Below are positions 1 to 64,000 of a DNA stretch of 64,000 bases, one piece after another. How positions within the stretch are numbered: position 1 is the first letter of the stretch; each line of letters starts with the position of its first letter. This DNA is from Cyanidioschyzon merolae. Its lineage: Eukaryota. Location of the stretch: assembly GCA_000091205.1 (NCBI GenBank), contig AP006494.2, one strand, 5' to 3'. Made by a program: the position numbers and the translations under genes. Below the pieces are notes generated by a model. That model was given only the letters and a program-made list of their open reading frames with translations. It was not told the DNA's origin and ran no database searches.

Positions 1-428
1 AGACTGATTGGGTTCAATGGTAGAAAATGACCCGTTGATCACCTTTTACGAAAAGCGAAGGCGACTATAGTAACCACTATGACCGTCCCTGTTCTCAAAA
101 GCTTGTTCGTGTTATCCTGAATCACTGGGATACAGTCGCAAAATAACTTAGTTCACACACAACTATCTTTTATCGAAGTTGCGACGAAAGAGTTCCTGGA
201 ACGTTGCGATCGTTATGAAGAACAGGGACACCGACCAGTTTTCCGAGTCGATGAGACTTCCTTCCGAAAACACGGTCGAAGCATATGTAGGTCTTCGCAG
301 AGAACGGGCTCGTTGTATGTATGATCGAACTCGAAGAGAACGTAGATATTATCTGTTCAAGCTACTGTGGATTCATATGGCGGCGTCAACTTCAACGCTG
401 CAGAGCGGGCCGTACTACCTAGTGGCGC

Positions 429-1523
429 TTGTGCGTTTTTGAAACCATGAGTTTCCAGAGCTCTGTTTTGCAAAACTCCCGAGAAGATATTTCAGAGAAT
501 GCCGTAAGAGCTAGGAGCTCGTCCGTTGGTAGTGAAGGGGGTCGTACGAGCCAAACCGTTCTCGGAGTTGCCCGTCTGAGGAAGGTTGCCGTACAGCAAG
601 TCAGCCGCATTTGGCACGCTGGAAGATGGCAGAATCTTCCAGATTTCACTCGTTTACTTCTCATTGCTCTTGTTTCCACCTATTGTCTGAGTTGGTACCC
701 GCCGTTCACGCAGTTTTTCTCGTTTACGCCGGCTGAGACACTAGCAGGGCTGCGGATCTGGAACGTGGTCACGTACGGATTCGTTGAGGTTCACGCGCTA
801 CACCTCTTTTTGACGCTCTTGGTACTCGTCACCGTAGGACGATCTTTAGAAGAAGTTTGGCGAGGATCGGAGTCTCCCGGCGGCTCAACGGAGCGCTTGT
901 TGGAGCTTGCTATGTACGTGCTTTTCATCACAGCTTTCGCGAGCGTGCTGTCGTTCGTTATCACTTTTGGCGCGTTTTTGTGGTGGAAACTCCGTCCTGA
1001 GTACTTGTTTGCAAGTAGCGCTGGTTTCTATGCAGGAAATGTAGCTTTACTTGTCGCGTATGCTCGATACCGACCGGAGCAGACGTTTCCGAGCCTGGGC
1101 ACTCTCGCTCGTTTCGTTCCAGTCCGTACGTTTCCTCTGATGTATGTGAACACGATCGTATCCCTCGTTCCGTTGGTACCGACCCTATGGCTCTCGGGAT
1201 TGGTGACCATTTGCGCCTTTGTCGGTAGCTGGGGATACTTCCGATTCGCGAAAAAGTTTCAGTTGCCAACCCCGGAGGTCGCCGGGGCTCCCGCCGAATT
1301 CCCACTGTACATGTTGCTGCCAGAATTCGTCATGCACATCCTCCAGCGTGTTGGAATCATGCGAGGCGCATGCGGGGACCCCGGGACAACCTCTTTAGAA
1401 GATGGATCCACTGAACAACGGGATGATTCCGCCCGAAGACGCGCAACTGCTGCGAGCCTTCTAGATCAGCACCTATATCGTTCCGCCACCAATCAAGACG
1501 CAGTATCCCCGACGAATGTGTGA
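429..1523 (+). CDS. polytopic membrane protein with rhomboid-like fold (TMEM115/PL6-like), tentative
   Basis: 364-aa ORF with multiple hydrophobic helices. The segment RIWNVVTYGFVEVHALHLFLTLLVLVTVGRSLEEVWG resembles the rhomboid-superfamily TM2 signature (R..T..F.H....HL.N...L..G..LE..G). No GxSG catalytic motif is visible, so it is probably an inactive rhomboid-like protein. The true start may be an internal Met. Confidence 0.35.
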   Translation: MCVFETMSFQSSVLQNSREDISENAVRARSSSVGSEGGRTSQTVLGVARLRKVAVQQVSRIWHAGRWQNLPDFTRLLLIALVSTYCLSWYPPFTQFFSFTPAETLAGLRIWNVVTYGFVEVHALHLFLTLLVLVTVGRSLEEVWRGSESPGGSTERLLELAMYVLFITAFASVLSFVITFGAFLWWKLRPEYLFASSAGFYAGNVALLVAYARYRPEQTFPSLGTLARFVPVRTFPLMYVNTIVSLVPLVPTLWLSGLVTICAFVGSWGYFRFAKKFQLPTPEVAGAPAEFPLYMLLPEFVMHILQRVGIMRGACGDPGTTSLEDGSTEQRDDSARRRATAASLLDQHLYRSATNQDAVSPTNV

Positions 1524-2415
1524 AGGTCTGTTGAACCCGCTGCATAACGTTGGTGCATCAATCGATATCTCTTTGAACGGCGGCTTCTGTGGCTGACCGT
1601 CGCTCTGCCAGCGCGCGCTGTACTCGAACTTAAGAGCGCACAAAGCTTTGCTCTCCCTGGATCAAACTCGATCAAGAGGAAAAATCGAACGCGCACTTAG
1701 TCGTTCGCTCCGGAGGGACCATCTTGCGGGGTTGAGCGTGGAGGCTTGCAGCAGAACTTGGGATGACCGAGAACCTTGCCGACTTTCCGTCCGCCGCAAC
1801 CGAGCAGCTCTTCATCCTACATGGTGTCTGAAGCTATTGACGCGACATCGATGGAGACGAATGCCGGTCTGGGAGATGCTCCAGCACGTATGCTTGAACT
1901 GATCAGGAAAGTACGGATCTTGGGCTGGAGTGCAACGATCCCAGAAGCTCGCTTGTCCGGGCGCGCCTGCAACTTATCAGAGGATATCATCGCCTTGCGG
2001 ACCGAGCCGACGAAACTAGTGGCTCTCCTGCGCATGCCACTCTGCGCTTGAGGATGCATGTGCCTCGCTGGGAAAGGCACTCATCGCATGCTTTCAATTT
2101 CCGGTACAGAGGCGAAAGGCGCTCCACATATGCGTACATTTGCCGATTAAGGATCGTGCGGCTCCCGTCGCATGCGCGTTATCACCGTTCGAAAAGTGCG
2201 CAGGTGCTGCAAGTTCGGGACTTGTGATCATATGGTGGAGTTTTATCGTCATCGTTCTTCTGGTGATGGCCTTGTCATGATTCGTGTCACCCGACAAGAA
2301 AGGTAGAGTGTAGGTGATGGATGCGCACGGGCTTTTTCGTGAAAATCAACCAGTCGGGCAACGCTGATTTGGCCTACAGGGGACCAATGTCGACCAGAAA
2401 TGGAATCGGTTGCGT

Positions 2416-4017
2416 TCACTCCCATTCTATTGTTCCGGGCGGCTTACTCGTGACGTCATAAACAATGCGATTCACGCCACTGACCTCGTTCACAATTCGC
2501 AGTGAAATTCGCCGCAGCACCTCGAAAGGAAGAGGATACCAGTCGGCAGTCATGTAATCCGAGGTAGCAACCGCTCTCAGCGCAATGACCTCTTCGTATG
2601 TCCGAAAATCTCCCATGACTCCTACAGCTTTGCTGGAAAGGAGCACAGCGAATGCTTGTCCAATCTGTTCATACAGCCCTGCACGGCGCAATTCATGCAG
2701 AAAAATAGCATCTGCTTCGCGCAGTTTGTTCAAACGTTCGGAAGTAATCTCACCGAGAACACGTATGGCCAATCCCGGTCCAGGGAAGGGGTGACGATAG
2801 ACAACCTCCGCCGGTAAGCCGAGCACTAAGCCAAGCTTACGAACCTCATCCTTAAACAGATATCGAAGCGGTTCAATGAGTTTGAGCCGCATTCGTTGTG
2901 GCAGACCCCCGACGTTGTGATGCGTTTTGATCGTGGCACTCGGGCCCTTGTGCGATATGGATTCGATCACATCCGGATACAACGTGCCTTGGAGCAAAAA
3001 ATCGGCTGAGATTTTTCGCGCCTGCTCCTCGAAGACCTTGATGAACTGATTGCCGATGGTCTTGCGTTTCTCTTCCGGATCGGTAACCCCTGCTAGCGCA
3101 TCCAAAAAGTGCGTAGATGCATTAATACAATCAACCTGAACATGCATTTGGTCTCTCAGCATCGCCATCACGTCAGTCGCTTCATTTTTGCGCAAAAGCC
3201 CGTTGTCCACAAAGATTCCGCGAAATCGATCTCCAATCGCCCTGGACACGAGCAGCGCTGCGACCGTGGAGTCGACGCCACCGCTCAGCGCACCGACAAC
3301 GAGCGCATGCTCTCCTGTTTGCTCGCGGATTGTCCGAATCGCTTCTTCGAGAAACGCTTCCATGTACCAGTCACCTCTGCAGCCGCATACTGCCCGGCAA
3401 AAATTAGCCAGCACTTCCGTACCGTGCTCAGAATGACTCACCTCCGGATGAAACTGTAGTCCATATATAGGTGCAAGCACCGATGCATGCGCGTTCGGCT
3501 GCCCGTACACGGCAGCGTAGTTGCAGTTTTCCGTGCGGGCAATGGGGTAAAAGCCCTCGGGCAGCGAAATCACCCGGTCACCATGACTCATCCAGACCGA
3601 GCAGGAAGTCTTGAGGCCGTGAAATAGCGCGCCACCGTCAGCAGGATCTTCGACTACCTGGAGAGTGGCATGTCCGTATTCTCTCTTATCGCCGCACTCC
3701 ACCTTCCCTCCGAGCTGGTACGCAATCTCCTGCATACCGTAGCAAATTCCCAGTATAGGAATACCAAGGGAGAATATGCGCGCGTCGAGGTGCGGTGAAT
3801 CAGACTCGTAAACAGACGCAGGGCCACCAGACAGAATCAAACCCTTCGGTTTCAGTTCCATCAGGCGCTCTGGTCCAACATCGTAAGGGTGAAGCTCCGA
3901 GTAAAACCCGATGTCCCGAAGGCGCCTCACAATCAGATGCGCGTACTGGCTCCCAAAGTCGAGGACCACGAGTAGATCGTGCCCCGCGTGGATCGAGTTC
4001 TCCAACGGCTCTGTCAT
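2416..4017 (-). CDS. guaA: GMP synthase (glutamine-hydrolysing), bacterial-type two-domain form
   Basis: 533-aa uninterrupted ORF. N-terminal class-I glutamine amidotransferase region ([27 protein letters not shown]...GICYGMQE...HPEV), ATP-pyrophosphatase P-loop ([14 protein letters not shown]) and the C-terminal dimerisation domain ending PPGTIEWE. This is a full-length match to the GMPS family. Confidence 0.9.
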
Positions 4018-4094
4018 ACGAATGTTCAGAAGTGTGGGTGTTCAAGCTGCACCCGCGGTACAGTTGTCGTTGCGTTCCTGCGTTTCTCGGCGTC

Positions 4095-5447
4095 TGCGTG
4101 GTGCACCCACATCGGATTAAGGTGGAACGATGTATTTCGCATCCTGGTCCAGCCTTTCGATTCCCTCCGAACTTTCTTTCTCGGTGTACTGCCTCGGTAT
4201 CCAAATTGCACCATCAAGCGATTACGGATTCTTATGTAACTTTTGGATTCGCTGTCACCCTTTTTCGGAACTGTCTCTTCGATACGTTGCCGCCGGAGTT
4301 CATTACGTCACCGGTATCAAGTTGCTCCATGACACACACGAGGAGAAGTTCGTACACTTCTCCACAGCATTACCTACTTCTCAGGCACAGGAATCCATTC
4401 TTCCGTTTTCCTTGCAAACGGCAAGCTCAAATCACGCTTTCCTCAAGTTTTCGGTGTTTCTGTCTCGGAATATCTCGCAGGTGCAGCAATCGGTGCCGCA
4501 AGACTGACGGGAGCAAGAAATCGATGTCGACCCTTGACGACTTGTTCAATAGCTGAGGCCGGAAGTGCACTGAACTACTCACGCCGAAGAGTCGATTCCG
4601 TTCGAAAGGAAAATCTCCCTCTCTTTGTGGACATCCTCGAAGCGGCACTCGGCAGCAGCATGACGTGGCTCAATGGAACTGCACCCCAGGGCTCTTGTGT
4701 ATTCTGGTTCCATGCCAAAGGGTCTTGGACTCGGACGATGGTCATTGCAGCGATCGCTTCTTCAAGAACGCGCATCACGGATTCGCAGGAAGAGAGCGAA
4801 GACGAATCGTCCTTGCTCGAATTGATCTCCTGTCTGACTATTCCTCCCGGTTCTTTTTCACCATAGACAACATCGCTTTCCACGAATCCCGTATCAAACG
4901 GGACGGCGCGGACCTGCGCATGCCGCGGACAGAGAACTCGCCGATGGCACCTCCTTGAACAGGCTCGTAAGTCTTGGGTACTGCAGTCGGCGCGGAAACG
5001 GCGCTCGATATCGAGGTGACCATGCTGCTCCCGTGATGGGCATTGACTGAGCGCTGAATCAAGAGCTCATATGCGACAGGGCGGCGCTCGGAAGCTGACG
5101 TGTGGAGGAGAGATCGGAGCACCTGCGCACCGTCAAGCGTGATCGCTGCAAATGGCGCTCGTGGGCTCAGTGCAAAGAATGTGACAACGGCAAGTGAGGC
5201 ACTGATCGCGGTCTCCGCATGAACATGAAAAGCGTTCACTTAAGCTGGAAGTAGCGAAATCGAGGCAATAGCGCTGCAATCAATTTTCCTCCGCTGTTTA
5301 GAAGGAGCTGGAGGAAATAGAGAGACCTGCGTATTTCACGCCCAAACCAAGAGAGGCGAAAAGGAAGCATTAGCAGAGAGAGCTCGCCAGGCAGGTGTTG
5401 ATGGCATTGGAAAGAGACTCAAACTTTAGAGTGTGCGCCCGCAGAGG
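4095..5447 (+). mobile_element. dispersed repeat family A, copy 1 (about 1.35 kb); internal ORF frameshifted
   Basis: Near-identical to 24612-25992. ORFs 4130..4507 and 4534..4866 are identical to 24649..25026 and 25053..25385. The 3' end carries the shared terminal motif ctcaaactttagagtgtgcgc. It begins 78 bp upstream of the guaA start codon. Confidence 0.8.
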
Positions 5448-6046
5448 AGGATCGCTCCCAATTTATTCCAAAATCGCTGGTGGACTCAGAGGATTCTGCG
5501 TAGCGATGTTTCCTTCGCAAATGCAGACAGCGGTCCATCCGATGGCTGTTATCGGAAATCTTTCGTCCTCCTCGAGCCGACCACCATCGGGACATATGCA
5601 AGGTGTCCTTTCTAGATTATGTCTTGAGGCGTTCTGGATCAGGCCCCTGTTCTATCAGTGAACACTGTTCGCTGTTTGGAAGAACACGGAAGTGTCCAAG
5701 TCGGCAATGGGGCCGCCTCCTGCTGCAAGATAGGATCTATGCATCCAAAAGACTTTAGTAAACTGTGATGATCCTCTAACTTAAAGAAAGCTTCTAGGCT
5801 AGCGTTCGTGCTTGCACTTGGGTCTCTTTGTGCTGTCAGGGAGAGCGCAGACGTCCGAAGGACTCGAGTCTCCTGCATCGTCCACTCTCATGAAATTCGC
5901 GGCAATCGCGACATCGCGCGAGTTCCGATCTCCCTGCAAGCATCCTATACCCACCAGGCTACCTGATTGAGGGTTTGCTATTGCTCTTTCTGCACGGGGA
6001 ACGGGTTGAAATATACACCAAAAACGCTGCTTGACTACTGCCAGTA

Positions 6047-7408
6047 TTGTTGAACCAGCGTTTCATGCTGCGATACCTTCGGGTGTTGTGTCTCCGCGAT
6101 TGGCTACTCGACCACACTGTTGCGTGGAGACAGTATGCTCGAGTTCGACGCAGCTTGCCGCTTACGGTTACTTTCACACCTCTCCAAATTGGTCTTCCAT
6201 GCGCGTCATTTGCAACCCGTGGAGACCGAGTGTGGAGCTCGACTATCCGCAAGCGCACGTTTTCAACGGAGAACGAGAGCTCGCCGAGCACGACTGACGT
6301 TGCTCCGGGGCCTGCAGTTGGAGACCGAGCACAACGCAGCACGACGCCCTCGCTCTATCCTGGAGGTGGAGACAAGCTCTCAGGGAGCGTCTCCAATTCT
6401 GCAGGCGTCGTGAAAGCCACTGAGGAAACCCTGCGGCAGATGAACCTGTTTACTGCGATTAACTCGGCGCTGTCGTGTGCACTTGAGAGTAACCCCAAAG
6501 TTCTCGTATTTGGAGAAGATGTTGCTTTTGGTGGTGTATTTCGTTGTACAAGTCAGCTTCAGAAGCGATTCGGCAGACAGAGAGTCTTCAATACGCCTCT
6601 GACAGAGCAGGGCATCGTAGGTTTTGCGGCCGGACTGGCAGCGATGGGTTATCGCCCGGTAGCGGAGATCCAGTTCGCAGACTATATATATCCCGCTTTC
6701 GATCAGATAGTGAATGAGATCGCGAAATATCGCTACCGATCTGGAGGACAGTTTAATTGTGGTGGAGTGGTTATCAGAGCGCCTTACGGCGCGGTCGGCC
6801 ATGGAGGGCACTACCATTCGCAATCTCCTGAGGCTTATTTTTTGCACACGGCCGGTATCAAGGTCGTTATACCCCGCGATCCGTTCACCGCAAAAGGCCT
6901 TTTGTTGCAGTCGATCGCTGAGGATGATCCGGTCATCTTCTTCGAGCCCAAGGCACTTTATCGAGCAGCCCAGGCAGAGGTACCTCTCAGCAAGTATGTG
7001 TTGCCACTTGGCCGGGCTGAGATCGTTCGCCCCGGGACGGACATCACCTTGGTGGCATACGGAGCGCAAGTCCGCGTGCTTCTCGAAGCAGCCCAAGTCG
7101 TCGCCAGAGAAGACAAGATCGAGGCAGAGGTCATAGATATTCAAACGATTCTGCCGTGGGATGAAGCGACAGTGTGCGAATCCGTTGCGCGCACCGGGCG
7201 ATGCATCGTCAGCCATGAGGCGCCGCTTACTGGTGGAGTCGGTGCCGAAGTTGCCGCTCGAATCCAGGAGGAATGTTTCCTCGACCTGGAGAGTCCGGTC
7301 ATGCGCGTATGTGGCTATGATATGCCTTTCCCTCTTGTCCACGAGAAGAACTATTTGCCATCCGCAGAAAAAGTTGTGCAGTGCATTCGAGATTGCCTGA
7401 ATTACTGA
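6047..7408 (+). CDS. BCKDHB: branched-chain 2-oxo acid dehydrogenase E1 component beta subunit (mitochondrial-type)
   Basis: From [11 protein letters not shown] onward the ORF aligns along its whole length to BCKDH E1-beta, for example [55 protein letters not shown] and PLTGG. The fit is better than to PDH E1-beta. The roughly 130-aa N-terminal extension is Arg/Ser-rich and presequence-like; the real start may be an internal Met. Confidence 0.85.
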
Positions 7409-7949
7409 AAGCTGCATAGATCTCCATCGAACGGCGCTAACGACGAATTAGACCTCATTGTTTCATCCTCGCTAAGGATTTGCACGGAAAAAACTCTTTC
7501 ACGAAGAGCAAACCAAAGCGCGCCTTGGAGAACAACTTCATTCCGAACCAGTGCCCTGCGATATCGCCGTCAGCAAAGTAATGCAGTCTCCAAATGCGAA
7601 GCAATCACCGAGCAACAAGCGCCCGCGAGAAACTCAAAAGGCTACAGTTTATGCGCGTTCGGCAAGGTCTTTGAAATGCTGCGCACTAGCCCCCAAGAGG
7701 CGAGGATGCATCGCGAAATGCTGCCGCATGGACGACAGACCTGGTCATGGCGGACTCTCTTCATTTCTTGCTCTGTATGTCATACGTGCGAGGTATCCGA
7801 CTCGATCGCTGGATCCATGTCACTCGCACCATTTGTTGGCTTGTGCGCTGTAGCAAACGCGTCTCGCAGTACTCGAGCTGCAGCCTCTGCAAAGTCGCCT
7901 TGCCGAGGTTCGAGCCCTGGCAGGAGCCCCGAGCTCAGCTGGGATCAGC

Positions 7950-8351
7950 CTACTTCCCAGACTTTTTGCCTCCACGTTTGCCACTGCCTTTACGTGGAGG
8001 GCCCCGCCCCTGCGCTCGCCAGACTTGCAGTTTCCGCCACCAGCGCTCCTGTTTCTCTGAAAGCTTAATCTCACAGTAAGGATTTTTCTCGAGACGCTCC
8101 GGGTACCACGAGAGCAACAGTGGTCCACGATACTGCTTTTTGAGTACGGGCACACCCGATCGTCCAGGAGAAGCGCCCGAGAACCTGGACTCGTGGAATA
8201 CCTGGGCACGAAGGACCTCTACTGGCTCCCCTGTAGCAGGAATAATACCCTTCTCCAACGCTCTAATTTTCGCCTCATCTTCCACGGAAAGCTCTAGGAC
8301 TGACGGCCTCTTGCATAGCGTGCGAATGATTCTCCTCGTGAGACACTGCAT
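7950..8351 (-). CDS. small basic protein, possibly mitochondrial ribosomal protein mS33 (tentative)
   Basis: 133-aa ORF. The C-terminal half (VPVLKKQYRGPLLLSWYPERL ... RKGSGKRGGKKSGK) resembles the MRPS33 family (..KKKETYDWYPNHH.. followed by a Lys/Gly-rich tail). This rests on recalled family features only. Confidence 0.3.
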   Translation of the reverse strand: MQCLTRRIIRTLCKRPSVLELSVEDEAKIRALEKGIIPATGEPVEVLRAQVFHESRFSGASPGRSGVPVLKKQYRGPLLLSWYPERLEKNPYCEIKLSEKQERWWRKLQVWRAQGRGPPRKGSGKRGGKKSGK

Positions 8352-8751
8352 ACTCTCGGCGCTTTAAAAGCGCTCGCGCTTCACCCTGAAGCAAATACCT
8401 TAACTTGCTCGTTAAGCGATCAGCGTACCAGAATCCAAAACGCTTGAGGGGCAGCTATGGCTTAGCGCAAACTAGATGCGCTCGCACACATCGTTGCATG
8501 TGATTGTTCCGAAAAGCGCTGCGGTGTTCGCTGCAGTAAACGGCACTGCCCAACGGGGACTTTACTAGACCCTGAGAATTTTGAATAGAGCAACTAATAC
8601 AAAGTTCTTTTCGTGGGGTTCTCAGTATTCGCTTTGCTGGAGCTACGCCAAACAATAGCAAACTGAGTCTCCGAGGCAGCTGCGGACAAGGTAATCCCCG
8701 AGCTTGCGCTACGAACGATAAATAGCACGAGAAGCTGCAATTGCGCAGTTC

Positions 8752-10359
8752 ATGTGGGCGTTTTGGAGTGGAGCAGAGCTTCTTGCGGTGAAAAAACGAG
8801 CGAGGGAAGCTGCTAGGCCACTCCAATGCTGTGTTCGCGGGTCCGCTCTTCAGGAGGGCATTAAAGCAGTGGCGATCGGTAAACACGGCGCCAAACCGGT
8901 GCCGGAATCGATTCTGGAACCATTAAAAGTAGAGCTGGAACGTGTTGAGCATCAATTGCAGGTCTTTAAGCGGCAGGGACCCAATATGGCAGCGGATGAC
9001 CCCGCAAGCTCTCTGAATATTGAGCAAGTCGCGCGACGAGCCTCCTTCCTGGCATCGTTATTTTTGAAATACGAGTTGCTGCCAGCGGAGGCGCAACTAC
9101 TGCAGCATTGTATACCGAAAAGCACGGCGTCCTTGCGTTTGGGCCGAGAGCGCTGTGACTGCTTTGCAAGTGACGTGCTTCAAACGCTGTGCACGAACCT
9201 GCTCCCCGAGTCCAAAGCGTTTCGCCTTGGCGTCAAGTTACTGAGCGCTCAAGTCTTGTCGCGTGAAGAAGCTATGGAGCTCGCATCCATCGTTTTGTCC
9301 TGTAATGCAAACACGATGGAGTCTCCGGCAGTCGATATAACGGATGTGGTTTCGTTTCGCGCGCTCACGATGCATACCATGCGGGTACGCCATGAAACCT
9401 CGGACGAACTACTCGGAATGGCGGAGGCAGCGAACAGCGCGATGAGCCCTTCGTTTCGCCCTCACCAGAGCAGCACACAAAGTCGACCTCCTCAACGCTA
9501 TGTGCAACTGGCCGAACCCTTCGATGGCTTCGAACGTCCGGGATGCCTGTTAACTACACCTATTATTGCCTGGCACTTGCAAGAGCGCTGGGGAATCGCG
9601 AACGTTGTAGGCGCTATGGGCGACTCGCCTGGGCCAAAATATGGTCCGAACCTCAAGTCGGTGGCACTGGAGCTTTCCCGAGCGCTCGGGCCGCATTCCA
9701 CTGCGGTGAATTTTGCCCAGAATCTCGATGATATCTTCAAGGGGAGCAGAGCAGGCAGCAGATGCTTCAACCTCGTTGACCAAGCAGTTATTTGTCCAGC
9801 ACTGTACGATCTTCTGCCGTTACGACGCAGCATCGTCAAACGCCCGGGCTGGTCAACGGTTGAGAAATTTGTAGGCTGCGCTCCCGAGCAGTGCAGTGTA
9901 CTTATCGCCTCCGCTTTCCATCCGCCATACACCAAGCGCATGATCGAGGTTTCCATGGGACTTGGGCTCTCCGGTGCAATCATCATTCGCAAGGGCATCG
10001 AAGGGACGCTCTCAATCGCCCCGGACTCGAACTTTATCGAGCTTGCCTGTTGTGCTCGTCGGGCGGATCACACTTATGAGCAAATCGAGTTGAAAGTACA
10101 GCCTTCAGTCGAGCGAGTGAAGACGTCGTCGCCGGCGAACGCAACCGTTTCCGCAACACTGACTGCAGCGGAAAACGCCCGGCTGCTGCGGAACTACTAC
10201 CAATCGCGTACATCATGCGGCGACGAGCAGTTCGACCGGATAATTCAAGCAACACTTGCATGCGTGGATGCCGGTATGCAGTGGCTCATGGAGCACATAC
10301 ACGAACAAGGCCTTGCTGGTGAAGCATCGAGCAGCGTGCCCCCGTGCGCGGGGGGATGA
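8752..10359 (+). CDS. glycosyl transferase family 3 (anthranilate phosphoribosyltransferase-like) domain protein
   Basis: The C-terminal 250 aa resemble the TrpD/YbiB fold: AFHPPYTKRMIEVSMGLGLSGAIIIRKGIEGTLSIAP compared with the TrpD FAPxYHPAMKHV...GxxRALVVHG.DGLDE pattern. The N-terminal 260 aa have no recognisable similarity. Confidence 0.4.
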   Translation: MWAFWSGAELLAVKKRAREAARPLQCCVRGSALQEGIKAVAIGKHGAKPVPESILEPLKVELERVEHQLQVFKRQGPNMAADDPASSLNIEQVARRASFLASLFLKYELLPAEAQLLQHCIPKSTASLRLGRERCDCFASDVLQTLCTNLLPESKAFRLGVKLLSAQVLSREEAMELASIVLSCNANTMESPAVDITDVVSFRALTMHTMRVRHETSDELLGMAEAANSAMSPSFRPHQSSTQSRPPQRYVQLAEPFDGFERPGCLLTTPIIAWHLQERWGIANVVGAMGDSPGPKYGPNLKSVALELSRALGPHSTAVNFAQNLDDIFKGSRAGSRCFNLVDQAVICPALYDLLPLRRSIVKRPGWSTVEKFVGCAPEQCSVLIASAFHPPYTKRMIEVSMGLGLSGAIIIRKGIEGTLSIAPDSNFIELACCARRADHTYEQIELKVQPSVERVKTSSPANATVSATLTAAENARLLRNYYQSRTSCGDEQFDRIIQATLACVDAGMQWLMEHIHEQGLAGEASSSVPPCAGG

Positions 10360-10905
10360 GCGGTGCTCACGTGCATGGGCTGTTCGTTGGAACGAGCCCG
10401 TGTGCGCTTTTTTACTGTTGAGCCTATGCCTCAATATCCGGTACTTCCAATGGAATATAACCATTCATAAACTTCCGATTGTGGTAAGAACTTTCCCTGG
10501 ACGAGTTGGCGCTCGAGAAACACTTCGCTACGCCGACACGGCGAGTGCTGGATATTTGAATGCTTCTGCCTTCGCTGCCGCCAGTCTGCGGCACCCACGG
10601 ACTCGTTTCGTTTCAAGTTTCACGATTCTGCAGTGTTGCTTTGCTGACGTTCGCAAATCTGGGGTGCTCGTGCGATTATTGGGGTCAAATTGTTGGGACA
10701 GCTCGTGAACGCTCTCTTTGCAGCGTTCGCCGAAAGATGCTCCAGAAGACTTGCGCGCTTTCCTGAACGAAACCGCTGTCACCGACACTCTTCGATTGCT
10801 GGGGCCGAATTCCAGCGAGCCGGTTGTCAAGTTGCGTAGGTTTCGTTCCCGATTTCCTGCTGCAGGCACGTCATTATCTGTCCTAATAGGTGGTCTTCAA
10901 CACGT

Positions 10906-12120
10906 TTGCCGCCCGAGATGGGGAGCACCGTTTCGGACTCGGAACCGGCGCCGCAGGCAATCCTTCGGGGTCACACGAGCCCAGTGACAGCGCTCTGTCT
11001 GCTGGGGCATAGCGAACGCGCTCTCAAGTCAGCTAAGCCACGCTCCGGTGTATGGGAAGACGCTCCCACAATAAACTGGCCCCGTATTGTCGTCTCAGGA
11101 GACTCGCGAGGTAACCTGCTGGTTTGGGATCTAGACCTCGAGCAGGTCATCGCTAACCAGAAACAGAGCACTGAGGCGCCACTGCTCTCCATTGAGGCAG
11201 CAACCGATGAGCCGAACCTTCTCATAACCCACAGTCGCGATGGTTGCGTCAGAGTCATCCAGATGGACCAGTTATCGAGTTCCGTGGCGGACATGAGGCA
11301 TGCGGCTGGTGAGATGCTGGAGCCTTTTCCGATGTCCAGAGGACGAGTGCTATTTCGGGGCGAACCGCACGGCTTCTGCCGCCCAGGGATCATCGAGTTC
11401 GCAGCATCCGATCGCATCCTTATAGCCACCAGTGGCGGTAAAAATCATGAATCCATCTACCTGTGGGATGCGCGGGTCAGCAGCGAGAAACCCGTTGGTA
11501 AGCTCTGTCGTGAAGGGACTCTGGAAGCGAGGCGATCATCTTCGACCACAGCTGGTGGCGATGGGATTTCCGCGCTTTGTTTATGTATGAAAGCCTTGCC
11601 TGCAGAGCGCACACTTCTCGCAGGCTACGAAGATAATCACATGTGTGCCTGGGACTATCGCGGACGTTCCGATTTACCGGTTGCGGAGGTTCCCGTGTTC
11701 CGGCACGCTCAACCGCTCCTAGCGCTGGACAGCATCCGTCCGCTCGCCGTAGACGGCTCGGAGCGGTTCTATACTCTCGCGACGAGCGGTTTTCATGGAC
11801 AAGTTGCTATGATGCGCTATGCACCAGCGACAGCCTGCTTTGAGACCACTGCACAGCTCACTGTGGCCAACGCGGCGATCTCCGAACTCGCCTATCGTCC
11901 GAGTGATACCCGCATACTCGTTGGAGGATGCTCAGATCACGGTGTTCGGGTACTTTCGGCCAAGTCGCCGTACAGAAAACTCGCACTGTTGCGAAAACAC
12001 CGCGGTGCCGTTCGATGCTTACGGTTTGCTGACTTTGGTTCAGTCTTCGCGACCGGTGCTGACGACTCCGCTATCGCCATCTGGACTATCTATGATACCT
12101 CATTTATTTCCAATGCTTAA
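10906..12120 (+). CDS. WD40-repeat protein
   Basis: 404-aa ORF with repeated WD-like blades (NLLVWDLDLEQ, DGCVRVIQM, ESIYLWDAR, DSAIAIWTIYD). Confidence 0.6.
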   Translation: MPPEMGSTVSDSEPAPQAILRGHTSPVTALCLLGHSERALKSAKPRSGVWEDAPTINWPRIVVSGDSRGNLLVWDLDLEQVIANQKQSTEAPLLSIEAATDEPNLLITHSRDGCVRVIQMDQLSSSVADMRHAAGEMLEPFPMSRGRVLFRGEPHGFCRPGIIEFAASDRILIATSGGKNHESIYLWDARVSSEKPVGKLCREGTLEARRSSSTTAGGDGISALCLCMKALPAERTLLAGYEDNHMCAWDYRGRSDLPVAEVPVFRHAQPLLALDSIRPLAVDGSERFYTLATSGFHGQVAMMRYAPATACFETTAQLTVANAAISELAYRPSDTRILVGGCSDHGVRVLSAKSPYRKLALLRKHRGAVRCLRFADFGSVFATGADDSAIAIWTIYDTSFISNA

Positions 12121-14271
12121 GGAGGCGTGTCGTTGCATCAGGCGGTGCAGATGCGCGAGGCGGCTCAGTGCATTGCTTGATAGAGCCGAAAAAGGAGCAC
12201 CCACAGGGGATACGATCGATGCAAGTACTCCAAAAGCTCCATGAAGGGAAAGCAGGTTGTGCAAGTGAACCAGCAACGCAGTCACACTGGTTACGGCGAT
12301 TGCCAACCCTGACGCACGGCGCGATAATATTGGCACTTTGTTTGGTGGTCGCCCAATGATTCCTTCCATTCTCCACAACAAAAGGAGGTAGTTGAGCGTT
12401 AGCATCAACATCAGCGCGGCCGCCTGAATGCCGTACAACCAGAAGAGGTCAGCGTTCGGGCCAATCCGGCCATGTCGTGGCAAATAAACTGTCCAGAGAA
12501 AGACGATTCCTCCAAAGTTGTCCGTCATTCGATTGCTCAAAATCCATGGCCCTAGGAAGAACCAAAATAGGGCAAGCGTCAGTGAGATGGCAAGTTGTTT
12601 TGCGCAAAGCTTCATCCGCCGGAGGGTCTCACCGTGACGCACCTGGGAAGGATGCTGATGCACAGCACCATAGCTTGGCTCTGGGTGCAGTCCGCACTTT
12701 CTCATGAGAACGAGGGCCGCGGATAAAACCACAAGCGCTGCACAGCCGATCAACAACGTCATTACTCGAAAAAAGTGAGGCATATTGAGGAAAAGAATCA
12801 AGCGGCACAGATTCGAGGCACGGCCCTCTTGGGGGACGTTCACTATGCTCTGGGCATCGTCTAGAAACGAAAGGATCTCCGTCACTGTGTCCGGTCCACA
12901 AAGCAGTTCATCAGGACTGTTATTGATTCGCTGCAGGCTAACTCGTACGTCTCTGCCGGCTACCTCACGCATCAGATTCTTTCCTATAGTGTACAGGCAA
13001 AAACGTCGAGACGGCGGGCAATACCGACTTGCTCTTCCGACAGGAACTCCATCCACTGTGACCTCAAAATCCGGAGAAGAACACGCTCTAGACCGGAACC
13101 AAATCACAAAATAAAGCTCGGAATTAGCATAGTCGTGAGGTTTTCTGCTAATCTCTGAATCCGCAAAGAACACTGGAGCCCGCATCCACACTAGGAGCCA
13201 CGGTGGTACCTCGTTTCGCTCAGGCTTTGTGCCAGTTCGTAAGGAGAAATCCCGGAACCCCAGGGCTCCCATGGTGGAGCTCGCGATGATAACTCGGAAA
13301 CGGCGCTCGTATCGCAAGTCGGCAAGCTCCAGATCAAGGAGACGTTTTCTTGGAACAACAGAATAGAGTCGCGGACAGAGGCCCATGAGCGTATGCAGGT
13401 GCCCTGACAGGTACACGAGCGGCCGGTTTTTTGCTGCCTTCCCCAGCGTTGAATGCAGGTCTAACTCAGTGTTAATAAATGATGATGGATAGTGAGCAGC
13501 AACGAACACAAAAGCGGAATCAATACCTTGATTCAACGCGCCCAACTCCAGATCTTCTCGTTGATCTCCACGTAGACGAGAAAGATCCCCGAAAAAGTTT
13601 AGAGGTCGGTGCAGGCTTGGTTCTGGCACTGCATCTACCCGCATAACAGCGTAGCTGCCGTTATGGAAGCTAAACCAACTGAATCGCGGCTGAAGGCACG
13701 AGACATTCGCTAGTGAATGGTACAACTGGCAATGTTGGCCGTAGTAGCGGTTTGTTCCCGCGAGTCGCGATGGCACACCAAACATGTCGTGGTTTCCCGG
13801 TAGATCAATCCAAGCGGTTTCCGCTGGAATGATCCCTTCCACCCGAGCTCTTTGGACGATTTCGGAGTACTGCGACCATTCGTCTACGCGCTGCTCGGAG
13901 AAGTGGCCAAGGCCTCTCCGCCGCTTCGCATTCGTGATATCACCGGTAACGATAACAACATCCGGCGCTACGAACGGTATCGCATCAAACACAATTGTCT
14001 TGAAATTATCCAGCGCGTCCACGTTCTGGTAATCGAGGTGAATATCGCTTATCTGCAGAACGGTGAAGAAACTGTCTCGAACTTGCGCTGGCAGCGATGC
14101 GGCGGAGCTTCGAGACGCATTCTCCGTGAAGCGATGCTCTGCTGCAGTCTTTTGCTGATCATGCGCAAGCGCGAGGTGTTTCTCGAAAATATTTCCCAAA
14201 AATCCATAAAGCTGGAGGAGTAAAATCAATCCAAGGAAGAGTCGGAGCGAACCCAGGCGAAAACCAAGCAT
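12100..14271 (-). CDS. TMEM62-like transmembrane protein with calcineurin-like metallophosphoesterase domain
   Basis: 723-aa ORF. The metallophosphatase motifs are present (QISDIHLD, VVIVTGDITN, DLPGNHD) and are followed by multiple C-terminal hydrophobic helices. Its 3' end overlaps the WD40 ORF by about 20 bp in convergent orientation. Confidence 0.6.
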   Translation of the reverse strand: MLGFRLGSLRLFLGLILLLQLYGFLGNIFEKHLALAHDQQKTAAEHRFTENASRSSAASLPAQVRDSFFTVLQISDIHLDYQNVDALDNFKTIVFDAIPFVAPDVVIVTGDITNAKRRRGLGHFSEQRVDEWSQYSEIVQRARVEGIIPAETAWIDLPGNHDMFGVPSRLAGTNRYYGQHCQLYHSLANVSCLQPRFSWFSFHNGSYAVMRVDAVPEPSLHRPLNFFGDLSRLRGDQREDLELGALNQGIDSAFVFVAAHYPSSFINTELDLHSTLGKAAKNRPLVYLSGHLHTLMGLCPRLYSVVPRKRLLDLELADLRYERRFRVIIASSTMGALGFRDFSLRTGTKPERNEVPPWLLVWMRAPVFFADSEISRKPHDYANSELYFVIWFRSRACSSPDFEVTVDGVPVGRASRYCPPSRRFCLYTIGKNLMREVAGRDVRVSLQRINNSPDELLCGPDTVTEILSFLDDAQSIVNVPQEGRASNLCRLILFLNMPHFFRVMTLLIGCAALVVLSAALVLMRKCGLHPEPSYGAVHQHPSQVRHGETLRRMKLCAKQLAISLTLALFWFFLGPWILSNRMTDNFGGIVFLWTVYLPRHGRIGPNADLFWLYGIQAAALMLMLTLNYLLLLWRMEGIIGRPPNKVPILSRRASGLAIAVTSVTALLVHLHNLLSLHGAFGVLASIVSPVGAPFSALSSNALSRLAHLHRLMQRHASLSIGNK

Positions 14272-14689
14272 TCGAGTTCAGCTCCGTCGAACGCTGTCCT
14301 CCGGGGCAGCGCTGACTCGTGCTTCACGTGCTTAAAGCTACAACGCAGACCACAGTTTTACAGTTCAAACTTGTTTACTGCACAGGCCTTTTATCCAGGC
14401 TGCGCGAGTCACTCTAAGGATCTCAGCTTCTGTTGCGATGCAGCTGTCCTTAACTGTCAACCTTTGTTCCCGTTCAAACGGTCTCGGCGTGGGTGCGTAG
14501 CAGGATAACAGCTTGCTTTCACACCGGCCACGGCAATAGTCTCTAGAGATACGTCAAGAACTTCCGCTGCAGTTCAAAACAGATGCCCGCTGATCCCAGT
14601 CACCACTGAAGCAGCAAATCTTTGCTCTGCATAGAAACGCGCTCGCGGAGACAAGGGCTTTTAGTTACGCCATTTGCACTCTACCCCCA

Positions 14690-15175
14690 GGTGCGTGTCA
14701 TCAAATGCTTTTTCGCTGTTTAGAGCAGACGCGTTCAAACTGCATTCTTTTGAAGAAATAAAAACCCAAGTGAACGGAATTGATATAGAAGTCGGGGATC
14801 CTGGAGTGCCTTCTTTGTCAGTTTCGACAAGAAAATGGCAAAAATTCCTCTTCCCGCCAGCCATCGAGGAAATAAGAGCAAGTGACGAAGGAAAAAAGAA
14901 GAAACAAAGGTGAGCCAGACGAGAAAAAGTGTTCGCCCGACGGGACGATGACGAGACTAATGGCACAGAGGGCGCGAGTTCCAGCAATCCTTGCGATGAT
15001 GAGTTCCACCAGCCGCGATAAATGCAAGCAGTTCGTGGATTGATACTTCAACACTGTTATTAGTATCAAACGTTGCGCGGTTCTGAAGAAGAGACCCGCG
15101 GAGCTGAACCGATCGAACTCTGTGAGGCATCCTCTAAAGCTCGAAGTGTGCAAGGAGAAACTGAAAACGATAGCA
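14690..15175 (+). repeat. dispersed repeat family F, copy 1 (about 0.49 kb, diverged)
   Basis: About 75-80% identical by eye to 17010-17500 and to the reverse complement of about 45470-45960. Shared strings include gtgtcatcaaatgcttttt, aatggcacagagggcgcgagttc and gctcgaagtgtgcaaggagaa. Confidence 0.6.
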
Positions 15176-15549
15176 TAGGATCAGTCACAAAAGTATGGGA
15201 GGCGTCCGCGCGTGGATATTTATTTATCCTAGGTGAGGTTGGAACATTTTTCTGTGTCACTGACATGCGTAGTATGCCGAAGCTGTAAACGTAAAAGTAT
15301 TTCGGAAAAATCTCAAGGCAGGAACAGTGCAAGCAGTTTGGTGTTACATTTTAATATTGCGCCTCTATCGTGGCGCGCTCAATTTCCAGAATACATTTAC
15401 GCAACTCAACCGCTGTTTCCAGGTGGAAACCTATTTGGCGTGGAGCACCCGCAGTAACCAACTTGAACTTGCGCGGTCTAGTTTCCGGGGGTGCTTTGCG
15501 TTCCCTCAGTTTGCTTCGCTGCCTTCGAAGCTCGTGCACTGGGTCTTAA

Positions 15550-16203
15550 ATGCGCGTCACCGGGGAGCTGCAGCCTGCACCGCTCGACTCGCAAACAAAG
15601 GATGACACACCTTCAGCGGTGAGCCCGCAAACGCCAGCTCAGTCTGCATTCGGAGCTCACGAGCAACGAGAGGCTCCTCCAATCAAGAGAAAGCGTTTTC
15701 GCAACTCGAGCGTGCGGTCCTCGAGCAAGGGTGAGCAAGGAGCACCACTGAGCGAGCTACATATGCTCGAGAAGGGCAAACGGGAGCTAGAGGAGAAGCT
15801 TGCGCGAATTGAGCGTCAGATTTATGATATGGAAACCTCCTACTTGGAGGATACTTGGATACATGGAAACGTTGCCCGCGGCTGGGAAACACTTATGCGC
15901 AAAGGATCGCGTTTGCGAGATGGAGCTGATGCAAGCGCACGAGGTTCCGCAGCTTCGCATCCGCGAACCCGGAAGATCCTGGACAACGATCGAATCTTTT
16001 CGCGCTCTTCGGCAACCTCTCCTGTTGGCAGAGCTCACGGAGTTCGTCATCCGAATGCGGTAGGCCTTGCTGGAGACGGACTCTCAAGGGATAACCGCAG
16101 AGGCGTTCCTAGTCGACAAAAGAAGAGACGACCAACAGTATTAGGCGTGCCAAGCATTCGCATCCCCTTGAATATCGCTGAGAACTCTCCAGCATCTTCA
16201 TGA
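15550..16203 (+). CDS. Eaf6/MEAF6-like subunit of the NuA4/HBO1 histone acetyltransferase complex
   Basis: LEEKLARIERQIYDMETSYLEDTWIHGNVARGWETLM matches the Eaf6 signature (coiled coil followed by SYLEDT..GN..RGW). The exact start codon is uncertain. Confidence 0.55.
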   Translation: MRVTGELQPAPLDSQTKDDTPSAVSPQTPAQSAFGAHEQREAPPIKRKRFRNSSVRSSSKGEQGAPLSELHMLEKGKRELEEKLARIERQIYDMETSYLEDTWIHGNVARGWETLMRKGSRLRDGADASARGSAASHPRTRKILDNDRIFSRSSATSPVGRAHGVRHPNAVGLAGDGLSRDNRRGVPSRQKKRRPTVLGVPSIRIPLNIAENSPASS

Positions 16204-17009
16204 ATACTTTTCTTGGCTTCGCGAGCGTACTACGTACTGTTCATAGCGGCTTCTTGCGGGATCATGGGCCCGGAAAAGGACCGTCAAAGATTCATTTATA
16301 TGCTCCAGCTCCTTTGATGGTGCAAGATCGGTGCTTTGAACCAGAGTCACCCCGGATGTGCGATTGCTGCCGCAACCCTGAACTAGGCCAATGCCCTTCC
16401 TCAAACTTTAATGTGTGCCATTAACCTTGGGCAAGTGTTTTCTCTATGGCGTAAGGGATAGATCTGTTCCAGAGTGTGTCGCTGTGACATACTCCGTTCA
16501 CTTCGATCCTTTACTGCTGTGCTCAGATGGTCGCGAGGCATCATATCTTGCGCTGAATTCACTGCATGTCTAGTGCGATGGCTCGTGCCCGATATAAGTG
16601 GTCGTCCTTTTTTTGGATGTGCAATCACAGGATTAGTTATGTGTGCGGTTGCAGATCTGTTGCTTTCCGCCAGTATAAAAAATCTGCGCGCTTTCCATTT
16701 TCATTCTAAGAGCTGAATACCGATGTTGTCAAGCCTCTCGCAGATTCGACGTAAAGGTTGACAGATGTTTTCGCGTAGCGCTAGCTATATTCGTCTGCTT
16801 CGCATTTGCTGTCCAGGAACTCAATCTGGTACAGTAAAAGAGCGCAGGTACAGTCCCCGTCAAGACGTATGCAACTATCAATTGTATGCCAGATGGTAGG
16901 TGGGTTCTCCGCGTGCGTTTCTGTCTCGAATCGTCTAAGCTATATGACTCATAGGTGGATGCACGCATTCGGTACGAGCGCATGCACCTTGTTTTAGTCT
17001 TTCACCTCA

Positions 17010-17500
17010 ATTGCGTTCCATCCCCAGCCGTGTGTCATCAAATGCTTTTTAGCGATTTGTACCAGATGCATTCAAAGTGCGTTCATCTAAAAAGAATATA
17101 AAACCATGGAAGAGGTATGCACACGGAAATCAGGAATCCTAGAGATTTGTCATCACCGGCTGCCGGCAAACAATGAAAAAATCCTCTCCTCGATGTTACT
17201 CGAGCAAAGACAAGCGAATGAAGAAGAAGATGGTGATGAGGGGATATAGGCGAGAAATCGTGCCTGGACGACGGGATGATGACAAGACTTCGGTTGAACG
17301 GAGGGCACGACTTCGAGGACTCCTTGCAGTGGTGAGTACAATCAGCGGCACAGCAGGCATGGACTTCGTGAAACGAGATTCCAACGCTGCCATCAGTATC
17401 CGACGATATGCTGTTCTGAAGACGAGACCCGAGCAGTTGACGTGATCCGACTTTGTTAGGAGCCTCTTACGCTCGAAGTGTGCAGGGAGAAGCTGAAGCC
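17010..17500 (+). repeat. dispersed repeat family F, copy 2
   Basis: See the family F copy 1 entry. It lies directly upstream of the partial B copy. Confidence 0.6.
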
Positions 17501-17559
17501 CGGAGCACAGTCCTGTCCAAAAAGGCTGGGAAGCGTCCGTGGGTGGATAGTAACGTTCC

Positions 17560-18218
17560 CGAATCGCTCTCCAGCTTGGATCTTCCTTCCGATACGTGTT
17601 TCCTTGGAGACGATATAATGTACCAGAAATCCTCCATCGAACGGATAGGCGCCCTCTTCATAGTGCAGCGAACAGCGCCTTCGACGAGGTATCGCTCAGA
17701 AGACGCCCGTGATCTTTTTTGGACCGCACCGGGCGCGGAAACGGTGACGGGCACTGCGGAGGGCGTCCTTTGCTCTCCGAGGGCGCGTGCCGAGCGCTGG
17801 TGCGAGCGTTCACGTGACGCATGGCAGGCCTCGGAGGACAATTTGAGATGGAGCTATATGAACACGAGGCCACAGCGAATTGTCATCGATGCGCAAGGCG
17901 CAGCGTGGATAGGCACGAAGAAGATGAAAGAGCCAAGCGAAGCGTGGATCGCGAATAGCGCCGGTGCACGCGATGCGTTGACAACACCCGGAAGGAGCGG
18001 GATTGGGACGTGAGCGCGGCCACATGCATCCTTCGACTGCTGAAAGTGAGGCTGGCACCATATGAGGGACCGGCGCTTCAAATGCTGGAGGTAAGATATA
18101 GGAGAATGATGCAGTCGCGGAAAAATCCCACAAAGGCTGGTGTTGATGCCAGTTGGAAGAGGCCAAAATTTTAGAGCGTGCATCTGAGTTAGAGGGCCAG
18201 TTGTATGTCATTCTGACG
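17560..18218 (+). mobile_element. repeat family B, partial copy (3' half including the conserved terminus)
   Basis: ORFs 17453..18013 and 17810..18211 are near-identical to 20563..21177 and 20974..21438. It ends with ggccaaaattttagagcgtgcatctgagttagagggccagttgtatgtcattctgacgtgg. Confidence 0.8.
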
Positions 18219-18383
18219 TGGGTCTAGAGGTCGAGGTCATGAAAAATATGTCTCGCCTGACAAAGACGAGGTCACAGAGCCAGGCTGGCCTCATGCAGAG
18301 CCGCTCCCGAATTCGCCATACTCCCCTTCGATACCAAGTGCTCGTGCGAGGCGGCTACGAGACGCGCCCCATACGTGAGGCGC

Positions 18384-19988
18384 TCATCGGGGTGCTGCGT
18401 CAGGTAGGCGTGGGGTAGCGCACTCCCCGGCGCCGTCATCAGGGTCGTTCTGATGCCGGATGCGGCTGGGGGTGCGCTGCTTTGAAGGAGTCTTCGCGCT
18501 ATTCTGCGCAGCAACGACGAGACATTCCTCGAATATTTCAGCGAAACGCTTGCGAGAGAACCGCACCTGACGCACTTCTGCAAATATGGAAGTAGCAGTT
18601 ACAGTTTCTGGAAGATGCGACAGAGTGTACGCACAGTCCTCAAAATTGCCGCGCAAAAGACAATCCTGCAGCACTCTAAGGATAGCAAGGGCGGCCTTGA
18701 ACAGAAAAGCATCACCGAGAAGAAAAAACGCATCCCATATGCGAAGAGCATCATCCAAGGGAAGCACTCGACAGTAGAGGGACATGATCCAGCTGATGAT
18801 ATACATGTCGGACTCAATTCCTATGGCATCAAAGTGAGCTGCCAGTACGGGATTCTCCGAAAAAACTAGTCTCTGTTGCAGCAAAAGATAAGCCTGCACT
18901 TCGGGATTCTGCATTTTGTAAAATGAGGACAGGCAGCGGGACTTGGAGAGAATGTTCGCAAAGCAACAAAACGCAGTCGGAGCATCTAGATACAGCAATA
19001 GCGCAGCAGCCAGGTAGGACATGCCCTGCGAATACCCGAATTCTGGACGAAAATGGGCGTATGCCTCTAAAAGGCGCCGAAGCTCGCTCTGAAACGGCGA
19101 GCCTTCCGCGTGGAAAAACCCCAGCTGTGGGAAAGTGCGAGGCAGATCGAGAACGATCGCTTTCTGGGCAGCTGGACAAATGCCTCCGTCCATTCGCTCC
19201 TTTTGGTGTGTAAGTAATGTCTCTGCCTCACCACCAGCGCCGCCCAAATCCCCATCTGCTTGGCCGATTGTAGCGTCCTGGTGATGCAACGCACGTCGAG
19301 TCCTTTTCGCTTGTTCGCAAAGGACATCGAACAGACCCGGAGCGATTTGCATAGCATTTCCAATCAACCGAGGCCAGGCTTGTCCGCGGACGTTCGAAGG
19401 TATTCCTTCAAAGATCAGGCTCCGAATGCGTTTCGATTTCAATCGCTTTTCCCAGTTGGGGATGATATCTTGTTCCCATTCTTGTGCTAGTTTTCCCTGG
19501 TACTCTTCCCAGTCCAGTAGCTCTCCGGAAGACTTGAAGGTCCTCAAAACATGCCAGCGTGAGTGATGTGCACTGTTCTGCGACTGCTTTGCACTACCGG
19601 GAGTCGCTGTCCGCTCCGCAAGGGGCTCGGCAGGCTCGCCTCCCCTGAACTGCAACTCGCCGTCCTCGCTTTGCCATAGGCGATTGCGCAGGCGCCTCCA
19701 AACGGAACCTGAGCGAGAGCGCAGCCGTCTAGACGCACTGATCCACCCCACTTCCTCAGTTTCAACGTTTGAGCAGGCGTCATTTCGGAAAAAGTCTGTG
19801 GCGTTCACCACCGTGAAGCCCGAACTCCGCGAGCACTCAGGATCCAACGCTTGTTCCGGGACAGGAATCGGCTCCTCGCCGAGGTCAACCTCGCTCCAAA
19901 AAACAGGTCCCTGCACCTCATTGCGTTGAGCTTCCTTCCCTGAGCCCATATTTCTTTCCGCATCCAGGAGTACCTCCGTAAACAACAC
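18384..19988 (-). CDS. TBC-domain Rab GTPase-activating protein
   Basis: 534-aa ORF carrying the TBC arginine-finger and glutamine-finger regions (IVLDLPRTFP ... YSQGMSYLAA) and a Rab-GAP helical core. Confidence 0.75.
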   Translation of the reverse strand: MLFTEVLLDAERNMGSGKEAQRNEVQGPVFWSEVDLGEEPIPVPEQALDPECSRSSGFTVVNATDFFRNDACSNVETEEVGWISASRRLRSRSGSVWRRLRNRLWQSEDGELQFRGGEPAEPLAERTATPGSAKQSQNSAHHSRWHVLRTFKSSGELLDWEEYQGKLAQEWEQDIIPNWEKRLKSKRIRSLIFEGIPSNVRGQAWPRLIGNAMQIAPGLFDVLCEQAKRTRRALHHQDATIGQADGDLGGAGGEAETLLTHQKERMDGGICPAAQKAIVLDLPRTFPQLGFFHAEGSPFQSELRRLLEAYAHFRPEFGYSQGMSYLAAALLLYLDAPTAFCCFANILSKSRCLSSFYKMQNPEVQAYLLLQQRLVFSENPVLAAHFDAIGIESDMYIISWIMSLYCRVLPLDDALRIWDAFFLLGDAFLFKAALAILRVLQDCLLRGNFEDCAYTLSHLPETVTATSIFAEVRQVRFSRKRFAEIFEECLVVAAQNSAKTPSKQRTPSRIRHQNDPDDGAGECATPRLPDAAPR

Positions 19989-20029
19989 TCATAGGGCACC
20001 CCTGCAGGATATCTGCGAAACCCATGTAA

Positions 20030-21345
20030 ATTAAAATGTAGTATGGAATTGCGCGCTCTGCTCCCGTCTTTCAATTTATTCCAAACACTCTTTACATACG
20101 CAACCTCAACACCACAAGTGCAGCAATAAGGGACCAAGATTCATATGCGCTTTAGGATTCTCGGTTGTCATTTCGTTGCGGATCCTTCGACTCCTTCCCG
20201 CCGGAACTCTTGATGTTAGCGGAATCGTGATGGTTCGTGAAGCCTTCAATCAAGGCTTCGTAAATTAATCGACGTCATGACCCAAATCATAACTAAACGC
20301 CTCCTCGCTTGGCCTTTCCTTACGTATAGCATGCTCACATCGCGCACACTCCAGGCTTTCTATGCCTCTGTTTCAAGGTCAATGGTGCGCGCAGCAATTC
20401 GCACCGCTGGGTTGACGACGGAAAATACCTGACGATGACTGCTGCAGACTTGTTTACGAGCTCGAGCCAAAAGTTCACTGATCGTCTCATGTCATATAAT
20501 CGATTACTTCCGCAACACGACTCCTCCTCTTTTCGTTTCCATCAACGAAACGGCATCCGGCTGTGTCGAGATATCTCCAATGGGTATGCCCCCGGAAACT
20601 CTCGTATCCTCTGTTTGCATCGGGAAGAGCCGTGGAATCCAACTTCGGTCACTGCAGCGGTCGCTGCCAGTGGAGACAGCGCCACGCTTTGCACGAAGGG
20701 AGCGTAGATGGGTTCAAATTTCTCGACTGGCTCTCCAGCTTGGATCTTCCTTCCGATACGTGTTTCCTTGGAGACGATATAATGTACCAGAAATCCTCCA
20801 TCGAACGGATAGGCGCCCTCTTCATAGTGCAGCGGACAGCGCCTTCGACGAGGTATCGCTCAGAAGACGCCCGTGATCTTTTTCGGACCGCACCGGGCGC
20901 GGAAACGGTGACGGGCACTGCGGAGGGCGTCCTTTGCTCTCCGAGGGCGCGTGCCGAGCGCTGGTGCGAGCGTTCACGTGACGCATGGCAGGCCTCGGAG
21001 GACAATTTGAGATGGAGCTATATGAACACGAGGCCACAGCGAATTGTCATCGATGCGCAAGGCGCAGCGTGGATAGGCACGAAGAAGATGAAAGAGCCAA
21101 GCGATGCGTCGATCGCGAATAGCGCCGGTGCACGCGATGTGTTGACACCACCCGGAAGGAGCGGGATTGGGACGTGAGCGCGGCCACATGCATCCTTCGA
21201 CTGCTGAAAGTGAGGCTGGCAGCATATGAGGGACCGGCGCTTCAAATGCTGGAGGTAAGATATAGGAGAATGATGCAGTCGCGGAAAAATCCCACAAAGG
21301 CTGGTGTTGATGCCAGTTGGAAGAGGCCAAAATTTTAGAGTGTAT
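20030..21345 (+). mobile_element. repeat family B, full copy (about 1.3 kb); left arm of an inverted pair
   Basis: It is the reverse complement of 31415-32775: ORFs 20435..20707 and 32093..32401 are identical, as are 20563..21177 and 31623..32237. It encodes decayed fragments of a protein with the motifs GYAPGNS and CFLGDDIMYQKSSIERIGALF. Confidence 0.85.
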
Positions 21346-22186
21346 GCCAGCTTTAGTGGACCTGTTCCATTGTATTTTTACATGAGTGTACTGTACAAGA
21401 ATATCGCATCGGGGTGAGCCGGCGCAACGAAGCTGCATGACGATGTGGCCCGCTTAGCGGATGGAATCCGATAGATGACAACAGAGGGGCCCTCTTCCAT
21501 CGAAAGTGCGCTGCTATGTTGGTTAAATACGATATTCTCTGTTGATTCCGCGACGTACAGCGAAGCGCGCTCAGTATTTTGGAACAAACCCTCAAAGTCG
21601 AACGGGGCTTGTCCACGACCCAGTGCCCGAGACGCGGCTGGGAAGGATTCTGTTGTTTTGGAGAGATTTACATGCTCGCTGCCCGTTCTCTGCAATTGTC
21701 GAGGTTCGAAGACAAGCCGCTTGACTCTTCGCGGCTGAACCTGAAGTTGAGAAATGCCCCTGCGTGCGATGGTCCATTATTTGAATAAATTCCTGCAAAC
21801 AACGCCGAGTCTCCCCATAAAAGTGGAAAAGCAGTTCGGGGTCGAATCACTGGTGCTGTGGCATACGAAATGGACTACGTTGGATAATCTCTTAGGAAGC
21901 TTTTTGGATCCTACTCTAGGCATTCTCAAGTCACTGCGCTCGTGAAAGAAGCGCCAGATTTGTGAACACCAGGCCTAAAACGCAATGCCTGGGAACGCGA
22001 TAACAGTAGAAGCGCGGTTTCTGGTGGCGGATCGTGGGTCACTAAGATGAATCATATTTATCCCTACTTGTACAGATTGTTCAGGTGGATTCGTGGCAGC
22101 CGCCAGCACGACGATCTCGAACCGCCAAAACCTGCCAACCTACGACGCTGTCGCACAAGAGACTGGGCACCTTCTCCAACTGCTGG

Positions 22187-23911
22187 ATGGGAAACGTCGG
22201 GAGCTCTGCCAGGCAACGCAGGAGAACAGCCGCCGGTATTCTTGCTGGCAGCCACGAGTCCCAGGCTACTGTTTGTGGTTCGCTGTTCGCGGCTTGCCTC
22301 GGACTCGAGACACGTAGTTCGTTGGGCCACTCGCCTGGACAAGAATGCGGGGCCGGCTCCTCTACACCCAGATTTGCAGACGGCACAAAGATTGAGCGGC
22401 GTCTTGTTGGCAAGTTCACCTCGCCTACGGGCCTTTACTCTCGGGAGCTATGGGACGAGCGGAAGGTCCGGCGGCTGATCTTGCACAATCGCTTAGCACC
22501 ACGTTTCCCGGGTGCAGAGTTCCCTGTTCGAGTGGTCGTAGAAGACGGAGTCAAGCGCATCAATATGGAGGGTAAGGGTCTATGTCCTGAATATATTCAA
22601 CACGAAATGGTTAGTGCGCTGGAAGAGTGCCCGATATGCTTCTTGTACTACCCGTGCTTGAACACAACACTCTGCTGCCACAGGGGAATATGTACGGAAT
22701 GTTTCCTTCAGCTTCGCCCACAGCGAGTCGTTGCCCACACGACAACGTCGTCGTGTCCGTTCTGCAAGCACGAGCTGATGGAGATCGTTTTCCATGGTGC
22801 ACGATCGGAGAAGGAAATGGATCAGCTTTACGAAGAAGAGAGTCGCGTAAGAGAAGCAATGGAACAGGCACGGGCTCGCCAGGAAGCCGAAGCAGCGGAA
22901 CGGAGGCTGGAGCTCAGGAGAATGCGAGTAGAGCACTGTATATCAACGCTGCGGGCCGTTGTGGCTGCCGCAGTCCATGAACGATTCGCACAATGGCTCA
23001 ATTTCGGTGGCGATTCTTTGCATGAAGCGAGCCGTCCGCAATCAGACGCAGATTGGAGAGCGTCTCTTCCAGAACCACCGGAAGACTTGCAAGACTTTAT
23101 GAACATATCGACTGCGCGGAAAAAAATATGTACATCTTTGCGTCGAACAAAATCCAGCCCGGTTATAACGAGTCGGACGGGTATTTCGGATCATATAGAA
23201 CACTCCTATGAGCGCCATCTAGCACTTGCGCAAGCTCACGGATGGCGAGGAAAGGACCCCCTGCACAATCGGACTGGAACGTTCAAATCTGAACAGCCGC
23301 GAGGTGAACCTAATAGCGAGACCCAACCAGCTACATGCAACCATTCTGAACTGCAAATTCTTCCCCTGGAAACGGTACCGAACCAGTACACGAGTTCGCG
23401 ACGACCTTCGCTGTCTTCTCCAGGGGTCTACGCTTCCTCTTCTCTTAATACGGTACCTGATTCGTCTCGTGCCCAAGATTCCGACGTGCTTACGCAGCAG
23501 ATGAGGCGTTTCGCTCCGGATGCTTCACCTGGGCAAGTCGCGATCAGCACTGATCCAGAAAGATGGAACTACAAACGTCGAAGATCAGCACGTTGCGTGA
23601 GCGTCTCCTCGAGCGCGGAACTTCTTTTGACTGTGAATTTGATGTGCCACAATACCTCCGAATCCGGTGCAACAGGAAGGAATCGCAGAAATGAACAGAG
23701 CGATACGTGCGAGCTTCCCGCCAGTGCGTTTTTGCGTCGATGGACTGGATCCAGCCGAGACCTCTACTTTGCCTGGGAACAAGAGGAACTTGCTCTTCTG
23801 CATGATATGGAGGCCAGAGGGCTCTTGGACTGGGCCGAGGAAACTGACATTACTTATGAGGAGCTGCTGCTAATTGAAGCAATCCGTAGAAGTCTCCTGG
23901 GGAACACGTAA
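22187..23911 (+). CDS. SIP5-like zinc-finger protein (N-myristoylation motif MGNVGSS)
   Basis: CPICFLYYPCLNTTLCCHRGICTECFLQL ... SCPFCKHE reproduces the fungal Sip5 signature (CPICFLYFP...CCQQPICTECFVQIKR...NCPYC). A C-terminal EAIRRSL motif is also shared. I chose the internal Met at 22187 because it creates an MGxxxS myristoylation site; the ORF itself opens at 22085. Confidence 0.6.
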   Translation: MGNVGSSARQRRRTAAGILAGSHESQATVCGSLFAACLGLETRSSLGHSPGQECGAGSSTPRFADGTKIERRLVGKFTSPTGLYSRELWDERKVRRLILHNRLAPRFPGAEFPVRVVVEDGVKRINMEGKGLCPEYIQHEMVSALEECPICFLYYPCLNTTLCCHRGICTECFLQLRPQRVVAHTTTSSCPFCKHELMEIVFHGARSEKEMDQLYEEESRVREAMEQARARQEAEAAERRLELRRMRVEHCISTLRAVVAAAVHERFAQWLNFGGDSLHEASRPQSDADWRASLPEPPEDLQDFMNISTARKKICTSLRRTKSSPVITSRTGISDHIEHSYERHLALAQAHGWRGKDPLHNRTGTFKSEQPRGEPNSETQPATCNHSELQILPLETVPNQYTSSRRPSLSSPGVYASSSLNTVPDSSRAQDSDVLTQQMRRFAPDASPGQVAISTDPERWNYKRRRSARCVSVSSSAELLLTVNLMCHNTSESGATGRNRRNEQSDTCELPASAFLRRWTGSSRDLYFAWEQEELALLHDMEARGLLDWAEETDITYEELLLIEAIRRSLLGNT

Positions 23912-24611
23912 ACGCGAGACCAGGATGACCGAAGTGGCCGTCATCCGCTGCAGAATCTATGTACGCTTACCGACCGATTTGTGTGCAATACCCCAGTTAT
24001 CAGCGAATTTTGCCAGAATGCGTTTTGACAGAGCGAGAATCGCTCCATGTTCGCGAGCAGTCACTTTGTCAAGATCGCAAATGCCCGCACTCCTTAGAGT
24101 CGAGGCTCCCGTTTCTGATGCAGTCGCGAGAACGGCAGAACTATGGGTTGTTTGGATTCCACGCAACAAAGATCACGAACACAAATGACTTTCCAATACT
24201 TTTAGCAGGATAAAGGTCGATTATAGGCCTCTAATACGTTGTCAGTTGCTGGACACCTTGTTGATCATGCACCAGCTCAAGCACGTTGGACAGACTCGTC
24301 GAACCAGTTTGCGCGCTACGCTGACTAGCCTCGAAACTGGGAAGTGTGCAGATAAATGTTGCATCATTTCACACATATGTCTAACACAGCAGCTCTTTTG
24401 TCAGCTTGTGCACCTCATGAATATATTCAAGCATACATGTCAGATGGCGTTTGAGAAACGGGTCCGATCGGCGAAGACGAGGGCCCGCATGCACGCAACC
24501 TGCATGGATTGTCGGCGGCCTCGCAGCGCGTCATGGAGGCGAATACTGTGCTTGTTTACCTCTGATAACGACTGGTCGTGTTGGGATATACATGGGCAAA
24601 AAGGAAGAAAC

Positions 24612-25992
24612 TCTGCGTGGTGCTCCCACATCGGATTAAGGTGGAACGATGTATTTCGCATCCTGGTCCAGCCTTTCGATTCCCTCCGAACTTTCTTTCT
24701 CGGTGTACTGCCTCGGTATCCAAATTGCACCATCAAGCGATTACGGATTCTTATGTAACTTTTGGATTCGCTGTCACCCTTTTTCGGAACTGTCTCTTCG
24801 ATACGTTGCCGCCGGAGTTCATTACGTCACCGGTATCAAGTTGCTCCATGACACACACGAGGAGAAGTTCGTACACTTCTCCACAGCATTACCTACTTCT
24901 CAGGCACAGGAATCCATTCTTCCGTTTTCCTTGCAAACGGCAAGCTCAAATCACGCTTTCCTCAAGTTTTCGGTGTTTCTGTCTCGGAATATCTCGCAGG
25001 TGCAGCAATCGGTGCCGCAAGACTGACGGGGGCAAGAAATCGATGTCGACCCTTGACGACTTGTTCAATAGCTGAGGCCGGAAGTGCACTGAACTACTCA
25101 CGCCGAAGAGTCGATTCCGTTCGAAAGGAAAATCTCCCTCTCTTTGTGGACATCCTCGAAGCGGCACTCGGCAGCAGCATGACGTGGCTCAATGGAACTG
25201 CACCCCAGGGCTCTTGTGTATTCTGGTTCCATGCCAAAGGGTCTTGGACTCGGACGATGGTCATTGCAGCGATCGCTTCTTCAAGAACGCGCATCACGGA
25301 TTCGCAGGAAGAGAGCGAAGACGAATCGTCCTTGCTCGAATTGATCTCCTGTCTGACTATTCCTCCCGGTTCTTTTTCACCATAGACAACATCGCTTTCC
25401 ACGAATCCCGTATCAAACGGGACGGGCGGACCTGCCATGCCGCGGACAGAGAACTCGCCGATGGCACCTCCTTGAACAGGCTCGTAAGTCTTGGGTACTG
25501 CAGTCGGCGCGAAAACGGCGCTCGATATCGAGGTGACCATGCTGCTCCCGTGATGGGCATTGACTGAGCGCTGAATCAAGAGCTCATATGCGACAGGGCG
25601 GCGCTCGGAAGCTGACGTGTGGAGGAGAGATCGGAGCACCTGCGCACCGTCAAGCGTGATCGCTGCAAATGGCGCTCGTGGGCTCAGTGCAAAGAATGTG
25701 ACAACGGCAAGTGAGGCACTGATCGCGGTCTCCGCATGAACATGAAAAGCGTTCACTTAAGCTGGAAGTAGCGAAATCGAGGCAATAGCGCTGCAATCAA
25801 TTTTCCTCCGCTGTTTAGAAGGAGCTGGAGGAAATAGAGAGACCTGCGTATTTCACGCCCAAACCAAGAGAGGCGAAAAGGAAGCATTAGCAGAGAGAGC
25901 TCGCCAGGCAGGTGTTGATGGCATTGGAAAGAGACTCAAACTTTAGAGGGTGCGCCTGACATAGGTGAGTTCGTCAGTTCCACTTCATTCCA
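24612..25992 (+). mobile_element. repeat family A, copy 2 (about 1.38 kb) carrying an intact 220-aa internal ORF on the minus strand (25094..25756)
   Basis: See the copy 1 entry. In this copy the 3' end extends into the shared terminus ...tttagagggtgcgcctgacataggtgagttcgtcagttccacttcattccaacacacgtg. The 220-aa ORF has no family I recognise. Confidence 0.8.
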
Positions 25993-28099
25993 ACACACGT
26001 GTACCGATGTTTTGCTCAGAGCAGTTTTTTAGAACATGCATACCAGTAAACGTTCTTTATTATTGTTTTTCCTCGGAGGCAACCGATGAAAAGAATGTAC
26101 TCTCTAGATTGGAGGGCGCTCGCTCGAAGAATTTGTACCACCACGCAGGCTACTAGTGGACGACCTCACTTATACAAGCTAGTCACTCTGTGTTCAGCAT
26201 GTGCACAAAACATGTTATTCGCAGTCCTTATCCTATAAGATGTGCACCCAAGATAGAGCTCAGCAAGCTCCTTATATATGGCCTCCTACAGATCAATCTA
26301 GTCCATTCTACATGTTCTCTAAGAATATTGGTAGAGTAGCCAAAGGATATGAAATTTGAACACTACTGGTACTAAGGATGATTAAGAGATACGGATGCGT
26401 AAAGAGACAGGATCGCTTTTCAGGAACATCTTCTCGCGTTTAATATCTTTGTACTGGTGTCATTCTGAAACGATAATGTTTATTGCAGCAGACTCTGTTG
26501 CTCGACTCATTGACGAATACTTTGTTCGGGAGAGTCAGTAGAAATGTGAATTGGTAATCCTGAGGGCAACCCGCCTTTAATTATGAAGAGACAATCGATT
26601 AAGGTGACATCATCAGTCGAAATGGCGATTCAGTTGTGTAGTCGCGAAAAAAAAAGCTCGTAATTGTTATGATCGACCAACTCATCCTCCTTTTTCGAAG
26701 CACATGTCATGGGTTCTCCATTCCAGATTGTTCTCCCACATTCTTAGGTAATATCCCTGTCTATAACTTACCACCGGCCAAGAAGTAAGCAGCCACTATT
26801 GGTGTTAAGCTGCTCCTTGTGCCAGCCTATTTTTCTATTTTCAGTCTGGCCGTTGGTGCCTTCTTAGTTGTCGCGTGCTAATACATCGCCCATGATTGAA
26901 TGCACAAGTCTAACTCATCCGTGACAGTTCGCTTCGACGAATCGTTCTTCGAGAGGTTAGTCTCTGCCTAAACCAGCCATGAGCTTCCGGGTTGCTTCTC
27001 TGCTCCTGAGCGGGACTGAGCGAAAGGTGCGCTCTGGTAGTTAGGCCCGCTCGCGATGCAAAAAGTGTCGAAATCTTACGTCAAGACTTGGAGATGTAAA
27101 TATGGAAAAGGCGAGTTTCGATCCCACTGTCTGCTCAGTTCTTCTGAATCCCAGAGCAAAACAAACAGATACTGGGCGAAGCGACCAAAACCATGCCACA
27201 CCGCAAAATAAATTGGAACGCTAAGAAAGAGTTGGTCCCTGAGAGCAATTATGAAGCATCCATTCAACTACTCGAAGAGCAGCGGCGGAGCTCCTTCATG
27301 GTTTCTCCGTTGCACCGAGGAGATGGAAAGCGAATTACAGGCACAGAGAAGACCGACGAAAACGTAGTCTGCATTCACTTCATGGAACCGAGGTCTGAGT
27401 CGAGTAATGAGACTCAGCTGCAACCGTTCAAGGCAGACGAAGAGAAACACTCCAAGGTGAGCGTGGATTCCGAGTTGAAGGGCGTCATGGCCGTCGCCGT
27501 GCCTCAAAATAAAGAGGACGGGACCAAAGACCGTACCGGAATGCAGATGACGCTACTTCATTTCCCAGGGCTCGGTACGATCGACATTCGGGAATCATTC
27601 ACTCCAGAATGGAGAGCGGTGGGTTAAATGATGGCGTCGGGAATGATCTCGACGCTCTGAGCATTGTATGGAGGAGAAGAGGGTGCTTAGCGCAGTTCAT
27701 TCCGAGCGTGGATGAGCGGTCAATATACCATGCGGGTGCGTCTTGACAGGAAAAAAATGAGACCAAGCTGGTGACGCCTACGCGTTCAGATGTACCGAGG
27801 CCAGAACGGTATATTCGTCTCCCAGTGCAGTCAGCTGGAGAAGGAAATGATCGATAAGTCGCGTCGACTCGTACAAGCCTATACCGCTAGATATGCAGTA
27901 CCGCGCTTGGACTGCACTCCTGCTACTTCAGAGGGAGCGTAGAGCGAGTGCCTAAATCGATTTTGTACGCTTCTCGTCGACAGGTTCAGGACGAGCTACA
28001 CGGATCCTGAGCATGTGTGCTCGATGACACAGATAGAATTGCACAGCGTGAATCAGAGATGGTTCCATTATATGTCGCATGGTAGGTCGAACAAATGTA

Positions 28100-28420
28100 A
28101 GACGAAGAGCAAATAAAAGGTCGGAGGCATTCGCTGCTGTAGTTCCACCAGCAGCAATGCGCTCAAGCGCGTTTTGCGCAGAGACATCAACGACTCGATC
28201 ACGATCCGAAAATGTTTCGTGCTTCTGGAGCGTCCAGTAGCTTTATGTTGAGCGAACTGCCGATGGAATCTTCTAGTGCTCGGTGCGGACACTGAGCAGG
28301 GACGTTGTAGACTAGCGATGGGAAAGTGTATGGCCAAGAGAGAGCATTCGATTCTCGACTCGACGAAGGCACTAGTGTGGTACGGGTCAGCAATCCGGCA
28401 TGGCTCGAGCGCCTTATACA
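28100..28420 (+). repeat. degenerate relic related to repeat family E
   Basis: gaaaatgtttcgtgcttctggagcgtccagtagctttatgt compared with E-arm ggaaatgtttcgtgcgttcggagcgtccagcggtttgtgt; the flanking similarity is weaker. It lies inside an AT-richer tract with no supported gene (26.0-29.0 kb). Confidence 0.4.
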
Positions 28421-29020
28421 CATACATCAGGAGCCCTTTTCATGGGCAATTGGCGATTGATAATGGCGCACCGTAATCCGATAGTGCAGAGTATTCGAAT
28501 GCCGCCAGGAAATGGAGTTTCGATCAAAGCCCCCGCCTATGTTGTTATGGATCTGGACGTCAAGCAGAAACCTTATGAGCTTGCTGACCGTCAGTATTGA
28601 ATCGCCCGCTACCAAGCTGCTTAACTAGAGAGCGTATCCATCGGCGGAACCTAGTGCCTTCTTTTTCAGCGTACGAACAGATCTACGTTGCTTTCTACAT
28701 TGCTTCGGCTACCCGCGGAGCGCAAAAGCGCTTGAGCCCATATGCAGCGCTCCAGGATTTCAGCGGGTGAAAACGCCGCGTTCGTTAGGTACCGAAATAA
28801 AATCTAGTGGCTGAAGTTTCCTCTTCCGTGCGTAACCTCTTCGACCGCAAAACTCAAAAACTCCTTCATTGAAGGCAGGCTACCGCATCCAGCTTGTTCA
28901 CGTTTTTCGTTCTCGTGCGATCAATGGAAGTTCAAAATATCTCATCGTTGAAAAAGCTTGTCGTGCGCGTAGCGCTAATGACTTTTTCATTACTGCCGAG
29001 GAGCGCTCGAGTCCGGTAGC

Positions 29021-29914
29021 TCAAACTTCACGTCCGACAATACTTGCTAAGCGCTCGGCCCAGTTGCTACCGGCCATGTGGGTTACAATCTGTAGCGCAT
29101 TCTGCAGCTTCTCCGTTTCACCCAAACCACCGAGAACAGCACACACGGAGCTAAACTTTTTCAGTAAAAATGCAAGCGCTTTCTTCTCCGAAAAATAGTA
29201 CAATTTAGGTAGTCGTTTGCCGTCGCTATCCTCGCGTTGATTCGTCGCCCCATTGTCGAGGAGCAGCCGCGCGACGACGTCTTCGTGTAGATATTCGAAG
29301 AGCCAGCTCGAATGCTGTAGCGCGTCGACAAATTGAGACCAGGGCTGAGGCGTATCCTCACTAAAGAAGTCCTCTATCGAAGAAAACAGTAACAGGACCG
29401 GATCTTGTGGAACCAAGAGTTGTAAGGAGCCATCTAGAACGGTATACCCAGCGGCAGCGTTGAGTCCGGCCTTGCCATCAAGAGCATTCGAGGACTCTAT
29501 TCGCTCTGCCTGACGACTGCAAACAAGCAACCAGCTGCCTTTCCCCAGCTCAGCTCGATAAAGTCCGAAAAGCCTCCACGGCTTGTCGACTTTATCGTCT
29601 AGCCGAACCTCCCACAGACATACTCGGAATCGCGCTCCTTGTGCAGCTTTCCGTGCTGACGGCAACTGGAGGCAGCGCTCACGAACGATCAAGTTTTGTC
29701 CTTCCAACTCTTTGGGCGTCAGGTATACGCCATATGCCTGGCAGTTCATGAAACAGCCAACAACTCTTGGTGGGTTATCATGCCAGCACACAACAATCCT
29801 ACAGAGTAGTGCCACAGATTCGCTGCTCCGTGGGACAGCTACTACTGAGCGGCATTCAATTCGAGACAAAAATGCCCCTGGAATGATGCGGTGAAGGACG
29901 TGCGGCGCAGACAT
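29021..29914 (-). CDS. RNASEH2B: ribonuclease H2 non-catalytic subunit B
   Basis: LLVPQDPVLLLFSSIED ... KRLPKLYYFSEKKALAFLLKKF parallels human RNASEH2B (ATPVDPLFLLLHYL ... KKYYKYSKEKTLKWLEKKV). I chose the start at the Met of MSAPHVL; the ORF extends to 30019. Confidence 0.5.
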   Translation of the reverse strand: MSAPHVLHRIIPGAFLSRIECRSVVAVPRSSESVALLCRIVVCWHDNPPRVVGCFMNCQAYGVYLTPKELEGQNLIVRERCLQLPSARKAAQGARFRVCLWEVRLDDKVDKPWRLFGLYRAELGKGSWLLVCSRQAERIESSNALDGKAGLNAAAGYTVLDGSLQLLVPQDPVLLLFSSIEDFFSEDTPQPWSQFVDALQHSSWLFEYLHEDVVARLLLDNGATNQREDSDGKRLPKLYYFSEKKALAFLLKKFSSVCAVLGGLGETEKLQNALQIVTHMAGSNWAERLASIVGREV

Positions 29915-30054
29915 GTCCCGCCACCGCCCGCGGACGGCGGTCGATGCAGTCGAAGCGCCACATCGTTCAAGATTCGCAGAGTGCGGCTTCCTCAAGAGCG
30001 AAAGCGCTTCGCTGTTCAAGTTTGGCCTTGCTCCAGCCGAATACTTTCTTCTAC

Positions 30055-30885
30055 ATGGTTCAAGAAGAATACTATTCGGTTGCTAGAGCGTTGCGCTCCG
30101 TACTCGCGAGCGGCACGCTTGACGGAGCGCGCGACTTTCGTTTTCGCTATGGCGAGAGCGCGCTCAGCGTTTGGTACGTGCCGATCCTGACTTGCGTTCT
30201 ATACTATGTTTTTCAGAGAGGAATACAACAATATATGAAAGAAAGGACTGCTCCAAAGCTGAAACAGCTTTTGTTTGTCTATAATATGACGATGAGTTTC
30301 GGCTCGGCTGCTCTTTTTGCGGCTCTTACCAAACTGCTGTGGTCTCGTTGGCAGTCGCTCTCCTTCCACGATATGATATGCTCGAAGCAGATGCACGAGG
30401 ACGGTAGAGTGCAGCTTCTGTACTGGATGAACTACTTCTTTAAGTATATTGAGCTAGCTGATACGCTTTTTCTCGCAATTAGAAAGCGCAAAATAATATT
30501 CCTGCACTCGTACCATCATGCTGCGACGCTGGTGCTGTGCTGGTCTCAGCTAGTGGAGCACTCCGCTGTTCAGTGGGTCGTCATTGATCTGAATTTATTT
30601 GTGCACATCATCATGTACTACTACTATGCGGTATCTGCGCTTGGAATCAAGCCCTGGTGGCGACGTTATCTGACCAAACTGCAAATATCTCAGTTCGTGA
30701 TCGACTTGACTGCCTGCGGCTACGCATACGGCTACTATGTGGTCTACGGTTGGGGGTCCTGTTACGGAACCGTCACGGGGGCTTACATGGGGATCGGAAT
30801 TCTCTTTTCGTATCTCCTGCTTTTCATCAAATTCTATATTGAGACATACAAAGGATCGAAGTCAGCCACGAAACTGAAGGTTTGA
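30055..30885 (+). CDS. ELO-family fatty-acid elongase (3-ketoacyl-CoA synthase)
   Basis: Histidine box LHSYHHAATL, the typical ELO helices and the MYYYY motif (IIMYYYYAVSALG). I chose the start at MVQEEYY; the ORF opens at 29944 and overlaps the divergent RNASEH2B ORF. Confidence 0.8.
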   Translation: MVQEEYYSVARALRSVLASGTLDGARDFRFRYGESALSVWYVPILTCVLYYVFQRGIQQYMKERTAPKLKQLLFVYNMTMSFGSAALFAALTKLLWSRWQSLSFHDMICSKQMHEDGRVQLLYWMNYFFKYIELADTLFLAIRKRKIIFLHSYHHAATLVLCWSQLVEHSAVQWVVIDLNLFVHIIMYYYYAVSALGIKPWWRRYLTKLQISQFVIDLTACGYAYGYYVVYGWGSCYGTVTGAYMGIGILFSYLLLFIKFYIETYKGSKSATKLKV

Positions 30886-31414
30886 GATGATCGCGTTGCG
30901 ATAGGCTGAGGTGCTCGTTCAAGAGCTACGGCCCGAGACCCCGTGCCCCGCGAACGAATGCTCTCTCGTAGAGTTCTCATGAGAACCGCGGCTGAACTTT
31001 GAGCAATAGTAGCCTAGGCTGTCACCAAAGAAACAATAAACATCGGTAGTTTTCGAATCGTACCCACATACAGCACCTACGTGGCCCAATATGAGAAGTC
31101 GGCGCTGCTGTAGACGCTATCACCGAATACCTGGCTATGAGCCAGTCTAGCAAATCTCACTGTCTGCAACGCAGGCGGCCTGCGCTTTCGTCTTCCCTGA
31201 TTGCAGACGGCTCTCGCGCATTCAGGGTTGGTTTGCTTGAAATTGTAGATCTAAGCCCTAGAATATGTTCTTTTACCGCATGCGCGTATGAAGTGGAGTG
31301 GTCCATCTAGACCGTTCTGGATGCGTGCCGTTCGCCTTCGAACAGGGATCAGTAGGCACGCTCGCTCAGATGCGAAAACGTTTACGCTAGTTCGAAAAGA
31401 AGAAGCAGTCTACA

Positions 31415-32775
31415 CCACGTCAGAATGACATACACCTGGCCCTCTAACTCAGACGCACGCTCTAAAATTTTGGCCTCTTCCGACTGGCATCAACACCAGC
31501 CTTTGTGGGATTTTTCCGCGACTGCATCATTCTCCTATATCTTACCTCCAGCATTTGAAGCGCCGGTCCCTCATATGCTGCCAGCCTCACTTTCAGCAGT
31601 CGAAGGATGCATGTGGCCGCGCTCACGTCCCAATCCCGCTCCTTCCGGGTGGTGTCAACACATCGCGTGCACCGGCGCTATTCGCGATCGACGCTTCGCT
31701 TGGCTCTTTCATCTTCTTCGTGCCTATCCACGCTGCGCCTTGCGCATCGATGACAATTCGCTGTGGCCTCGTGTTCATATAGCTCCATCTCAAATTGTTC
31801 TCCGAGGCCTGCCATGCGTCACGTGAACGCTCGCACCAGCGCTCGGCACGCGCCCTCGGAGAGCAAAGGACGCCCTCCGCAGTGCCCGTCACCGTTTCCG
31901 CGCCCGGTGCGGTCCGAAAAAGATCACGGGCGTCTTCTGAGCGATAACTCGTCGAAGGCGCTGTCCGCTGCACTATGAAGAGGGCGCCTATCCGTTCGAT
32001 GGAGGATTTCTGGTACATTATATCGTCTCCAAGGAAACACGTATCGGAAGGAAGATCCAAGCTGGAGAGCCAGTCGAGAAATTTGAACCCATCTACGCTC
32101 CCTTCGTGCAAAGCGTGGCGCTGTCTCCACTGGCAGCGACCGCTGCAGTGACCGAAGTTGGATTCCACGGCTCTTCCCGATGCAAACAGAGGATACGAGA
32201 GTTTCCGGGGGCATACCCATTGGAGATATCTCGACACAGCCGGATGCCGTTTCGTTGATGGAAACGAAAAGAGGAGGAGTCGTGTTGCGGAAGTAATCGA
32301 TTATATGACATGAGACGATCAGTGAACTTTTGGCTCGAGCTCGTAAACAAGTCTGCAGCAGTCATCGTCAGGTATTTTCCGTCGTCAACCCAGCGGTGCA
32401 AATTGCTGCGCGCACCATTGACCTTGAAACAGAGGCATAGAAAGCCTGGAGTGTGCGCGATGTGAGCATGCTATACGTAAGGAAAGGCCAAGCGAGGAGG
32501 CGTTTAGTTATGATTTGGGTCATGACGTCGATTAATTTACGAAGCCTTGATTGAAGGCTTCACGAACCATCACGATTCCGCTAACATCAAGAGTTCCGGC
32601 GGGAAGGAGTCGAAGGATCCGCAACGAAATGACAACCGAGAATCCTAAAGCGCATATGAATCTTGGTCCCTTATTGCTGCACTTGTGGTGTTGAGGTTGC
32701 GTATGTAAAGAGTGTTTGGAATAAATTGAAAGACGGGAGCAGAGCGCGCAATTCCATATCAAATTTTAATGCTAT
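31415..32775 (-). mobile_element. repeat family B, full copy; right arm of the inverted pair
   Basis: It is the reverse complement of 20030-21345. Its inner end has cgcacgctctaaaattttggcctcttcc, the reverse complement of the shared terminus. Confidence 0.85.
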
Positions 32776-33672
32776 GCCAGTAAAGTGTGCGCTGGAACTG
32801 CACGCGGGCGCATTGCGCAACCTCGAGAGCCTCGCAGGATGGCGATGACCGAAGTTGAAAATTGCTCGCTGACAATCAAAGAAAGAGAGTCCGTGACGTC
32901 CACCGGTACAGGTGTCGAACACTTGTTCTGTTTCTGGGGCTTAATATTCGGTGCAATGCATCGATCTGGGGCTCTGTGAAATTCGATAGCATGAATTGCG
33001 GGAAATAGCGGTCTCGGATACAATTTTTTCCGTACCCCCAAGCGAGGACGCCTCTAGGCTGATGTGCGTCTCCTATCGCCTCTTAATGGACCGACGAAGC
33101 CTTAATAGTTGTGCAAGGGCCGTGCAACGCGGGTTCTCCCGCAGAGCACAGCGCAGGCGACGAGACGCAGCAATCGCTCCGAACAGAACCCGCAGCGGTG
33201 CCTCCAGTTTCGCAAAGAACGATTGAGCCAGGCTCTACACCATGGGCATGGATGAAACGATCAAACGCTTTCACTTCACGGGGTGGCTGCTCCGCAAGCA
33301 CTCGAAGCTGGGGACATGCAAAGCGGAGCCGAAATCTCCGCCCTGGTTGTAGAGAGCTGCGGCACGGCGGGAGGATGCCTCCGGTGAGCTCCATCGCTCT
33401 CGCCGAGCAGACAACATCACCGATTGTTTTGATAGGAGGACCTTTGGTTCCAATTACATAACTGCGAACTGGCGAATAATGTCGGCAATCGGGAGAATGT
33501 TCTCGATGGCGAACCGGTGCTGCCGCAAAGCTCACCGGTAGGTTAGTAGCCTCGGGCGGTGATTGCTGTTTCAATCGGAGCGATTGAGGACGCGCTTCCC
33601 GTGCTATCATTGCTACTAGAAGACCTTGTGTAGTTCCGCACGCGCTGTGCTGATTGCATAGCGTCATCAATC

Positions 33673-34878
33673 ATGGCTGTGGGAACCAGATGGTTCATTC
33701 TGAGCAGGAAACTTTCAGGACTGCCTCCGCAGCGTCCTCGCCTCGAGGCGCTGCGAGCGCTGCTCCAGTCTGAAACCCCGGCTTTTGAGTTAGCTACCGA
33801 TGTGCCTGCTCAAGCAAGCGACCAGCTCGAGTGCTCCAAGCCTCACCGCGTCGACGCATACGCAGTGCAGAAAAAGCCTGAATGGCTGCAGGTGCGTCCT
33901 GCTGGTGACCACAAGTCCGTGGCTGAGTACAGGCGGCTCTACCGTGCAGTGCGTGACTTGAACTTGCACACCGTATGTGAGGAGGCCCGGTGTCCTAACA
34001 TTGGCGAGTGTTGGGGCGGTGGAACTGCGACAATAATGCTTATGGGAGACACTTGTACCCGAGGTTGTCGATTTTGCAGCATTAAAACTTCTCGAAGCCC
34101 GCCACCACTCGACCCAGCCGAACCGGAGAATGTGAGCTCTACTATTTCTCGATGGGGTCTCCGCTACGTTGTTCTCACGAGCGTCGATAGAGACGACCTT
34201 ACTGACGGGGGCGCTGCGCACATTGCCTCAACCGTGAAGCTTTTGAAACAGAGAGTGCCTTCTATTTTGGTGGAGACGCTTACTCCGGATTTCGGCGGGT
34301 CTACGTCGGCTGTTCACACGGTCGTTGAGTCCGGAGTCGATGTTTTCGCGCATAACATTGAGACTGTTGAGCGACTTCAACATGTTGTTCGTGACCGGAG
34401 AGCCGGTTACAAGCAGAGCCTGTATGTTCTGGAACAAGCCAAGGCGCATCCACAGCGTGGCAAGGAGATAGTGACCAAGTCCAGCATCATGCTGGGCGTC
34501 GGAGAGACCCGAGCAGAAGTCAAGCAGAGTATGATGGATCTTTTAAATGCTGGGGTCCAGATTCTTACATTGGGACAATATCTGCGACCGTCTCGAAAAA
34601 ATATGAAAGTTGAAGAATGGATTCATCCTGATGAATTCGAGGAATGGAAACACGAAGGTGAGAAACTCGGCTTTCTTTACGTAGCATCGGGCCCACTTGT
34701 CCGTTCTTCGTATAGAGCAGGTGAATTTTTCATAGAGTCTTTGTTCCGGAAAGAGCACAAACAAAGCGCCTCCAGGGGAAGCACCTCCTGGGAGAAAAAT
34801 ATTGGGTCAGGCACAGTTGCTGAGGCGGAACGACAGTATCAAGAGAATTTATCGCAGAGACCCTCACCTGTCGCCTAG
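33673..34878 (+). CDS. LIAS: lipoyl synthase, mitochondrial-type
   Basis: Radical-SAM and auxiliary cluster motifs [14 protein letters not shown] and [12 protein letters not shown], and a full-length family match. The N-terminal presequence is Arg-rich. Confidence 0.9.
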
Positions 34879-35286
34879 CTGGATCTCGAATCTTTGGAGT
34901 TGGCTCGGTAAGCCTAATAATGGCACCCGCACGCTCGAAGGCTTAGTACTCTTGTTCATAGCAATCTCTGCTTTTATCTTAAATTAGGTCTCTCGGAGCG
35001 GCCCGCGAGATTAAGCTCCCAGAATCGACCTGAAGGAACGATTCCCTTTCTTCATGCCTTAAACTACCTGAATATGAACGAGATTTCCCGAAAATATGCA
35101 CGCTACTGGCGAGCTAACGACGGTGTGAACCACATCACATTTGCTGTACGCTCTTCTGTTTCCAAAGCGGTGGGCATTGGGTTTGATTGAAAAGTGCTAC
35201 AAAATGAAGAAATACATAACAATAAGTTATGGATTTTTTGAATTCATCTAGTATTTATCTTCGATCCTAGCCTAAAACAAACGTGA

Positions 35287-36196
35287 ATGAGCGCTCAGGA
35301 GAGGTTAACTTGTCGGAACCATGAAACGATACAATCGCATCTCGGTACTCGTATCGCCTTGCGCAAAGCGCGTGGCTTCACAGTGCTCTGCAAGACTCAG
35401 TATAGCAGCGCTTACATGTCACATCGGAGTGCGTTCTTTGTGCTCCCCGGTGAGGTGACTGGAAACGCCGAAGAACTTGCTTATAATGCTTCTGGCGTGT
35501 TCTACAAGTGGGACTTGGAGCTGCGTTCGCTCTACGCTGGAGTCTTAACCTGCTCCGAGCAGTGCGCAACTTCTGCAAAGGCTGCGCAACGACTAGCAAC
35601 AGTGCAGTGTGACCTCGAAAACCCCAGGGGTGACCAAAAAGCTAGCGCACTTATACCGAGACCAGGAAAACGCGTCATTGCTGTTGTTTTGAGGGTCAAC
35701 AGACGCCAGGCGACTGCACTGATTCTTCATGTGGGGACAGTTCCAGCGAAAAGCGAATTTATAGGTGTTGTCCGTCAACAGGATATTCAGGAGGATAACT
35801 GGGACTCGGTGCGCGTCTACGACCATTTGCAACCGGGCGACCTTATTGCAGCGGTCGTGCTCTCAGATCTAGAGCAGAAGCACTATTACCTTCGCGTGGC
35901 ATCGATGCCTTTTTTAATTCGGCGATAACGTCCCGGGGTCTGGCAACTTTTACGCTGTCGTGGAAGAGAAAAACTCTAGTCTTATATCCGCTTGCTGTTG
36001 CAGTGAGCAGGAGGATCGGGCTCGTGAGAGGAGTTCCAACGGTCCTCGTCACTATGAAAGCGACCTTTTCCAATGGAATGGAGTGACTGAAACGACGGAA
36101 ACGATCTTCGCTCACAGCGTTGGGCGCGGAGGCTGCGAGTGCCAGTACATTTTGGCAGCATCGAAGGCACACTTGTCGACGAGATCGACGCGTTAG
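35287..36196 (+). CDS. exosome complex component CSL4 (EXOSC1); the ORF is split, probably by one short intron
   Basis: The S1 region RVIAVVLRVNRRQATALILHVGTVPAKSEF...PGDLIAAVVLSDLEQKHYYLRVAS matches CSL4 (IVTCKVSSINSRFAKVHILYVGSMPLKNSF...PGDIVLAKVISLGDAQSNYLLTTA). The expected continuation (ENELGVVVAHSESG plus the Zn-ribbon) reappears as ETTETIFAHSVGRGGCEC in another frame at about 36080-36196. Exon 1 is roughly 35287..35905 and exon 2 roughly 36078..36196. Confidence 0.55.
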
Positions 36197-36360
36197 CGGC
36201 CAGTTGTTTGCTAAGTTACAGGCAAAGCGAACAACGTTTGGAATCGAATCTAGATTTTCGAAAACCCCCAGCCTCTTTTCAAAAAAGTTTCTTGTTTTAC
36301 TGTTTACATCAGAATCGAAGCAAGTCATACCCATTACCAGGTTTTGCAAAGGCATGACGC

Positions 36361-37668
36361 TCACACGGAGGCAGTGCGCAAGGAGATGTTCCGCGCTGCT
36401 GATTCCCGTGATATGCGAAGCATCTGGTTGGTTGAATATGGGCCTCTCTCATGCAATTTCAGGAGCGTCACGGAATCGCCATCACTGAACACAGAGAATG
36501 GCTCGCTCATCCCTAGTGTCAATGAGGAGCGAGTTTCGTTCGTCTCTAGCCCGATGTTCGCCTTAACGCCTGTACGAAGCACCACAAATGGGTACTGAAC
36601 CCGAATGCCGTCCGTCCCCTTTGAAACGGATGCATCTTCTGGAACCATGCGATTCTCAGAAAGGCGCAAGGCTCTTACGCGTTTCGTGCCACTCGTATTG
36701 GAATTTTCGTCCCATAGTGTATATCCAGCATGTAATTCAGATTCCATGAGCTCGTGCTGTGCCTCGTGATTTTGGTCCAAACTCGTGGTCTCCTCTTGTC
36801 CAAACGCTGAGGCACCATTGCCGGCGGGAAATCTCTTGTGCGACGGAAGGCCATCAGGGCATATGTCTTTGTCGAGCGTCTCGCAAGACTTTTCTTGGCT
36901 GTTTCGTGTGATGAGATTCATAAATGCAGCCTGCTGCTCTGCCAAATCTCTGGCGATTTCCTGTTTTGTTTGAATGGAGGCCCTCAGTTCCTCGACGCGG
37001 AGTCGCAAACGCCGTATTTCGGTGTACCGAGGGTCGATGCGCTCGCCTGGAATCCCACGCCAGTGCACGCTACCATTTTCACCTTTTTCTATAGTTCCAG
37101 TGGCAAGAAGTACGTTGAATATATCATATATGCGGCGCCTAAGAGTCCGTTCAGCACAATTTCGCTCATCAGTGTAACCGTCTTCGCCGTACCTGGGGCT
37201 TGCAATGGTGCGTCCATTCCGCAATGGTGAGGCCTCGTGGGCCACTACGCACGCTAACCTATCTTTGCGCGCGGGCGACACCTCATGGAGTATGCCTTCC
37301 AGGTTTGCAGCGCTAGTTCGCTCTAATGTTTGCCCTTGCACAACGTCAGAACCAAGAAATTCTTCCACGAGCTCGTCAGCGATCCTAGCGTACGTCGCGA
37401 AACCAAGCAAACGAAGCTTCCGGCAGAAAGAAACGCTCAGTAACCGAAGTCCCTTGGAGGAGCGAGAAGGTGTCGGCTTTTCAGCCAAACAACCCCGCTG
37501 ACGCACAAGAGGTGTGCTTTGAGTGGCACGAACCGTTCGATTATCCATGGCGTTCCTGAGCGAGGCACTGTAACCTCTACAGGTAACGATTACGGATGCT
37601 GCGTCTCGTTGGCTACGGTGTCTGAAAAGCGATAAAGACACCTTTTCAAGGGGCGGATGCTTCCGCAA
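36361..37668 (-). CDS. transcription factor DP (E2F dimerisation partner)
   Basis: GLRLLSVSFCRKLRLLGFATYARIADELVEEF and RRRIYDIFNVLLATGTIEKGENGSVHWRGIP match the TFDP DNA-binding and DP domains ([32 protein letters not shown] and [30 protein letters not shown]), with an insertion between them. Confidence 0.6.
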   Translation of the reverse strand: MRKHPPLEKVSLSLFRHRSQRDAASVIVTCRGYSASLRNAMDNRTVRATQSTPLVRQRGCLAEKPTPSRSSKGLRLLSVSFCRKLRLLGFATYARIADELVEEFLGSDVVQGQTLERTSAANLEGILHEVSPARKDRLACVVAHEASPLRNGRTIASPRYGEDGYTDERNCAERTLRRRIYDIFNVLLATGTIEKGENGSVHWRGIPGERIDPRYTEIRRLRLRVEELRASIQTKQEIARDLAEQQAAFMNLITRNSQEKSCETLDKDICPDGLPSHKRFPAGNGASAFGQEETTSLDQNHEAQHELMESELHAGYTLWDENSNTSGTKRVRALRLSENRMVPEDASVSKGTDGIRVQYPFVVLRTGVKANIGLETNETRSSLTLGMSEPFSVFSDGDSVTLLKLHERGPYSTNQMLRISRESAARNISLRTASV

Positions 37669-38931
37669 CCGTACCTTGGCGACAGCAGTCCAATAAGAAG
37701 CTGCGCTGGCTGGTCTTGCGGCACTGCAAACTACCCTCAGAGCACATTGGCAGGTAGAGCGCGCCCCTGCGACGTCCGAGAATCACCCGCCTCTGTACGC
37801 GCGCGAAAACAGAGCGCTGCGACCGGAGTTGCGATTTCGATGCCGCGCAGCGCCTCGACGGCAACGCGGGTTATCAGCGTAATCGTGCGCGGCAACTGTT
37901 CATGTGCGTAGTTCAACGCGATTCCTCATCGCTCAGGCGGGTGCGTCTACGCGGAGCGGTGTTTATTCGTTGCTCGATCATGCAGGGGAGTGCGAGCGGT
38001 GGCTTCCGAGTACGAGATGGAGCACAATTACGTTTTGCTTCTTGTGTGGGGCCCTTCGCACGGAAGATTTTGAAAGTTCACCGTTGAGAGCGGCCTACCG
38101 TTCGGATGTTGCCCTCAGAGTGTAGATGGTCATCGCTAGCGATAAATGTGGATGCTCCTCGCGTGTAGAGCTTGCTGGCATGGACGGAAACCTGAGTGTT
38201 TATCACGGTTTTCACATTCACGCTTCAACCTTGACTGTCGATCTTAGGGCGGGATTTGAAGAGATTGCAGCGCCGATTCGCGATAAGCGCTCAAGCGTCG
38301 TGTAATCCAATCTACCAAATAATTTGCAGCATTTCGGGACTGATGTTTCCTGCCAGGACACCTTGACAGGTGCTCGTCTAGAAACGTGCATGATGATTGG
38401 CTTCATTGCTGTTGCCACTGAGCAAACTTCGGGATAATAGTGCCCTCATGGTTTCTCTTCTGAGTCCAAACCGAAAAGGGATCCCGAAGCGGACAGCGTG
38501 CATCAATTGGTGCACTTTTTGGTTAGTAACGGATCTGGCGCGGGGCGTGGAACTCGAAACTTTCTGGCGCTCGTCTGGTTAACCACAATCGCAGCCGATC
38601 CCGATATGGGTACAGCAAAGCAGCTCAGTCTCCGCGAGGCGATCAAAGCAGGATGCGTCCGGCATAGCCGCACGTGCCCTCCTTTGTCTCGATGCCCAGA
38701 GAATCCTCGAATAAATCTATCCTTTTTTCTTAGGCAAATAATTACCTGGCGTCGTTGGAATGCACACGAGCTTGGATTGCAGCGGCAGTCGTTTTCCCAA
38801 TTTTCTTGCGAACCGCGCATCCTGGAATATGGTTACATGTACCGATTTCGCCTCAGGAAGAAAGCCGTCCGCTTTGACGAAATCATGCTCGTTATTTTGA
38901 CCACAATGGCGGCTTTGAAGGGCCTCACTTT

Positions 38932-40312
38932 TTCCGATTAACGCACCACACTTTGTCAGACAAGATTTTTACGGGTCCATCGATTTTCCTCCAGCGCCCG
39001 CTTCCGAGTTGGGGTTTCTTCGCACAATCATCGATACCTGCTGTTGGCGGCTTGTTCCGAGACTGCCTACCTTTCCCTTATCTTGTCTCTGGCTATGAGT
39101 ACACCGGTCTCTCGTGCCTCATCAACTCCCAGATCTGATGTCGATGGATGCTGATGGCAGTGCAAGTCCCGATTACACCGCACGGGGATATTGTCGACGC
39201 ATTTCGTGCATTGGCAAATGTTGCAATGTATGCTTCATTTGCCATATTCACCTTCTTTGTATACAGCCCCTGTGCTCGCTTCGTAACGGCAACACAAGGC
39301 TATGCGTAGATGAGACCTTATCCTCACCACAACTCATCCTCCAAGCGCCACCGCGTGGCGCGTGAGCACTTGATTCAGCGCTCGATACATGCCCCCGAAG
39401 GGCACAGAGTCCTCCCTGGATGCTCTTCGCGACATCTGCAACCAGTGCTGCACCGCACGACGACGGGTTTCTTCTAGGCGACAAACTCGGCGAGTACGCT
39501 GTCCAACGGGCGCGTAGGCGCACATTGTCCCATTCGATAGCGGATTTGTGGAGAGCGATGTCGTCTAGTGTGAAACAAGGACCAGAAGAAATATCGACGC
39601 TGGAGATCGAGTCCAGAATATTCTCTCCATCCGCGCTCCCTTCGTGCAATAGAGTTGCATAGTACCCATTGGAAGCGATCATTAGATAGCAAAGGCGAGT
39701 CCGAGACCATTTTGGATGCAAAGCGAAGCGACGGGAGCCTCCAGGAGCATATACCATGAAAGGTATCAGGCTGTGTGGAATCCCGCGACATCGATGGACA
39801 CAAGGCAACATGGTTTGTCTTTCTGACGGACATTATCATCGGATATGACACAATCTGTGAACTTTTGGCATGAGCTCCTGATCAAGTCGTCAAGGAACCT
39901 GGTCGAGTACTTATCATCGTCAATGCAGCGGAGCGCGTCCCTGTGCCCGCGAGCTGCCTTGAAACAGTCAGACCGAAAGCTTGGGGAACTCATGATTTGG
40001 ATATGCTTGATGCAGGAAAAGCGGAGGAATGGAGGCCTTTGGATAAGAACTGCATAATGGTATCGGTTATTTTACTGACGTGGGGTTGAGGGCGTCGCGA
40101 ATCATCGTGGTTTCGACGAATTAACGGATTCTAGCGACAGGAAGGGACTGCTCCGAAAAGATGACCAGTATCGTAAACCAAGGAAAGAGTGCGTAAGTCC
40201 GCATTGATGTGCTTCGAAGGTCAAGGCTGTTCATCTAGAAAAAGCTGGGGAAAGAACGGAAATACAGGAGGAGAGCGAAGAATTCCGTGTTCTGTTTTGA
40301 TCTGACATGAGA
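38932..40312 (-). mobile_element. repeat family C, copy 1 (about 1.38 kb); left arm of an inverted pair
   Basis: It is the reverse complement of 43843-45224. ORFs 39248..39811, 39114..39365 and 39845..40057 are identical to 44152..44901, 44784..45035 and 44088..44300. It encodes a transposase-like fragment on the minus strand. Its inner end is ...gttttgatctgacatg. Confidence 0.85.
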
Positions 40313-42376
40313 AGGAAGCGTAGCTTGGTTTTTGATTTGCGCGCTCATTTCTCTCCCCAGTTTCCTGCAGCTACACGTTTGGGAACAAACATGGCTCACC
40401 CTGTGAGTCTTCACTGGTTAAGACGGACGGATGACGTAGCACTTCACCGGGACGCTATCAATTCCGTGGTTTCAGTGCAATCGAGTGAATCGCAGCCTCA
40501 AGACGAGCTGTTGCTGTCAGAGAGTCGCGCTGGTGCTACGGCTTCGACGTTGGGAACGTCATCAAAGCCTTCGTTAGCTGAAGTTTCAACCGGAATTAAG
40601 CCGCAAACCAATATACAACGTGACTCACTTCGCTTACCTGAAACAGAGCGAGAGTATGAAAAGAGATCGCGTTCGAGCCAGTGGGCGAATGGAGACCTGA
40701 GTTTTCCCGAGAGAGAATGCCCGACTGTGGAAGTGAAACCTCGTTTCAGGCGAAGAATCATTTTTGGTGAGAGAAGGCAGTACGCGTTCTTTCAGGATGC
40801 TTTGTTTCCAGCTCTGTCTGACGCACCAGAGACGAGAGGTGCTATGGCCGATTCGCCCTCCGCGGACACTCCAAAACCCGCCTCCCTTGAAAGCTGTTCA
40901 GAAAGGGGAAACGGAGCCGCTTTGCACAAGACGAGAGACTCGTGCGACGTCGTTCCTGCGTTTCGGGAAAGCATTTGTTTGGGAGCTGATGCGAACAGAC
41001 TGAGCGCCGTATCCGGAGACTCTCTCAAGCTCGAAGATGATTCGAACCAGAAGCATTTTTCACTGGATAGCTCCCTAGGCCCGAACTCAAGGGCTGCCTT
41101 ATCTGATGAAATTAGCTTCCCAGGGGCACGGACGCATAGCTCAGAAGCGCTGCAGTTGGAGCTGAACAAAAGCGCCGAGAATGCGGAGTGCTCAACGATC
41201 TACGTCTATCTTTACCCCGATGGTTATTCATTTTCAGAAACAGGGTACCCTAGGTTCAGTTTCGATGGAAACTCTGATCGAATACTCTTTTGCTTAGATC
41301 AGGGTGTCCTGCCCTCTAGTTTTGAATTTCGCGCTCCGAAACGGGCTGACAGCATCAATAACGTTCGTGACGCGGTCATACTGGATTATACGCGGCCGAA
41401 GCCAAAGAAATTCCACATTACTTTGAGGCCTGACTATTTGAATATATGCCTCGCAATTGCAGAAAGTCCATACGCTCGGGAACTAAGACAAGCAGATAGA
41501 GTGCTGCAGTTGGAAGCAGAGCTACTTAAGCTTTTGCACGTTTTGGATGACTTGGAGCCTCGACTTGACCATCAAACGCTGTCGTCTCATACAGAATCCG
41601 CGCAGGTTCTTAACTTTGCTAGAACTGCAAGGCAGCATGTGGAGGTTACATTCACTAGATCACTTCCGCTTTTGCGGCTGTTTCTGACGAAACGTATGAA
41701 CAGAAATCGTCGATCCAGAGGAAAAGCAAACATCGATCTTGCATCACAGATGCTGCTTCTCGTGGCTGGCAACGAAAACCTTAACCGTTATCGTCGTACG
41801 CGAATGCGCAGCGTCACCGGTCTTCCAAGGCAGACTTCTTCCCTAGAGCTGAAGACGCCGGCAGACATTGCGGGCGCCCAACCTCTTCGAAGACCTAGTT
41901 TCTCAAACGTCATCGGGCGTTTGCTTCGGCAGCTTCGTTTCGTGTTGCATCGAGCGAGTGCAACCACGATCCAGCCAAAGTCCAACGAAGCCCCAGCTGT
42001 GACGAATGCGGACGAACCCTCTGGACAGTTGGATACCCCTACTGCGTCTGATCGAAACGCCCGACCTGCATCGAGATCGGGCGAACCAAGAATTGTATGT
42101 CTACTCGATATCATCGTCCGACCGCAACGCGGATGCGAATGTGTCATCCGCAGAGGTCAGGAAAAGAATCGAGATTTGGACATTCTACGCATCCCCGTTG
42201 GATCGGAAAGAAACGCTCACATTTTTGCGAACCAGTTTCGGCGCCTCATGCGTGGGGAAGGTTTCGTATGCGAGCAGGACTTGACGCTTCCGAGCGAGAA
42301 CAGGGTCACAGGGGAAGATAACGCTTCGGAGACGCCAGCGGCGGACGCTAGTGCTTTGCGGTTAACGAACGAGTAA
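40307..42376 (+). CDS. hypothetical Ser-rich protein (689 aa)
   Basis: A long uninterrupted ORF with low-complexity Ser/Arg-rich stretches. I recognise no domain. Its first ATG is the last three bases of the C inverted-repeat arm. Confidence 0.35.
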   Translation: MRRKRSLVFDLRAHFSPQFPAATRLGTNMAHPVSLHWLRRTDDVALHRDAINSVVSVQSSESQPQDELLLSESRAGATASTLGTSSKPSLAEVSTGIKPQTNIQRDSLRLPETEREYEKRSRSSQWANGDLSFPERECPTVEVKPRFRRRIIFGERRQYAFFQDALFPALSDAPETRGAMADSPSADTPKPASLESCSERGNGAALHKTRDSCDVVPAFRESICLGADANRLSAVSGDSLKLEDDSNQKHFSLDSSLGPNSRAALSDEISFPGARTHSSEALQLELNKSAENAECSTIYVYLYPDGYSFSETGYPRFSFDGNSDRILFCLDQGVLPSSFEFRAPKRADSINNVRDAVILDYTRPKPKKFHITLRPDYLNICLAIAESPYARELRQADRVLQLEAELLKLLHVLDDLEPRLDHQTLSSHTESAQVLNFARTARQHVEVTFTRSLPLLRLFLTKRMNRNRRSRGKANIDLASQMLLLVAGNENLNRYRRTRMRSVTGLPRQTSSLELKTPADIAGAQPLRRPSFSNVIGRLLRQLRFVLHRASATTIQPKSNEAPAVTNADEPSGQLDTPTASDRNARPASRSGEPRIVCLLDIIVRPQRGCECVIRRGQEKNRDLDILRIPVGSERNAHIFANQFRRLMRGEGFVCEQDLTLPSENRVTGEDNASETPAADASALRLTNE

Positions 42377-42554
42377 GACGGACCGTCATATTCCAAACCC
42401 AAAGATGGAAAATTCATGTTCCGATAGAATTTCTCATAGAGCATAGTGCATGTTGCTGCGCGAGGCGGCCGCATGTATAGGACTGGGGAGGCGTTCGACT
42501 GTTCCAGGCTGCATACAGGAGGTGAAGCAGCACGGCTGCTGAAATGACGCTTCT

Positions 42555-43709
42555 CTAAGCGCTTCGAACGGGCAATTTCCATGACGCGGCGATTTCATCG
42601 AGCGCAGGCTGAATTTCTTGATACTGAAACTTAAGACCGCTTTGCAACAGACGCTTTGGGAGCACGCGTTGGCCCTGGAGCACAAGTTCCGCCGCTTCGC
42701 CAAGAATCAGTTGAAGTGTGAAACTGGGTACCGGTAGCCAGTTCGGGCGTTTGAGCGCTCTTGCAAGTGAATCGCAAAACTTTTGAAACTGAACTGGGGT
42801 TGGCGCCGTGACGTTGTACACACCTTGAAAATCGGGTGATTCCAGCTCGTGCATGATAATGTTCACCAGATCTTGAATGTGTATCCACGATATCCACTGG
42901 CGTCCAGATCCAATCGTTCCACCTATGAACAAGTTAAAGAGCGGAAGCATTCGGCTCAAAGCCCCCCCATCCGGGCCGAGTACTATGCCAAATCGATTGA
43001 TGACTGTCCGGATTCCCGCATCTTGAGCAGCTGCTTCCCACTTCTTTGCGACTGATGCTAAAAAGTCCGTCCCTATCGAAGGCGAATCCTCGTCGAACGT
43101 TTCTACTTCAGATGTACCGTAGTAGCCAACAGCAGATGTGGAGATGAGAACCTTTGGTTTCCTATCAGCATGATGAACAGCTCGGACGAGCTGAAGGGTC
43201 CCGTTCACGCGGCTCTCCAGAATGCGCCTCTTGCGCTCTGCCGTCCACCTACCTTCTGAAATGGGTTCGCCAGCTAGATTAATTATAGCATCACTTCCAG
43301 CCACTGCCTCCACGACCTCCTTTGCCGGCGCATCGGCAGCAGTCGCTTCAAAGTATATTGCTTCCACCTTATAGTTAAAGGTTTTGCGGGCTTTCTCAGT
43401 ATCACGCGCCAAAAGCGTCACCGCCTTCCCCGAACCGAGAAGTTTGCGCACAAGCGCCCGGCCAACAAAGCCTGAGCCGCCACTCACAAGCACGGTTTTC
43501 GCCCTAGTATCGGATGCCTCAATGCGTAGACTATTTTTGAAAGCCCGTCGAGCACAGCGATTTGACGATTGAAGACAGTTTCTAGGCTCTTGTTTGCACC
43601 AGTCACCTACGAAGCTCGAGACACGAGGACATGCTCCAGCAAAAGCAGGCGCGTGCAAAAGCGGTCGCTGCTGATTTGGCAGAGCCAACAAGCAAAAGAA
43701 AGACAACAT
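42555..43709 (-). CDS. SDR39U1-type NAD-dependent epimerase/dehydratase (YfcH/DUF1731 family) with N-terminal targeting-like extension
   Basis: Rossmann motif VLVSGGSGFVGRAL and a full-length YfcH-like architecture with the C-terminal DUF1731 region (QQRVLPKRLLQSGLKFQY). A hydrophobic, Arg-rich leader of about 75 aa precedes the conserved core. Confidence 0.75.
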   Translation of the reverse strand: MLSFFCLLALPNQQRPLLHAPAFAGACPRVSSFVGDWCKQEPRNCLQSSNRCARRAFKNSLRIEASDTRAKTVLVSGGSGFVGRALVRKLLGSGKAVTLLARDTEKARKTFNYKVEAIYFEATAADAPAKEVVEAVAGSDAIINLAGEPISEGRWTAERKRRILESRVNGTLQLVRAVHHADRKPKVLISTSAVGYYGTSEVETFDEDSPSIGTDFLASVAKKWEAAAQDAGIRTVINRFGIVLGPDGGALSRMLPLFNLFIGGTIGSGRQWISWIHIQDLVNIIMHELESPDFQGVYNVTAPTPVQFQKFCDSLARALKRPNWLPVPSFTLQLILGEAAELVLQGQRVLPKRLLQSGLKFQYQEIQPALDEIAASWKLPVRSA

Positions 43710-43842
43710 TCTTTATCCAGTCCAACAAATCGGACGTGGCTATGCGCTCTGTTCACACACGAAAGATAAAGTGTACACCTGTGCAGGGTTAAGAAAAATT
43801 TGACGTTTGTTCACGCGCTTCAGGGAAGCTACTTCCATGTCA

Positions 43843-45224
43843 GATCAAAACAGAACACGGAATTCTTCGCTCTCCTCCTGTATTTCCGTTCTTTCCCCAG
43901 CTTTTTCTAGATGAACAGCCTTGACCTTCGAAGCACATCAATGCGGACTTACGCACTCTTTCCTTGGTTTACGATACTGGTCATCTTTTCGGAGCAGTCC
44001 CTTCCTGTCGCTAGAATCCGTTAATTCGTCGAAACCACGATGATTCGCGACGCCCTCAACCCCACGTCAGTAAAATAACCGATACCATTATGCAGTTCTT
44101 ATCCAAAGGCCTCCATTCCTCCGCTTTTCCTGCATCAAGCATATCCAAATCATGAGTTCCCCAAGCTTTCGGTCTGACTGTTTCAAGGCAGCTCGCGGGC
44201 ACAGGGACGCGCTCCGCTGCATTGACGATGATAAGTACTCGACCAGGTTCCTTGACGACTTGATCAGGAGCTCATGCCAAAAGTTCACAGATTGTGTCAT
44301 ATCCGATGATAATGTCCGTCAGAAAGACAAACCATGTTGCCTTGTGTCCATCGATGTCGCGGGATTCCACAACAGCCTGATACCTTTCATGGGATATGCT
44401 CCTGGAGGCTCCCGTCGCTTCGCTTTGCATCCAAAATGGTCTCGGACTCGGACTTTGCTCATCTCAATGATCGCTTCCAATGGGTACTATGCAACTCTAT
44501 TGCACGAAGGGAGCGCGGATGGAGAGAATATTCTGGACTCGATCTCCAGCGTCGATATTTCTTCTGGTCCTTGTTTCACACTAGACGACATCGCTCTCCA
44601 CAAATCCGCTATCGAATGGGACAATGTGCGCCTACGCGCCCGTTGGACAGCGTACTCGCCGAGTTTGTCGCCTAGAAGAAACCCGTCGTCGTGCGGTGCA
44701 GCACTGGTTGCAGATGTCGCGAAGAGCATCCAGGGAGGACTCTGTGCCCTTCGGGGGCATGTATCGAGCGCTGAATCAAGTGCTCACGCGCCACGCGGTG
44801 GCGCTTGGAGGATGAGTTGTGGTGAGGATAAGGTCTCATCTACGCATAGCCTTGTGTTGCCGTTACGAAGCGAGCACAGGGGCTGTATACAAAGAAGGTG
44901 AATATGGCAAATGAAGCATACATTGCAACATTTGCCAATGCACGAAATGCGTCGACAATATCCCCGTGCGGTGTAATCGGGACTTGCACTGCCATCAGCA
45001 TCCATCGACATCAGATCTGGGAGTTGATGAGGCACGAGAGACCGGTGTACTCATAGCCAGAGACAAGATAAGGGAAAGGTAGGCAGTCTCGGAACAAGCC
45101 GCCAACAGCAGGTATCGATGATTGTGCGAAGAAACCCCAACTCGGAAGCGGGCGCTGGAGGAAAATCGATGGACCCGTAAAAATCTTGTCTGACAGAGTG
45201 TGGTGCGTTAATCGAGAAGAGTGA
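43843..45224 (+). mobile_element. repeat family C, copy 2; right arm of the inverted pair
   Basis: See copy 1. It carries the best-preserved transposase-like ORF (44152..44901, 249 aa). Confidence 0.85.
44152..44901 (+). pseudogene. decayed DDE-nuclease-like ORF, possibly PIF/Harbinger (DDE_Tnp_4)-related
   Basis: CLVSIDVAGFH compared with GAIDGTH (D1). LISMIASNGYYATLLHEGSADGENIL compared with [29 protein letters not shown], where the first Asp is lost. SAIEWDNVRLRARW compared with VIERAFGLLKGRWRIL, with the same IE-8aa-RW spacing. Related fragments occur in family B (GYAPGNS, DDIMYQKSSIERIGALF) and family D (GYAPGGSHPF, DDIAFHKSSIDW). The Harbinger assignment is an inference from motif memory and was not searched. 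Confidence 0.4.
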
Positions 45225-45469
45225 AATCCAAATTGCGCGCCAGTTTTCATGGCGCCCCTGCGCATGATTTCTGACACGCGTTCTGTATTTTCAATTCAGA
45301 GCTACAGATCCCCGATCTCCACGCACGCTCGGTCTTGGCTCTCTTCCAATGGTTTGTAGGCGCAAATGTTCGGCGACATCGACGTCCGCCGTTTGTGGGC
45401 TCTTGGGTGCTTACTTCGCAGACAGATTTGGTTCTCCGTTACATGCTAATTATTGTTAGCACAACGAAA

Positions 45470-45960
45470 AACGATCTACCACATTAGGGTGCATGAGAAC
45501 GCACATGTCCAGACGCCTCCCAACCATTTTTGACAGGGTGCTTGCTATCAGTTCCAGCTGCTCCTTGTACACCTCTGGAATGGTAGGCTGACCCGCAAAG
45601 TCGGATCTTGTCAGCTCTTCAGGTCTCGTCCTCATAACCAAACATCGTCTGAAATTGTTGGCGGCGATGATGGCCCGGTTCAGGAACTCCAAGCGTTTAT
45701 TGCCACTGGTGGAACGGACTTGTGCAAGGAGTCCTCGAACTCGCGCCCTCTGTGCCATTCGCTGCTCTTTCAGCTCGCCGTGCTTTCCTATCGTCCAAGT
45801 GCTCCGCTGGCTTCTCTCGATCTCGAACTCGTGAAGTGTATAACCCATTGCATTCCTTATTTTCGAAAATGAACGCACTCGTTTATGCCGTTGGGTAGGG
45901 ACCTTCTCGGATGGATAAGGACTTATGGAAGAAAGACAAATACGCCCCGGTATCACCGTG
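45470..45960 (-). repeat. dispersed repeat family F, copy 3
   Basis: Its reverse complement contains aatggcacagagggcgcgagttcgaggactccttgca, matching F1 and F2. It lies about 250 bp outside the C right arm. Confidence 0.55.
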
Positions 45961-47094
45961 ATGAACGCGTCAGCGATTCACCCAGTAGAGCGATCGTAAA
46001 GATTAAGATAGGAGACACTGCTCGAGGAGATGAAGCATAGAGCGTACGGAGGAATGCAAAGCAGGCCAAGACCTATAGAACTGGCAAGAGCTCGAACGTA
46101 AAGGATATGGTGTAACATCACAGTTTCCAATAGAGGGAAGTCCCAAGATGTCAGGGAAGAGTCATCTATGATTCGACGAATTGGGTGCTGCTGTATGGGC
46201 CTTGTCTACGAGCGAGACTGACGCCGCAAAATATACCCACTGCAGCTAGAATAGATAATGACTTCGTTCTCATCGAGTTCGATCGTACATACAACGGGCC
46301 TGCTCCCAGAATACCCATCTGCGCTCCGACCGTTTCTCCCGAAGAGAGTCTCATGGGCTGGAAAAAGAAACCGAAATCCATGCGCATTATACGAATAGGG
46401 ACGTTCGCGGAATTCAGTAGTTGGCATATCTGTGGAGATCACCGTCATTGAAATTGGACTTTTTATGCGACTGTGTCCGAATGTTCTCAGGACCACACGA
46501 AAAGGCCTTTTGAGAAACAGAGGTGTTTGCGTTGGATACGGTCTTCGCTTTTGCCTTCTCTAAGGTGATCAACGAGCCGTTTTCTACAGTTGACCCCCAG
46601 CACGATTTGAGCACGTCGTTTTCTGGCGCAGAGCGTGTATACTTCTTTCTTACAGTGTTTGACAATCACTCGAGTCCTGCAGTGTGACTGCCCTGAAGGA
46701 TGAATGTAGTCCTCCTTGCACTTCTCAGTAAAGAGTATATCCTATGGGCAACTCGTCAACGATCTATGCTGTACACTGCATCATGATTTCGATCATCTGC
46801 TTTACACTGGGAAAAAGCATAGATTACGCATAGCGGGGGTGAAATATATTTGATTTGAAAGACTAATAAGATCGTTGTCTGGTGCCGATTGCAATTAAAT
46901 TTGAGTAATATTTCCACCCAACACTGGGTTCGCGTGAAGGTTGCGAGAAGGGCTACAAGAGTTAAGCTCTTTCGAACTGGAGATATTCACCGTGGATCTT
47001 TCAGGTCCAAAAGGATATAAAAGAGCGCTTGAAGACATCTCTTCGTGCTTGCTATATTTGAAAGAGTCAAATATGAGAACTAGTATTTAGTTTA

Positions 47095-48822
47095 CATTCA
47101 GAGTACTAAATTCTTGAACAAGTCTACCGGCAGGTTATTTTTGTGTTTGGTTGTTTTTCCCACAGGTATTGAACAATAAGGTTGTCCGTTGGTGAGAGAA
47201 TGGCGGTGGATAGAGTTCATGCCATCGCCGCTAGCATACCGACACGGATCTTACTTGTACAAGTCAGTCATTTTACATTCAGCAGGTGCACCAGCGACCC
47301 TTGTGGCAGTGCTTGTTCTGAACATTGCGTACCCAAAATACAACGTACTACAATGTATATATTCGACAATCTTCTGATTCGCTCATTGTATCACATAGAT
47401 CCTCTGAGAAATACCATCTGCGAAGCCACATGATGTGGGGCTTTCACATCTTTCATACTAGCGGTGATAAACAGACACCGATGAACAGAAAAGTGCGCTG
47501 CGATGCACGACGATTGCGTGTTGCCAGCAGATTGTCGAATTCGCAGCGCAAGGCGAAGGCCCGCTGCAGGACTGACTGGCGTTCGTGTCAGTCGGTGATG
47601 CTCCATTTTGCAGAAACGATCAACTCGTATATATGTCCTCACATAGGGGCGACACGAAGTTCTTAAAGAGGCGACAAGCGACATTGAAGGCGGCATGAGC
47701 CCTAGCGGTGATTTCTTCTGGTGATCTCTTACAAATCGCCGAACGAAAGGACATTCCAATACCTCATCCTCCGGCGAGGCACCTCCTGGATTCCTTCACC
47801 CACATTCCTTGGTAATGCCCTTAGACAGTATTGCTTTCCCTCGCTAAACAGCGCTCAGGCAGTATGCAGCTGTATCTGTCGTTGAGCTGCCCTACTTTTC
47901 CAGAGATCGGCAGTGTCGGGAGTCGGGCCCCAGAGACGCCAAGAGGCGTACCGACCAATGAAATGACAGCGTCCGGACCCGTCACGACGCTCTGAGACTC
48001 GTGTCGAACGGAGTGGATGCTGTGTGAGATCCATTCATAGACACGTGCGCGTCCACGTGGCTCGTGGGGACGCTCCCTCGCAGATGCACTTGAGACGTCG
48101 CTGTGGTCATCAACAGCTTGGCTCTCCGGAGGCAGGAAGCGTGCATTCTCCAGCATATTCAATGAGTTAGCAACGTATCGGACCGATAACTCGCAACGCG
48201 TGGAGGTAGCGAATGGCGCTGGACGTGCACTCGCGAGCAACGGCTGCACTCATGCTCGGTCGGCGAGAGCGTGCAACCACAGCAGGAATCGATTCTTCAC
48301 GGCTCCCGTGGATGCGTTCAGAGCGACAAACACGCGTGACCAGCGCGAGTGCGCACAGTGACCGGTAGAGAAGAAGAGTGTGAAACAGAGCTGCATGCAC
48401 GTGGTGGTGTACGGTGAGCTGATTGAGCGCCGGATGGCGAGAGAATCGAGCGAGACGTGCTTGCTGTGATGCGCTTCAACAATCCAAAATGCGCTCAGGC
48501 ACGTCCTGCACCGAGACTCGAACGCCCAATCGGTATCTGGAAATGTTTCGTGCGTTCGGAGCGTCCAGCGGTTTGTGTCATACGTACATTCGAGGCAACT
48601 GTTTCATACTGAGTGTGGGGATTGTGCTGGAATGCTGGAGACTTGCGCTGAGAAAATCAGAGGCTGGCAGCAATAGGAGCGGATTCCGGCATGTAGCAGG
48701 GCAATAGTATGGTACGGTTAGGAATCCAGACAGGATGTGGCACAGCGTATATAGAGAGGAACCTGTTTCCCATGGTAGTTGGTAGACGATGCTAGTGTTT
48801 CTCTCTTTAAGATGCTATTGAT
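47095..48822 (+). mobile_element. repeat family E, copy 1 (about 1.73 kb); left arm of an inverted pair
   Basis: It is the reverse complement of 55683-57412. ORFs 47182..47433, 47391..47759, 47821..48249, 48167..48400 and 48423..48707 are identical or near-identical to 57072..57323, 56746..57114, 56256..56684, 56105..56338 and 55798..56082. No recognisable coding domain. AT-rich tracts flank it. Confidence 0.85.
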
Positions 48823-49463
48823 TATAGAACAGTTTACAAAGCTTGGGTTCTGAAATTCTCACGTTGATTTGTTCATTAATTGTCTTGTCGACTCCAACGA
48901 GCTCTTCGAGTGCTGTGCTAAATGAATCGATACTTCTTCAAGACGAAACATAGCATAGTGCTTTCAAGATGCGAGGTCTAGTACACTATTCATGTACTTC
49001 TGCATACAATGGAACTCCAAGACCGTGGGCACTTTTGGAGGTATCTGATTTCATTTTCGAAGTACCCCTGGCGGCGAGGGTTGGTGTGATCCGATTCAAT
49101 ACCCGTTCTAAAACGTCATTCAGGAGAAAGTCTCGCGAGAGTATTTCAGGTGTTTGATCGGCTAGTTGCTCATGGGTGTTATTGGGTATGCAGCTGTCCC
49201 AGTGAAATCGTCTGTGAGCTCTCGAAACAACTAAAGAAGCGGAGTACTTCGTAGAGTCCCATGACGAAAAGCATGCCTTGTCAAGCTGTGTCCGATGCTT
49301 CCCTTCTTCTTTGCTCGGTAACCGGTGCTTTATACACAAGAAGTTCATGTTTTCTAATTCAGTCAACGATGCCCATTAAAAACCAGGGAAGCATACTGAA
49401 AACTAGCGCATTCTAGCATGGATAAACAATTATTGTTTGGAGCGAAACGACTTGAGAAAAAGT

Positions 49464-50636
49464 CTACCCCCTTCGATACCGATTGCCTTCCCCGCGGCGA
49501 TGGTCGTCTTTGAAAAGATCCCATTTCCGCTTTGCAGCTATAATCTGGTCCTCAAGCTGCGTATCCCGGGCGCCATGTGTATCATTCAAATCCGTCTCCA
49601 GTGGCTTCTTTTGCGGCTCAGGTTGCGAATTATGCTCATCACGATGTATGTGAGCAAGGCAGCAGTCACCGAAAGGAAGCTTTGTAGGTGGCTCCTCTGA
49701 AGTAATCGTGCGCCCCTGCAGAAATCGTCGAAACGCATGCGCGTTCTCAAAGTACCTCGTTCGCGAGCAATGGTTGTCTATATATACAATTTTCGGCTTT
49801 CTTCGACCTAGCGTCTCCGCATCACAAGCATGCTTTTCGTCTGCCCTTACCTCTTTGACGGATTGCTCGTACTGAGAAGCCAGGGCCTCGAGAGCTGACA
49901 TCTCGCGACCGAGTTCATACCCGCGGATAAAAGCCCACTCAGCTGCAACCGCTATAAAGCGCAGAACAAGGTTTCGCTGTTCCTCTTCAGTATCCGAATG
50001 CACGTCCGTAGGCAGTAAAGGGAACGGAAGCGCTTCAAAAGCTGTTTTTTCGTGCATGCTACCTTTCATACATATCCGTTTCGAAAAATTGCGAACAAGA
50101 TCGCACAGTCTCCGCAGATTCCTCGTGAAGTTGATTTTTGCTTCCCGCACGCCCATTGGCAATTCCGCCCCGAGTTCTTCTGAAGTTAAATTACGGATTG
50201 ACTCCAGAAATGGGCTATCCAGACCAAACGGCCCTAGCCACAGGCAGCCCTGCACCAGCTTCAGGTATTGCTGGTACAGCTGCCGAACTTCGGCGCAGGC
50301 GCCTCTTCTCTCTGCATAAGTGTTTCGTTCTGAAAGCTCACCGAAACCTTTTCTTTCAAGCAACTTATCCGCAAGAATTGCGATGTAAAAGGGAAAAAGA
50401 ATAAAACTCTGTAGTCTCCAAGTCGGAACATCCTCCAAAGCGGAGTATTCACCATGACAACCAAGTTGAGTCCGAGCTACTCGGAGCGTTTCGAGTGCGG
50501 AACTCAGCTCGGAATCATTCACAAAAACCTCTCTCGCCGAAAAAGCTGCGTCGTCTAACGCTAGCCTTATTGCCAGGTAAACACTTTCGATAAGCTTATG
50601 ACCGTTTGCGTTTGAGGCTCGTTCCTCTGTGTTCAT
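49464..50636 (-). CDS. hypothetical protein (390 aa)
   Basis: A long ORF with balanced composition. No domain recognised. Confidence 0.35.
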   Translation of the reverse strand: MNTEERASNANGHKLIESVYLAIRLALDDAAFSAREVFVNDSELSSALETLRVARTQLGCHGEYSALEDVPTWRLQSFILFPFYIAILADKLLERKGFGELSERNTYAERRGACAEVRQLYQQYLKLVQGCLWLGPFGLDSPFLESIRNLTSEELGAELPMGVREAKINFTRNLRRLCDLVRNFSKRICMKGSMHEKTAFEALPFPLLPTDVHSDTEEEQRNLVLRFIAVAAEWAFIRGYELGREMSALEALASQYEQSVKEVRADEKHACDAETLGRRKPKIVYIDNHCSRTRYFENAHAFRRFLQGRTITSEEPPTKLPFGDCCLAHIHRDEHNSQPEPQKKPLETDLNDTHGARDTQLEDQIIAAKRKWDLFKDDHRRGEGNRYRRG

Positions 50637-50709
50637 TGTGGAAGGTTTTTACCACACCGATAACGAGCATGCTTAAAAGAATCTTCAGGTTGCGCAGCAG
50701 CGTCGCTCT

Positions 50710-52290
50710 GTGGCATCGCGAGCGCTCAGTGTAGTGGTATTGGTGTTCCCCGGAGGGATGCGTTCCCGAAACGCTACTCCACCTTGTTTCGTGCAGAAAC
50801 TGTTTCGGTTTTCGCGTAAGTGCACTTCTTTTCAGCAATGCGCTAGTGTTCAAATTGTGAAACGGGAGGCGCCTGGTTCAAGAGTGGTGGTGGCGCTTGC
50901 GTTCAACTACCACAACTGCCAAGCTGCACCACACGTTGGTAGCGAATTCCGGCAGGGCGAGGTTGCTCAAAGGATCGTTAAGTACAGGACTTCAGACGGT
51001 GGGGAACGGGCGGTCTCTGTTAGAATATTTGGGAAAGCGAAAGAGAATAAACAACAACACGTGGAGCCGCCGTCGCAGCAACCACTGCAAAAGCTGCCCA
51101 CGCAGCAGCAGGAACAGAAACCTGAGGCCACCGCCAGTGACTTTACAGCTCAGAACCGACGTCTCAGCAGCTCTTTCGTTACCAAGGCTGTCAAACTCGT
51201 AGGTCCCGCAGTGGTTCGAATAGATACGGAACGGGTCGTGCAGCTACCTGCAGATCCAGTGCTGGAAGATCCGCTTTTCCGATACTTCTTTGGCGATGAG
51301 TTTCAGCGACAGTTGCCGAAGGAGCGCACGGAGCGAGGCCAGGGGTCTGGGTTCTTCATTTCCTCCGATGGTCTGCTTCTAACGAATGCCCATGTTGTTG
51401 CAAAAGCATCGAAGGTAACCGTCACCTTAATCGACGGGCGCTCGTATCCAGGAAAAGTCGTGGGCACCGATGATCTACTCGACTTGGCTGTCATCCGGAT
51501 CGATACACATTCGGAGAAGGTCCCAACTGCTCCCTTGGGCTCATCCGGAGAGCTCCAGGTGGGAGACTGGGTCATTGCACTGGGCAATCCAGTCGGTCTT
51601 GACAATACAGTCACGTTGGGCATCGTGAGTAGCCTTAATAGGTCGAGCGCGGAAGTTGGCATTCCGGATAAGAAAATCAACTTTATTCAGACTGACGCTG
51701 CAATAAACCCTGGTAACAGTGGTGGTCCGCTCGTCAATGAATTCGGTGAAGTCGTCGGGATCAGCACAGCGATTAGGCCAAACGCGGAGGGCATCGGTTT
51801 CGCGATACCAATTGACACAGCGAAAGCTGTCCTCGACATGCTCGCGAAGGGCGAAAAAGTTCAACACCCATTCATTGGGATTCAGATGGTAACGCTCACG
51901 CCGGAACTTGCCAAACAGAACAACCAAGACCCTAATGCGCTCGCTCTTATTCCGGAGGTTTCGGGTGTACTTGTCCTGAAAGTCTTGCCCAAAACCCCCG
52001 CTGCAGAATCGGGACTTCGCCGATTCGATGTCATTCTCGCGGTGAACGGCAATGCGATATCAAATGCGAGAGATATTCAAAAAATCGTCGACAGCTCGAG
52101 GGTCGGTCAGGAGTTGAAAATACGGGTCCTTCGCGGCGTCGATGGAAAGACGATCGATATCAGTATCCGGACGGCAGACATGACGCAGTTTAGGTTAGAA
52201 GAAGAGAAGAAACTGTCACCGGAGGAGGGGCAGGAGGCACCTCCCGGCATAGTGCCCATGCCCCGCCATCGAAGATTCTCAATTCCCTAA
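50710..52290 (+). CDS. DegP/HtrA-family serine protease with C-terminal PDZ domain
   Basis: Trypsin-fold triad context (TNAHVV ... DLAVIRID ... GNSGGPL) and a PDZ region (GVLVLKVLPKTPAAESGLRRFDVILAVNG). A 150-190 aa N-terminal extension precedes the protease core, with a hydrophobic leader and a Gln-rich linker. Confidence 0.85.
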   Translation: MASRALSVVVLVFPGGMRSRNATPPCFVQKLFRFSRKCTSFQQCASVQIVKREAPGSRVVVALAFNYHNCQAAPHVGSEFRQGEVAQRIVKYRTSDGGERAVSVRIFGKAKENKQQHVEPPSQQPLQKLPTQQQEQKPEATASDFTAQNRRLSSSFVTKAVKLVGPAVVRIDTERVVQLPADPVLEDPLFRYFFGDEFQRQLPKERTERGQGSGFFISSDGLLLTNAHVVAKASKVTVTLIDGRSYPGKVVGTDDLLDLAVIRIDTHSEKVPTAPLGSSGELQVGDWVIALGNPVGLDNTVTLGIVSSLNRSSAEVGIPDKKINFIQTDAAINPGNSGGPLVNEFGEVVGISTAIRPNAEGIGFAIPIDTAKAVLDMLAKGEKVQHPFIGIQMVTLTPELAKQNNQDPNALALIPEVSGVLVLKVLPKTPAAESGLRRFDVILAVNGNAISNARDIQKIVDSSRVGQELKIRVLRGVDGKTIDISIRTADMTQFRLEEEKKLSPEEGQEAPPGIVPMPRHRRFSIP

Positions 52291-52501
52291 AGCAAAAGCG
52301 TCATAGGTGTTTTGCCAATCACGGCTTTCACTAATACGTGCAGATGAAACTGATTGGATATCGCGCCTCGGCACTTAGGCTCCCGTATATTACTTCGCTC
52401 GTGTGAGAGCGTTTGGAGGAGCCTCAACAATGTTCATCCTTGCGGATCGTAAAATTTTCTACACCATTCTCTCGTGCAAAACGTTCGGATCCACTTCGCG
52501 T

Positions 52502-53329
52502 TCATAGGCTGCTCTGGTCCATCCGAGCAATCCGCTGCTCTTCAGCCAGGATGCTTTCTGTCAAGAGATCTGGAGTAGGACACTGACGTATCCAAAAGCC
52601 TTCATGATCCATAAAACTGAAAAGGTCTGGAGCAGAACGTCCCGACTGGGCCTGCCGCAGCAAAGGAACGTATAGATCACAAAACTCATACAGGCTCTCG
52701 GAGAATCTTGCAGGTAATCCATCAGTATATGCAACCGTTTCCACTAGAGCGACTTTTTGATCCCTGCTTGCAAAACATAGCATGACTGGAAGAGCGTGCG
52801 CAGCGAGCAGTTCGTGAAGTTGACTGCATTGCTTGGCACTTCGCACACCAACTAACCACAACAGGAGCCGTTCACTGAAGAGAGCCGTAAGTTCAGAGAA
52901 AGAGGCAAGTTCCTGGCAAAGTGCGCAACTCCGTTCAAGATGTGATTCATGCTCGTCCACGCAAAGCAGTAGAGCTACTAGTGGCATACCTCGTTCCTCG
53001 CTCACGCCTAAGGCACTCACGAGGTCGCTGGCAGCCCTCCCAAGGTCTAAGACCTTCAGTTTGGCCAAATTATGTTCAAGATCATTTCGTTTCCGAGTGC
53101 ACTGCTCTTCCAGGAACTCGTGCAACTTCGCACCGCACATAGCTTCCTGTGAACGGAGGACGGTACTGAGCTCCTCGACTGTGGTGAAGCGTCCACCTGC
53201 ACCGGTTCCACCATTTAGCGACGACATGGCTGCTCGTGGTGCCTCTGCTCGCCGTAAAGCATCCAAACATACTTGTGTGCTTGTCGCGGAAGCTTTTGAG
53301 TGGCCGAGCGCTTCCCCACTATAGCGCAT
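52502..53329 (-). CDS. hypothetical protein (275 aa)
   Basis: An ORF with no recognised domain. It may be part of a larger spliced gene. Confidence 0.3.
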   Translation of the reverse strand: MRYSGEALGHSKASATSTQVCLDALRRAEAPRAAMSSLNGGTGAGGRFTTVEELSTVLRSQEAMCGAKLHEFLEEQCTRKRNDLEHNLAKLKVLDLGRAASDLVSALGVSEERGMPLVALLLCVDEHESHLERSCALCQELASFSELTALFSERLLLWLVGVRSAKQCSQLHELLAAHALPVMLCFASRDQKVALVETVAYTDGLPARFSESLYEFCDLYVPLLRQAQSGRSAPDLFSFMDHEGFWIRQCPTPDLLTESILAEEQRIARMDQSSL

Positions 53330-55682
53330 CCGAGAAAGAGCTGCTGTAACCCGTCGCAGAGCAACAAATGCTATCCTTGTGTCGCAGACTTCTCGAACAC
53401 CAGCATGGGCTGTTCGAGCCGCCCTGGGTTGCTGCTCGCCCTGTGCGTCACAGAGTTCATCAGGTGTTCCGCCACGTGAGGTATAATGTGCTCTTCACAA
53501 CCAATATTCGGCCCGATCTATTCCCATGTTGTCCCTGCTGTACACTTCGTGCACATATGTGCACACAGGTTTTGTTCAACCAGCGCCCTCATTTTGAGAC
53601 GGACCTCCTTTTTCTGTAAGATGTTGACTTTCACGAACATGATCTGGAAGAATTCCTCTCAAAGACTGTGTATGTTAGCGTATTTCGAAGCGCCCCGGGA
53701 GAGAGGCTGACGGTTGTTTTGTTGCAGTACGCGGTGCCCAGTGAAAGCTTCTGCTTTGACTCGACTGGTGCCACGATACGCACGTGGACACGTACTCCGA
53801 AAACAGTCGTTTCGTTTGGAGAAATATTGGAATTGTGATAGCTCTTCGCTATAGTGAGACAGGACTTTTGTTTGTGCTTGGAACAACCTACTTGCTCTGG
53901 GACACGTATGACTCTGATGTGAAGGCCGTTCACGCAGCAGATTGCGTGACACGGTCGGTGGAGTTTGCGCCGTGTACGGAAAGATCGTTTGTAACTTTAT
54001 CCGGAGATCTCAACTCAACGCCCGAATTGCATGAGATAGAGCTGCCTCTGAATGGTTCAACGATTCTGCCGAGCCTTGGAGCCAGTGCACCTTGCAGTGA
54101 TTCGAGGACCACGGAAGCCTCCCTATCCTCGCCAACAACTCCGAGCCCTGGAACGGCTTACTCGAAAGCAAGATTCGCTCGCTATCCCCGACTTCCAGAG
54201 GAACGTATTGTGCAGCTTCCAGAAAATCAAACTTTGTGCCATACGTACGATGCGATGGTAACGGATGTGCTCGAGCCTCTGTGAGCGACTCGGAGGAAGA
54301 AGTTTTGTATAAGTTATTGACTCTATTCTCACTCAACCATCGCATGCCGCTGCGGAACAAATCCTTTGCTCTTCAGAGGGTTTCGAGGAAGAATCTTTTA
54401 GTCCAATGATGTATCCCCTTCGGGTCACTTCCCCGCTGTGGCACACACAAGCTTTATGTCGGATCTGAGTCAGTGCGATTTCTCGAACGTCATTGCTTGG
54501 TTTTATAAGAAAACAAAGGGGCACCACTTGCCCAGGGTTTGGTTCATCGCGAACACTTGATCGTGAACATCGGAACATCGCTCTATTGCGAAGCTGGTTG
54601 CACCGAGCCACAGAAGAGCGGTATTTCTAGCAAGAGGCTCGACCCGAAACTCTGAAGAACACCATCGGATGAAGTGAGAGCATTATCACACTGTCCGACG
54701 TGGCCTGTGAGCGCCGACACTCATCCAATATATTCGTGTTCACGAGCTGCTGTTGCATAGAAAAACCGCAACAGCAGCAGCTGCTACAACGAGCGTTCCT
54801 CTGGTGTGCGACACCGGCAGGATTTACATCGGGCGCAGAGCCTCTCAACAGCGTGAGGCGGTTTTATGTCTCAAATGCCGGTGCGAGCCGTTCAAAGCAA
54901 ACATTTTGCATTGAGGAATACTACACTGCCAGCATCTTGTTCATAATAGATTCATGACACCGAGGAGGTTTCGTAGAGAATACGTGATAAGAGTCTGAGC
55001 ACATTCCTGAGGAGTTTGCGCTACATCGGTGTGCCGTATGGAGCATTTTATGGACGGAAAAGTATGAGGGCACGAAACTTCAGAACCTCGAATCAAACTG
55101 CAACATATCTACAAACTGTCAAATAGGACGTCCACTTGCCTTGTCTCTATTCTTCTACAGGTAACAGGGACTGATGCAATGAATTTTTAGTGGCGTATTG
55201 GAATCCGGGCCGAATATCCAAAGAGGCGCTGGATGCTCGATTTCCAATCTGTAGCCGCGCATCCGGGCAAGGTTGCTCGGAAAACCGGTCTATTTCGGCA
55301 GCAGTCCGCAGTTCGCGACCTCAGACATTGCGCGCGGACTACACACTAGAGCAGAGCATGCGGCTGGCCGCCCTGCATCCTGATGCAACCACAGACGCAG
55401 TAGGTAGCCTCGACAACAATAGACCGAAGCGTTGCGCATCAAGGCACTTTTGGTGGTTGCTCGCGGACGAAAAATTTTATCCCAGTTTTTCCACTTAAGA
55501 TCGTATGAACACGAGATTCCCAACCAACATGCCTAATAACAACAAGAGATAGAGCAAATCTATCACAGAATTTGAATTATGAAGGTCTTCATTCGATGTG
55601 AAGCTTTTACAAGCGTTATAAACACCTGCGGATTCGAACGCATATACTGTTGCTATCAAAAGCGTCTGATACATATCCTACA

Positions 55683-57412
55683 CTCAATAGCATCTTAAAG
55701 AGAGAAACACTAGCATCGTCTACCAACTACCATGGGAAACAGGTTCCTCTCTATATACGCTGTGCCACATCCTGTCTGGATTCCTAACCGTACCATACTA
55801 TTGCCCTGCTACATGCCGGAATCCGCTCCTATTGCTGCCAGCCTCTGATTTTCTCAGCGCAAGTCTCCAGCATTCCAGCACAATCCCCACACTCAGTATG
55901 AAACAGTTGCCTCGAATGTACGTATGACACAAACCGCTGGACGCTCCGAACGCACGAAACATTTCCAGATACCGATTGGGCGTTCGAGTCTCGGTGCAGG
56001 ACGTGCCTGAGCGCATTTTGGATTGTTGAAGCGCATCACAGCAAGCACGTCTCGCTCGATTCTCTCGCCATCCGGCGCTCAATCAGCTCACCGTACACCA
56101 CCACGTGCATGCAGCTCTGTTTCACACTCTTCTTCTCTACCGGTCACTGTGCGCACTCGCGCTGGTCACGCGTGTTTGTCGCTCTGAACGCATCCACGGG
56201 AGCCGTGAAGAATCGATTCCTGCTGTGGTTGCACGCTCTCGCCGACCGAGCATGAGTGCAGCCGTTGCTCGCGAGTGCACGTCCAGCGCCATTCGCTACC
56301 TCCACGCGTTGCGAGTTATCGGTCCGATACGTTGCTAACTCATTGAATATGCTGGAGAATGCACGCTTCCTGCCTCCGGAGAGCCAAGCTGTTGATGACC
56401 ACAGCGACGTCTCAAGTGCATCTGCGAGGGAGCGTCCCCACGAGCCACGTGGACGCGCACGTGTCTATGAATGGATCTCACACAGCATCCACTCCGTTCG
56501 ACACGAGTCTCAGAGCGTCGTGACGGGTCCGGACGCTGTCATTTCATTGGTCGGTACGCCTCTTGGCGTCTCTGGGGCCCGACTCCCGACACTGCCGATC
56601 TCTGGAAAAGTAGGGCAGCTCAACGACAGATACAGCTGCATACTGCCTGAGCGCTGTTTAGCGAGGGAAAGCAATACTGTCTAAGGGCATTACCAAGGAA
56701 TGTGGGTGAAGGAATCCAGGAGGTGCCTCGCCGGAGGATGAGGTATTGGAATGTCCTTTCGTTCGGCGATTTGTAAGAGATCACCAGAAGAAATCACCGC
56801 TAGGGCTCATGCCGCCTTCAATGTCGCTTGTCGCCTCTTTAAGAACTTCGTGTCGCCCCTATGTGAGGACATATATACGAGTTGATCGTTTCTGCAAAAT
56901 GGAGCATCACCGACTGACACGAACGCCAGTCAGTCCTGCAGGGGGCCTTCGCCTTGCGCTACGAATTCGACAATCTGCTGGCAACACGCAATCGTCGTGC
57001 ATCGCAGCGCACTTTTCTGTTCATCGGTGTCTGTTTATCACCGCTAGTATGAAAGATGTGAAAGCCCCACATCATGTGGCTTCGCAGATGGTATTTCTCA
57101 GAGGATCTATGTGATACAATGAGCGAATCAGAAGATTGTCGAATATATACATTGTAGTACGTTGTATTTTGGGTACGCAATGTTCAGAACAAGCACTGCC
57201 ACAAGGGTCGCTGGTGCACCTGCTGAATGTAAAATGACTGACTTGTACAAGTAAGATCCGTGTCGGTATGCTAGCGGCGATGGCATGAACTCTATCCACC
57301 GCCATTCTCTCACCAACGGACAACCTTATTGTTCAATACCTGTGGGAAAAACAACCAAACACAAAAATAACCTGCCGGTAGACTTGTTCAAGAATTTAGT
57401 ACTCTGAGTATA
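55683..57412 (-). mobile_element. repeat family E, copy 2; right arm of the inverted pair
   Basis: See the E copy 1 entry. Confidence 0.85.
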
Positions 57413-57461
57413 ACGCTGAGCACCTCCCTAACTATACTGGGAGCGAGCTGTTTTTCGAGAC

Positions 57462-57749
57462 ATGGTTGATTCACGTGAAAGCGAAGATGCTGGTGAGAGT
57501 CCACTGGAGAACTACACTCCAAACAGACCAACTCTAGACAAGTTCAAGAAGAACCCCTTGGTGCCCGCCGGCGCCCTCCTTACTGCTATAGTGCTTGCCG
57601 GTGGAATTACTGCTTTCCAGAGGGGAAACGTTATCTGGAGTCAAAGGATGATGCGGGCACGTGTTGCAGCGCAAGGCGCGACGTTGCTCATTTTGGCTGC
57701 TTCAGTGGGCGCGTTCAGAGGGGGGCCCTCCCCGCAGTCGACGAAGTGA
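57462..57749 (+). CDS. HIG1-domain protein (Rcf1/HIGD-like respiratory supercomplex factor)
   Basis: FKKNPLVPAGALLTAIVLAGGITAFQRGNVIWSQRMMRARVAAQGATLLILAA matches the HIG_1_N consensus (K...P.vP.G...T...L.........gn...sq.lMr.RV.AQg.T). It starts 50 bp outside the E right arm. Confidence 0.55.
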   Translation: MVDSRESEDAGESPLENYTPNRPTLDKFKKNPLVPAGALLTAIVLAGGITAFQRGNVIWSQRMMRARVAAQGATLLILAASVGAFRGGPSPQSTK

Positions 57750-57850
57750 GTGCTGCGTCGTGAGCAGCACTAGGAAGCCAAGGCTCCCTTTCGTCTGCTG
57801 TATTCCTGTGCGAATGAGTACTCGTCGGACGTGATTAAGCGCTTCGCGAC

Positions 57851-57927
57851 TGGTTGTCTTTGGGTGTGCTTGCTTGTGTACGTGTCTGTCTGCCTGTCAG
57901 CCTGTCTGCCTGTTTGGTTTCTTGTCC
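57851..57927. repeat. GT/CTGT-rich microsatellite-like tract
   Basis: gggtgtgcttgcttgtgtacgtgtctgtctgcctgtcagcctgtctgcctgtttggtttcttg; imperfect (TGTC/TGCC)n downstream of the HIG1 ORF. Confidence 0.6.
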
Positions 57928-58048
57928 AATGCCATGCTGAACTACAGCGACATACTGACTCGCAGCTTTGATGGTCTTTTACATTAAATGTACAGGCAGT
58001 GTGCGTGACGGGTATAGGCTGGTGGCATGTGCCGAATAAGCTCCGGGT

Positions 58049-59143
58049 CTATCGCGCAGGGGCGTTTCTATTCATGGGAAACACCACAGAGTCGCCAAGA
58101 GGTATTGATCTGGTGCTGATGGAGGCATATTCCCAGACGTCTCTGTCGATTTTCAGCGGACAGCCAGCGAGAAATGCAAAAACCGCACCGTCGCTGCCTC
58201 TCATCCGCACAAACCAGGGCTGTCTCTGTGAGCTACGCAGCTCAAGACACACGTATGCACGGAGCTGCTCAGGGTTCCTTCGCGATACGGGCGCGAGAAC
58301 CACCTGGAGTATGTCGCTTTGAAGCCGTTGACGAATTAAGTCCAGAAACAGCGCGTGAGCGCCCTGCAGCCTTTTGGATCGGATGGCATTCAGCAGGGCA
58401 GAAAAGAGCAAGTTCGACTCTCGTATTTCTGAGCTCTCTCGAGCCTGCATAAGCTTGTAAATGCTCTTCACTTCGGTGAATACGTCTCTACTTCTCCACA
58501 GATATTGTAAGAGCTTGAGCCGCATCTGAATGGAGAAGGATCCCGCAGACATTCGACTTCGAGGCTCTCGCTCAGCGAAAGCAGCAGGTGGCTCAGTGTG
58601 CACTATGCTCAGGACAATCATATCCCGCTCCAGCTTGTCCTCAAGGAATAAAGGGAGAAGCCTTTCCGTGGCCGGCGCCGAGAACTCATCCGCCCGACCC
58701 GTGGCCCGGCGTGATTCTGTAGAAATCAAGTCCTTATCGAAGTTATGGTCTTGTCGCTTATTCCAGCCCTGAAAGCGCTTGCCTGAGGTGGCCTGTTTCG
58801 AATCTAGCAGGGCGAGGTACAGTACGTAGACCTCAGGTGTCCCTGGAAGCGTAAGTGTCTCTGACCGCTCAAGCACAAGTTCTATGCCGTTGCTTTCATC
58901 AAACTGAAAAGTACTTAGCTTAGGCAAATCGAAGCTACTACGCAGATAGAAGGAGCGCTTGTGCTGCGCTGCAGACCGCACAATGGCAGGGCCTTTCCCC
59001 CGGACGGCTTCGAAACCGTGGGCCTTTCGCTTGCGAACGAGGAACAGTTCGCGCGTCGCTTCCGTAACAGTTGCGTGTGAGGCCAGCTTTCTTCGCTCAG
59101 CAAGACGTGAATTGCTTGCTAACGGGACAGGAAGACTCCACAT
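58049..59143 (-). CDS. hypothetical protein (364 aa)
   Basis: A long ORF. No domain recognised. Confidence 0.35.
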   Translation of the reverse strand: MWSLPVPLASNSRLAERRKLASHATVTEATRELFLVRKRKAHGFEAVRGKGPAIVRSAAQHKRSFYLRSSFDLPKLSTFQFDESNGIELVLERSETLTLPGTPEVYVLYLALLDSKQATSGKRFQGWNKRQDHNFDKDLISTESRRATGRADEFSAPATERLLPLFLEDKLERDMIVLSIVHTEPPAAFAEREPRSRMSAGSFSIQMRLKLLQYLWRSRDVFTEVKSIYKLMQARESSEIRESNLLFSALLNAIRSKRLQGAHALFLDLIRQRLQSDILQVVLAPVSRRNPEQLRAYVCLELRSSQRQPWFVRMRGSDGAVFAFLAGCPLKIDRDVWEYASISTRSIPLGDSVVFPMNRNAPAR

Positions 59144-59499
59144 TCGATATTTGAGTCACTATACAGTCCAAGAAGAGAGATATAACGAACGGTGTTTGGA
59201 GAAATCAGCCGACCACACCGTGTAAGGCGACACCACGATCGAATTTGCTATCTATATATATTCAGTGGTTCAACCGTTTCCCGGTCTTGCGTGTCAATTT
59301 TCCGAAATTGTTTAGATGTAGTCTCGACATTCGATGTGCGACAACATTTGCATATGTGATTATACGCATTTTTCGAGCTCTCGGCGTTGTTTTCGTTGTG
59401 GCTCCTTCGTCTCTTTGCAGATGGTAACTTTACGTCACCAGAATAAAAATGAGTCGTGATGTGTTCGAACAAGAGTTCGTAAAACAATATATATCATGA

Positions 59500-60612
59500 A
59501 CCGAGTCGAACGCACACTGCATCACTCTTCGCTTTTTTCATGTACAGCAATCTCAAATCACACATTCTTCAAGTATTAGGTCGTTCTGTTTGAGGCCAAC
59601 TGGTATGTGCAGTGGTTCGCGCTGCCAGATCCACTACTGAAAAAACTTGACGTCGCCCCTTGACACGCTCCTCACGCGCTCATGCCAGGAGTTTTACTGA
59701 ATTTGTCACATTAAACAATCGATTCTGTTCGCAATGCAAATCCGCCTCTCTATTTGGTCGTCGACGAAACCGGATTCCCCATCAGGTTGATAGGTCTGAC
59801 GGGATATGCTCCCGGAGGCTCTCATCCGTTCCGCTTGCATGGAATAGAGCCTCAGACTCGCTCTTCAATCATCGCGAGGATCGCTTCCAGAGGAGCGTGC
59901 GCCACTGCTTTCCACGAAGAGAGCTTAGACAGATCGAATTTTCTCGAATTGTTTTGCAACCTGGATATTCCTTCTGTTCCATGTTTCATCATGGACGACA
60001 TTGCGTTCCACAAATCCTCGATCGACTGGTACAGTGTGCACATGCGCATGCTGCTGATAGAGTACTCGTCGATGTCATTGTATGCAAGAAGCTCTTGATC
60101 ATAGTGTACTGCGCCGTGCTTAGATACGAAGGAGCGTATTCGAAGAAGCCTTCTATACCCGTCAAGCGTATGCGCCGAGCGATGAAGCACGTGTTGATCC
60201 ACCATAGTGCTGTGCTCGGAGGAAGAGAGGCGGTGCATGTATGATTACGCCTGCCAACAGCCGAGTGTCACCGTTGCGAAAGACGCGTAGAAGCACCATA
60301 CAGGGAAGATGAAATCGGCGAGCGAAGCTTAAATTGCAACTTCCGCCTGTAAAAGAAGTGCGTCACAAAAAGACGGAGGCGCAGAAGATGAGACTCTAAC
60401 GCAGCCATCAACATACTTCGACAGCTGACAACGGTGCCGGAGGGAGAAGAGAGACTGCCATATTTGAAGACCGGGGATGAGATAGGGTAAAAGGAAGCAA
60501 TGGGAAAAAGCCTAAAAAGGATGAAGATGTTAACGCTGGGAAGAAACCTAAAGTTTAGAGTGTGCGTCCGAGTTTGCAGATCTGTTCCAGTTCATTCTGA
60601 CATGGGTGTAAT
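59500..60612 (+). mobile_element. repeat family D (single copy in this window); related to B and C
   Basis: It encodes a decayed protein fragment (59754..60098) with GYAPGGSHPFRLHG and CFIMDDIAFHKSSIDW. Its 3' end (60535-60612) is clearly homologous to the B terminus (..aaagtttagagtgtgcgtccgagtttgcagatctgttccagttcattctgacatggg). The 5' boundary is uncertain. Confidence 0.6.
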
Positions 60613-61212
60613 GATATATAGCTATTCCGCGATAATCGACTGCTGCTCCAGCGAATGCAGCTGTAGGACTCCTGCAATCGTTGCGGCATCTGCAGATTCC
60701 TTACGCTCAGTGCATCTTTAAAATTTCGTCCCCTGTACTCGACGTGTCCGCGCATGGCTCGCTCTTGTAACCAAAAGACGCGCTACAGGGGCCGAGTCAC
60801 AAGCCTCTGCAGAGTTGCTCCAAGCAAAGGTCGAGTCTGCGTACAAAGCGCACTACATCTGCGCGAGAAGACGCACCTACTTGGTGCCCAGATAGAGCGT
60901 TTCTTCCAACGGATGAAAGGCGCTCACAATCCTGAATCTCGAAAAGCGCGGCAGATATTAATCCAGTTGCCCAGCTTCGAAATTTGCCAAGCTTTATTGG
61001 TCCTCGTCGTGATGGCAAGAGCTCGCGGAATAGAGACAGCCCGATGAAAATAGACTGACTCTTCGTGCATTGTGATGCACCCTCTAGTGAACTTGTGCAC
61101 CGGGGCAGCAACCCGAGCCCGAGCCCGAACTCCTGCAGCACTAGTCCCGCAGCATCAATGCAAGGATGAAGCGCTGAACTAGCCAAATCCCATCAGAGAA
61201 TGGACGCTACCA

Positions 61213-62907
61213 TCAGAGTGCAGGGTCGGAGGCATCACATGCTAATTTTCGCATCGTCTCCCGCTTTTCAGCGCTTTCAACGGCCGTCATGTACTCGAGA
61301 TACTCGTTCGCAAGTTTGAGCTCACCTCGCTGCCTCAGATAGGTCATCATACGGACAACGACGTCGGCCTCGTCGGTGTCAATTGTCGCATGTGGCGCTC
61401 TAAGCGCCCTGCGGATCTCCAGGTACGTTGCGTAATGTTTTGCTGCCGAGTCGTATTGTCCAGTTTCCCAGAACAGATCTCCAGCTCTCTTTGCATAGCT
61501 CCAATTATCAGGATTCCAGGTCAATGCTTTTTCTAGACAGCGAACGGCGTCATCAAGCCGACCAATGTCTTGGAGTGCCTGGGAGACTGCCGCCCACATG
61601 CGATCGTCACATGGTCGCAGAGTTGCCGCTTTCTCAAAGTAATAGAGTGCATAGTGAGGCATGTGGAGCAGTTCGTAGGTCTGCCCCAAACCATAATAAG
61701 GACGAAAGTCCGCTGGGTCGAGATCGATAGCGCGTCGATAGGCCTCCACAGCTGCGGATGTGTTGCGCATCTCGAGGAACTCGTGACCCATCAGGATCCA
61801 AGCGGTGGTGTACGAACGGTTAAGGGTCAGCGCTCTTCGAAAGTACTGCACCGCTTTTTCATGGTTTTGACGTAAAGCAAAATAATTGCCCACAACGCAG
61901 CATGTTTCCGCCCGATACTTGTCGATCTGCACGCAATCACGAGCAAGGGTGCTTAATGTTGCCTGATCCTCCTGCACGAAGAGGATGTTCGAATAAAGGT
62001 CAACAGCGTCGAGAAAGTACGGGTCTAACTCGCGAAGGCGCCTGCACAGTTCTGCTGCAGTTTCAAAATCATGCGCACTGAAGTGAGCATGGGCCAACAG
62101 ATGCAGTAAAGTTACCGAGTCGGGAAACTCAGATGATAACGCCTGCAGCACTGGAATGATCGAAGTTTCCCCCGAAAAGGTTCCGGACTGCATGACGAGG
62201 AAGAATGCAAACATCCAGGCCTTACCGGTCTCCAGTAACGTACGCAGCGCCGAAATGATAGAGCTGTAGTCCTCTCCGAGTTCATGCAACGCCGTCCATG
62301 CTGCCCAGAGATGTGGTTTCCGCTGCAGCGCTTCGATAAAAGCACAAAGTGCCTCTTTTCGACAACCACAGGCCTTCAACGCAGTCCCGCGTAACCAGCA
62401 AATATAAGCGTCCTCGGGAAGGCTCGCATCGGACTGCACAGCTTTATCCATCTCCTGGACGATAGAGGCCGCCAGCGTGTTCTGTGGCTTGCAGGGGGCA
62501 GCACACCCCGCAGGAGACACTTCTAAAAGCATTTCCTCCTTGCGCTTTTCTCCATGGAGGAATAGCGAGTACCAACGCAGGAAACGACCGAGCTTCGAAG
62601 TGCAAGCCTCAAGGATAGAGGCTGCTCGCAGGTATTCGCGAGCATCGAACAGCGCTTTTCCATAAAAAAACAGATCGCTTTCTCCACGCTTCGTTCCAAC
62701 GGTTTCCGCATCGTTATCTAACAGCTGCGGTTCGAGCTTCCGGCCCAAGCTTGCAACCAACTCCCCTAGCCACCGCGCTGAAAGCACGAGGCCTCGATCG
62801 AGGCTCTCCCGCAGCGCTTCTTTGAGCTCCCTATATTTCTGCTCAGTGTGGACCTGGCGGAGCACAGCAAGCGCAACATCGACCTCCGATGTCATAAAGG
62901 CCGTCAC
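61213..62907 (-). CDS. CDC23: anaphase-promoting complex subunit 8 (CDC23), TPR protein
   Basis: A C-terminal TPR array with the APC8-typical run CCVVGNYFALRQNHEKAVQYFRRALTLNRSYTTAWILMGHEFLEMRNTSAAVEAYRRAIDLDPADFRPYYGLGQTYELLHMPHYALYYF, plus the N-terminal APC8 region. Confidence 0.8.
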   Translation of the reverse strand: MTAFMTSEVDVALAVLRQVHTEQKYRELKEALRESLDRGLVLSARWLGELVASLGRKLEPQLLDNDAETVGTKRGESDLFFYGKALFDAREYLRAASILEACTSKLGRFLRWYSLFLHGEKRKEEMLLEVSPAGCAAPCKPQNTLAASIVQEMDKAVQSDASLPEDAYICWLRGTALKACGCRKEALCAFIEALQRKPHLWAAWTALHELGEDYSSIISALRTLLETGKAWMFAFFLVMQSGTFSGETSIIPVLQALSSEFPDSVTLLHLLAHAHFSAHDFETAAELCRRLRELDPYFLDAVDLYSNILFVQEDQATLSTLARDCVQIDKYRAETCCVVGNYFALRQNHEKAVQYFRRALTLNRSYTTAWILMGHEFLEMRNTSAAVEAYRRAIDLDPADFRPYYGLGQTYELLHMPHYALYYFEKAATLRPCDDRMWAAVSQALQDIGRLDDAVRCLEKALTWNPDNWSYAKRAGDLFWETGQYDSAAKHYATYLEIRRALRAPHATIDTDEADVVVRMMTYLRQRGELKLANEYLEYMTAVESAEKRETMRKLACDASDPAL

Positions 62908-63111
62908 ACTCGGTCCAGCGGTTGCAAATGTTCTGTGCGTAGTGACTAGTTTGCGTCAACGCTGGGTCAGAGCACTTGCACCGCCCTACGGCGCAAGCGT
63001 ACTTGTCCCGCCAAATGTCAGGCCACGACGCTTATTACGTTTGTGCATTTCGTGGCTCGCACTGCTACATAACTTGCCACGAAGTTCCTTTGAAGGTGAG
63101 AGTAGTTTTCC

Positions 63112-64000
63112 ATGGAAGATATGGGAAGTTTTTTGACGGTAGACGAGGCCTGTAGAGCAGTCTCTGGGCCGCGGTCGTTCTTGAAACGGCTCCGCACCAT
63201 TCTCAGTGCTGAAGTGGCTCTGCTGAAGGCGCTCGTCAAGTCTCCTTTCGAAAAGCGGCTTGTGTCTCTACGGGACGGCGCTTTCATCAACACGCTGGTG
63301 CTAAACGAGCACCAGACTGAGAAACCAGTACTTGTTCTTGCGCACGGCTGGGGCTCTGGCTTGGGTTTCTTCGCCAAGAACCTTGACGCGCTCGCTGGTG
63401 CATACCGCATTTACTGTTTTGATTGGATTGGAAGCGGAGGTTCGTCACGTCCCAAGTTCGACACAAGCATGAACGTGGCCGAGTCCGAGGATTTCTTCTT
63501 GCGACGCTTTGATGAGTGGACGAAGCGAGTCGGTCTGGAGAACGAAAAGTTCATTCTCGCGGGTCACTCGCTTGGCGGCTACCTCGCCGCCGTCTACGCG
63601 CTCCAGCACCCAGAGCGTCTGCGTGGCTTGGCGCTCATCAGTCCGTTCGGAGTTCCGGATGGGAAAGAGTCACAGAAGCGATCAACGACAACTGTTAGCT
63701 CCCATCCGACGGGAGCACAGGCCCCTCGTCTGACGATGATCGCCACAGCGTCTGAGGCGACACCGAATAACTTGCAAAGCGAACCTGCGAACGATAGCCA
63801 CCCTACTGCCTCGGCGGATCGCTTGCCAACGAAATACCGAGTCTTGCGAGGCGTGCTTCGCACGTTTTGGAAATTGAATGTAACGCCTCAGAGAATTCTG
63901 CGATGGACGTCCACTGCTTCGACCTCCTGGAGCCATGACCTGATATCCAAGTACATCTCGCGTCGATTCGCATCTTCGATCACCAGTGTACGAGAGCGCC
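63112..64000 (+). CDS. alpha/beta-hydrolase, ABHD4/ABHD5 (CGI-58)-like; partial, continues past the window end
   Basis: I translated from 63112 directly: MEDMGSFL...PVLVLAHGWGSGLGFF...YCFDWIGSGGSSRP...FILAGHSLGGYLAAVYALQHPERL. This gives an HG oxyanion motif and a GHSLGG nucleophile elbow. There is no stop before 64000, so it is absent from the supplied ORF track. Confidence 0.7.
   Translation, partial: MEDMGSFLTVDEACRAVSGPRSFLKRLRTILSAEVALLKALVKSPFEKRLVSLRDGAFINTLVLNEHQTEKPVLVLAHGWGSGLGFFAKNLDALAGAYRIYCFDWIGSGGSSRPKFDTSMNVAESEDFFLRRFDEWTKRVGLENEKFILAGHSLGGYLAAVYALQHPERLRGLALISPFGVPDGKESQKRSTTTVSSHPTGAQAPRLTMIATASEATPNNLQSEPANDSHPTASADRLPTKYRVLRGVLRTFWKLNVTPQRILRWTSTASTSWSHDLISKYISRRFASSITSVRER

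Follow-up and report, generated by a model that had tools for sequence, protein, structure and literature searches.

The window analysed here, a stretch of 64,000 nucleotides from Cyanidioschyzon merolae, contains eukaryotic genes that are intron-poor and closely spaced, among them those for GMP synthase, PDH-E1beta, RabGAP-TBC, Cdc23/APC8, E2F/DP, DegP and NuA4. The closest match to the GMP synthase is a JGI metagenome protein with 100% identity; the next relative shows 77%, and the named relatives, at about 61–63%, are red algae. Scans of the window with Rfam and for tRNAs yielded no hits. In addition, the window harbours repeated elements, here designated A to E, whose ends are given as left and right terminal inverted repeats (TIRs), an assignment that is argued for below.

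Family A is represented by two copies on the + strand. A1 (4104..5480) has its left TIR from 4104 (CACCCACATCGGATTAAGGTGGAAC) and its right TIR from 5409 to about 5480; the outer part of the latter has diverged from that of A2 and its terminus is approximate. In A2 (24623..26001) the left TIR starts at 24623 and the right TIR spans 25926-26001 (...GTTCCACTTCATTCCAACACACGTG, followed by TA). Three loci belong to family B. The first, B1 (16995..18224, + strand), is a chimeric element with a Fanzor1-derived left half and a B-type 3' half. The left half (16995-17549) derives by internal deletion from a CMe-1A-like Fanzor1 element and corresponds to consensus nt 788-969 and 2835-3081, and the 3' half (17556-18224) is a B-type transposon from model position 697 onwards, with about 98% identity to B over 17556-18221 in the self-comparison. 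The right TIR of B1 (18155..18224, + strand; profile E 8.9e-22) consists of an inner block GGAAGAGGCCAAAATTTTAGAGCGTGC and an outer part ...GTCATTCTGACGTGGGTC, after which TA follows at 18225-18226. B2 (20020..21388, + strand) carries a left TIR at about 20020-20105 (ACCCATGTAAATTAAAATG...) and a right TIR at 21319-21388, which is B-like in 21319-21343 only; the outer 45 nt are diverged and end in ...GTTCCATTGTATTTTTACATGAGTG before a TA. B3 (31413..32782) lies on the - strand, with the right TIR at 31413-31481 and the left TIR at about 32695-32782.

C2 (43832..45280, + strand) begins with its left TIR at 43832 (CTTCCATGTCAGATCAAAACAGAAC), preceded by TA, and ends in a longer, diverged module, approximately ...GATTTCTGACACGCG, at 45280, a terminus that was read by eye. 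C1 (38870..40312, - strand) is its inverted twin, with the left TIR running downward from 40312 and an approximate right terminus near 38870. The left ends of both copies face inward within 38870-45280 and bracket two unremarkable ORFs (40307-42376 on the + strand and 42555-43709 on the - strand), a layout that resembles a composite transposon. The single D element (59252..60608, + strand) has a right TIR at 60539-60608 (...GTTCCAGTTCATTCTGACATGGGTG, followed by TA) and a degenerate left TIR beside a TA-rich flank.

The elements of group E are of a different kind. E1 (14671..15365, + strand) is an internally deleted CMe-1A-like Fanzor1 element (14680-14806 and 14959-15213). The 3' part of E3 (45294..45866, - strand) consists of a C-terminal Fanzor1 remnant at 45510-45866 and then the inner block of the module at 45294-45349 (GGAAGAGAGCCAAGACCGAGCGTGCGT). 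C2 (+) and E3 (-) meet with their right ends, which are no more than about 15 nt apart (45280-45294). The 5' part of E3 is formed by one copy of a 67%-identical repeat, found at 10-388 and at 46219-46597 (- strand), in which no transposase or Fanzor homology was found. A transposase remnant that had been read by eye in this 5' part was supported by neither BLASTP nor tblastn and was dropped.

Scanning of metagenomes for the pattern gave 30 stretches, 12 of which are true members, mostly the window's own loci in other samples. The only new family among these 12 is a sixth one, F, on a metagenome contig (L023).

The terminal module and its inverted counterpart

In the sequence-only reading, a module of about 70 bp had been noticed at the 3' ends of B1, B2, B3, D, A1 and A2, and our analysis confirmed it as real and non-random at all six sites. 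The sequence TTTAGAGYGTGCRTCYGAGTT occurs at 18170-18190 (+), 31446-31466 (-) and 60554-60574 (+), with an expectation of 0.01, and GTTCCAGTTCATTCTGAC occurs at 60584 and 25977, with an expectation of 0.06; matches to both halves of the proposed consensus are far above the shuffled-sequence expectation. When the six 3' ends were aligned with MAFFT, positional conservation extended up to ...CATGGGTG followed by TA, and an nhmmer profile recovered the six ends from which it had itself been built with E values of 3e-22 to 7e-19. The resemblance is therefore not one of chance matches below 15 nt that lack a conserved position relative to the element ends.

Several details of the module have to be revised. 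B2 had been described as breaking off after TTTTAGAG; only the near-identity to the ends of B1 and B3 stops there, and a diverged homologous tail, found at E=8.6e-5 by a profile built without B2, continues to 21388. Likewise, A1 does not keep the first 25 nt only, since a diverged continuation reaches to about 5480, weakly recognised by the leave-one-out profile (E=0.11). The inner ends of the C elements do contain the sequence that was attributed to them. It is, however, not the 3' module, as these are the left (5') ends of C1 and C2 with respect to the direction of the transposase, and what they carry is an inverted copy.

This last point applies to the family in general. The module had been regarded as specific to 3' ends, whereas profiles of one end match the opposite ends on the opposite strand, so that the module very probably represents one arm of a terminal inverted repeat. 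With leave-one-out profiles of the 3' ends, the 3' ends themselves were followed in rank by opposite-strand matches to the 5' ends of A1, A2 and C2. A profile made from 5' ends only recognised the 3' terminus of D (60582-60608, - strand) at E 0.014 and, again on the opposite strand, the right end of E1 at E 0.0045; this end of E1 (15260-15365) corresponds to an inverted B-type left TIR and is also found by the DNA profile (E 3e-6). When the 5' ends were aligned with the reverse-complemented 3' ends, the blocks CACCCAYGTCAGAAT, TGGAAC, CGC.C.CTCT and TCTTCC proved to be common to both. In addition, the 5' TIR of a further C. merolae-type element (L035) reads TGTCAGAATGAAATGGAACAG; it is matched by the 3' profile at E 1.6e-4 to 3.8e-4 and, by reading, differs from the reverse complement of the D outer block at 1 of 21 positions. 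Pairwise alignment of the left and right arms within single elements gave no significant score (z <= 1.7). The arms of any one element are too decayed for this, and the case for the TIR therefore rests on the family-level profiles, whose reciprocal searches connect the two ends in the manner of IS630/Tc1/mariner elements.

An element accordingly starts after TA with the left TIR (CACCCAYGTCAGAAT..TGGAAC...), continues with a pseudogenised transposase containing HTH and DDE_3 regions, and closes with the right TIR, in which the inner part AAGAGNCCNAAANTTTAGAG[N]GTGCG is separated by about 20 variable nt from the outer part GTTCCAGTTCATTCTGACATGGGTG, with TA following. At the right end, TA comes after ...GTG in D, A2, B2, B3 and an element from another metagenome (L036), and after ...GTC in B1. 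At the left end, TA precedes C2 and D only, the other left flanks being TG or AA; D is the only window element with TA on both sides. No empty site of D was found through the neighbouring gene, D being present in 10 of the 10 contigs examined. About 200 nt past B2, at 21571-21604 (- strand), there is a weak match to the outer TIR block (E 0.4-1.2), which is either a solo TIR remnant or due to chance.

Decayed transposases in families A to D

According to the sequence-only reading, the elements were similar in size and different in their bodies. The similarity in size was borne out (1.36–1.46 kb); the bodies, on the other hand, are related, as A2, B3, C2, D and F align from end to end with 50–63% pairwise identity. 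Weaker matches of 64–70% connect the bodies of A, B, C and D in the self-comparison, and a single DNA profile recovers every copy. Overall conservation is no better in the module than in the body. When the element is ranked by conservation in 20-nt windows, the inner block AAGAGNCCNAAANTTTAGAG nevertheless comes second, behind the catalytic DN/DD motif.

ORF fragments of the window read ...VVDETGF...GYAPGGS...DDIAFHKS...YSPSL..., and Pfam DDE_3 matches the ORFs of C2 and D at E 5e-5 to 8e-5, which is under the gathering score. D1 (VVDETGF) and D2 (DDIAFHKS) can still be recognised. The region of the catalytic E has decayed, no copy retains this residue, and every copy in the window carries many stops in all three frames. 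Neither an intact D,D,E triad nor an intact transposase was found among the window copies, which, judged by their reading frames, are relics.

Among 1.84 billion representative proteins, a protein profile of the window fragments matched 296, mostly short decayed ORFs. These also include intact proteins of 313–403 aa with a match to Pfam DDE_3 and, for the most part, HTH domains (HTH_23/32/33/Tc3_2). Five intact relatives score 116–142 bits against the NCBIfam IS630 model, for which the cut-off is 100. One of the intact proteins, P0163, was aligned with the window profile by hhalign with a probability of 98.8% (E 6.8e-17), and the spacing from its second D to the E reads DD34E by our own count. 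Using the intact transposases as tblastn queries, A, B, C and D were matched co-linearly, HTH first and then DDE, with a best E of 2.7e-12; the HTH region upstream of DDE is represented by aa 3-61, 24-108 and 51-111 of the relatives, with matches in D, C and B. A decayed relative, P0130, falls into the same 90% cluster as CME048C of C. merolae 10D, which places this transposon family in Cyanidioschyzon itself. As far as can be read from these co-linear HTH and DDE_3 remnants, A to D are decayed autonomous elements. An interior unrelated to transposase, as in MITEs, is found only in E1 (about 0.7 kb, Fanzor1-derived) and not in A to D.

It had been proposed that the elements are recognised in trans; read strictly, this would mean that unrelated non-autonomous elements have only a 3' recognition module in common and are mobilised through it like MITEs or SINEs. 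One part of this proposal stands, as all window copies are defective, with stops in all frames, so that any recent movement would need transposase supplied in trans; moreover, E1, E3 and the left half of B1 differ internally and are joined to the same end module. The other part does not, because A, B, C, D and F align over their full length, because A to D contain co-linear transposase remnants and because the module is present, inverted, at the 5' ends too. For A to D the proposal is already contradicted by these results, and taken as a whole we consider it unlikely.

The alternative that we favour, with a probability of about 0.85, is that the module is the right TIR arm, some 70–90 nt long, of a decayed family of IS630/Tc1/mariner type and that A to D descend from a common ancestor, which would explain their shared terminus. 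One superfamily with shared termini, as had been suggested, is supported by this; the repeats, which make up roughly a fifth of the window, would be relics of IS630/Tc1/mariner transposons, and there would then be no need for a new superfamily defined by a recognition module at the 3' end. The elements agree with IS630/Tc1/mariner transposons in the combination of HTH and DDE_3, in intact relatives that exceed the NCBIfam IS630 cut-off, in the DD34E spacing of P0163, in a size of about 1.4 kb, in TIRs that start with CAC... after TA, and in the TA at most right flanks. They differ in that the window copies are all pseudogenes, that the TIRs are long, strongly decayed and contain two conserved blocks, and that a TA duplication on both sides is not demonstrable for the window elements generally. 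No specific report of a described Cyanidiales Tc1/mariner family was found in the literature searched.

By analogy with what is established for the superfamily, the HTH domains of the transposase would bind the TIR, the DDE domain would cut at the CAC.../...GTG termini and the element would integrate at TA. While homology, the inverted-repeat relation and the anatomy are read directly from the alignments, these three steps are carried over from the known systems. The module may be common to the families both by descent from one ancestral element and by the need to stay recognisable to related transposases. Tc1-like elements of the IR/DR type, such as Sleeping Beauty and Tc3, likewise have long TIRs in which two blocks, one outer and one inner, are conserved. 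By comparison, the two blocks of the window TIR could correspond to two putative transposase-binding sites, although neither block is evidently a repeat of the other.

Fanzor1 remnants joined to the module

Different bodies with the same end module, as suggested in the sequence-only reading, are not found in A to D. They are found in the Fanzor1-derived sequences, i.e. E1, the left half of B1 and E3. Using the CMe-1A consensus and the CMe-1 protein from the supplements of Bao & Jurka 2013 (PMC3627910), these three gave 67–76% nucleotide identity (blastn) and 48–50% amino acid identity (tblastn), with a best E of 1.4e-26. The remnants at 14680-14806 and 14959-15213 (E1) and at 16995-17180 and 17296-17537 (B1) belong to internal-deletion derivatives, in which the 5' UTR and ORF start are joined to the C-terminus with its RDxNAAxNI motif, and both derivatives have the right boundary ...GGGAGGCGTCCGYGSGTGGATA in common. 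The E3 remnant (45510-45866, - strand) covers aa 607-726 of CMe-1 with 50% identity. About 160 nt past it follows the inner block of the module, with a z of 4.0 (3 of 500 shuffles reach the score) and a profile E of 0.49. The architecture of B1 recurs, in a different organism or strain, in the other metagenome element mentioned above (L036, 2501-3916), which contains a Fanzor C-terminus, the transposon body from model position 423 and the module; here, the Fanzor1 C-terminus and the decayed DDE region are fused in one ORF (P0135), and the right TIR ends in ...TTCTGACACCGGTG before TA. A more distant Fanzor1-like coding region lies just downstream of A2 at 27226-28257 (+ strand), corresponding to aa 335-696 of CMe-1 with 28% identity (tblastn E 6e-26).

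P0208, an intact, IS630-like transposase relative of 313 aa, is located within a 4-kb element that is present at L049 378-4395 and also at L050 351-4366. Its 28-nt TIRs, CAGGGATGG... preceded by TA and ...CCACCGGTG followed by TA, are related to the window TIR. The element also holds an 898-aa Fanzor1 homologue, which matches CMe-1 in BLASTP at E 6e-8, spans the IDPG and NRDGNAAKNI motifs and ends about 90 nt before the right TIR end. A transposase and Fanzor1 are therefore enclosed by one TIR pair in this element, whereas the window contains only C-terminal Fanzor1 remnants beside the module. We conclude that the complete form of the lineage is probably a Tc1/IS630-type element with Fanzor1 between the transposase and the right TIR, which would account for the Fanzor1 remnants joined to the module in the window. 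The L049/L050 element, from ENA metagenomes, is apparently intact and is a candidate active relative of the window relics.

Fanzor1-carrying Tc1/mariner elements are an arrangement already known (Bao & Jurka 2013, PMC3627910; Jiang et al. 2023, PMC10530073), and the window elements are new IS630/Tc1/mariner relics allied to such composites. The described composites PUl-1 and PGv-1 (Mariner/Tc1 plus Fanzor1, PMC3627910) resemble L049/L050 in having both genes within TA-flanked TIRs, and they resemble the window in that its C-terminal Fanzor1 remnants lie upstream of the right-end module. In contrast to PUl-1 and PGv-1, the window contains fragments, no copy of which has both genes and in which no guide RNA is evident. 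CMe-1A / TE-N2_CMe of C. merolae, whose consensus or protein is matched by E1, E3 and the left half of B1, was described as unclassified and without TIRs (Bao & Jurka 2013, PMC3627910); the window derivatives differ from it in being joined to IS630/Tc1-type end modules. The CMe-1A Fanzor1 repeats of Cyanidioschyzon-type algae, hitherto unclassified, are thereby tied to ends of this type, which is of use for annotating these compact genomes and for finding Fanzor guide RNAs.

The position of the Fanzor1 remnants raises the question whether a structured guide-RNA scaffold (Fanzor omegaRNA/fRNA) coincides with the module, wholly or in part, so that its conservation would be that of an RNA and not of a DNA site. 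According to Jiang et al. 2023 (PMC10530073), there is overlap between Fanzor fRNAs and the right TIR. The Fanzor1 gene of the intact relative ends close to the right TIR end, and in E3, E1 and B1 the module is preceded by Fanzor1 remnants. On the other hand, RNAalifold applied to eight modules gave -0.96 kcal/mol with a positive, i.e. unfavourable, covariation term, Rfam gave no match, and these two analyses identified no conserved structured RNA over the right end. In addition, A to D possess the module and no Fanzor gene, and the spacer between Fanzor remnant and module differs among E1, E3 and B1. Conservation as a guide RNA is, for these reasons, extremely improbable, and a TIR arm is still the preferred reading of the module.

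Near-identical pairs and their outer TIR

Three pairs of elements are almost identical in the self-comparison: A1 4093-5439 and A2 24612-25956 at 99.6%, B2 20030-21343 and B3 32770-31457 at 99.3%, and the inverted pair C1 and C2 at 99.2%. In each pair, identity is lost 45–75 nt before the right terminus, at 5439/25956, 21343/31457 and about 45216/38935. It ends directly at TTTAGAG in B2/B3, about 9 nt later in A1/A2 and about 18 nt later in C1/C2. The remaining 45–75 nt are homologous with an identity of about 0.6, as distant as between families, and the outer block of B2 is nearer to those of F and D than to that of B1 or B3. B1 and B3 have the full outer block in common. On the left side, identity extends to the terminus in C, stops 10 nt short of it in B and continues 11 nt beyond it in A, where A1 and A2 share these 11 nt (TCTGCGTGGTG) outside the left TIR.

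This pattern might indicate that the outer 45–75 nt are a pre-existing repeated target, beside which a shorter element ending near TTTAGAG was inserted site-specifically; the 99.2–99.6% identity of the pairs up to 0–18 nt past AGAG and the drop to about 0.6 thereafter would fit such a boundary. Among the window and the fetched loci, however, no unoccupied outer block was found. Moreover, the outer block has its inverted counterpart in the left terminus of the element itself and a homologue in the TIR of an intact relative, and the fact that B1 and B3 have it in common also speaks against a target, making this explanation highly improbable. A polishing or assembly artefact was rejected as well, because A1, A2 and the junctions between B body and outer TIR recur in independent JGI contigs at 99.2–99.7%, and because the 5' identity boundaries lie at the element edge.

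Copies made by simple cut-and-paste should share both TIRs in full, so that something besides transposition has acted on these elements. We favour the reading that the bodies of older resident elements were overwritten from a young donor. This could have happened by ectopic gene conversion or by gap repair with template switching, the switch point then being the best-conserved inner TIR block. Efficient homologous recombination is a known feature of the lineage to which Cyanidioschyzon belongs. In the young pairs, the mismatch between body and outer TIR offers a small case in which concerted evolution or template-switch repair among dispersed repeats can be tested. Two metagenome contigs (L020 and L032) join B1 to B2, and the right flank of A1 to the left flank of A2, across the repeat body; they may be assembly chimeras or real recombinants, so that it is uncertain, also for the window, which flanks belong together on either side of a repeat.

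A more specific version would give the right-end module a dual use, as the transposase-binding TIR and as the 3' part of the Fanzor1 guide RNA. The loss of identity would then mark a site-specific break, made by transposase or Fanzor, that seeded one-sided homology-directed copying of the donor body into older residents. We consider this version very unlikely; if true, it would mean that the elements spread by body replacement rather than by cut-and-paste.

A further inverted pair, of 1736 nt, is present at 47092-48827 and 55678-57413, 6.85 kb apart and with 99.65% identity. No TIR module was detected at the ends of this pair. It contains Fanzor1-like fragments (aa 464-675, E 4e-18), and many metagenome contigs break at its edge.

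Follow-up and report, generated by a model that had tools for sequence, protein, structure and literature searches.

Promoter-proximal insertion is a known property of several mobile elements, i.e., the P element, mPing/PIF-Harbinger, Tf1 and the mimp MITEs that precede effector genes in Fusarium. PIF/Harbinger elements have a DDE_Tnp_4 protein with a Myb partner and a 3-bp TWA target-site duplication (TSD), and P elements have a THAP-P transposase and an 8-bp TSD. Cyanidioschyzon merolae, a minimal eukaryote and synthetic-biology chassis in which gene targeting by homologous recombination is routine, has been described as almost transposon-free, with 0.7% of the genome and an inventory of 8 class II elements; a few of its class II elements were reported to be closest to bacterial transposases (Nozaki et al., 2007, PMC1955436). 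A second inventory lists Mutator, Helitron, CACTA and unknown classes (bioRxiv 10.1101/2022.10.24.513474). Neither of these includes a Tc1/mariner family with eight copies in 64 kb, and none of the papers listed by a literature search paired Cyanidioschyzon with mariner, IS630 or Tc1. Eight copies of one family that appears to be of this type are found in a single stretch of 64,000 nucleotides of C. merolae 10D, which is called the window below. Compared with the sister genus Cyanidiococcus, the order of genes has been reshaped by this family, through which one segment of two genes also appears to stay invertible in natural populations.

The repeat blocks were delimited by BLAST of the window against itself, and annotated gene starts were set via exact protein look-ups. 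The features are as follows, with the strand given where one was assigned:

10-388: relic H1, 67% identity to 46219-46597
4082-5484, plus strand: A1, putative IS630/Tc1/mariner-type relic of ~1.4 kb; identity block 4093-5439
14671-15218: relic G1, central in a divergent spacer, with each of the two ATGs 331-399 bp away
17008-17549 and 45462-45860: further G copies
17556-18228, plus strand: B1, the 3' 673 bp only of a B-type element
19950-20009: gap between the annotated TBC/RabGAP start (minus strand) and the B2 5' tip
20010-21391, plus strand: B2; identity block 20030-21343
24601-26003, plus strand: A2; identity block 24612-25956, 99.6% identity to A1 over 1347 bp
27561-28333: diverged E-type relic, 72-85% identity in short stretches
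31409-32790, minus strand: B3; identity block 31409-32770
38925-40321, minus strand: C1; identity block 38925-40314, 99.2% identity to C2
40322-43824: segment of 3.5 kb bounded by C1 and C2, with two genes, CML182C (plus) and SDR (minus)
43825-45224, plus strand: C2, inverted copy of C1; identity block 43832-45224
47092-48827: E1, unclassified repeat of 1.74 kb
55678-57413: E2, inverted copy of E1, 99.7-99.8% identity (BLAST)
59255-60612, plus strand: F, old diverged family member, ~65% identity to A, B and C

Relic G2 immediately precedes B1, the 3' end of which lies 155 bp from the TBC stop codon. The 3' end of B2 is located 795 bp upstream of the ATG of the RING gene, and B3 is flanked by the ELO stop codon at 523 bp and the LIAS ATG at 882 bp. 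A2, at 689 bp from the stop codon of the RING gene, is near no ATG. The possibility that the repeats are an assembly artefact was ruled out, since the same junctions are present in many independent metagenome assemblies; A1, for example, is found at the same site in metagenome contigs L001-L007.

A, B, C and F can be aligned end to end at ~65% identity and constitute one family of ~1.39 kb. Judged from their sequences, they appear to be decayed, non-autonomous-looking copies of a DNA transposon of the IS630/Tc1/mariner type. The termini were analyzed in 11 aligned copies, including ones from outside the window. A terminal inverted repeat (TIR) of about CACCCATGTCAGAAT...GGAAC is common to all 11, with cores CCATGTCAGA... 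at the 5' end and ...TCTGACATGG at the 3' end and a consensus of ~CACCCATGTCAGAATGAAnTGGAAC. These TIRs are visible only in the multi-family alignment; a generic inverted-repeat scan found none, because they are short and degenerate. Seven of the 11 copies have the dinucleotide TA immediately after the 3' tip, and ~4 have it in front of the 5' tip. An alignable empty site was not found, because the spacers are too diverged from those of Cyanidiococcus; the guaA-BCKDH spacers of the two genera are unalignable, and the insertion site and TSD of A1 were not pinpointed. The best-preserved ORF is the DDE_3-like one of C2 (44152-44901, 249 aa). Its match to Pfam DDE_3 is weak (E = 7.6e-5; 23 bits at a cut-off of 28.6 bits), and a word-based homology search retrieved solely the C2 ORF itself. 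An exhaustive HMMER search revealed 121 relatives, of which the full-length ones (P0200, P0227, P0228, and P0235) match DDE_3 at 1e-22 to 1e-29. In the alignment, both D positions are kept in the C2 ORF, and the glutamate of YSPxxNPIE is gone. Thus, DDE_3 homology is supported, and no intact catalytic domain is apparent. All copies are decayed by frameshifts, loss of the catalytic E and an HTH region that is no longer recognisable.

The initial annotation compared the placement of the repeats with targeting by P elements, MITEs and Harbinger. These comparisons had to be abandoned, as the family is IS630/Tc1/mariner-like in its DDE_3-type ORF, short TIRs, TA flanks and size of 1.39 kb. MITEs are non-coding and shorter than ~800 bp, whereas the copies measure 1376-1406 bp and contain ORF remnants along most of their length. 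A PIF/Harbinger or P-element identity was rejected, since the Pfam similarity is of the DDE_3 type only and the flanks show TA and not longer duplications. With a length of ~1.4 kb, a single ORF with DDE_3 relatives, short TIRs and TA at most tips, the family resembles the ITm superfamily. It differs in its degenerate tips, and no named clade of the DD34E/DD37D type could be assigned to it.

The near-identity of some copies does not seem to reflect recent insertion. The blocks of 99% identity end inside the elements, short of the element ends, and the tails beyond them are 60-64% identical, as compared with 47±4% for random sequence. For example, the last ~45 bp of A2 are 64% identical to A1, and the body of B2 is 99.3% identical to B3, with both tips of B2 diverged from B3. 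Since the blocks stop before the element ends, the near-identical copies are best read as products of gene conversion between old insertions rather than as fresh insertions. Identity tracts that end within elements are also seen in ectopic recombination and gene conversion of other dispersed transposons, e.g., Ty and IS elements.

Cyanidiococcus was compared over ~31 kb of synteny, covered by the loci L047, L048, and L052, which overlap. The spacers measured there are 172 bp to ~2.9 kb long, no similarity to any of the window repeats was detected, and A1 is absent from the syntenic guaA-BCKDH spacer. The TBC gene is located between ELO and LIAS in Cyanidiococcus and between EAF6 and RING in 10D. 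B1(+), B2(+), and B3(-) are present at the three junctions of this relocation, with B3 filling the spacer that holds TBC in Cyanidiococcus, and their orientations are those predicted for two nested inversions between three copies. Similarly, the SDR/CML182C segment, which is bordered by C1 on one side and C2 on the other, is inverted relative to Cyanidiococcus. The two reciprocal types of junction, corresponding to both orientations of the segment, were found in independent metagenome assemblies, the isomers being deduced from short-read metagenome contigs and one sister species. Apparent recombinant joins of B1 with B2 and of A1 with A2 are present in contigs L011, L014, L032, and L043. A composite transposon consisting of C1, the two genes and C2 was considered and rejected: SDR and CML182C are in the same neighborhood in Cyanidiococcus without a flanking element, and the segment was inverted in place and not transposed. 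The location of repeat copies exactly at relocation and inversion breakpoints is reminiscent of inversions and deletions mediated by Ty and IS elements, and the occurrence of both isomers of the C1/C2 segment in natural samples also fits ectopic transposon recombination. There is no sign of a dedicated recombinase or of a site-specific system.

The initial annotation also reported that repeats sit close to start codons. They do, and the distances given were roughly right, but the anchors used for B2 and C1 were wrong. The A1 block ends 75 bp from the guaA ATG at 4017 (78 bp in the initial annotation). B2 is 80 bp from the annotated ATG of TBC at 19949, where the 521-aa protein BAM80775 starts; the 45 bp claimed before ends at a GTG at 19988, which opens the longest TBC ORF. 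The span originally highlighted, 19988-20043, straddles the gap between TBC and B2 and the tip of B2. C1 was said to coincide with the start of a 689-aa ORF and does touch its first ATG (40307), a codon made by the terminal TCTGACATG motif of C1 itself, but the annotated start of the 661-aa CML182C protein is at 40391, which leaves a distance of 77 bp. The C2 block is indeed near the SDR ATG at 43709, though at 122 bp rather than 134 bp. The true tips extend 7-20 bp beyond the identity blocks, resulting in gaps of about 60-115 bp with an uncertainty of ~±15 bp because the tips are degenerate. The ranges from 5' end to ATG are 64-75 bp for A1, 60-80 bp for B2, 69-77 bp for C1, and 115-122 bp for C2. 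Relic F, which had not been mentioned earlier, is located 111 bp from the CML189C ATG at 59143.

Since the repeats are transposon relics, the question of an insertion preference is a legitimate one. By the null expectation, 14-15% of repeat-free intergenic positions, or of TA sites, have an ATG no more than 125 bp downstream of them. Tabulated against this expectation, five of the seven family copies in the window with an intact 5' end are within 125 bp of an ATG (P≈0.001), a post hoc statistic from a window chosen for its odd look. Among the copies outside the window, i.e., N1, N2, N3a, N4, L050, L053, and L054 on metagenome contigs with ORF-based gene calls, the proportion is one in seven, which equals the null rate. 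The single proximal copy, L050, is ~100 bp from the ATG of a neighbor without Pfam support, whilst N1 and N2 directly adjoin Pfam-supported genes at the 3' ends of these genes; a GGACT-domain gene and a gene for an HCO3- transporter, each with a copy right at its 3' end, are clear counter-examples. When both sets are pooled, 6/14 copies are proximal (P≈0.01 at a null p of 0.14-0.15; 0.04 at p = 0.2). All six ATG-proximal ends are 5' ends, and none of 13 3' ends is proximal (Fisher P = 0.005). Hence, in every ATG-proximal family copy, the end upstream of the transposase is positioned head-to-head with the gene. The promoter-proximal targeting suggested in the initial annotation is thus reflected in a nominal, orientation-specific excess in the window, but not in the other copies, and a real promoter-proximal bias of the family is possible but unproven. 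Like P element, mPing, Tf1 and mimp insertions, the window elements occur in a gene-dense genome and precede start codons by no more than a few hundred bp. However, the bias in those systems was established from hundreds of insertions or de novo events, compared with 6 of 14 old copies and a failing replication subset here, and strict head-to-head orientation is not typical of them. If this placement is general, cloned promoter fragments of "500-1000 bp upstream" would often be mostly transposon, which would bear on construct design and on models of promoter evolution in compact genomes. If it is not, the observations are still of value because they correct the repeat annotation and document one case in which repeats mediated a rearrangement.

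The account that we favor, and to which we give an even chance of being correct as a whole, combines ITm relics, conversion and recombination between them, and promoter-proximal insertion with orientation-dependent survival. Copies would have entered intergenic spacers in the C. merolae lineage after its split from Cyanidiococcus and subsequently have lost their transposase frames. Ectopic gene conversion may then have homogenized neighboring copies into the 99% blocks, whilst recombination between copies would have relocated the TBC gene and generated the invertible SDR/CML182C segment. As for the placement, we infer that the elements most likely inserted into short, open promoter-proximal spacer DNA and that survival depended on their orientation. 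A promoter-bearing 5' end directed toward the gene would leave or replace a usable upstream region; in the opposite orientation, 1.4 kb of terminator-side sequence ahead of the gene would be purged. Promiscuous promoter activity of Tc1/mariner 5' ends has been documented in other species (PMC6446368). As the ITm target is a symmetric TA, no orientation preference is expected at insertion, and the orientation argument therefore relies wholly on presumed selection.

The strongest competitor of this account, to which we assign a smaller but substantial probability, is that the elements inserted by chance anywhere in non-coding DNA and that the initial annotation picked the ends that happened to be near ATGs. 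With most repeat-free spacers measuring 200-1500 bp, a large number of ends would be near gene boundaries anyway. The null-like proportion among the outside copies fits this explanation, as do A2, B3, G1, G2, G3, E1, and the E relic, none of which is near an ATG, and interspersed repeats in C. merolae were called randomly distributed (Nozaki et al., 2007, PMC1955436). Chance accounts poorly, however, for the excess in the window and for the clustering of the six proximal cases at 60-115 bp, always with the same element end; moreover, the asymmetry between 5' and 3' ends was outside the selection made in the initial annotation.

Considerably less probable is that the neighboring host genes now use the element 5' end as their core promoter or upstream promoter, which might be bidirectional, although this would explain the retention and homogeneity of these copies. 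The evidence for promoter supply is geometric: the gaps of 48-115 bp between tip and ATG would barely accommodate a typical core promoter and 5' UTR, and the element invariably lies head-to-head with the gene, with the end preceding the transposase ORF turned toward it. An AT-rich motif (ATTAAAAT / GATCAAAAC / GGATTAAGG) is present within the element close to the 5' tip, at a distance of ~75-145 bp ahead of the ATGs and in a region of 52% GC, and the activity of Tc1/mariner ends elsewhere (see above) adds to the plausibility. On the other hand, the gaps have no motif in common, the orthologous genes of Cyanidiococcus work in the absence of the element, preservation is just as good in copies that are far from genes, and B2 differs from B3 most strongly at the 5' tips, unlike what is expected of a conserved promoter. 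Among the results listed by a literature search, none gave transcription start sites or 5'-UTR data for C. merolae. In an extended version, which we consider no likelier, the 5' end of a dead family would constitute a conversion-homogenized bidirectional upstream region of housekeeping genes, with inverted pairs acting as recombination switches. The genes concerned would be guaA, RabGAP, SDR, and HIG1-neighboring genes, and such switches would flip or relocate genes with their immediate upstream sequence unchanged.

That a factor bound at promoters steered the transposase to the regions where transcription starts, as for Tf1 in fission yeast and P elements, is very improbable: it would explain the clustering at 60-115 bp from ATGs, but replication outside the window failed, the TA and AT content of near-ATG DNA is no higher than that of the other spacer DNA, the transposase copies are all decayed with no intact one to inspect for a tethering domain, and tethering alone leaves the strict orientation unexplained.

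Of the remaining repeats of the window, E1 has ORFs of at most 142 aa, all of them without a Pfam match. The G relics were considered as TnpB/Fanzor C-termini on the basis of an NAAxNI-like motif, but Pfam and PDB sequence searches gave this candidate no support, and it was dropped. A literature search on WSV486 yielded no link between the published 253-copy WSV486-like element and the window repeats. Scans for tRNAs and Rfam families across the window gave no matches, which argues against targeting of Pol III genes. When repeats of any family are considered, 7 of the 16 in the window are within 125 bp of an ATG (P≈0.003, post hoc). E1 is near no ATG; the E2 block ends 48 bp from the HIG1 ATG at 57462, in agreement with the 50 bp given initially, and relic H1, which was not mentioned there, is located 58 bp from the ATG at 447 of a rhomboid-like gene.

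Self-BLAST of the window recovered five groups of long near-identical blocks, and a more sensitive self-comparison revealed that repeats A, B, C and F (the last at 59255-60612) share ~65% identity across their whole ~1.39 kb. Because identity runs along the entire length, they constitute one family. Its termini were compared by aligning these copies with seven further ones from metagenome contigs; they share 5' ...CACCCATGTCAGAAT...GGAAC, which recurs inverted at the 3' end. Seven of 11 family copies have a TA immediately after the 3' tip, and copy length is constant (1376-1406 bp). The best-preserved ORF, in C2 (44152-44901), matches Pfam DDE_3 below threshold. An exhaustive HMMER search yielded 121 relatives, the full-length members of which (~320-330 aa) have DDE_3 at 1e-22 to 1e-29; in the transposase alignment, both aspartates are kept and the glutamate region is degraded. 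On the combined evidence of termini, TA, length, DDE_3-bearing relatives and aspartates, the family is identified as an IS630/Tc1/mariner-type DNA transposon in advanced decay, and not as a P element, a MITE or Harbinger, to which the initial annotation had likened it. This assignment agrees with the remark that the class II elements of C. merolae most resemble bacterial transposases (Nozaki et al., 2007; PMC1955436). The window contains eight copies of this one family within 64 kb; the published whole-genome count is eight class II elements (PMC1955436), and the classes in an EDTA-based inventory are limited to Mutator, Helitron, CACTA and unknown (bioRxiv 10.1101/2022.10.24.513474). The elements are of a known kind but are not catalogued as such in either inventory, and published C. 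merolae repeat annotation does not seem to cover this family fully.

Three unclassified repeats, E (1.74 kb), G and H, fall outside this family; no recognisable coding capacity was found in them. The G relics (14671-15218, 17008-17549 and 45462-45860) share ~68% identity. Translated conceptually, they match the N-terminal ~135 residues of a 342-aa metagenome ORF (P0174), the C-terminal part of which is DDE_3-like, and G2 abuts B1 in the same layout, which suggests a variant element with a G segment in place of the 5' half. A suspected resemblance of G to the C-termini of TnpB/Fanzor was not supported by Pfam and PDB searches.

The window is part of an 859,119-bp chromosome of strain 10D and consists of 44% CDS, 26% recognisable repeats and ~30% other spacer DNA; tRNA and Rfam scans of its whole length gave zero matches. 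Annotated starts of 22 genes were taken from exact protein look-ups, i.e., the following six and 16 others.

Window genes located by exact protein look-up
2416-4017, minus strand, guaA
18384-19949, minus strand, TBC/RabGAP
40391-42376, plus strand, CML182C
42555-43709, minus strand, SDR
57462-57749, plus strand, HIG1
58049-59143, minus strand, CML189C

Repeats had been noted close to five start codons. The observation is real but was too strong in two of the five cases. A1 lies 75 bp from the guaA ATG (4017), C2 122 bp from that of SDR (43709) and E2 48 bp from that of HIG1 (57462), close to the earlier values of 78, 134 and 50 bp. B2 is indeed near the TBC ATG (19949), but at 80 bp; the ~45 bp reported before was counted to position 19988, where the longest ORF opens with a GTG and not an ATG. 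The terminus of C1 does coincide with an ATG (40307), which arises from the element's own terminal TCTGACATG motif, but annotation places the CML182C start at the ATG that follows in frame (40391), 77 bp from C1. The H relics (10-388 and 46219-46597) are inverted to each other and 67% identical; H1, absent from the earlier list, ends 58 bp upstream of the ATG of a rhomboid-like gene.

A position was counted as proximal when an annotated ATG lies no more than 125 bp downstream of it, which holds for 14.3% of free spacer positions after removal of the repeats and for 15.2% of TA dinucleotides; near-ATG DNA is not richer in AT than other spacer DNA. In post hoc counts, 7/16 window repeats of any family are proximal (P≈0.003), as are five of the seven family copies whose 5' end is intact (A1, B2, C1, C2 and F; P≈0.001). 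For replication, seven extra copies with readable 5' flanks were collected by scanning metagenome contigs with a degenerate DNA pattern and by looking up related ORFs.

Surroundings of the 5' end of family copies outside the window
L050, a divergent 236-aa ORF without Pfam support starts ~100 bp away
N1, faces the 3' end of a Pfam-supported GGACT-domain gene at 702 bp
N2, faces the 3' end of a Pfam-supported HCO3- transporter gene at 252 bp
N3a, opposite a stop codon
N4, a short ORF ~500 bp away
L053, free of genes out to 1 kb
L054, a partial ORF ~200 bp away

Here, only one of seven was proximal, which equals the null. The enrichment seen in the window thus did not recur outside it, and this failed replication makes chance a serious rival explanation. 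Pooled, 6/14 family copies are proximal (P≈0.01, or 0.04 at a null of 0.2). Orientation, which had been overlooked, is uniform: in every proximal case the transposase-upstream end faces the gene, the family ends standing head-to-head with it at 60-115 bp, and no 3' end is within 125 bp of a start codon (0 of 13; Fisher P=0.005). Promoter-proximal head-to-head placement is suggestive but unproven.

These placement and orientation data would be matched if elements inserted into short spacer DNA and were then retained according to their orientation. A 1.4-kb element 60-115 bp from a start codon may be tolerated only where its gene-facing end serves as, or spares, the upstream region of the gene. 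In Tc1/mariner elements, the transposase promoter is located at the 5' end, and it is described as promiscuous in other species (PMC6446368); by analogy, the element's 5' end could act as the upstream region of the adjacent gene. No common motif was found across the element-ATG gaps. Just within the 5' tip, ~75-145 bp upstream of the ATGs, there is an AT-rich motif; its presence would fit promoter donation without proving it.

Three overlapping Cyanidiococcus yangmingshanensis loci cover the syntenic region; they contain none of the window repeats, and spacers measured there range from 172 bp to ~2.9 kb. Gene order differs from that of 10D at two places, with family copies at every breakpoint. 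At the first, TBC is on the plus strand in the ELO-LIAS spacer in Cyanidiococcus, whereas in 10D it is on the minus strand in the EAF6-RING spacer, bordered by B1(+) and B2(+), and B3(-) occupies the vacated spacer. Two nested inversions among three ancestral copies would account for the order and orientation of B1, B2 and B3. At the second, the SDR/CML182C pair is inverted, with the inverted repeats C1 and C2 at both ends. This 3.5-kb segment (40322-43824) occurs in two orientations among metagenome contigs (L011, L012 and L014): the 10D-type junction is found in L012, L013, L015, L016 and L018, while L011 and L014, from other samples, contain the reciprocal pair of junctions that belong to the opposite isomer. 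It is apparently a natural inversion polymorphism. The alternative junctions may be assembly chimeras, since the repeats are longer than the reads; however, the gene arrangement of Cyanidiococcus independently corresponds to the alternative C isomer. Other contigs join the A2 left flank to the A1 right flank (L043), the B1 left flank to the B2 right flank (L032), which would delete TBC, and the E1 left flank to the E2 inner flank (L014/L027); these are either real recombinant haplotypes or chimeras assembled via ~0.6-1.7 kb repeats.

The 99% identical blocks stop short of the element tips: identity falls to 64% between A1 and A2 over their final ~45 bp and to 60% between B2 and B3 over their final 48 bp, against 47±4% for random 45-mers. 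Recent transposition does not explain the near-identity, as a transposed copy would bring its tips along; identity patches within older, diverged copies point instead to ectopic gene conversion. That the relics are substrates of gene conversion and of the rearrangements separating C. merolae from Cyanidiococcus is firmly supported.

A distance of 5 bp separates the LIAS start codon from the end of a 194-aa ORF at 33083-33667 (minus strand). This ORF is predicted as a gene in metagenome contigs (L011); no 10D CDS is annotated there (BAM80778 and BAM80779 are consecutive), and neither of two start variants was present in the protein collection. If it is real, the B3 5' end would lie opposite its 3' end and not the LIAS start. 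At 53410-54455 (plus strand), an Exo_endo_phos (endonuclease/exonuclease/phosphatase) homologue with a counterpart gene in Cyanidiococcus is spread over two reading frames (53410-53706 and 53688-54455). It is apparently unannotated, since BAM80786 and BAM80787 are consecutive, with no CDS between CML186C and HIG1, and may be a pseudogene or a gene that has an intron or a frameshift.

Follow-up and report, generated by a model that had tools for sequence, protein, structure and literature searches.

Decayed transposon relics as inverted arms around a 10-kb gene block of Cyanidioschyzon merolae, and their probable recombination

Within a 64-kb stretch of the Cyanidioschyzon merolae genome (64,000 nucleotides, hereafter the window), two copies of a 1.3-kb sequence bracket about 10 kb of ordinary genes in opposite orientation. 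The original prediction for this locus described a composite or foldback-like unit of 12.7 kb and a substrate for inversion of the enclosed block, with two independent old insertions as a fallback. We asked what the arms are, whether they brought the enclosed genes with them and whether they have rearranged their neighbourhood.

Results

The arms are near-identical in their interior and different at their ends

At first pass the inverted repeat spanned 20030–21384 and 31416–32770 (1355 nt, 98%). BLASTN delimited a near-identical core in inverted orientation, 20030–21343 against 32770–31457, with 99.3% identity over 1314 bp. The claim of near-identical, oppositely oriented arms was thus borne out, at an identity above the value of about 90% that had been named as its lower limit. 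The arms had been located correctly, but the true ends of the elements lie slightly further out. The conserved terminus '..ttttagag..tcattctgacgtgg' points inward in both arms, as predicted. The B copies, and the fragment of another repeat that adjoins one of them, are as follows.

16995–17547, plus strand: CMe-1A (Fanzor1) fragment, internally deleted, matching consensus 788–969 and 2835–3081 (BLASTN) and residues 642–717 of the Fanzor1 protein (tblastn)
17556–18228, plus strand: B1, third B copy, tail half, in the interval from NuA4 to the 3' end of TBC
20019–21388, plus strand: arm B2, head left and tail right, core 20030–21343, decayed relic of IS630/Tc1-mariner (DDE_3) type; matched by the element model at 20022–21371 (nhmmer)
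31413–32780, minus strand: arm B3, tail at 31413 and head at 32780, core 31457–32770, of the same subfamily as B2 and inverted

Identity between B2 and B3 is distributed very unevenly: 3/11 positions in the head (27%), 1305/1314 in the interior (99.3%) and 28/46 in the tail (61%; about 45 nt). Since the ends differ strongly and the interiors hardly at all, this pattern points to two old, separate insertions, whose interiors would later have been homogenized by ectopic gene conversion. The fallback reading of two independent old insertions holds too, and it is compatible with later recombination. In the A pair, identity drops off at the same internal point. B1 is 98.4% identical to B2 and 97.6% to B3 (BLASTN) and has a B3-type tail; its truncation point abuts the CMe-1A fragment, and metagenome contigs L027–L030 run through it in the same context (NuA4-B1-TBC junction).

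The arms belong to a family of decayed DDE_3 elements

To judge by its sequence, each arm is a decayed relic, about 1.37 kb long, of the IS630/Tc1-mariner (Pfam DDE_3) kind. The superfamily (about 1.35 kb) has eight full-length-alignable copies in the window, which fall into four subfamilies (nhmmer). Between subfamilies identity is about 59%, length being kept nonetheless; A2 and B, for instance, are about 59% identical over their full length. The copies outside the B subfamily to which we refer below are listed here.

24623–25968, plus strand (24612–25956 by BLASTN): A2, another subfamily of the DDE_3 relic superfamily, inside the block (nhmmer match); 99.6% identical to A1 at 4093–5439 (BLASTN)
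38925–40314, minus strand: C1, inverted partner of C2, of the same superfamily as B; 99.2% identical to C2 (BLASTN)
43832–45224, plus strand: C2, with the longest surviving transposase-derived ORF, 44152–44901

A word-indexed protein search with the C2 ORF returned only the ORF itself, and the family was revealed solely by an exhaustive profile search, in which a profile derived from ORFs of the window was compared with 1.84 billion proteins. It matched 250 of these at E ≤ 1e-3. Ten long matches (300–400 residues) were scanned with Pfam: seven have DDE_3 (4e-18 to 3e-29; helix-turn-helix in most), and three are without any Pfam match. One example, P0215, was found at E 1.2e-15 and has DDE_3 at 3e-29. 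The first two catalytic Asp positions align between the window ORFs and intact DDE_3 proteins. The C2 ORF itself matches DDE_3 at E 7.6e-5, which is below Pfam's cut-off, and the consensus ORF of the four subfamilies reaches 31.4 bits, above the cut-off of 28.6.

The reading frames are in ruins. In C2, the longest ORF, the third catalytic residue (the Glu of 'NPIE') is gone, and in B2 the DDE_3-like frame is broken (20435–21177). No copy in the window encodes an intact transposase, stops and frameshifts being found throughout. A codon periodicity test between subfamilies gave no clear excess at third positions, and the subfamilies differ by single-base indels, which indicates that the family is now without coding constraint. 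The window copies are pseudogene relics and not active members.

The elements have short terminal inverted repeats. That of B2 is about 20 nt long (17/21 between the head and the reverse-complemented tail), and that of C2 has TGTCAGA(T)CAA as its core, with 10/11 positions matching; several copies share the motif CCATGTCAGA at heads and tails. In B3 the terminal inverted repeat is poorly preserved and the head degenerate. TA flanks B3 on both sides (31411–12 and 32781–82), B2 is flanked by GA and TA, and TA adjoins the B1 tail, the E tail and the C heads, not the A copies or the C tails, a dinucleotide being weak evidence in every case. Target-site duplications longer than TA were found at none of the copies. 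In sum of features, the likeness to IS630/Tc1-mariner elements lies in length, short terminal inverted repeats, TA beside some of the ends, a single transposase frame and the aligned Asp pair; the differences are the universal decay, the lost third catalytic residue, the constant length of subfamilies so far diverged, and a near-identity between copies that ends before their termini.

Other classes of repeat were considered. Structured-RNA and tRNA-derived readings were dropped, as scanning the window with Rfam and for tRNAs gave no hits. A 5'-truncated retrotransposon, suggested by the headless B1, was ruled out by the DDE_3 domain, the terminal inverted repeats and the fact that the B1 truncation abuts CMe-1A.

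The near-identity of the arms might also reflect recent copying, in which case B2 and B3 would be young copies of a master element that was active until recently, would lie close together and in inverted orientation by coincidence, and would have had no role in rearrangement. Several 99%-identical pairs in the window would fit such a history, as would the repeat expansion undergone by C. merolae, where repeats make up 12.7% of the genome as against 0.59% in Cyanidiococcus (PMC9812998). Yet the ends, which transposition would have copied too, are the most diverged parts of the arms, and the transposase is broken in every window copy. Moreover, each high-identity partner in the window lies only 3–20 kb from its mate (BLASTN); the B-body ORF occurs in just two contigs of the whole collection, both from this locus, and a 24-mer from the B head in just two contigs of the JGI set, both spanning the LIAS-side junction at the present locus. 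With B or C copies also sitting at all five synteny breakpoints (see below), we regard fresh insertion as very unlikely.

The arms do not delimit a mobile unit

The genes in and around the block, and a relic between them, are the following.

18384–19988, minus strand: RabGAP-TBC gene (BAM80775; Pfam RabGAP-TBC 4.7e-49), flanked by B1 and B2; product identical to BAM80775 from an internal ATG onward
22085–23911, plus strand: SIP5-like RING gene, first gene of the block; exact BAM80776 match, precomputed Pfam SIP5_N
27226–28257, plus strand: decayed Fanzor1 (CMe-1-like) relic in what had been called an AT-rich gene-poor tract; 28% identity to residues 335–696 of the CMe-1 Fanzor1 protein, E 1e-26 (tblastn)
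29021–30019, minus strand: ORF, BAM80777 by position
29944–30885, plus strand: fatty-acid elongase gene ELO, last gene of the block; Pfam ELO 6.5e-61, exact BAM80778 match
33673–34878, plus strand: lipoyl synthase gene LIAS, right-hand flank; precomputed Pfam LIAS_N and Radical_SAM

The expected content of the block was found as regards the SIP5-like gene, the A element, a lower-GC tract (GC 0.43 at 26–27 kb) and ELO, but the label RNASEH2B, given to the ORF at 29021–30019, has no support from Pfam, in which this ORF has no match. Its ortholog in a repeat-free relative (contig L053) is 37% identical and in unchanged orientation.

A composite or foldback-like mobile unit, with two active arms carrying the enclosed genes, would account for inverted, near-identical arms around a middle segment, for a shared terminus that points inward and for arms drawn from a family with terminal inverted repeats. 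Several observations speak against it. The arms are dead: stops and frameshifts interrupt the transposase frame of each copy, and the subfamilies are separated by single-base indels. Over 11 nt, the outer ends of the two arms (the heads) share only 27% identity. No duplication was found just outside the 12.7-kb unit, where the flanks are unlike (..catgtaa| and |gctatgc..), and each arm has a terminal inverted repeat of its own, with TA next to both ends of B3 and next to the tail of B2. The contig collections contained no second copy of the unit. Foldback elements are further distinguished by subrepeats, and the arms have neither these nor long internal or terminal inverted repeats; the middle consists of 10 kb of conserved genes, which keep their ancestral order and orientation in the element-free relative. 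The arms are thus two of eight dispersed superfamily copies with ends of their own, around syntenic cargo, and it is hardly conceivable that the 12.7-kb stretch moved as a unit. Nor does the locus resemble a site-specific DNA switch driven by an invertase: the repeats measure 1.3 kb, and a Pfam scan limited to the block's largest ORFs (SIP5-like, 29021–30019, ELO and 27193–27627) and TBC found no recombinase domain.

B and C copies coincide with breaks in gene order

We compared the gene order of strain 10D, to which the window belongs by its exact matches to BAM80775, BAM80776 and BAM80778, with that of the relative, in which nhmmer detected no copies of the DDE_3 element at the compared region. 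One sequencing run behind the assembly of the relative is a Los Azufres fumarole metagenome. The relative has NuA4-SIP5-..-ELO-TBC-LIAS (tblastn; contig L053), as against NuA4-[B1]-TBC(flipped)-[B2]-SIP5-..-ELO-[B3]-LIAS in 10D. The TBC ortholog lies on the plus strand between ELO and LIAS in L053, and is both relocated and flipped in 10D; the SIP5-like gene, the BAM80777-like gene and ELO have the same order and orientation in both. B copies are present at all three novel adjacencies and at neither of the two conserved ones, in the orientations needed for two nested inversions. C copies occupy both of the other novel adjacencies, so that B and C together cover all five synteny breakpoints, and the 3.5-kb block enclosed by the C pair is inverted relative to L053. 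The B, C and D pairs are all in inverted orientation, as inversion demands. As the comparison involved a single relative, the polarity of these changes rests on parsimony and on their coincidence with the repeats.

It is probable, in our judgement, that the arms are separate, long-dead DDE_3 insertions in the 10D nuclear genome, and that ectopic homologous recombination both homogenized them and rearranged the locality. The arms have no working transposase left and do not move the enclosed genes. Gene conversion would have overwritten the interior of one arm with that of the other, leaving the ends different, and crossovers between oppositely oriented B copies would have altered the surrounding gene order. 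If this was at first something like NuA4-B-SIP5..ELO-B-TBC-B-LIAS, two nested inversions, one over SIP5..TBC and the other over SIP5..ELO (today's B2-B3 block), would give the 10D order. Against this account, the 6.9-kb block of the D pair is collinear with the relative and not inverted, and little is preserved of the terminal inverted repeat of B3.

An equally short history leads to the same end state with SIP5..ELO never inverted. TBC could have been looped out between direct B copies, and the resulting circle could then have recombined with a third B copy, one located between NuA4 and SIP5. This would take two recombination events, as many as the nested inversions, and would leave TBC flanked by B1 and B2 in direct orientation, with B3 alone at the old site, as observed in 10D. 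However, the circular intermediate would have to survive and reintegrate, whereas inversions are single intramolecular events, one of which is documented nearby at the C pair by comparison with the relative. Contig L006 (see below), if real and from the same genome as the NuA4-B1-TBC contigs L027–L030, would fit an inversion intermediate. We therefore consider relocation of TBC through a circle unlikely.

Alternative, possibly arbitrary, joins among short-read metagenome contigs

Both arms are in place in all sampled strains. Metagenome contig L006 has the alternative junction ELO-B-TBC, which is the adjacency of the relative. No other contig spans an entire B copy together with its two flanks, and L006 comes from a short-read metagenome; since the B repeat is longer than short reads can phase, L006 cannot prove a polymorphism, and since the assembly graph is identical for the two inversion isomers, its join may be arbitrary. 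In its ELO-side copy, B2-type alleles lie 23 bp from a B3-type tail, and the ELO-side copy of L007 has B3-type alleles at sites where L006 has B2-type ones, a mosaic that favours gene conversion. For the C pair, we found parental contigs (L044, L045 and L048) together with both reciprocal recombinant junctions (L043 and L046), to which the same phasing caveat applies. When every repeat traversed by contigs is counted, parental joins stood to recombinant ones at about 4:4, a ratio that is also expected from arbitrary joining. The reciprocal SIP5-B-LIAS junction was not obtained in the metagenome scan, and no contig was found by exact match to the ELO or TBC product of 10D.

The predicted role of the arms as an inversion substrate is thus supported indirectly, by B copies at all three TBC breakpoints, by the homogenized interiors and by L006, but a present-day polymorphism in orientation is unproven. 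The block may still be able to flip: we put forward only tentatively that, in natural Cyanidioschyzon populations, the 10-kb, 3.5-kb C and 6.9-kb D blocks persist as flip-flop inversion polymorphisms, maintained by efficient homologous recombination between dead relics that are continually re-homogenized. If so, the 'simplest' eukaryotic genome would contain many reversible structural switches, at a repeat fraction of 12.7%.

Discussion

The phenomenon is of an ordinary, already known kind, the likeness to repeat-mediated (NAHR) inversion lying in long, highly identical inverted repeats (1314 bp, 99.3%) at the breakpoints. Inversions mediated by Ty, IS and hobo elements belong here too. The 24-kb 'flip/flop' region of Saccharomyces chromosome XIV undergoes NAHR inversion between inverted repeats that are homogenized by gene conversion (PMC9731477). 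Common to both loci are kilobase-scale inverted repeats of very high identity around ordinary genes, conversion-type mosaicism and a gene order that departs from that of a relative exactly at the repeats. In contrast, the repeats described here are dead transposon relics and not a gene family, the alternative orientation is found in one ambiguous short-read contig only, and the history would involve three copies and two events.

The locus offers a breakpoint-level example of how repeat expansion in C. merolae may have changed its gene order in comparison with relatives that are poor in repeats. For genome engineering and assembly, it flags kilobase-long inverted repeats between which homologous recombination could flip segments, and whose flanks short-read assemblies may join either way.

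The abundant superfamily of about 1.35 kb in this model alga, a decayed IS630/Tc1-mariner transposon by the features described above, is distinct from the Fanzor1 element CMe-1A, the other abundant repeat of the genome. Using the CMe-1A consensus from the supplement of Bao & Jurka 2013 (PMC3627910), we found CMe-1A/Fanzor1 matches in the window at 14680–15214, 16995–17547, 27226–28257 and 45510–45866 and in the D pair (BLASTN, tblastn). Such fragments adjoin B1, lie near C2 and inside the block, and form the D pair, which matches Fanzor1 by tblastn; the plus strand of the D family has no Pfam match. The arms B2 and B3, in contrast, match neither the CMe-1A consensus (BLASTN) nor the Fanzor1 protein (tblastn) and are another kind of element. 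Nozaki et al. 2007 (PMC1955436) described a 'novel interspersed repetitive element' containing a WSV486-like ORF, which is probably CMe-1A.

Near-identical inverted arms and their relatives in the window

Comparison of the window with itself and BLASTN upheld the original prediction of near-identical inverted arms, whose conserved terminus faces inward in both. Gapless extension of the inverted repeat gave arms at 20030-21384 and 31416-32770 (1355 nt, 98%), with a near-identical core by BLASTN (20030-21343 versus 32770-31457, 99.3% over 1314 bp). Three further high-identity pairs (A, C and D) were found in the window. A nucleotide profile made from A, B and C recovered one superfamily of about 1.35 kb, with eight copies in the window: A1, A2, B1 (half), B2, B3, C1, C2 and E. 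Identity between subfamilies was about 59%, in alignments spanning the full length.

Repeat copies (ends of B2 and B3 fixed by the terminal inverted repeat)
17556-18228, + strand, B1, partial copy, matching the tail half of B2 and of B3 at 98% identity
20019-21388, + strand, B2, left arm, full element, flanks GA and TA
31413-32780, - strand, B3, right arm, full element, flanks TA and TA
4093-5439 and 24612-25956, A pair, direct, 99.6% identical
38925-40314 and 43832-45224, C pair, inverted, 99.2% identical
47098-48827 and 55678-57407, D pair, inverted, 99.8% identical
59281-60588 (profile match; copy extent 59262-60604), E, single copy of a fourth DDE_3-relic subfamily, between o354 and CDC23

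The enclosed gene content matched its earlier description, except that the RNASEH2B label of one ORF had no Pfam support. Exact protein matches assign the window to C. merolae 10D, on a chromosome of 859,119 bp: TBC (BAM80775), the SIP5-like RING protein (BAM80776) and ELO (BAM80778).

The arms as probable relics of an IS630/Tc1-mariner transposon

The arms matched no RNA family or tRNA. The superfamily is free of coding constraint today: codon periodicity is absent between subfamilies and single-base indels are frequent. Pieces of one reading frame nevertheless survive on the sense strand. A profile of the window ORFs gave 250 matches at E<=1e-3 in an exhaustive search of 1.84 billion proteins. 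When ten long matches (300-400 aa) were scanned against Pfam, seven contained DDE_3 (4e-18 to 3e-29), mostly accompanied by helix-turn-helix domains, as is typical of IS630/Tc1-mariner transposases, and three had no Pfam match. The first and second catalytic Asp positions align ('SIDE..', 'MDN/LDD'), and the 'YSP..NP' stretch is still recognisable, though its Glu is gone. The C2 ORF by itself matched DDE_3 at 7.6e-5, and a consensus ORF of the four subfamilies scored 31.4 bits, over the Pfam cut-off. An imperfect, short inverted repeat around CCATGTCAGA marks the element ends (17/21 matches between B2 head and tail), and TA adjoins most of them. Judged from sequence, the arms are transposon relics with a dead transposase.

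Near-identity of A1 and A2 runs 11 bp (TCTGCGTGGTG; 4093-4103 and 24612-24622) beyond the inferred terminal inverted repeat, and the hexamer TCTGCG lies directly outside the B2 head (20011-20016); either may be part of the element or a target preference. The E copy has TA-rich flanks (..TATATATAT / ATGATATATAG..).

Probable homogenisation of the arm interiors

Identity between B2 and B3 is uneven: the interiors agree at 1305/1314 positions, the tails at 28/46 and the head termini at 3/11. Furthermore, B2 head and tail share a terminal-repeat variant, CATGTAAA, not present in B3. The A pair behaves likewise, its 99.6% identity ending at the same internal landmark (..TTTAGAG.GTGCGCC), beyond which both copies run on with diverged tail sequence. 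Since transposition would have copied the termini too, the pattern is what two old and independent insertions would show if ectopic gene conversion later homogenised their interiors. We considered the possibility that the arms are fresh insertions from an active master copy; with diverged termini and no other contexts of the B body found, this seems quite improbable.

Exchange between the two B positions is visible among strains. In metagenome contig L006, the ELO-side copy has a B3-type tail, then B2-type alleles 23 bp on, a distance that one read spans, so the linkage holds however the assembler resolves repeats. At sites where L006 has B2-type alleles, the ELO-side copy of L007 has B3-type ones.

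C1 of 10D carries a patch of indels and substitutions of about 95 bp (44371-44465 versus 39684-39773). Neither C2 nor any metagenome copy, at whichever of the two positions, has this patch, which may be a cluster of private mutations or the product of brief conversion by a diverged member of the family.

Gene order in a repeat-free relative

We compared the locus with a relative of C. merolae (GCA_041825655.1), present too in hot-spring metagenomes, in which nhmmer found no match to the element profile. Its proteins are 68% (TBC), 77% (ELO) and 74% (LIAS) identical to those of 10D.

Gene order (strand in brackets)
Relative: Metallophos(-), NuA4(+), SIP5(+), BAM80777-like(-), ELO(+), TBC(+), LIAS(+), EXOSC1(+), E2F(-), epimerase(+), o668(-), TAP42(-), DegP(+) ... 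CDC23(-)
10D: NuA4(+), B1, TBC(-), B2, SIP5(+), .., ELO(+), B3, LIAS(+), .., E2F(-), C1, o689(+), epimerase(-), C2, .., D1, TAP42(-), DegP(+), .., D2

The B2-B3 block is oriented alike in 10D and the relative, and TBC is shifted across it and flipped. A B copy is present at all three adjacencies new in 10D and at neither of the two conserved ones in that stretch. We propose two nested inversions, one over SIP5..TBC and one over SIP5..ELO; the orientations of B1 (+), B2 (+) and B3 (-) are those that they would require. Next door, the o689-epimerase block (3.5 kb) is inverted relative to the relative, with C copies in inverted orientation at both breakpoints, and the D block is collinear. Chance would produce such placement and orientation a few times per thousand, by a rough count built on 1/10 (B placement), 1/3 (C placement) and 1/8 (the three orientations).

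Alternatively, TBC could have been excised between direct B copies and reintegrated into a third, the B2-B3 block never having inverted. This route, too, involves recombination between B copies and needs two steps to arrive at the 10D arrangement, yet we consider it unlikely. The first proposal, that the 12.7-kb stretch is a composite or foldback-like unit, is contradicted by several observations: the transposase is dead, the outer ends of the arms differ, the cargo is syntenic with the relative, the arms have no subrepeats and each has TA flanks of its own; a target-site duplication around the whole unit was looked for and was absent. We regard such a unit as extremely improbable.

Where 10D carries E, the relative has a 205-aa ORF.

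Alternative junctions in metagenomes

Contig L006 (JGI 3300054705, 9122 bp) reads ELO(+), full B, TBC(+), a junction that the flipped state would produce and that equals the adjacency in the relative. For the C pair, L044, L045 and L048 have the 10D junction, and both reciprocal recombinant junctions occur, in L043 and L046; L046 also has a recombinant junction at D, joining 47097-D-55677 as if flipped. We do not regard these contigs as proof of polymorphism, because in those strains the copies are identical far beyond reads and k-mers and both inversion isomers share one assembly graph. Parental and recombinant traversals occurred at similar frequency, which arbitrary joining would produce as well. 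The contigs recovered contained no reciprocal SIP5-B-LIAS junction. No empty site was seen, both arms being in place in all sampled strains.

Entering from the LIAS side, L017, L022 and L025 end 60-100 bp short of the B3 head and not inside it (window 32842-32870), which could reflect a gap in coverage, a difference between strains or a further short repeat.

The B locus is probably a further case of repeat-mediated inversion. It resembles the flip/flop region of Saccharomyces chromosome XIV (PMC9731477), where non-allelic homologous inversion is combined with concerted repeat evolution, except that the C. merolae repeats are probable transposon relics. It fits the lineage-specific repeat expansion and inversions published for C. 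merolae versus Cyanidiococcus (PMC9812998) and the homologous recombination routinely used there for gene targeting (PMC3764038). In practice, it calls for caution with C. merolae assemblies and strain engineering.

Fanzor1 fragments near the repeats

The arms were also considered as the known Fanzor1 repeat CMe-1A. This was rejected: its consensus and protein sequence (supplement of Bao & Jurka 2013) match other window sites, not the arms.

Fanzor1 matches
14680-15214, 16995-17547 and 45510-45866, CMe-1A fragments, internally deleted or 3'-terminal
27226-28257, decayed Fanzor1-like relic, 28% identity over 370 aa, E 1e-26

One CMe-1A fragment adjoins the truncation point of B1, and in a metagenome ORF, P0183, the DDE_3 relic frame is joined to a C-terminal piece of Fanzor; this likeness suggests that the two kinds of element come together repeatedly. 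The decayed relic sits in the 'AT-rich gene-poor tract' of the enclosed block, an intergenic space of only about 1.1 kb in the relative. The D arms (1.73 kb each) enclose a 6.85-kb block (TAP42, DegP and others). They code for a diverged piece of Fanzor1, 33-36% identical to aa 464-675 of the CMe-1 protein.

What the first reader, a model, noticed from the sequence alone, without database searches (positions are those of the whole stretch)
38932..45224. Second cassette: about 1.4-kb inverted repeat arms (family C) enclose two convergent genes
C1 (38932-40312) and C2 (43843-45224) are the reverse complement of each other, to the base over most of their length. The 3.5 kb between them holds exactly two convergent genes, the 689-aa Ser-rich ORF and the SDR39U1 epimerase. 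Both are transcribed out of the arms. The left arm ends precisely on the ATG of the 689-aa ORF (…gatctgacATG), and the epimerase ATG lies 134 bp from the right arm. This geometry is the same as for the B and E cassettes.
Basis: seen in the sequence. Interest (0 to 1): 0.7.

Follow-up and report, generated by a model that had tools for sequence, protein, structure and literature searches.

The report
Dead transposon pair flanking a gene inversion
Two near-identical, inverted copies of a dead Tc1/mariner-type transposon bracket two ordinary red-alga genes, and that two-gene block is flipped compared with related species; this is a clean example of a well-known kind of transposon-mediated rearrangement, not a new genetic system.

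Summary
The window is Cyanidioschyzon merolae 10D chromosome 12. The inverted repeat is real. The arms are 38925-40309 and 43836-45224 (1385 and 1389 nt, about 99% identical) and enclose only CML182C and CML183C, which are convergent. The arms are not a special cassette part. They are full-length, coding-dead copies of a dispersed ~1.35-1.4 kb family. At least eight copies lie in this window, 64-70% identical between loci. The family consensus and profile match IS630/Tc1/mariner (DDE_3) transposases. Orthologous loci in three other cyanidiophytes have no arms and no inverted repeats, keep the same two genes at the same place, and carry them in the opposite orientation. So the cargo is native, and 10D holds a lineage-specific inversion bounded by the arms. 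The likeliest mechanism is homologous recombination between the copies. Gene conversion best explains why the arms stay nearly identical: differences cluster at the outer edge, and one substitution is shared by both arms across strains. The "arm ends on the ATG" observation is an upstream in-frame ATG; the annotated and conserved start is 81 nt further in. The B and E "cassettes" do not share this geometry. Environmental contigs show both orientations but are unreliable across the repeat. This is an ordinary kind of event with moderate local interest.

The parts
38925..40309 (-). Arm C1: full-length dead copy of the ~1.39-kb IS630/Tc1/mariner-type relic. The 'head' is at 40309, facing the cargo, and the 'tail' is at 38925.
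   Evidence: Inverted-repeat limits. Collinear over its whole length with family copies A, B and D. The transposase-like frame is broken by a 1-nt deletion at 39773 and by stop codons.
43836..45224 (+). Arm C2: second copy of the same relic, with head at 43836 facing the cargo and tail at 45224.
   Evidence: It carries the 249-aa ORF 44152-44901 with a weak DDE_3 match. The DDE core is at 44338-44685.
44152..44901 (+). Remnant transposase ORF (249 aa). The first two catalytic Asp motifs are recognisable (VSIDVAGF, FTLDDIALHKS), the Glu motif is lost (AYSPSLSPRRNP), and there is no HTH domain.
   Evidence: Pfam DDE_3 E 7.6e-5 for this ORF. The family consensus scores 31.4 bits against a gathering score of 28.6. 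NCBIfam IS630 gives E 2e-7. A profile search reaches intact DDE_3+HTH transposases.
40391..42376 (+). Cargo gene CML182C (661 aa as annotated; Ser-rich N-terminal half, conserved C-terminal half, no Pfam family).
   Evidence: The exact sequence equals BAM80782.1. Orthologues from two outgroups align from this Met. The 689-aa ORF from 40307 is an upstream in-frame extension.
40310..40390 (+). The only unique sequence (81 nt) between arm C1 and the CML182C start codon.
   Evidence: Arm edge; start codon.
42555..43709 (-). Cargo gene CML183C: TIGR01777/SDR39U1-type epimerase-family protein of cyanobacterial type (ThyD-like), probably plastid-targeted.
   Evidence: Pfam Epimerase plus DUF1731. Identical to BAM80783.1. 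The closest non-red-algal relatives are cyanobacterial ThyD/TIGR01777 proteins.
43710..43835 (-). The only unique sequence (126 nt) between arm C2 and the epimerase start codon.
39684..39695 (.). Patch private to 10D arm C1 (12 nt here against 15 nt at 44451-44465). Together with SNP 39753 and the 1-nt deletion at 39773, it is absent from every environmental arm sequence.
   Evidence: It could be a private mutation, a short ectopic conversion tract or a reference error.
45196..45224 (.). Outer 29 nt of the arms (equivalent to 38925-38953), where 4 of the 7 arm-to-arm differences lie. Three of them are flank-linked and stable across strains.
   Evidence: This reads as the edge of the gene-conversion domain.

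Best explanation
The arms are two copies of an old, coding-dead DNA transposon of the IS630/Tc1/mariner superfamily. The family spread in the Cyanidioschyzon lineage after it split from Cyanidiococcus. Two copies came to lie head-first, 81 nt and 126 nt upstream of the start codons of two native, convergent genes (CML182C and CML183C), in opposite orientation to each other. Homologous recombination between the two copies then inverted the 3.5-kb block between them, which gives the arrangement in strain 10D. Because they are close together, the copies keep exchanging sequence by gene conversion. As a result they stay about 99-100% identical to each other while differing by 30-35% from their paralogues elsewhere. 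The structure is a by-product of transposon decay and recombination, not a mobile or regulatory cassette. One side effect is that both genes now have the same 1.39 kb of relic sequence upstream, so flipping the block does not change either gene's local context. SHOWN: the repeat, family membership, transposase ancestry, absence of the arms in outgroups, and the opposite block orientation in outgroups. INFERRED: two separate insertions, homologous recombination as the inversion mechanism, and gene conversion as the cause of arm identity.
For: Family: copies A1/A2, B1/B2/B3, C1/C2 and D align over the whole ~1.35-1.4 kb at 64-70% identity between loci, so arm limits coincide with element limits. 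Further copies sit at unrelated loci L015 and L036. Transposase ancestry: the consensus matches DDE_3 above Pfam's threshold and IS630 at E 2e-7. A profile search finds 302 relatives, including intact DDE_3+HTH transposases. All window copies carry stops or frameshifts. Empty sites and polarity: the loci from an unnamed cyanidiophyte (L019-L021), Cyanidiococcus yangmingshanensis (L022) and Cyanidium caldarium (L025) have the same two genes at the same place (in L019-L022 next to the E2F/DP gene, in L025 next to a PfkB gene downstream of LipA), no family sequence and no inverted repeats. In all three the block reads epimerase(+)/CML182(-), opposite to 10D. Over the 12 genes compared, 10D differs from L021 only by this inversion and by a RabGAP relocation whose breakpoints also carry family copies. 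Gene conversion: 4 of the 7 arm differences lie in the outermost 29 nt (binomial P of about 7e-6, my calculation). Position 44363 is G in both 10D arms but C in all ten environmental arm sequences, whichever flank they attach to. B1 matches B2 at 98-100% except for its last ~40 nt and first ~20 nt, which stay at family-level divergence. The unrelated E pair shows the same near-identity, which points to a process that does not depend on the element family. Literature: repeats make up 12.7% of the C. merolae genome against 0.59% in Cyanidiococcus (PMC9812998).
Against: No target-site duplication is recognisable and terminal inverted repeats are only short (7-8 nt in C; 10/11 nt in B1). The elements therefore cannot be shown to have arrived by two separate transposition events. 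Nothing excludes a single event that made both the second copy and the inversion. Arm identity could partly reflect a recent local copy rather than long-term conversion. The evidence for shared substitutions rests on short-read assemblies that may collapse the two arms. A genome-wide census of the family and of paired arrangements could not be made.
Confidence: 0.7

Rival explanations
1. One-step origin. A single resident element produced the second, inverted copy and the inversion in one aberrant or replicative intramolecular transposition event. This is the classic outcome for replicative elements, and alternative transposition of cut-and-paste elements can give similar products.
For: The end product is exactly what such events give: an inverted segment bounded by two oppositely oriented copies. 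No independent target-site duplications are visible that would prove two separate insertions.
Against: IS630/Tc1/mariner elements transpose by cut-and-paste (established knowledge of the superfamily). The unrelated E arms and the direct A pair show the same near-identity without an inversion relative to the outgroup, so pairing does not require inversion. Environmental contigs join both cargo ends to both flanks through an arm, which would place two arms on the ancestral orientation, but those contigs are unreliable.
Confidence: 0.12
2. The arms are young. The second arm arose by a recent local hop, or a recent copy, of an already diverged element. Its identity then reflects age, not gene conversion.
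For: Identity is 99-100% with very few differences. Local reinsertion is typical of Tc1/mariner elements (established knowledge). Each near-identical pair is private to its neighbourhood.
Against: All copies are coding-dead and no intact family transposase was found in the window. Differences cluster at the arm edge rather than being spread along it. Both 10D arms share G at 44363 against C in all other strains' arms. Both arms are present in strains that differ from 10D by up to about 1% in the cargo. B1 keeps divergent termini around a homogenised core. The unrelated E family behaves the same way.
Confidence: 0.13
3. Functional cassette. The arms are retained because they supply promoters to both cargo genes, or because flipping the block acts as a regulatory switch.
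For: Only 81 and 126 nt of unique DNA separate the arms from the two start codons. Five of seven full-length family heads in the window lie about 34-126 nt upstream of a gene pointing away from them.
Against: There is no recombinase gene and no short recombination sites. Because the arms are identical, inversion leaves each gene's upstream sequence unchanged, so it cannot switch anything locally. The head is no better conserved than the rest of the element. Copies at L015 and L036 are not next to a start codon. About half of the TEs in C. merolae carry repressive H3K27me3 (10.1101/2022.10.24.513474). No transcript data were available.
Confidence: 0.04
4. Composite transposon. The two arms and the two genes moved into this site as one mobile unit.
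For: The layout, two element copies bracketing cargo, looks like a composite transposon.
Against: The same two genes occupy the same syntenic slot in three outgroup lineages without arms. The transposase is dead. All 10 shown of the 13 contigs that carry the arm ORF map to this one locus.
Confidence: 0.01

Closest known systems
Inversions generated by ectopic homologous recombination between oppositely oriented transposon copies (for example Ty elements in yeast, IS elements in bacteria, Galileo/foldback elements in Drosophila)
   Same: Two copies of one element in inverted orientation sit exactly at the breakpoints of a segment that is inverted relative to related species lacking the copies.
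   Different: The segment here is very small (3.5 kb, two genes), and the elements are long dead yet still almost identical. The event is inferred from comparison, not observed.
Concerted evolution of inverted-repeat or palindrome arms by gene conversion (plastid inverted repeats, Y-chromosome palindromes)
   Same: Arm-to-arm identity is far above the divergence from paralogues. Differences pile up at the arm edge. A derived substitution is shared by both arms.
   Different: The arms are transposon relics of 1.4 kb in a compact nuclear genome. Coexisting flip-flop isomers, as in plastids, are not demonstrated.
IS630/Tc1/mariner (ITm) superfamily DNA transposons
   Same: A DDE_3-type catalytic core is recognisable, the element is about 1.4 kb long with short terminal inverted repeats, and the profile reaches intact DDE_3+HTH transposases.
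   Different: The catalytic Glu motif is lost, there are stops and frameshifts, no HTH domain and no TA target duplication. These are relics, not working members. A published EDTA annotation of C. merolae lists no Tc1/mariner elements and leaves 40% of TEs 'unknown' (10.1101/2022.10.24.513474).
Bacterial-type composite transposons
   Same: Two element copies flank passenger genes.
   Different: The passengers are native to the locus, there is no working transposase, and there is no sign of movement as a unit.

Membership tests
IS630/Tc1/mariner superfamily transposon | Transposase with a DDE_3-type (RNase H-fold) catalytic domain | tested here: met
   The family consensus scores 31.4 bits on Pfam DDE_3 (gathering score 28.6). 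NCBIfam IS630 gives E 2e-7. A profile of the window copies finds intact 300-400 aa proteins with DDE_3 at E 1e-22 to 1e-29 plus Tc3/HTH_33/HTH_23 domains.
IS630/Tc1/mariner superfamily transposon | Intact catalytic triad and open reading frame (a working element) | tested here: not met
   Every window copy has stops or frameshifts. In C2 the Glu-bearing motif reads LSPRR instead of LNPIE-like (read from the translations). No N-terminal HTH was detected.
IS630/Tc1/mariner superfamily transposon | Terminal inverted repeats | tested here: inconclusive
   B1 has a 10/11-nt terminal inverted repeat, ACCCATGTAAA / TTTACATGAGT. The C arms share only TGTCAGA / TCTGACA near their ends (read; below the tool's reporting length).
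IS630/Tc1/mariner superfamily transposon | TA target-site duplication | tested here: not met
   The bases flanking the arm ends are CC|, |AG, TC| and |AA. No TA or other duplication is present, which may reflect age and uncertain termini.
Composite transposon / mobile gene cassette | Cargo moves with the flanking elements, so it is absent from the site in relatives or present at other sites | tested here: not met
   The cargo genes are at the same syntenic position in three outgroup lineages without arms. All ten arm-bearing contigs shown (of 13 read) map to this locus only.
Site-specific invertible switch (Hin/Fim/FLP type) | Dedicated recombinase gene, short recombination sites, and a promoter or gene whose relation changes on flipping | tested here: not met
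   No recombinase family was found in or beside the unit. The arms are 1.39 kb. Identical arms leave each gene's upstream sequence unchanged after inversion.
TE-mediated inversion by homologous recombination | Inverted homologous copies exactly at both breakpoints of a segment inverted relative to an outgroup | tested here: met
   The arms abut the block. The block orientation is opposite in L019-L022 and L025, while neighbouring genes keep their order and orientation.
Flip-flop isomerism (both orientations coexisting, as with plastid inverted repeats) | Both junction configurations present in one population, shown by reads or clones that span an arm | tested here: inconclusive
   Arm-spanning contigs give the 10D orientation (L001, L008, L011) and the opposite one (L007, L009). 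These are short-read assemblies, and they are strain mosaics that switch at the arms, so they prove nothing.
Concerted evolution by gene conversion | Paralogous arms share derived changes within a lineage, and divergence is confined to repeat edges | tested here: met
   Position 44363 is G in both 10D arms and C in all ten other arm sequences at both flanks. Position 45036 is A in arms attached to either flank in some samples. Four of seven differences lie in the outer 29 nt. Caveat: collapsed assemblies.

The most novel reading that the evidence does not exclude
The inverted relic pairs in this region (C, E and the B copies) may be active recombination substrates, so that small gene blocks flip repeatedly and both orientations segregate in natural Cyanidioschyzon populations. 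That would be a nuclear analogue of plastid flip-flop isomerism, operating at several adjacent loci. The relic heads might also have been co-opted as the shared upstream regulatory DNA of the flanked genes.
Probability: 0.25. Interest if true: 0.5.

Novelty: new member of a known kind. Interest (0 to 1): 0.3.

Why it matters
C. merolae is used as a model of a minimal, stable eukaryotic genome. This locus gives a base-resolved example of how its lineage-specific repeat expansion reshapes gene order. Dead Tc1/mariner-type relics, which a published EDTA transposon annotation of this genome does not list as Tc1/mariner, sit at the breakpoints of micro-inversions and are kept identical by gene conversion. 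In practice, near-identical 1.4-1.7 kb repeat pairs can mislead short-read assemblies. They are also possible sources of off-target recombination in an organism engineered by homologous recombination. In addition, the two genes here retain only 81 and 126 nt of native upstream DNA, which matters for choosing promoter fragments. The mechanism itself is textbook.

Tried and rejected
(1) Mobile cassette or composite transposon: rejected by synteny with three outgroups.

(2) Using arm-spanning metagenome contigs to prove flip-flop: L007 and L009 show the opposite orientation, and L009 and L023 show a flipped E block. I then found what looked like a 10-fold divergence island in the cargo of L007 and L008. 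However, L023 shows the reverse pattern, with a 10D-like cargo and a diverged flank. Assembled orientation also does not track cargo haplotype. I concluded that assemblers switch strain and path inside the collapsed arms, so this evidence was set aside.

(3) Genome-wide census of the family. The word-indexed protein search with the consensus found only 2 proteins.

(4) RNA genes in the arms: no Rfam or tRNA hits.

(5) PDB sequence searches with the transposase consensus and with the Fanzor-like fragment gave only spurious hits.

(6) Fanzor identity of the fragment beside C2: Pfam, NCBIfam and a homologue search gave nothing, so it remains a lead.

(7) Centromere idea for the AT-richer dip at 26.1-26.9 kb: the paper checked gives no chromosome-12 position.

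(8) The bacterial promoter/terminator scanner was not used, because this is a eukaryotic nuclear genome.

(9) Literature on CML182C and CML183C: no papers mention them.


Full report
SOURCE AND OBSERVATION. Exact protein look-ups place the window on Cyanidioschyzon merolae 10D chromosome 12, an 859,119-bp record. The epimerase is BAM80783.1, the TAP42-like gene is CML184C, and lipoyl synthase is BAM80779.1. The inverted repeat is real. A global alignment sets the arms at 38925-40309 (C1) and 43836-45224 (C2), and BLAST gives 99.2% identity over 1394 columns. The differences are four SNPs within 29 nt of the outer edge, a 12- versus 15-nt patch (39684-39695 / 44451-44465), one SNP, and one 1-nt indel. 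A 730-nt block and the inner 536 nt are identical. The 3526 nt between the arms holds two convergent genes, CML182C and CML183C.

WHAT THE ARMS ARE. The arms are not unique to this locus. Sensitive BLASTN, TBLASTX and a multiple alignment show that they are collinear, end to end, with other ~1.35-1.4 kb segments in the same window:
- A1 4093-5435 and A2 24612-~25955, a direct pair at about 100% identity.
- B1 20023-21384, B2 31416-32777 and the truncated B3 17552-18221, at about 98%.
- D, at about 59230-60462.

Identity between these loci is only 64-70%. More copies lie at unrelated loci recovered from metagenomes, L015 and L036. Arm limits therefore coincide with element limits.

A majority consensus of the four sub-families reads, in one frame, FVSIDEAGF ... 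FTIDDIAFHKS ... AYSPMLSP. It scores above Pfam's gathering threshold for DDE_3 (31.4 against 28.6 bits) and matches NCBIfam IS630 at E 2e-7. A profile built only from window copies and two metagenome relatives was run against 1.84 billion representative proteins. It found 302 relatives at E<=1e-3. Most are short fragments, but the set includes intact 300-400-aa proteins that carry strong DDE_3 plus Tc3-type or HTH_33 domains.

Every copy in the window has stops or frameshifts, the catalytic Glu motif is gone, and no HTH region is detectable. Terminal inverted repeats are short (10/11 nt in B1; only TGTCAGA/TCTGACA in C) and no TA duplication is visible. The arms are therefore relics of an IS630/Tc1/mariner-superfamily transposon. 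The E arms (47092-48827 / 55678-57413) are not part of this family.

THE CARGO IS NATIVE AND THE BLOCK IS INVERTED. The epimerase has recognisable orthologues in other cyanidiophytes, and I fetched their loci. Three lineages were examined:
- An unnamed lineage (L019-L021; 64% protein identity).
- A Cyanidiococcus yangmingshanensis-type contig (L022; 69%; named).
- A Cyanidium caldarium-type contig (L025; 58%).

All three contain the same two genes side by side at the same place. None has any sequence of the family by BLASTN or TBLASTX, and none has an inverted repeat.

Gene-by-gene mapping gives this order for L021: o29021(-) ELO(+) RabGAP(+) LipA(+) EXOSC1(+) DP(-) epimerase(+) CML182(-) TAP42(-) HtrA(+) o52502(-) o53784(+). 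Strain 10D differs in only two ways. First, the epimerase-CML182 block is reversed, with C1 and C2 at its two ends. Second, RabGAP has moved and flipped, with B copies at the breakpoints; two nested inversions between B3/B1 and B3/B2 reproduce the 10D order (my inference). With three outgroups agreeing, the 10D orientation is the derived one.

This rules out a mobile cassette. It shows that the arms mark the breakpoints of a lineage-specific micro-inversion. It also fits published figures that repeats make up 12.7% of the C. merolae genome but 0.59% of Cyanidiococcus (PMC9812998).

WHY THE ARMS ARE NEARLY IDENTICAL. Several observations point to continuing gene conversion rather than youth.
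- Four of the seven differences between the arms lie in the outermost 29 of 1385 nt. By my binomial estimate this is about 7e-6 by chance, and it is the expected edge effect of conversion.
- In ten arm sequences from at least eight environmental samples, position 44363 is C whichever flank the arm is attached to, whereas both 10D arms have G. Position 45036 behaves similarly in a subset.
- B1 is 98-100% identical to B2 except for its terminal ~40 nt and first ~20 nt, which remain at family-level divergence. This looks like a diverged copy overwritten in its interior.
- The unrelated E arms show the same near-identity, which argues for a process that does not depend on the element family.

The caveat is that short-read assemblies may collapse the two arms.

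THE START CODON AND THE PROMOTER IDEA. The arm does end on ATG 40307-40309. However, NCBI's CML182C is 661 aa and starts at 40391, and the two outgroup orthologues align from that methionine. The edge ATG is the reverse complement of the element's conserved terminal CAT, which happens to be in frame. The true distances from arm to start codon are 81 nt (CML182C) and 126 nt (CML183C).

In the window, five of the seven full-length heads (A1, B1, C1, C2, D) lie about 34-126 nt upstream of a gene pointing away. A2 and B2 do not, and neither do the copies in L015 and L036. This may reflect insertion or retention bias near promoters. I could not test whether transcription starts in the arms. Because the arms are identical, flipping the block leaves each gene's upstream sequence unchanged, so a regulatory switch is unlikely. 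No recombinase is encoded nearby.

DO BOTH ORIENTATIONS EXIST TODAY? Most environmental contigs break at the arm edges, as expected. A few span an arm. L001, L008 and L011 have the 10D orientation. L007 joins the epimerase end to the DP flank, and L009 joins the CML182 end to the right flank. L009 and L023 also show the E block flipped.

I first read a 10-25-fold excess of divergence in the cargo of L007 and L008 (about 1% against 0.04-0.11% in the flank) as a sign of an old inversion polymorphism. L023 shows the opposite pattern, with cargo at 0.2% and flank at 0.7%. Assembled orientation also does not follow cargo haplotype. The simplest reading is that assemblers change strain and path inside the collapsed arms, so these contigs are not evidence either way. 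Long reads are needed; telomere-to-telomere assemblies of 10D and MS1 exist (PMC13353863).

COMPARISON WITH THE B AND E 'CASSETTES'. B1 and B2 belong to the same family but are arranged tail-in, with heads outward and B1's head next to RabGAP outside the pair. C is head-in. The E arms are a different sequence. E1 faces the 3' end of TAP42, and the E cargo holds at least four genes in the same orientation as the outgroup. The shared feature is only that each is a near-identical repeat pair.

VERDICT. The interpretation as a cassette with arm-driven genes is only partly supported. The best explanation (confidence about 0.7) is a pair of dead IS630/Tc1/mariner-type relics that mediated a two-gene inversion by homologous recombination and are homogenised by gene conversion. 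This is a new example of a known kind of event. It is useful for understanding C. merolae genome evolution and for assembly and engineering practice, but it is not surprising in mechanism.

Noticed in passing
window 4093-5435 and 24612-~25955: A direct repeat pair of the same transposon family, about 100% identical and 20.5 kb apart. The head of A1 lies about 75-90 nt upstream of the GMP synthase start codon (4017).
   Followed up: partly
window 17552-18221 (B3), 20023-21384 (B1), 31416-32777 (B2); RabGAP 18384-19988: In three outgroups RabGAP(+) sits between ELO(+) and LipA(+). In 10D it is flipped and moved to the far side of a 10-kb block, with B copies at every breakpoint. Two nested inversions between B copies would explain this. 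B1 keeps divergent ends around a core that is 98-100% identical to B2.
   Followed up: partly
window 47092-48827 and 55678-57413: The E arms are 1736 nt, about 100% identical, and unrelated to the DDE_3 family, with no protein-family match. They enclose TAP42, HtrA and at least two more genes in the outgroup orientation. Contigs L009 and L023 show the block flipped, but they are unreliable.
   Followed up: partly
window 45462-45860 (-), 14960-15226 (+), 17284-17511 (+); L036 6001-6400: A second repeated fragment lies next to family copies. Its D-(F/S)-NAA-I-(N/S)-I motif recalls the RuvC-III motif of TnpB/Fanzor, and a Fanzor1 element (CMe-1A, about 150 copies) is reported for C. merolae (PMC3627910). 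Pfam, NCBIfam and PDB profile searches did not confirm the link.
   Followed up: partly
window ~26100-26850: A local dip to 39-43% GC in a ~52% GC window, inside the B1-B2 interval. I wondered whether it is the chromosome-12 centromere, which would fit the local repeat density, but found no published coordinate.
   Followed up: partly
L007, L008, L023 compared with window 38925-45224 and 47092-64000: Arm-spanning metagenome contigs are mosaics. The cargo is about 1% diverged with the flank at about 0.1% in L007 and L008, and the reverse holds in L023. Nine of the 126 nt upstream of the epimerase differ in L007/L008. This probably reflects strain switching by the assembler at collapsed repeats, though real recombination mosaics are not excluded.
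   Followed up: yes
window 39684-39773: Three changes cluster within 90 nt of arm C1 (the patch, a SNP and a 1-nt deletion). They are private to the 10D reference and absent from all environmental arm sequences. They could be a private mutation, a short conversion from another copy, or a reference error.
   Followed up: partly
window ~59230-60462 (copy D): A solo, decayed family copy whose head lies about 85 nt upstream of the CML189C start codon (59143). It keeps the clearest DDE motifs (VVDETGF, FIMDDIAFHKS).
   Followed up: partly
window 42555-43709: The epimerase's nearest relatives outside red algae are cyanobacterial proteins named ThyD (thylakoid membrane protein) / TIGR01777. The red-algal protein has an N-terminal extension of about 70 aa, which suggests a plastid-targeted protein of endosymbiotic origin.
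   Followed up: no

Follow-up and report, generated by a model that had tools for sequence, protein, structure and literature searches.

A 249-codon open reading frame on chromosome 12 of the red alga Cyanidioschyzon merolae 10D (ORF249, positions 44152-44901, plus strand) is very probably a reading frame that has survived by chance inside a dead copy of an IS630/Tc1/mariner-type transposon (Pfam DDE_3, PF13358). This copy, c1, is one of eight related decayed copies that self-comparison and tblastn reveal in the 64-kb stretch of nuclear DNA analysed here (the window): a1/a2, b1/b2 with a partial b copy, c1/c2 and e. Judged from their sequences, all of these relics are IS630/Tc1/mariner-type (DDE_3) elements, the homology being overwhelming once the single ORF is replaced by a consensus of the copies or by a profile built from intact relatives. 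In other respects the relics are ordinary, ancient and full-length, and belong to a known kind of transposon: IS630/Tc1/mariner transposases bind the inverted repeats of their element, excise it and insert it at a TA dinucleotide. The surrounding region has many genes and few introns, and encodes GMP synthase, RabGAP, E2F/DP, TAP42, an HtrA-like protease and APC8. The ORF at 33673-34875 encodes a lipoate synthase identical to BAM80779.1/XP_005536815.1, and Rfam and tRNA scans of the 64-kb window gave zero matches.

Copies in the window and their transposase homology

Families a, b, c and e share nucleotide homology across the whole of about 1.37 kb with 55-70% identity between families, a likeness that far exceeds chance; in the self-comparison, members of different sets were 64-70% identical. 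Complete copies measure 1370-1383 bp between the tips of their terminal inverted repeats (TIRs). ORF249 lies in c1 (43830-45202, plus strand, 1373 bp), which is complete but dead; its 5' tip was placed with a position matrix of 3' tips (see below) and its 3' tip by cross-family alignment. The inverted twin of c1, c2 (38947-40322, minus strand), is 99.2% identical to it and carries private frameshifts in strain 10D; in the self-comparison, the inverted near-identical tract of the c1 repeat spans 38925-40314, at 99.2% over 1394 bp. The two a copies form a direct pair: a1 (4102-5481, plus strand, 1380 bp) has matrix matches at both tips, and a2 (24621-26003, plus strand, 1383 bp) is 99.6% identical to it over 24612-25956. 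Family b consists of b1 (20020-21390, plus strand, 1371 bp), its inverted twin b2 (31411-32780, minus strand, about 1370 bp, 99.3% identical) and a truncated copy of which only the 3' half is present (17556-18226, plus strand), directly preceded by a fragment of the Fanzor1 repeat CMe-1A. The single copy e (59231-60610, plus strand) has the best-kept motifs (VVDETGF, GYAPGGS and MDDIAFHKS) and the best 3' TIR. When ORF249 was used as a tblastn query, it matched 59721-60068 (47% identity, E=1e-26), 20348-20805 and 31995-32452 (E about 1e-10), and 4440-5178 and 24959-25695 (E about 1e-8), in each case in an interrupted frame, with a further match at 17552-17641. The decayed protein fragments described by the first-pass annotation are thus real, and the GYAPGGS, ..HEGS.DG..L and CF..DDIA.HKS.IE blocks are present in these tblastn matches.

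A word-indexed homology search with the single ORF gave no match besides the ORF itself, and the exact 249-aa product is found in metagenome gene calls only, being absent from the NCBI annotation. In Pfam (hmmscan), DDE_3 was the sole match of ORF249, at 23 bits and below the gathering cutoff. A majority consensus of the four families reopened the frame and raised the DDE_3 score to 33.1 bits against a cutoff of 28.6 (E=6e-8), which is the behaviour expected under true homology. On this consensus, the NCBIfam IS630 model (NF033545) reached 20 bits only against its 100-bit cutoff, and phmmer against PDB sequences returned insignificant SETD8 matches only. An exhaustive HMMER search with a profile built from the window only retrieved 355 related proteins: the strongest were short fragment ORFs from C. 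merolae-like contigs, followed by intact proteins of 300-400 aa, matched at residues ~130-240, which carry HTH domains and DDE_3 (E 1e-18 to 3e-29). The NCBIfam cutoff for 'IS630 family transposase' (100 bits) was passed by four of the five intact relatives scanned (116-142 bits), and P0133 came just under it at 89.9 bits.

We then compared the relics with a profile of six intact HTH and DDE_3 transposases, four of which score above the NCBIfam IS630 cutoff. This relatives' profile matched the translated consensus at E=1.3e-39 over positions 54-255 of 313, and single copies at 2e-22 (L007, a copy from outside the window), 8e-21 (c1), 2e-17 (e), 4e-14 (a1) and 5e-7 (b1). The motifs correspond pair by pair: SIDEAGF in the consensus to vsiDEvgf in the profile, GYAPGGS to GYapkG, IDDIAFHKS to mDNvaFHKs (in fuller form vLvmDNvaFHKs) and YSPMLSP to PpysPdfNP. 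The second HTH and the linker (profile positions 49-130) align in the consensus, a1, b1 and L007, and the first ~50 profile positions align marginally (E=1e-3). By BLASTP, ORF249 matches P0070, the closest intact relative, at E=3e-15. An AF2 model made from a 23-sequence alignment had a pLDDT of 64.5 overall and 77-87 in the core; its top PDB matches in Foldseek were Mos1 (E=1.6e-4, prob 1.0) and the catalytic domain of Sleeping Beauty (TM 0.42/0.46), with modest TM-scores and with retroviral integrases ranking below both. The likeness to IS630/Tc1/mariner elements further includes the HTH and DDE_3 architecture, the motif order DE..F / GY.p.G / DN..FHK / PPYSP.NPIE, a D-to-E spacing of ~35 residues in P0070 (counted by eye) and the format of a single-gene element of ~1.3-1.4 kb with ~28-bp TIRs and tips beside TA. 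Every C. merolae copy differs in being a pseudogene that lacks the third acidic residue. Altogether, the earlier view of these sequences as DDE transposase pseudogenes on mobile-element copies of ~1.3-1.4 kb is borne out.

The relics carry TIRs of ~28 bp (TACACCCATGTCAGA...). Nine 3' ends, taken from several families and from copies on C. merolae-like contigs, align to ..TTCTGACA(T/C)(G/C)GGTGTA and are unrelated past the final TA; this TA closes most of the aligned 3' tips and all seven of those in the tip matrix. Pairwise alignments of 5' with 3' ends were mostly no better than shuffles and, given the weakness of such pairwise tests, we trained a position matrix on 3' tips only and scanned it over both strands of the window. 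The best non-training sites of 127,950 positions were the inverted 5' tips of a1, c1 and a2 (ranks 5-7), and then the untrained 3' tip of a1. The a1 tips scored 17.7 bits (5', 4102-4127, minus strand) and 13.4 bits (3', 5456-5481, plus strand), and the c1 5' tip (43830-43855, minus strand) was second-best outside the training set with 16.7 bits; the 5' tips of e and of the b family scored poorly. When applied to intact relatives, the same matrix gave its two highest ranks in L004 and in L005 to the two TIR arms, and its highest rank in L012 to the left arm. In c1, the 5' TIR (TA followed by CTTCCATGTCAGATCAAAACAGAACA) occupies 43830-43857 (plus strand), and the 3' terminal region (..CTTGTCTGACAGAGTGTG, 45175-45202, plus strand) is a degenerate counterpart of ..TTCTGACATGGGTGTA, less certain in its placement because c1/c2 identity runs on for 22 bp, to 45224. 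TA precedes the 5' tip of c1 and TG stands there in a; TA cleanly on both sides was seen for no copy in the window, whereas the intact relatives do have it on both sides.

The ancestor was very probably an element of ~1.37 kb, with TIRs of ~28 bp starting CACC directly after TA and one gene for a transposase of ~310-340 aa, in which N-terminal helix-turn-helix domains preceded an RNase-H-like DDE catalytic domain. Very probably, an old burst left many copies in C. merolae, which have decayed almost neutrally ever since, and the present role of the relics is passive, as dispersed homologous repeats.

Near-identical pairs

Pair members share inactivating lesions and lie 3.5-19 kb apart; elsewhere, copies are singletons at 63-70% identity. 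The near-identical tracts do not coincide with the elements. The a tract begins in flanking DNA, 9 bp before the 5' tip, and leaves out the last 42 bp before the 3' tip; that of b begins within the element, ~10 bp from its 5' end, and leaves out the last ~47 bp. The c tract extends 22 bp beyond the inferred 3' tip. Past the ends of the a and b tracts, both members keep TIR regions that are homologous and strongly diverged. In addition, position 44362 reads G in both copies of 10D, against C in each of the six environmental contigs, a pattern that fits gene conversion between c1 and c2. Gene conversion is the most economical reading of the 99% pairs: the near-identical sets would be old linked duplicates that conversion has homogenised, the edges of the elements escaping, and we give this history roughly an even chance. 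What counts against it is the flanking identity in a and c, which conversion between independent insertions does not predict, unless the tips have been misplaced.

This flanking identity is what a DNA-level duplication would leave, and it favours the strongest alternative, in which the pairs arose by recent copying of elements that were already dead, either mobilised in trans by an active relative or duplicated to nearby sites by a process other than transposition. The small differences within pairs (0.4-0.8%) and the inactivating lesions held in common also speak for recent copying, and Tc1/mariner elements are known for local hopping. We nevertheless consider this account doubtful, if possible. 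The a and b tracts end 42-47 bp before the tip of the 3' TIR and each member has a diverged 3' TIR of its own, which argues that the recipient site already held an element; TA or other target duplications are not visible, and neither 1.84 billion representatives nor the fetched loci contain an intact C. merolae-type transposase.

Environmental assemblies hint at possible inversions between the members of inverted pairs. Environmental contigs spanning a c copy come in two arrangements: L014, L015 and L018 match the window, and L013 and L016 show the two reciprocal junctions expected if the 3.5-kb segment that separates c2 from c1, with its two genes, were inverted. The c copies of L013 and L016 are reciprocal c1/c2 hybrids, and L016 shows the same junction pattern at the d pair, an inverted near-identical repeat unrelated to the DDE relics. 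Recombination by crossover inside the inverted repeat would produce such contigs, as would an assembler that switches paths in 99%-identical repeats.

Decay of the copies and identity of the open frame

Within ORF249, residues ~60-178 represent a decayed DDE core, in which D68 and D145 occupy columns that are invariant in the 23-sequence alignment. The IDVAGFH motif was rightly recognised at first pass as that of the first catalytic Asp, and the second Asp lies within DDIAxHKS. Upstream of the first Asp, the ancestral frame encodes an HTH (SVSRQLAGAAIRAAGLT), so that the first ~55 residues of ORF249 are read in another frame; its C-terminal part is uninformative, and c1 has YSPSLSPRRNP where PPYSPxxNPIE is expected. 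The first-pass annotation also held that all copies carry stops or frameshifts and have lost catalytic Asp residues, which is true in part. Stops or frameshifts interrupt the core of every copy but c1, so that the statement applies to a, b, e and c2 and fails for c1, whose ORF is open with its first ~55 codons off-frame. As to the catalytic residues, families a, c and e retain the first Asp, for which b has Asn; the second Asp survives in all four, and the third acidic residue is gone everywhere. This incomplete D, D, E/D triad fits pseudogenes of the IS630/Tc1/mariner family, not active members. The copies in the window are all dead: none of the eight can encode an active enzyme, and the elements thus no longer transpose on their own.

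Outside the window, six extra copies (L006h, L006i, L007, L008p, L008m and L009) are each 63-70% identical to all others and none is intact, a consensus-based search for related loci gave two loci, both decayed, and a further copy on chromosome 5 is annotated as the hypothetical protein CME048C. Over the 92-codon stop-free core common to the four families, between-family dN/dS is 0.59-0.99 and dS 0.5-0.9; most of the divergence between families reads as neutral and old.

We consider it very unlikely that ORF249 is a domesticated, transposase-derived protein with a host function. The frame is open in c1 of 10D and likewise in each of the six environmental contigs examined, some of whose copies occupy the c2 position, but its openness says nothing about selection because the environmental strains are ~99.5% identical in DNA. 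Several observations oppose domestication directly: the stretch off the ancestral frame, the loss of the third catalytic residue and of the C-terminus, the frameshifted c2 twin in 10D, the between-family dN/dS of about 0.6-1.0 and the absence of ORF249 from the reference annotation.

The identity proposed at first pass, that of internally deleted PIF/Harbinger (DDE_Tnp_4) derivatives, is less credible still and we retain almost no belief in it. Motif resemblances alone were its basis, and they did place the first Asp motif correctly; both kinds of element are, moreover, DDE cut-and-paste transposons with TIRs. PIF/Harbinger elements make a 3-bp TWA target duplication, have a second, Myb/SANT-like gene and reach 3-5 kb in their autonomous copies, none of which is seen in the relics: no TWA repeat flanks any copy in the window, and the element tips end in TA, not TWA. 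DDE_Tnp_4, Plant_tran and the other DDE models matched neither ORF249 at E<=10 nor the consensus at E<=1, against the specific and strong homology to IS630/Tc1 transposases, with DDE_3 as sole Pfam match, and a predicted fold nearest to Mos1 and Sleeping Beauty. Nor are the copies internally deleted. Their uniform tip-to-tip size, together with an HTH region that still aligns to that of intact transposases, marks them as complete units, and intact transposase-only relatives were found on contigs of 1.3-1.4 kb. The Myb-like second ORF expected in longer relatives was found in none; the longer ones (3.1-4.0 kb) carry Fanzor1 instead. Finally, the 'IE-8aa-RW' spacing put forward as a Harbinger signature falls where conservation is poor, past the second Asp and ahead of the degenerate YSPxLNPIE motif.

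Fanzor1 relatives and the transposon record of C. merolae

Intact IS630/Tc1/mariner-type relatives whose neighbours were visible share one layout, namely TA, TIR, transposase, Fanzor1, TIR and TA in this order, with Fanzor1 present in every one of them. The L004 and L005 elements are about 4.0 kb long, with an 898-aa ORF that contains IDPG, a CxxC..CxxC zinc finger and RDGNAAKNI; that of L012 measures 3.1 kb and has a 686-aa ORF ending in ..YTTCCCHKCG..CINC..HRDVNASKNM. The L012 contig also holds a second transposase/TnpB-like module. A transposase and Fanzor1 layout of this kind has already been described for the 'Mariner' elements PUl-1, PGv-1 and others (Bao & Jurka 2013, PMC3627910), and the PUl-1 transposase matches our relatives' profile at E=5e-36. 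L004/L005 and L012, examples of the closest intact relatives with visible neighbours, share their layout with these Fanzor1-carrying elements. The C. merolae relics, in contrast, are transposase-only and, at 1.37 kb, have no space for a Fanzor; the BLASTP match between PUl-1 and the C. merolae consensus is marginal (E=0.08), and the PUl-1 TIR is different.

C. merolae has a Fanzor1 repeat of its own, CMe-1A, which is abundant, of unknown class and without TIRs (PMC3627910), and which corresponds to the 253-copy WSV486-like repeat of Nozaki et al. 2007 (PMC1955436). Fragments of it lie in the window at 14680-15213, 16995-17537 and 45585-45847. In two places, CMe-1A is fused upstream of a truncated DDE copy. 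At 17537/17556, a 3' fragment of CMe-1A (ending at consensus ~3081-3092) joins, in the same orientation, the interior of the truncated b copy, and the same fusion occurs in L006 at 10369/~10430; neither has a DDE 5' half upstream. We considered CMe-1A and the DDE relics as parts of a single transposon and dropped the idea, as the relics and the published CMe-1A consensus have no sequence in common and the latter lacks a TIR motif at its ends. In blastn, this consensus matched none of the DDE copies better than E>1, the 3'-tip matrix detected no TIR motif at the CMe-1A ends and gave no score to a TIR-like tail after a CMe-1A fragment (about 15290), and the CMe-1A Fanzor is only distantly related to the Fanzors beside the intact relatives. 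Short Fanzor fragment ORFs, like the ORFs of the d repeat, had no match in Pfam. Thus, the two kinds of repeat occur interspersed in the same genome and are twice fused, but they share neither sequence nor TIRs, and the link between them is circumstantial. That the eight copies could be fragments of CMe-1A, a repeat encoding a TnpB-like RuvC nuclease, and not of a DDE transposase, might be suggested by the fragment abutting the truncated b copy and by an environmental ORF (P0039) in which the C-terminus of a Fanzor leads directly into a DDE copy, but it can be set aside as extremely improbable given these negative comparisons, the homology of ORF249 to DDE_3 and the lack of any zinc-finger or RuvC motif in it.

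Dead as they are, the IS630/Tc1/mariner relics might not be inert. Tentatively, and with more reserve than confidence, we propose that the inverted pairs (c2/c1 and d) serve as recombination substrates that flip blocks of genes and are homogenised by conversion, and that the clade to which the relics belong first brought Fanzor1, in the form of CMe-1A (about 5% of the genome), into C. merolae.

The published count for the C. merolae genome, which is cited as nearly transposon-free, is 26 class I and 8 class II elements (PMC1955436). Nozaki et al. 2007 described eight 'class II / transposase-related elements' whose similarity to bacterial transposases is weak (E 0.071 to 6e-7; PMC1955436), as IS630-like relics would be expected to show, and chromosome 12 of their assembly includes the window; the two sets are compared here by description, the paper giving neither family nor coordinates. 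With eight copies in the window, CME048C and the copies on C. merolae-like contigs, more than eight must exist. Eight copies in 64 kb, those on chromosome 5 and on the contigs, and dozens of distinct fragment ORFs all indicate that the class II count has been underestimated.

In C. merolae, which serves as a model for minimal eukaryotic genomes and is reputed to be almost free of transposons, the relics amount to a sizeable, mostly unannotated and ancient IS630/Tc1-type family, and the annotation lists at least one of them, CME048C, as a 'hypothetical protein'. With the consensus of the family, its TIR motif and the coordinates reported here, the relics can be masked properly. Together, the link to a Fanzor1-carrying clade and the 99% inverted pairs provide modest, testable leads on how repeats may have shaped a compact genome.

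Orientation of the segment between the inverted copies

The inverted transposon relics c2 and c1 enclose a 3.5-kb segment (pair and segment together, window 38925-45224) that carries a 689-aa ORF and an epimerase. Among environmental contigs spanning a c copy (L013, L014, L015, L016 and L018), this segment occurs in both orientations. L013 and L016 have the flipped arrangement, with its two reciprocal junctions, and the repeat copies in these two contigs are c1/c2 hybrids. The two orientations are either true inversion isomers mediated by the repeats or the product of assembler path-switching. Contig L016 also has the flipped orientation across d, a further inverted pair (47092-48827 and 55678-57413; 1736 bp, 99.65% identical) that encloses about 6.8 kb with TAP42 and HtrA-like genes. 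The d pair is unrelated both to the DDE elements, of which c1 and c2 are decayed copies, and to the Fanzor1 repeat CMe-1A, and its ORFs have no Pfam match. Another, diverged repeat pair lies at 10-388 and 46219-46597(-), with 67% identity over 384 bp.

Lesions in c2 and the adjoining host gene

In strain 10D, the c2 frame is broken by indels and clustered substitutions at 44370, 44392 and 44450-44464 (c1 coordinates; the changes are in c2). These frame-breaking changes are private to 10D, being missing in six of six environmental contigs, copies at the c2 position included. At window 40307-40322, the 689-aa host ORF (MRRKRS..) has its first ATG within the 5' terminal inverted repeat (TIR) of c2, where this ATG is part of the CATG in ..TCTGACATG. 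In gene calls from environmental contigs the protein begins six residues further on and has 683 aa.

Other decayed copies were found outside the window. Protein P0198 (BAM79278.1, CME048C), encoded on C. merolae chromosome 5, is a decayed member of the same IS630/Tc1-type transposase family; the reference annotation lists it as a hypothetical protein of 334 aa. In the C. merolae-like contig L006, the ~100-bp 3' end of one copy is tandemly duplicated (4026-4151(-)), and both units end with the TIR-tip motif followed by TCTCA.

Fanzor1 fragments, fusions and intact relatives

CMe-1A fragments lie at window 14680-15213, 16995-17537 and 45585-45847(-). The first two are internally deleted, with consensus ~790-970 joined to ~2830-3088, and ORFs in the CMe-1A fragments keep the RuvC-III motif (DSNAAISI; NRAIIAANNF). 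Two fusions join CMe-1A to a DDE copy, one at window 17537/17556 and one at L006 10369/~10430 (ORF P0039). In each, the CMe-1A part is a 3' fragment that stops immediately ahead of the Fanzor stop codon and continues, with both parts in the same orientation, into internal DDE sequence; the DDE position of the junction differs between the two. Simple insertion as the origin of these fusions is ruled out, because the DDE 5' half is absent upstream in both cases.

The intact relatives are TA-flanked elements (L004 571-4586, L005 378-4395 and L012 4244-7388) with TIRs of 28-31 bp, from one GC-rich and one AT-rich source organism. A second transposase/TnpB-like module occupies L012 1-1205. Each intact-relative element encodes both an IS630-type transposase and a Fanzor1 protein, which has 898 aa in L004/L005 and 686 aa in L012.
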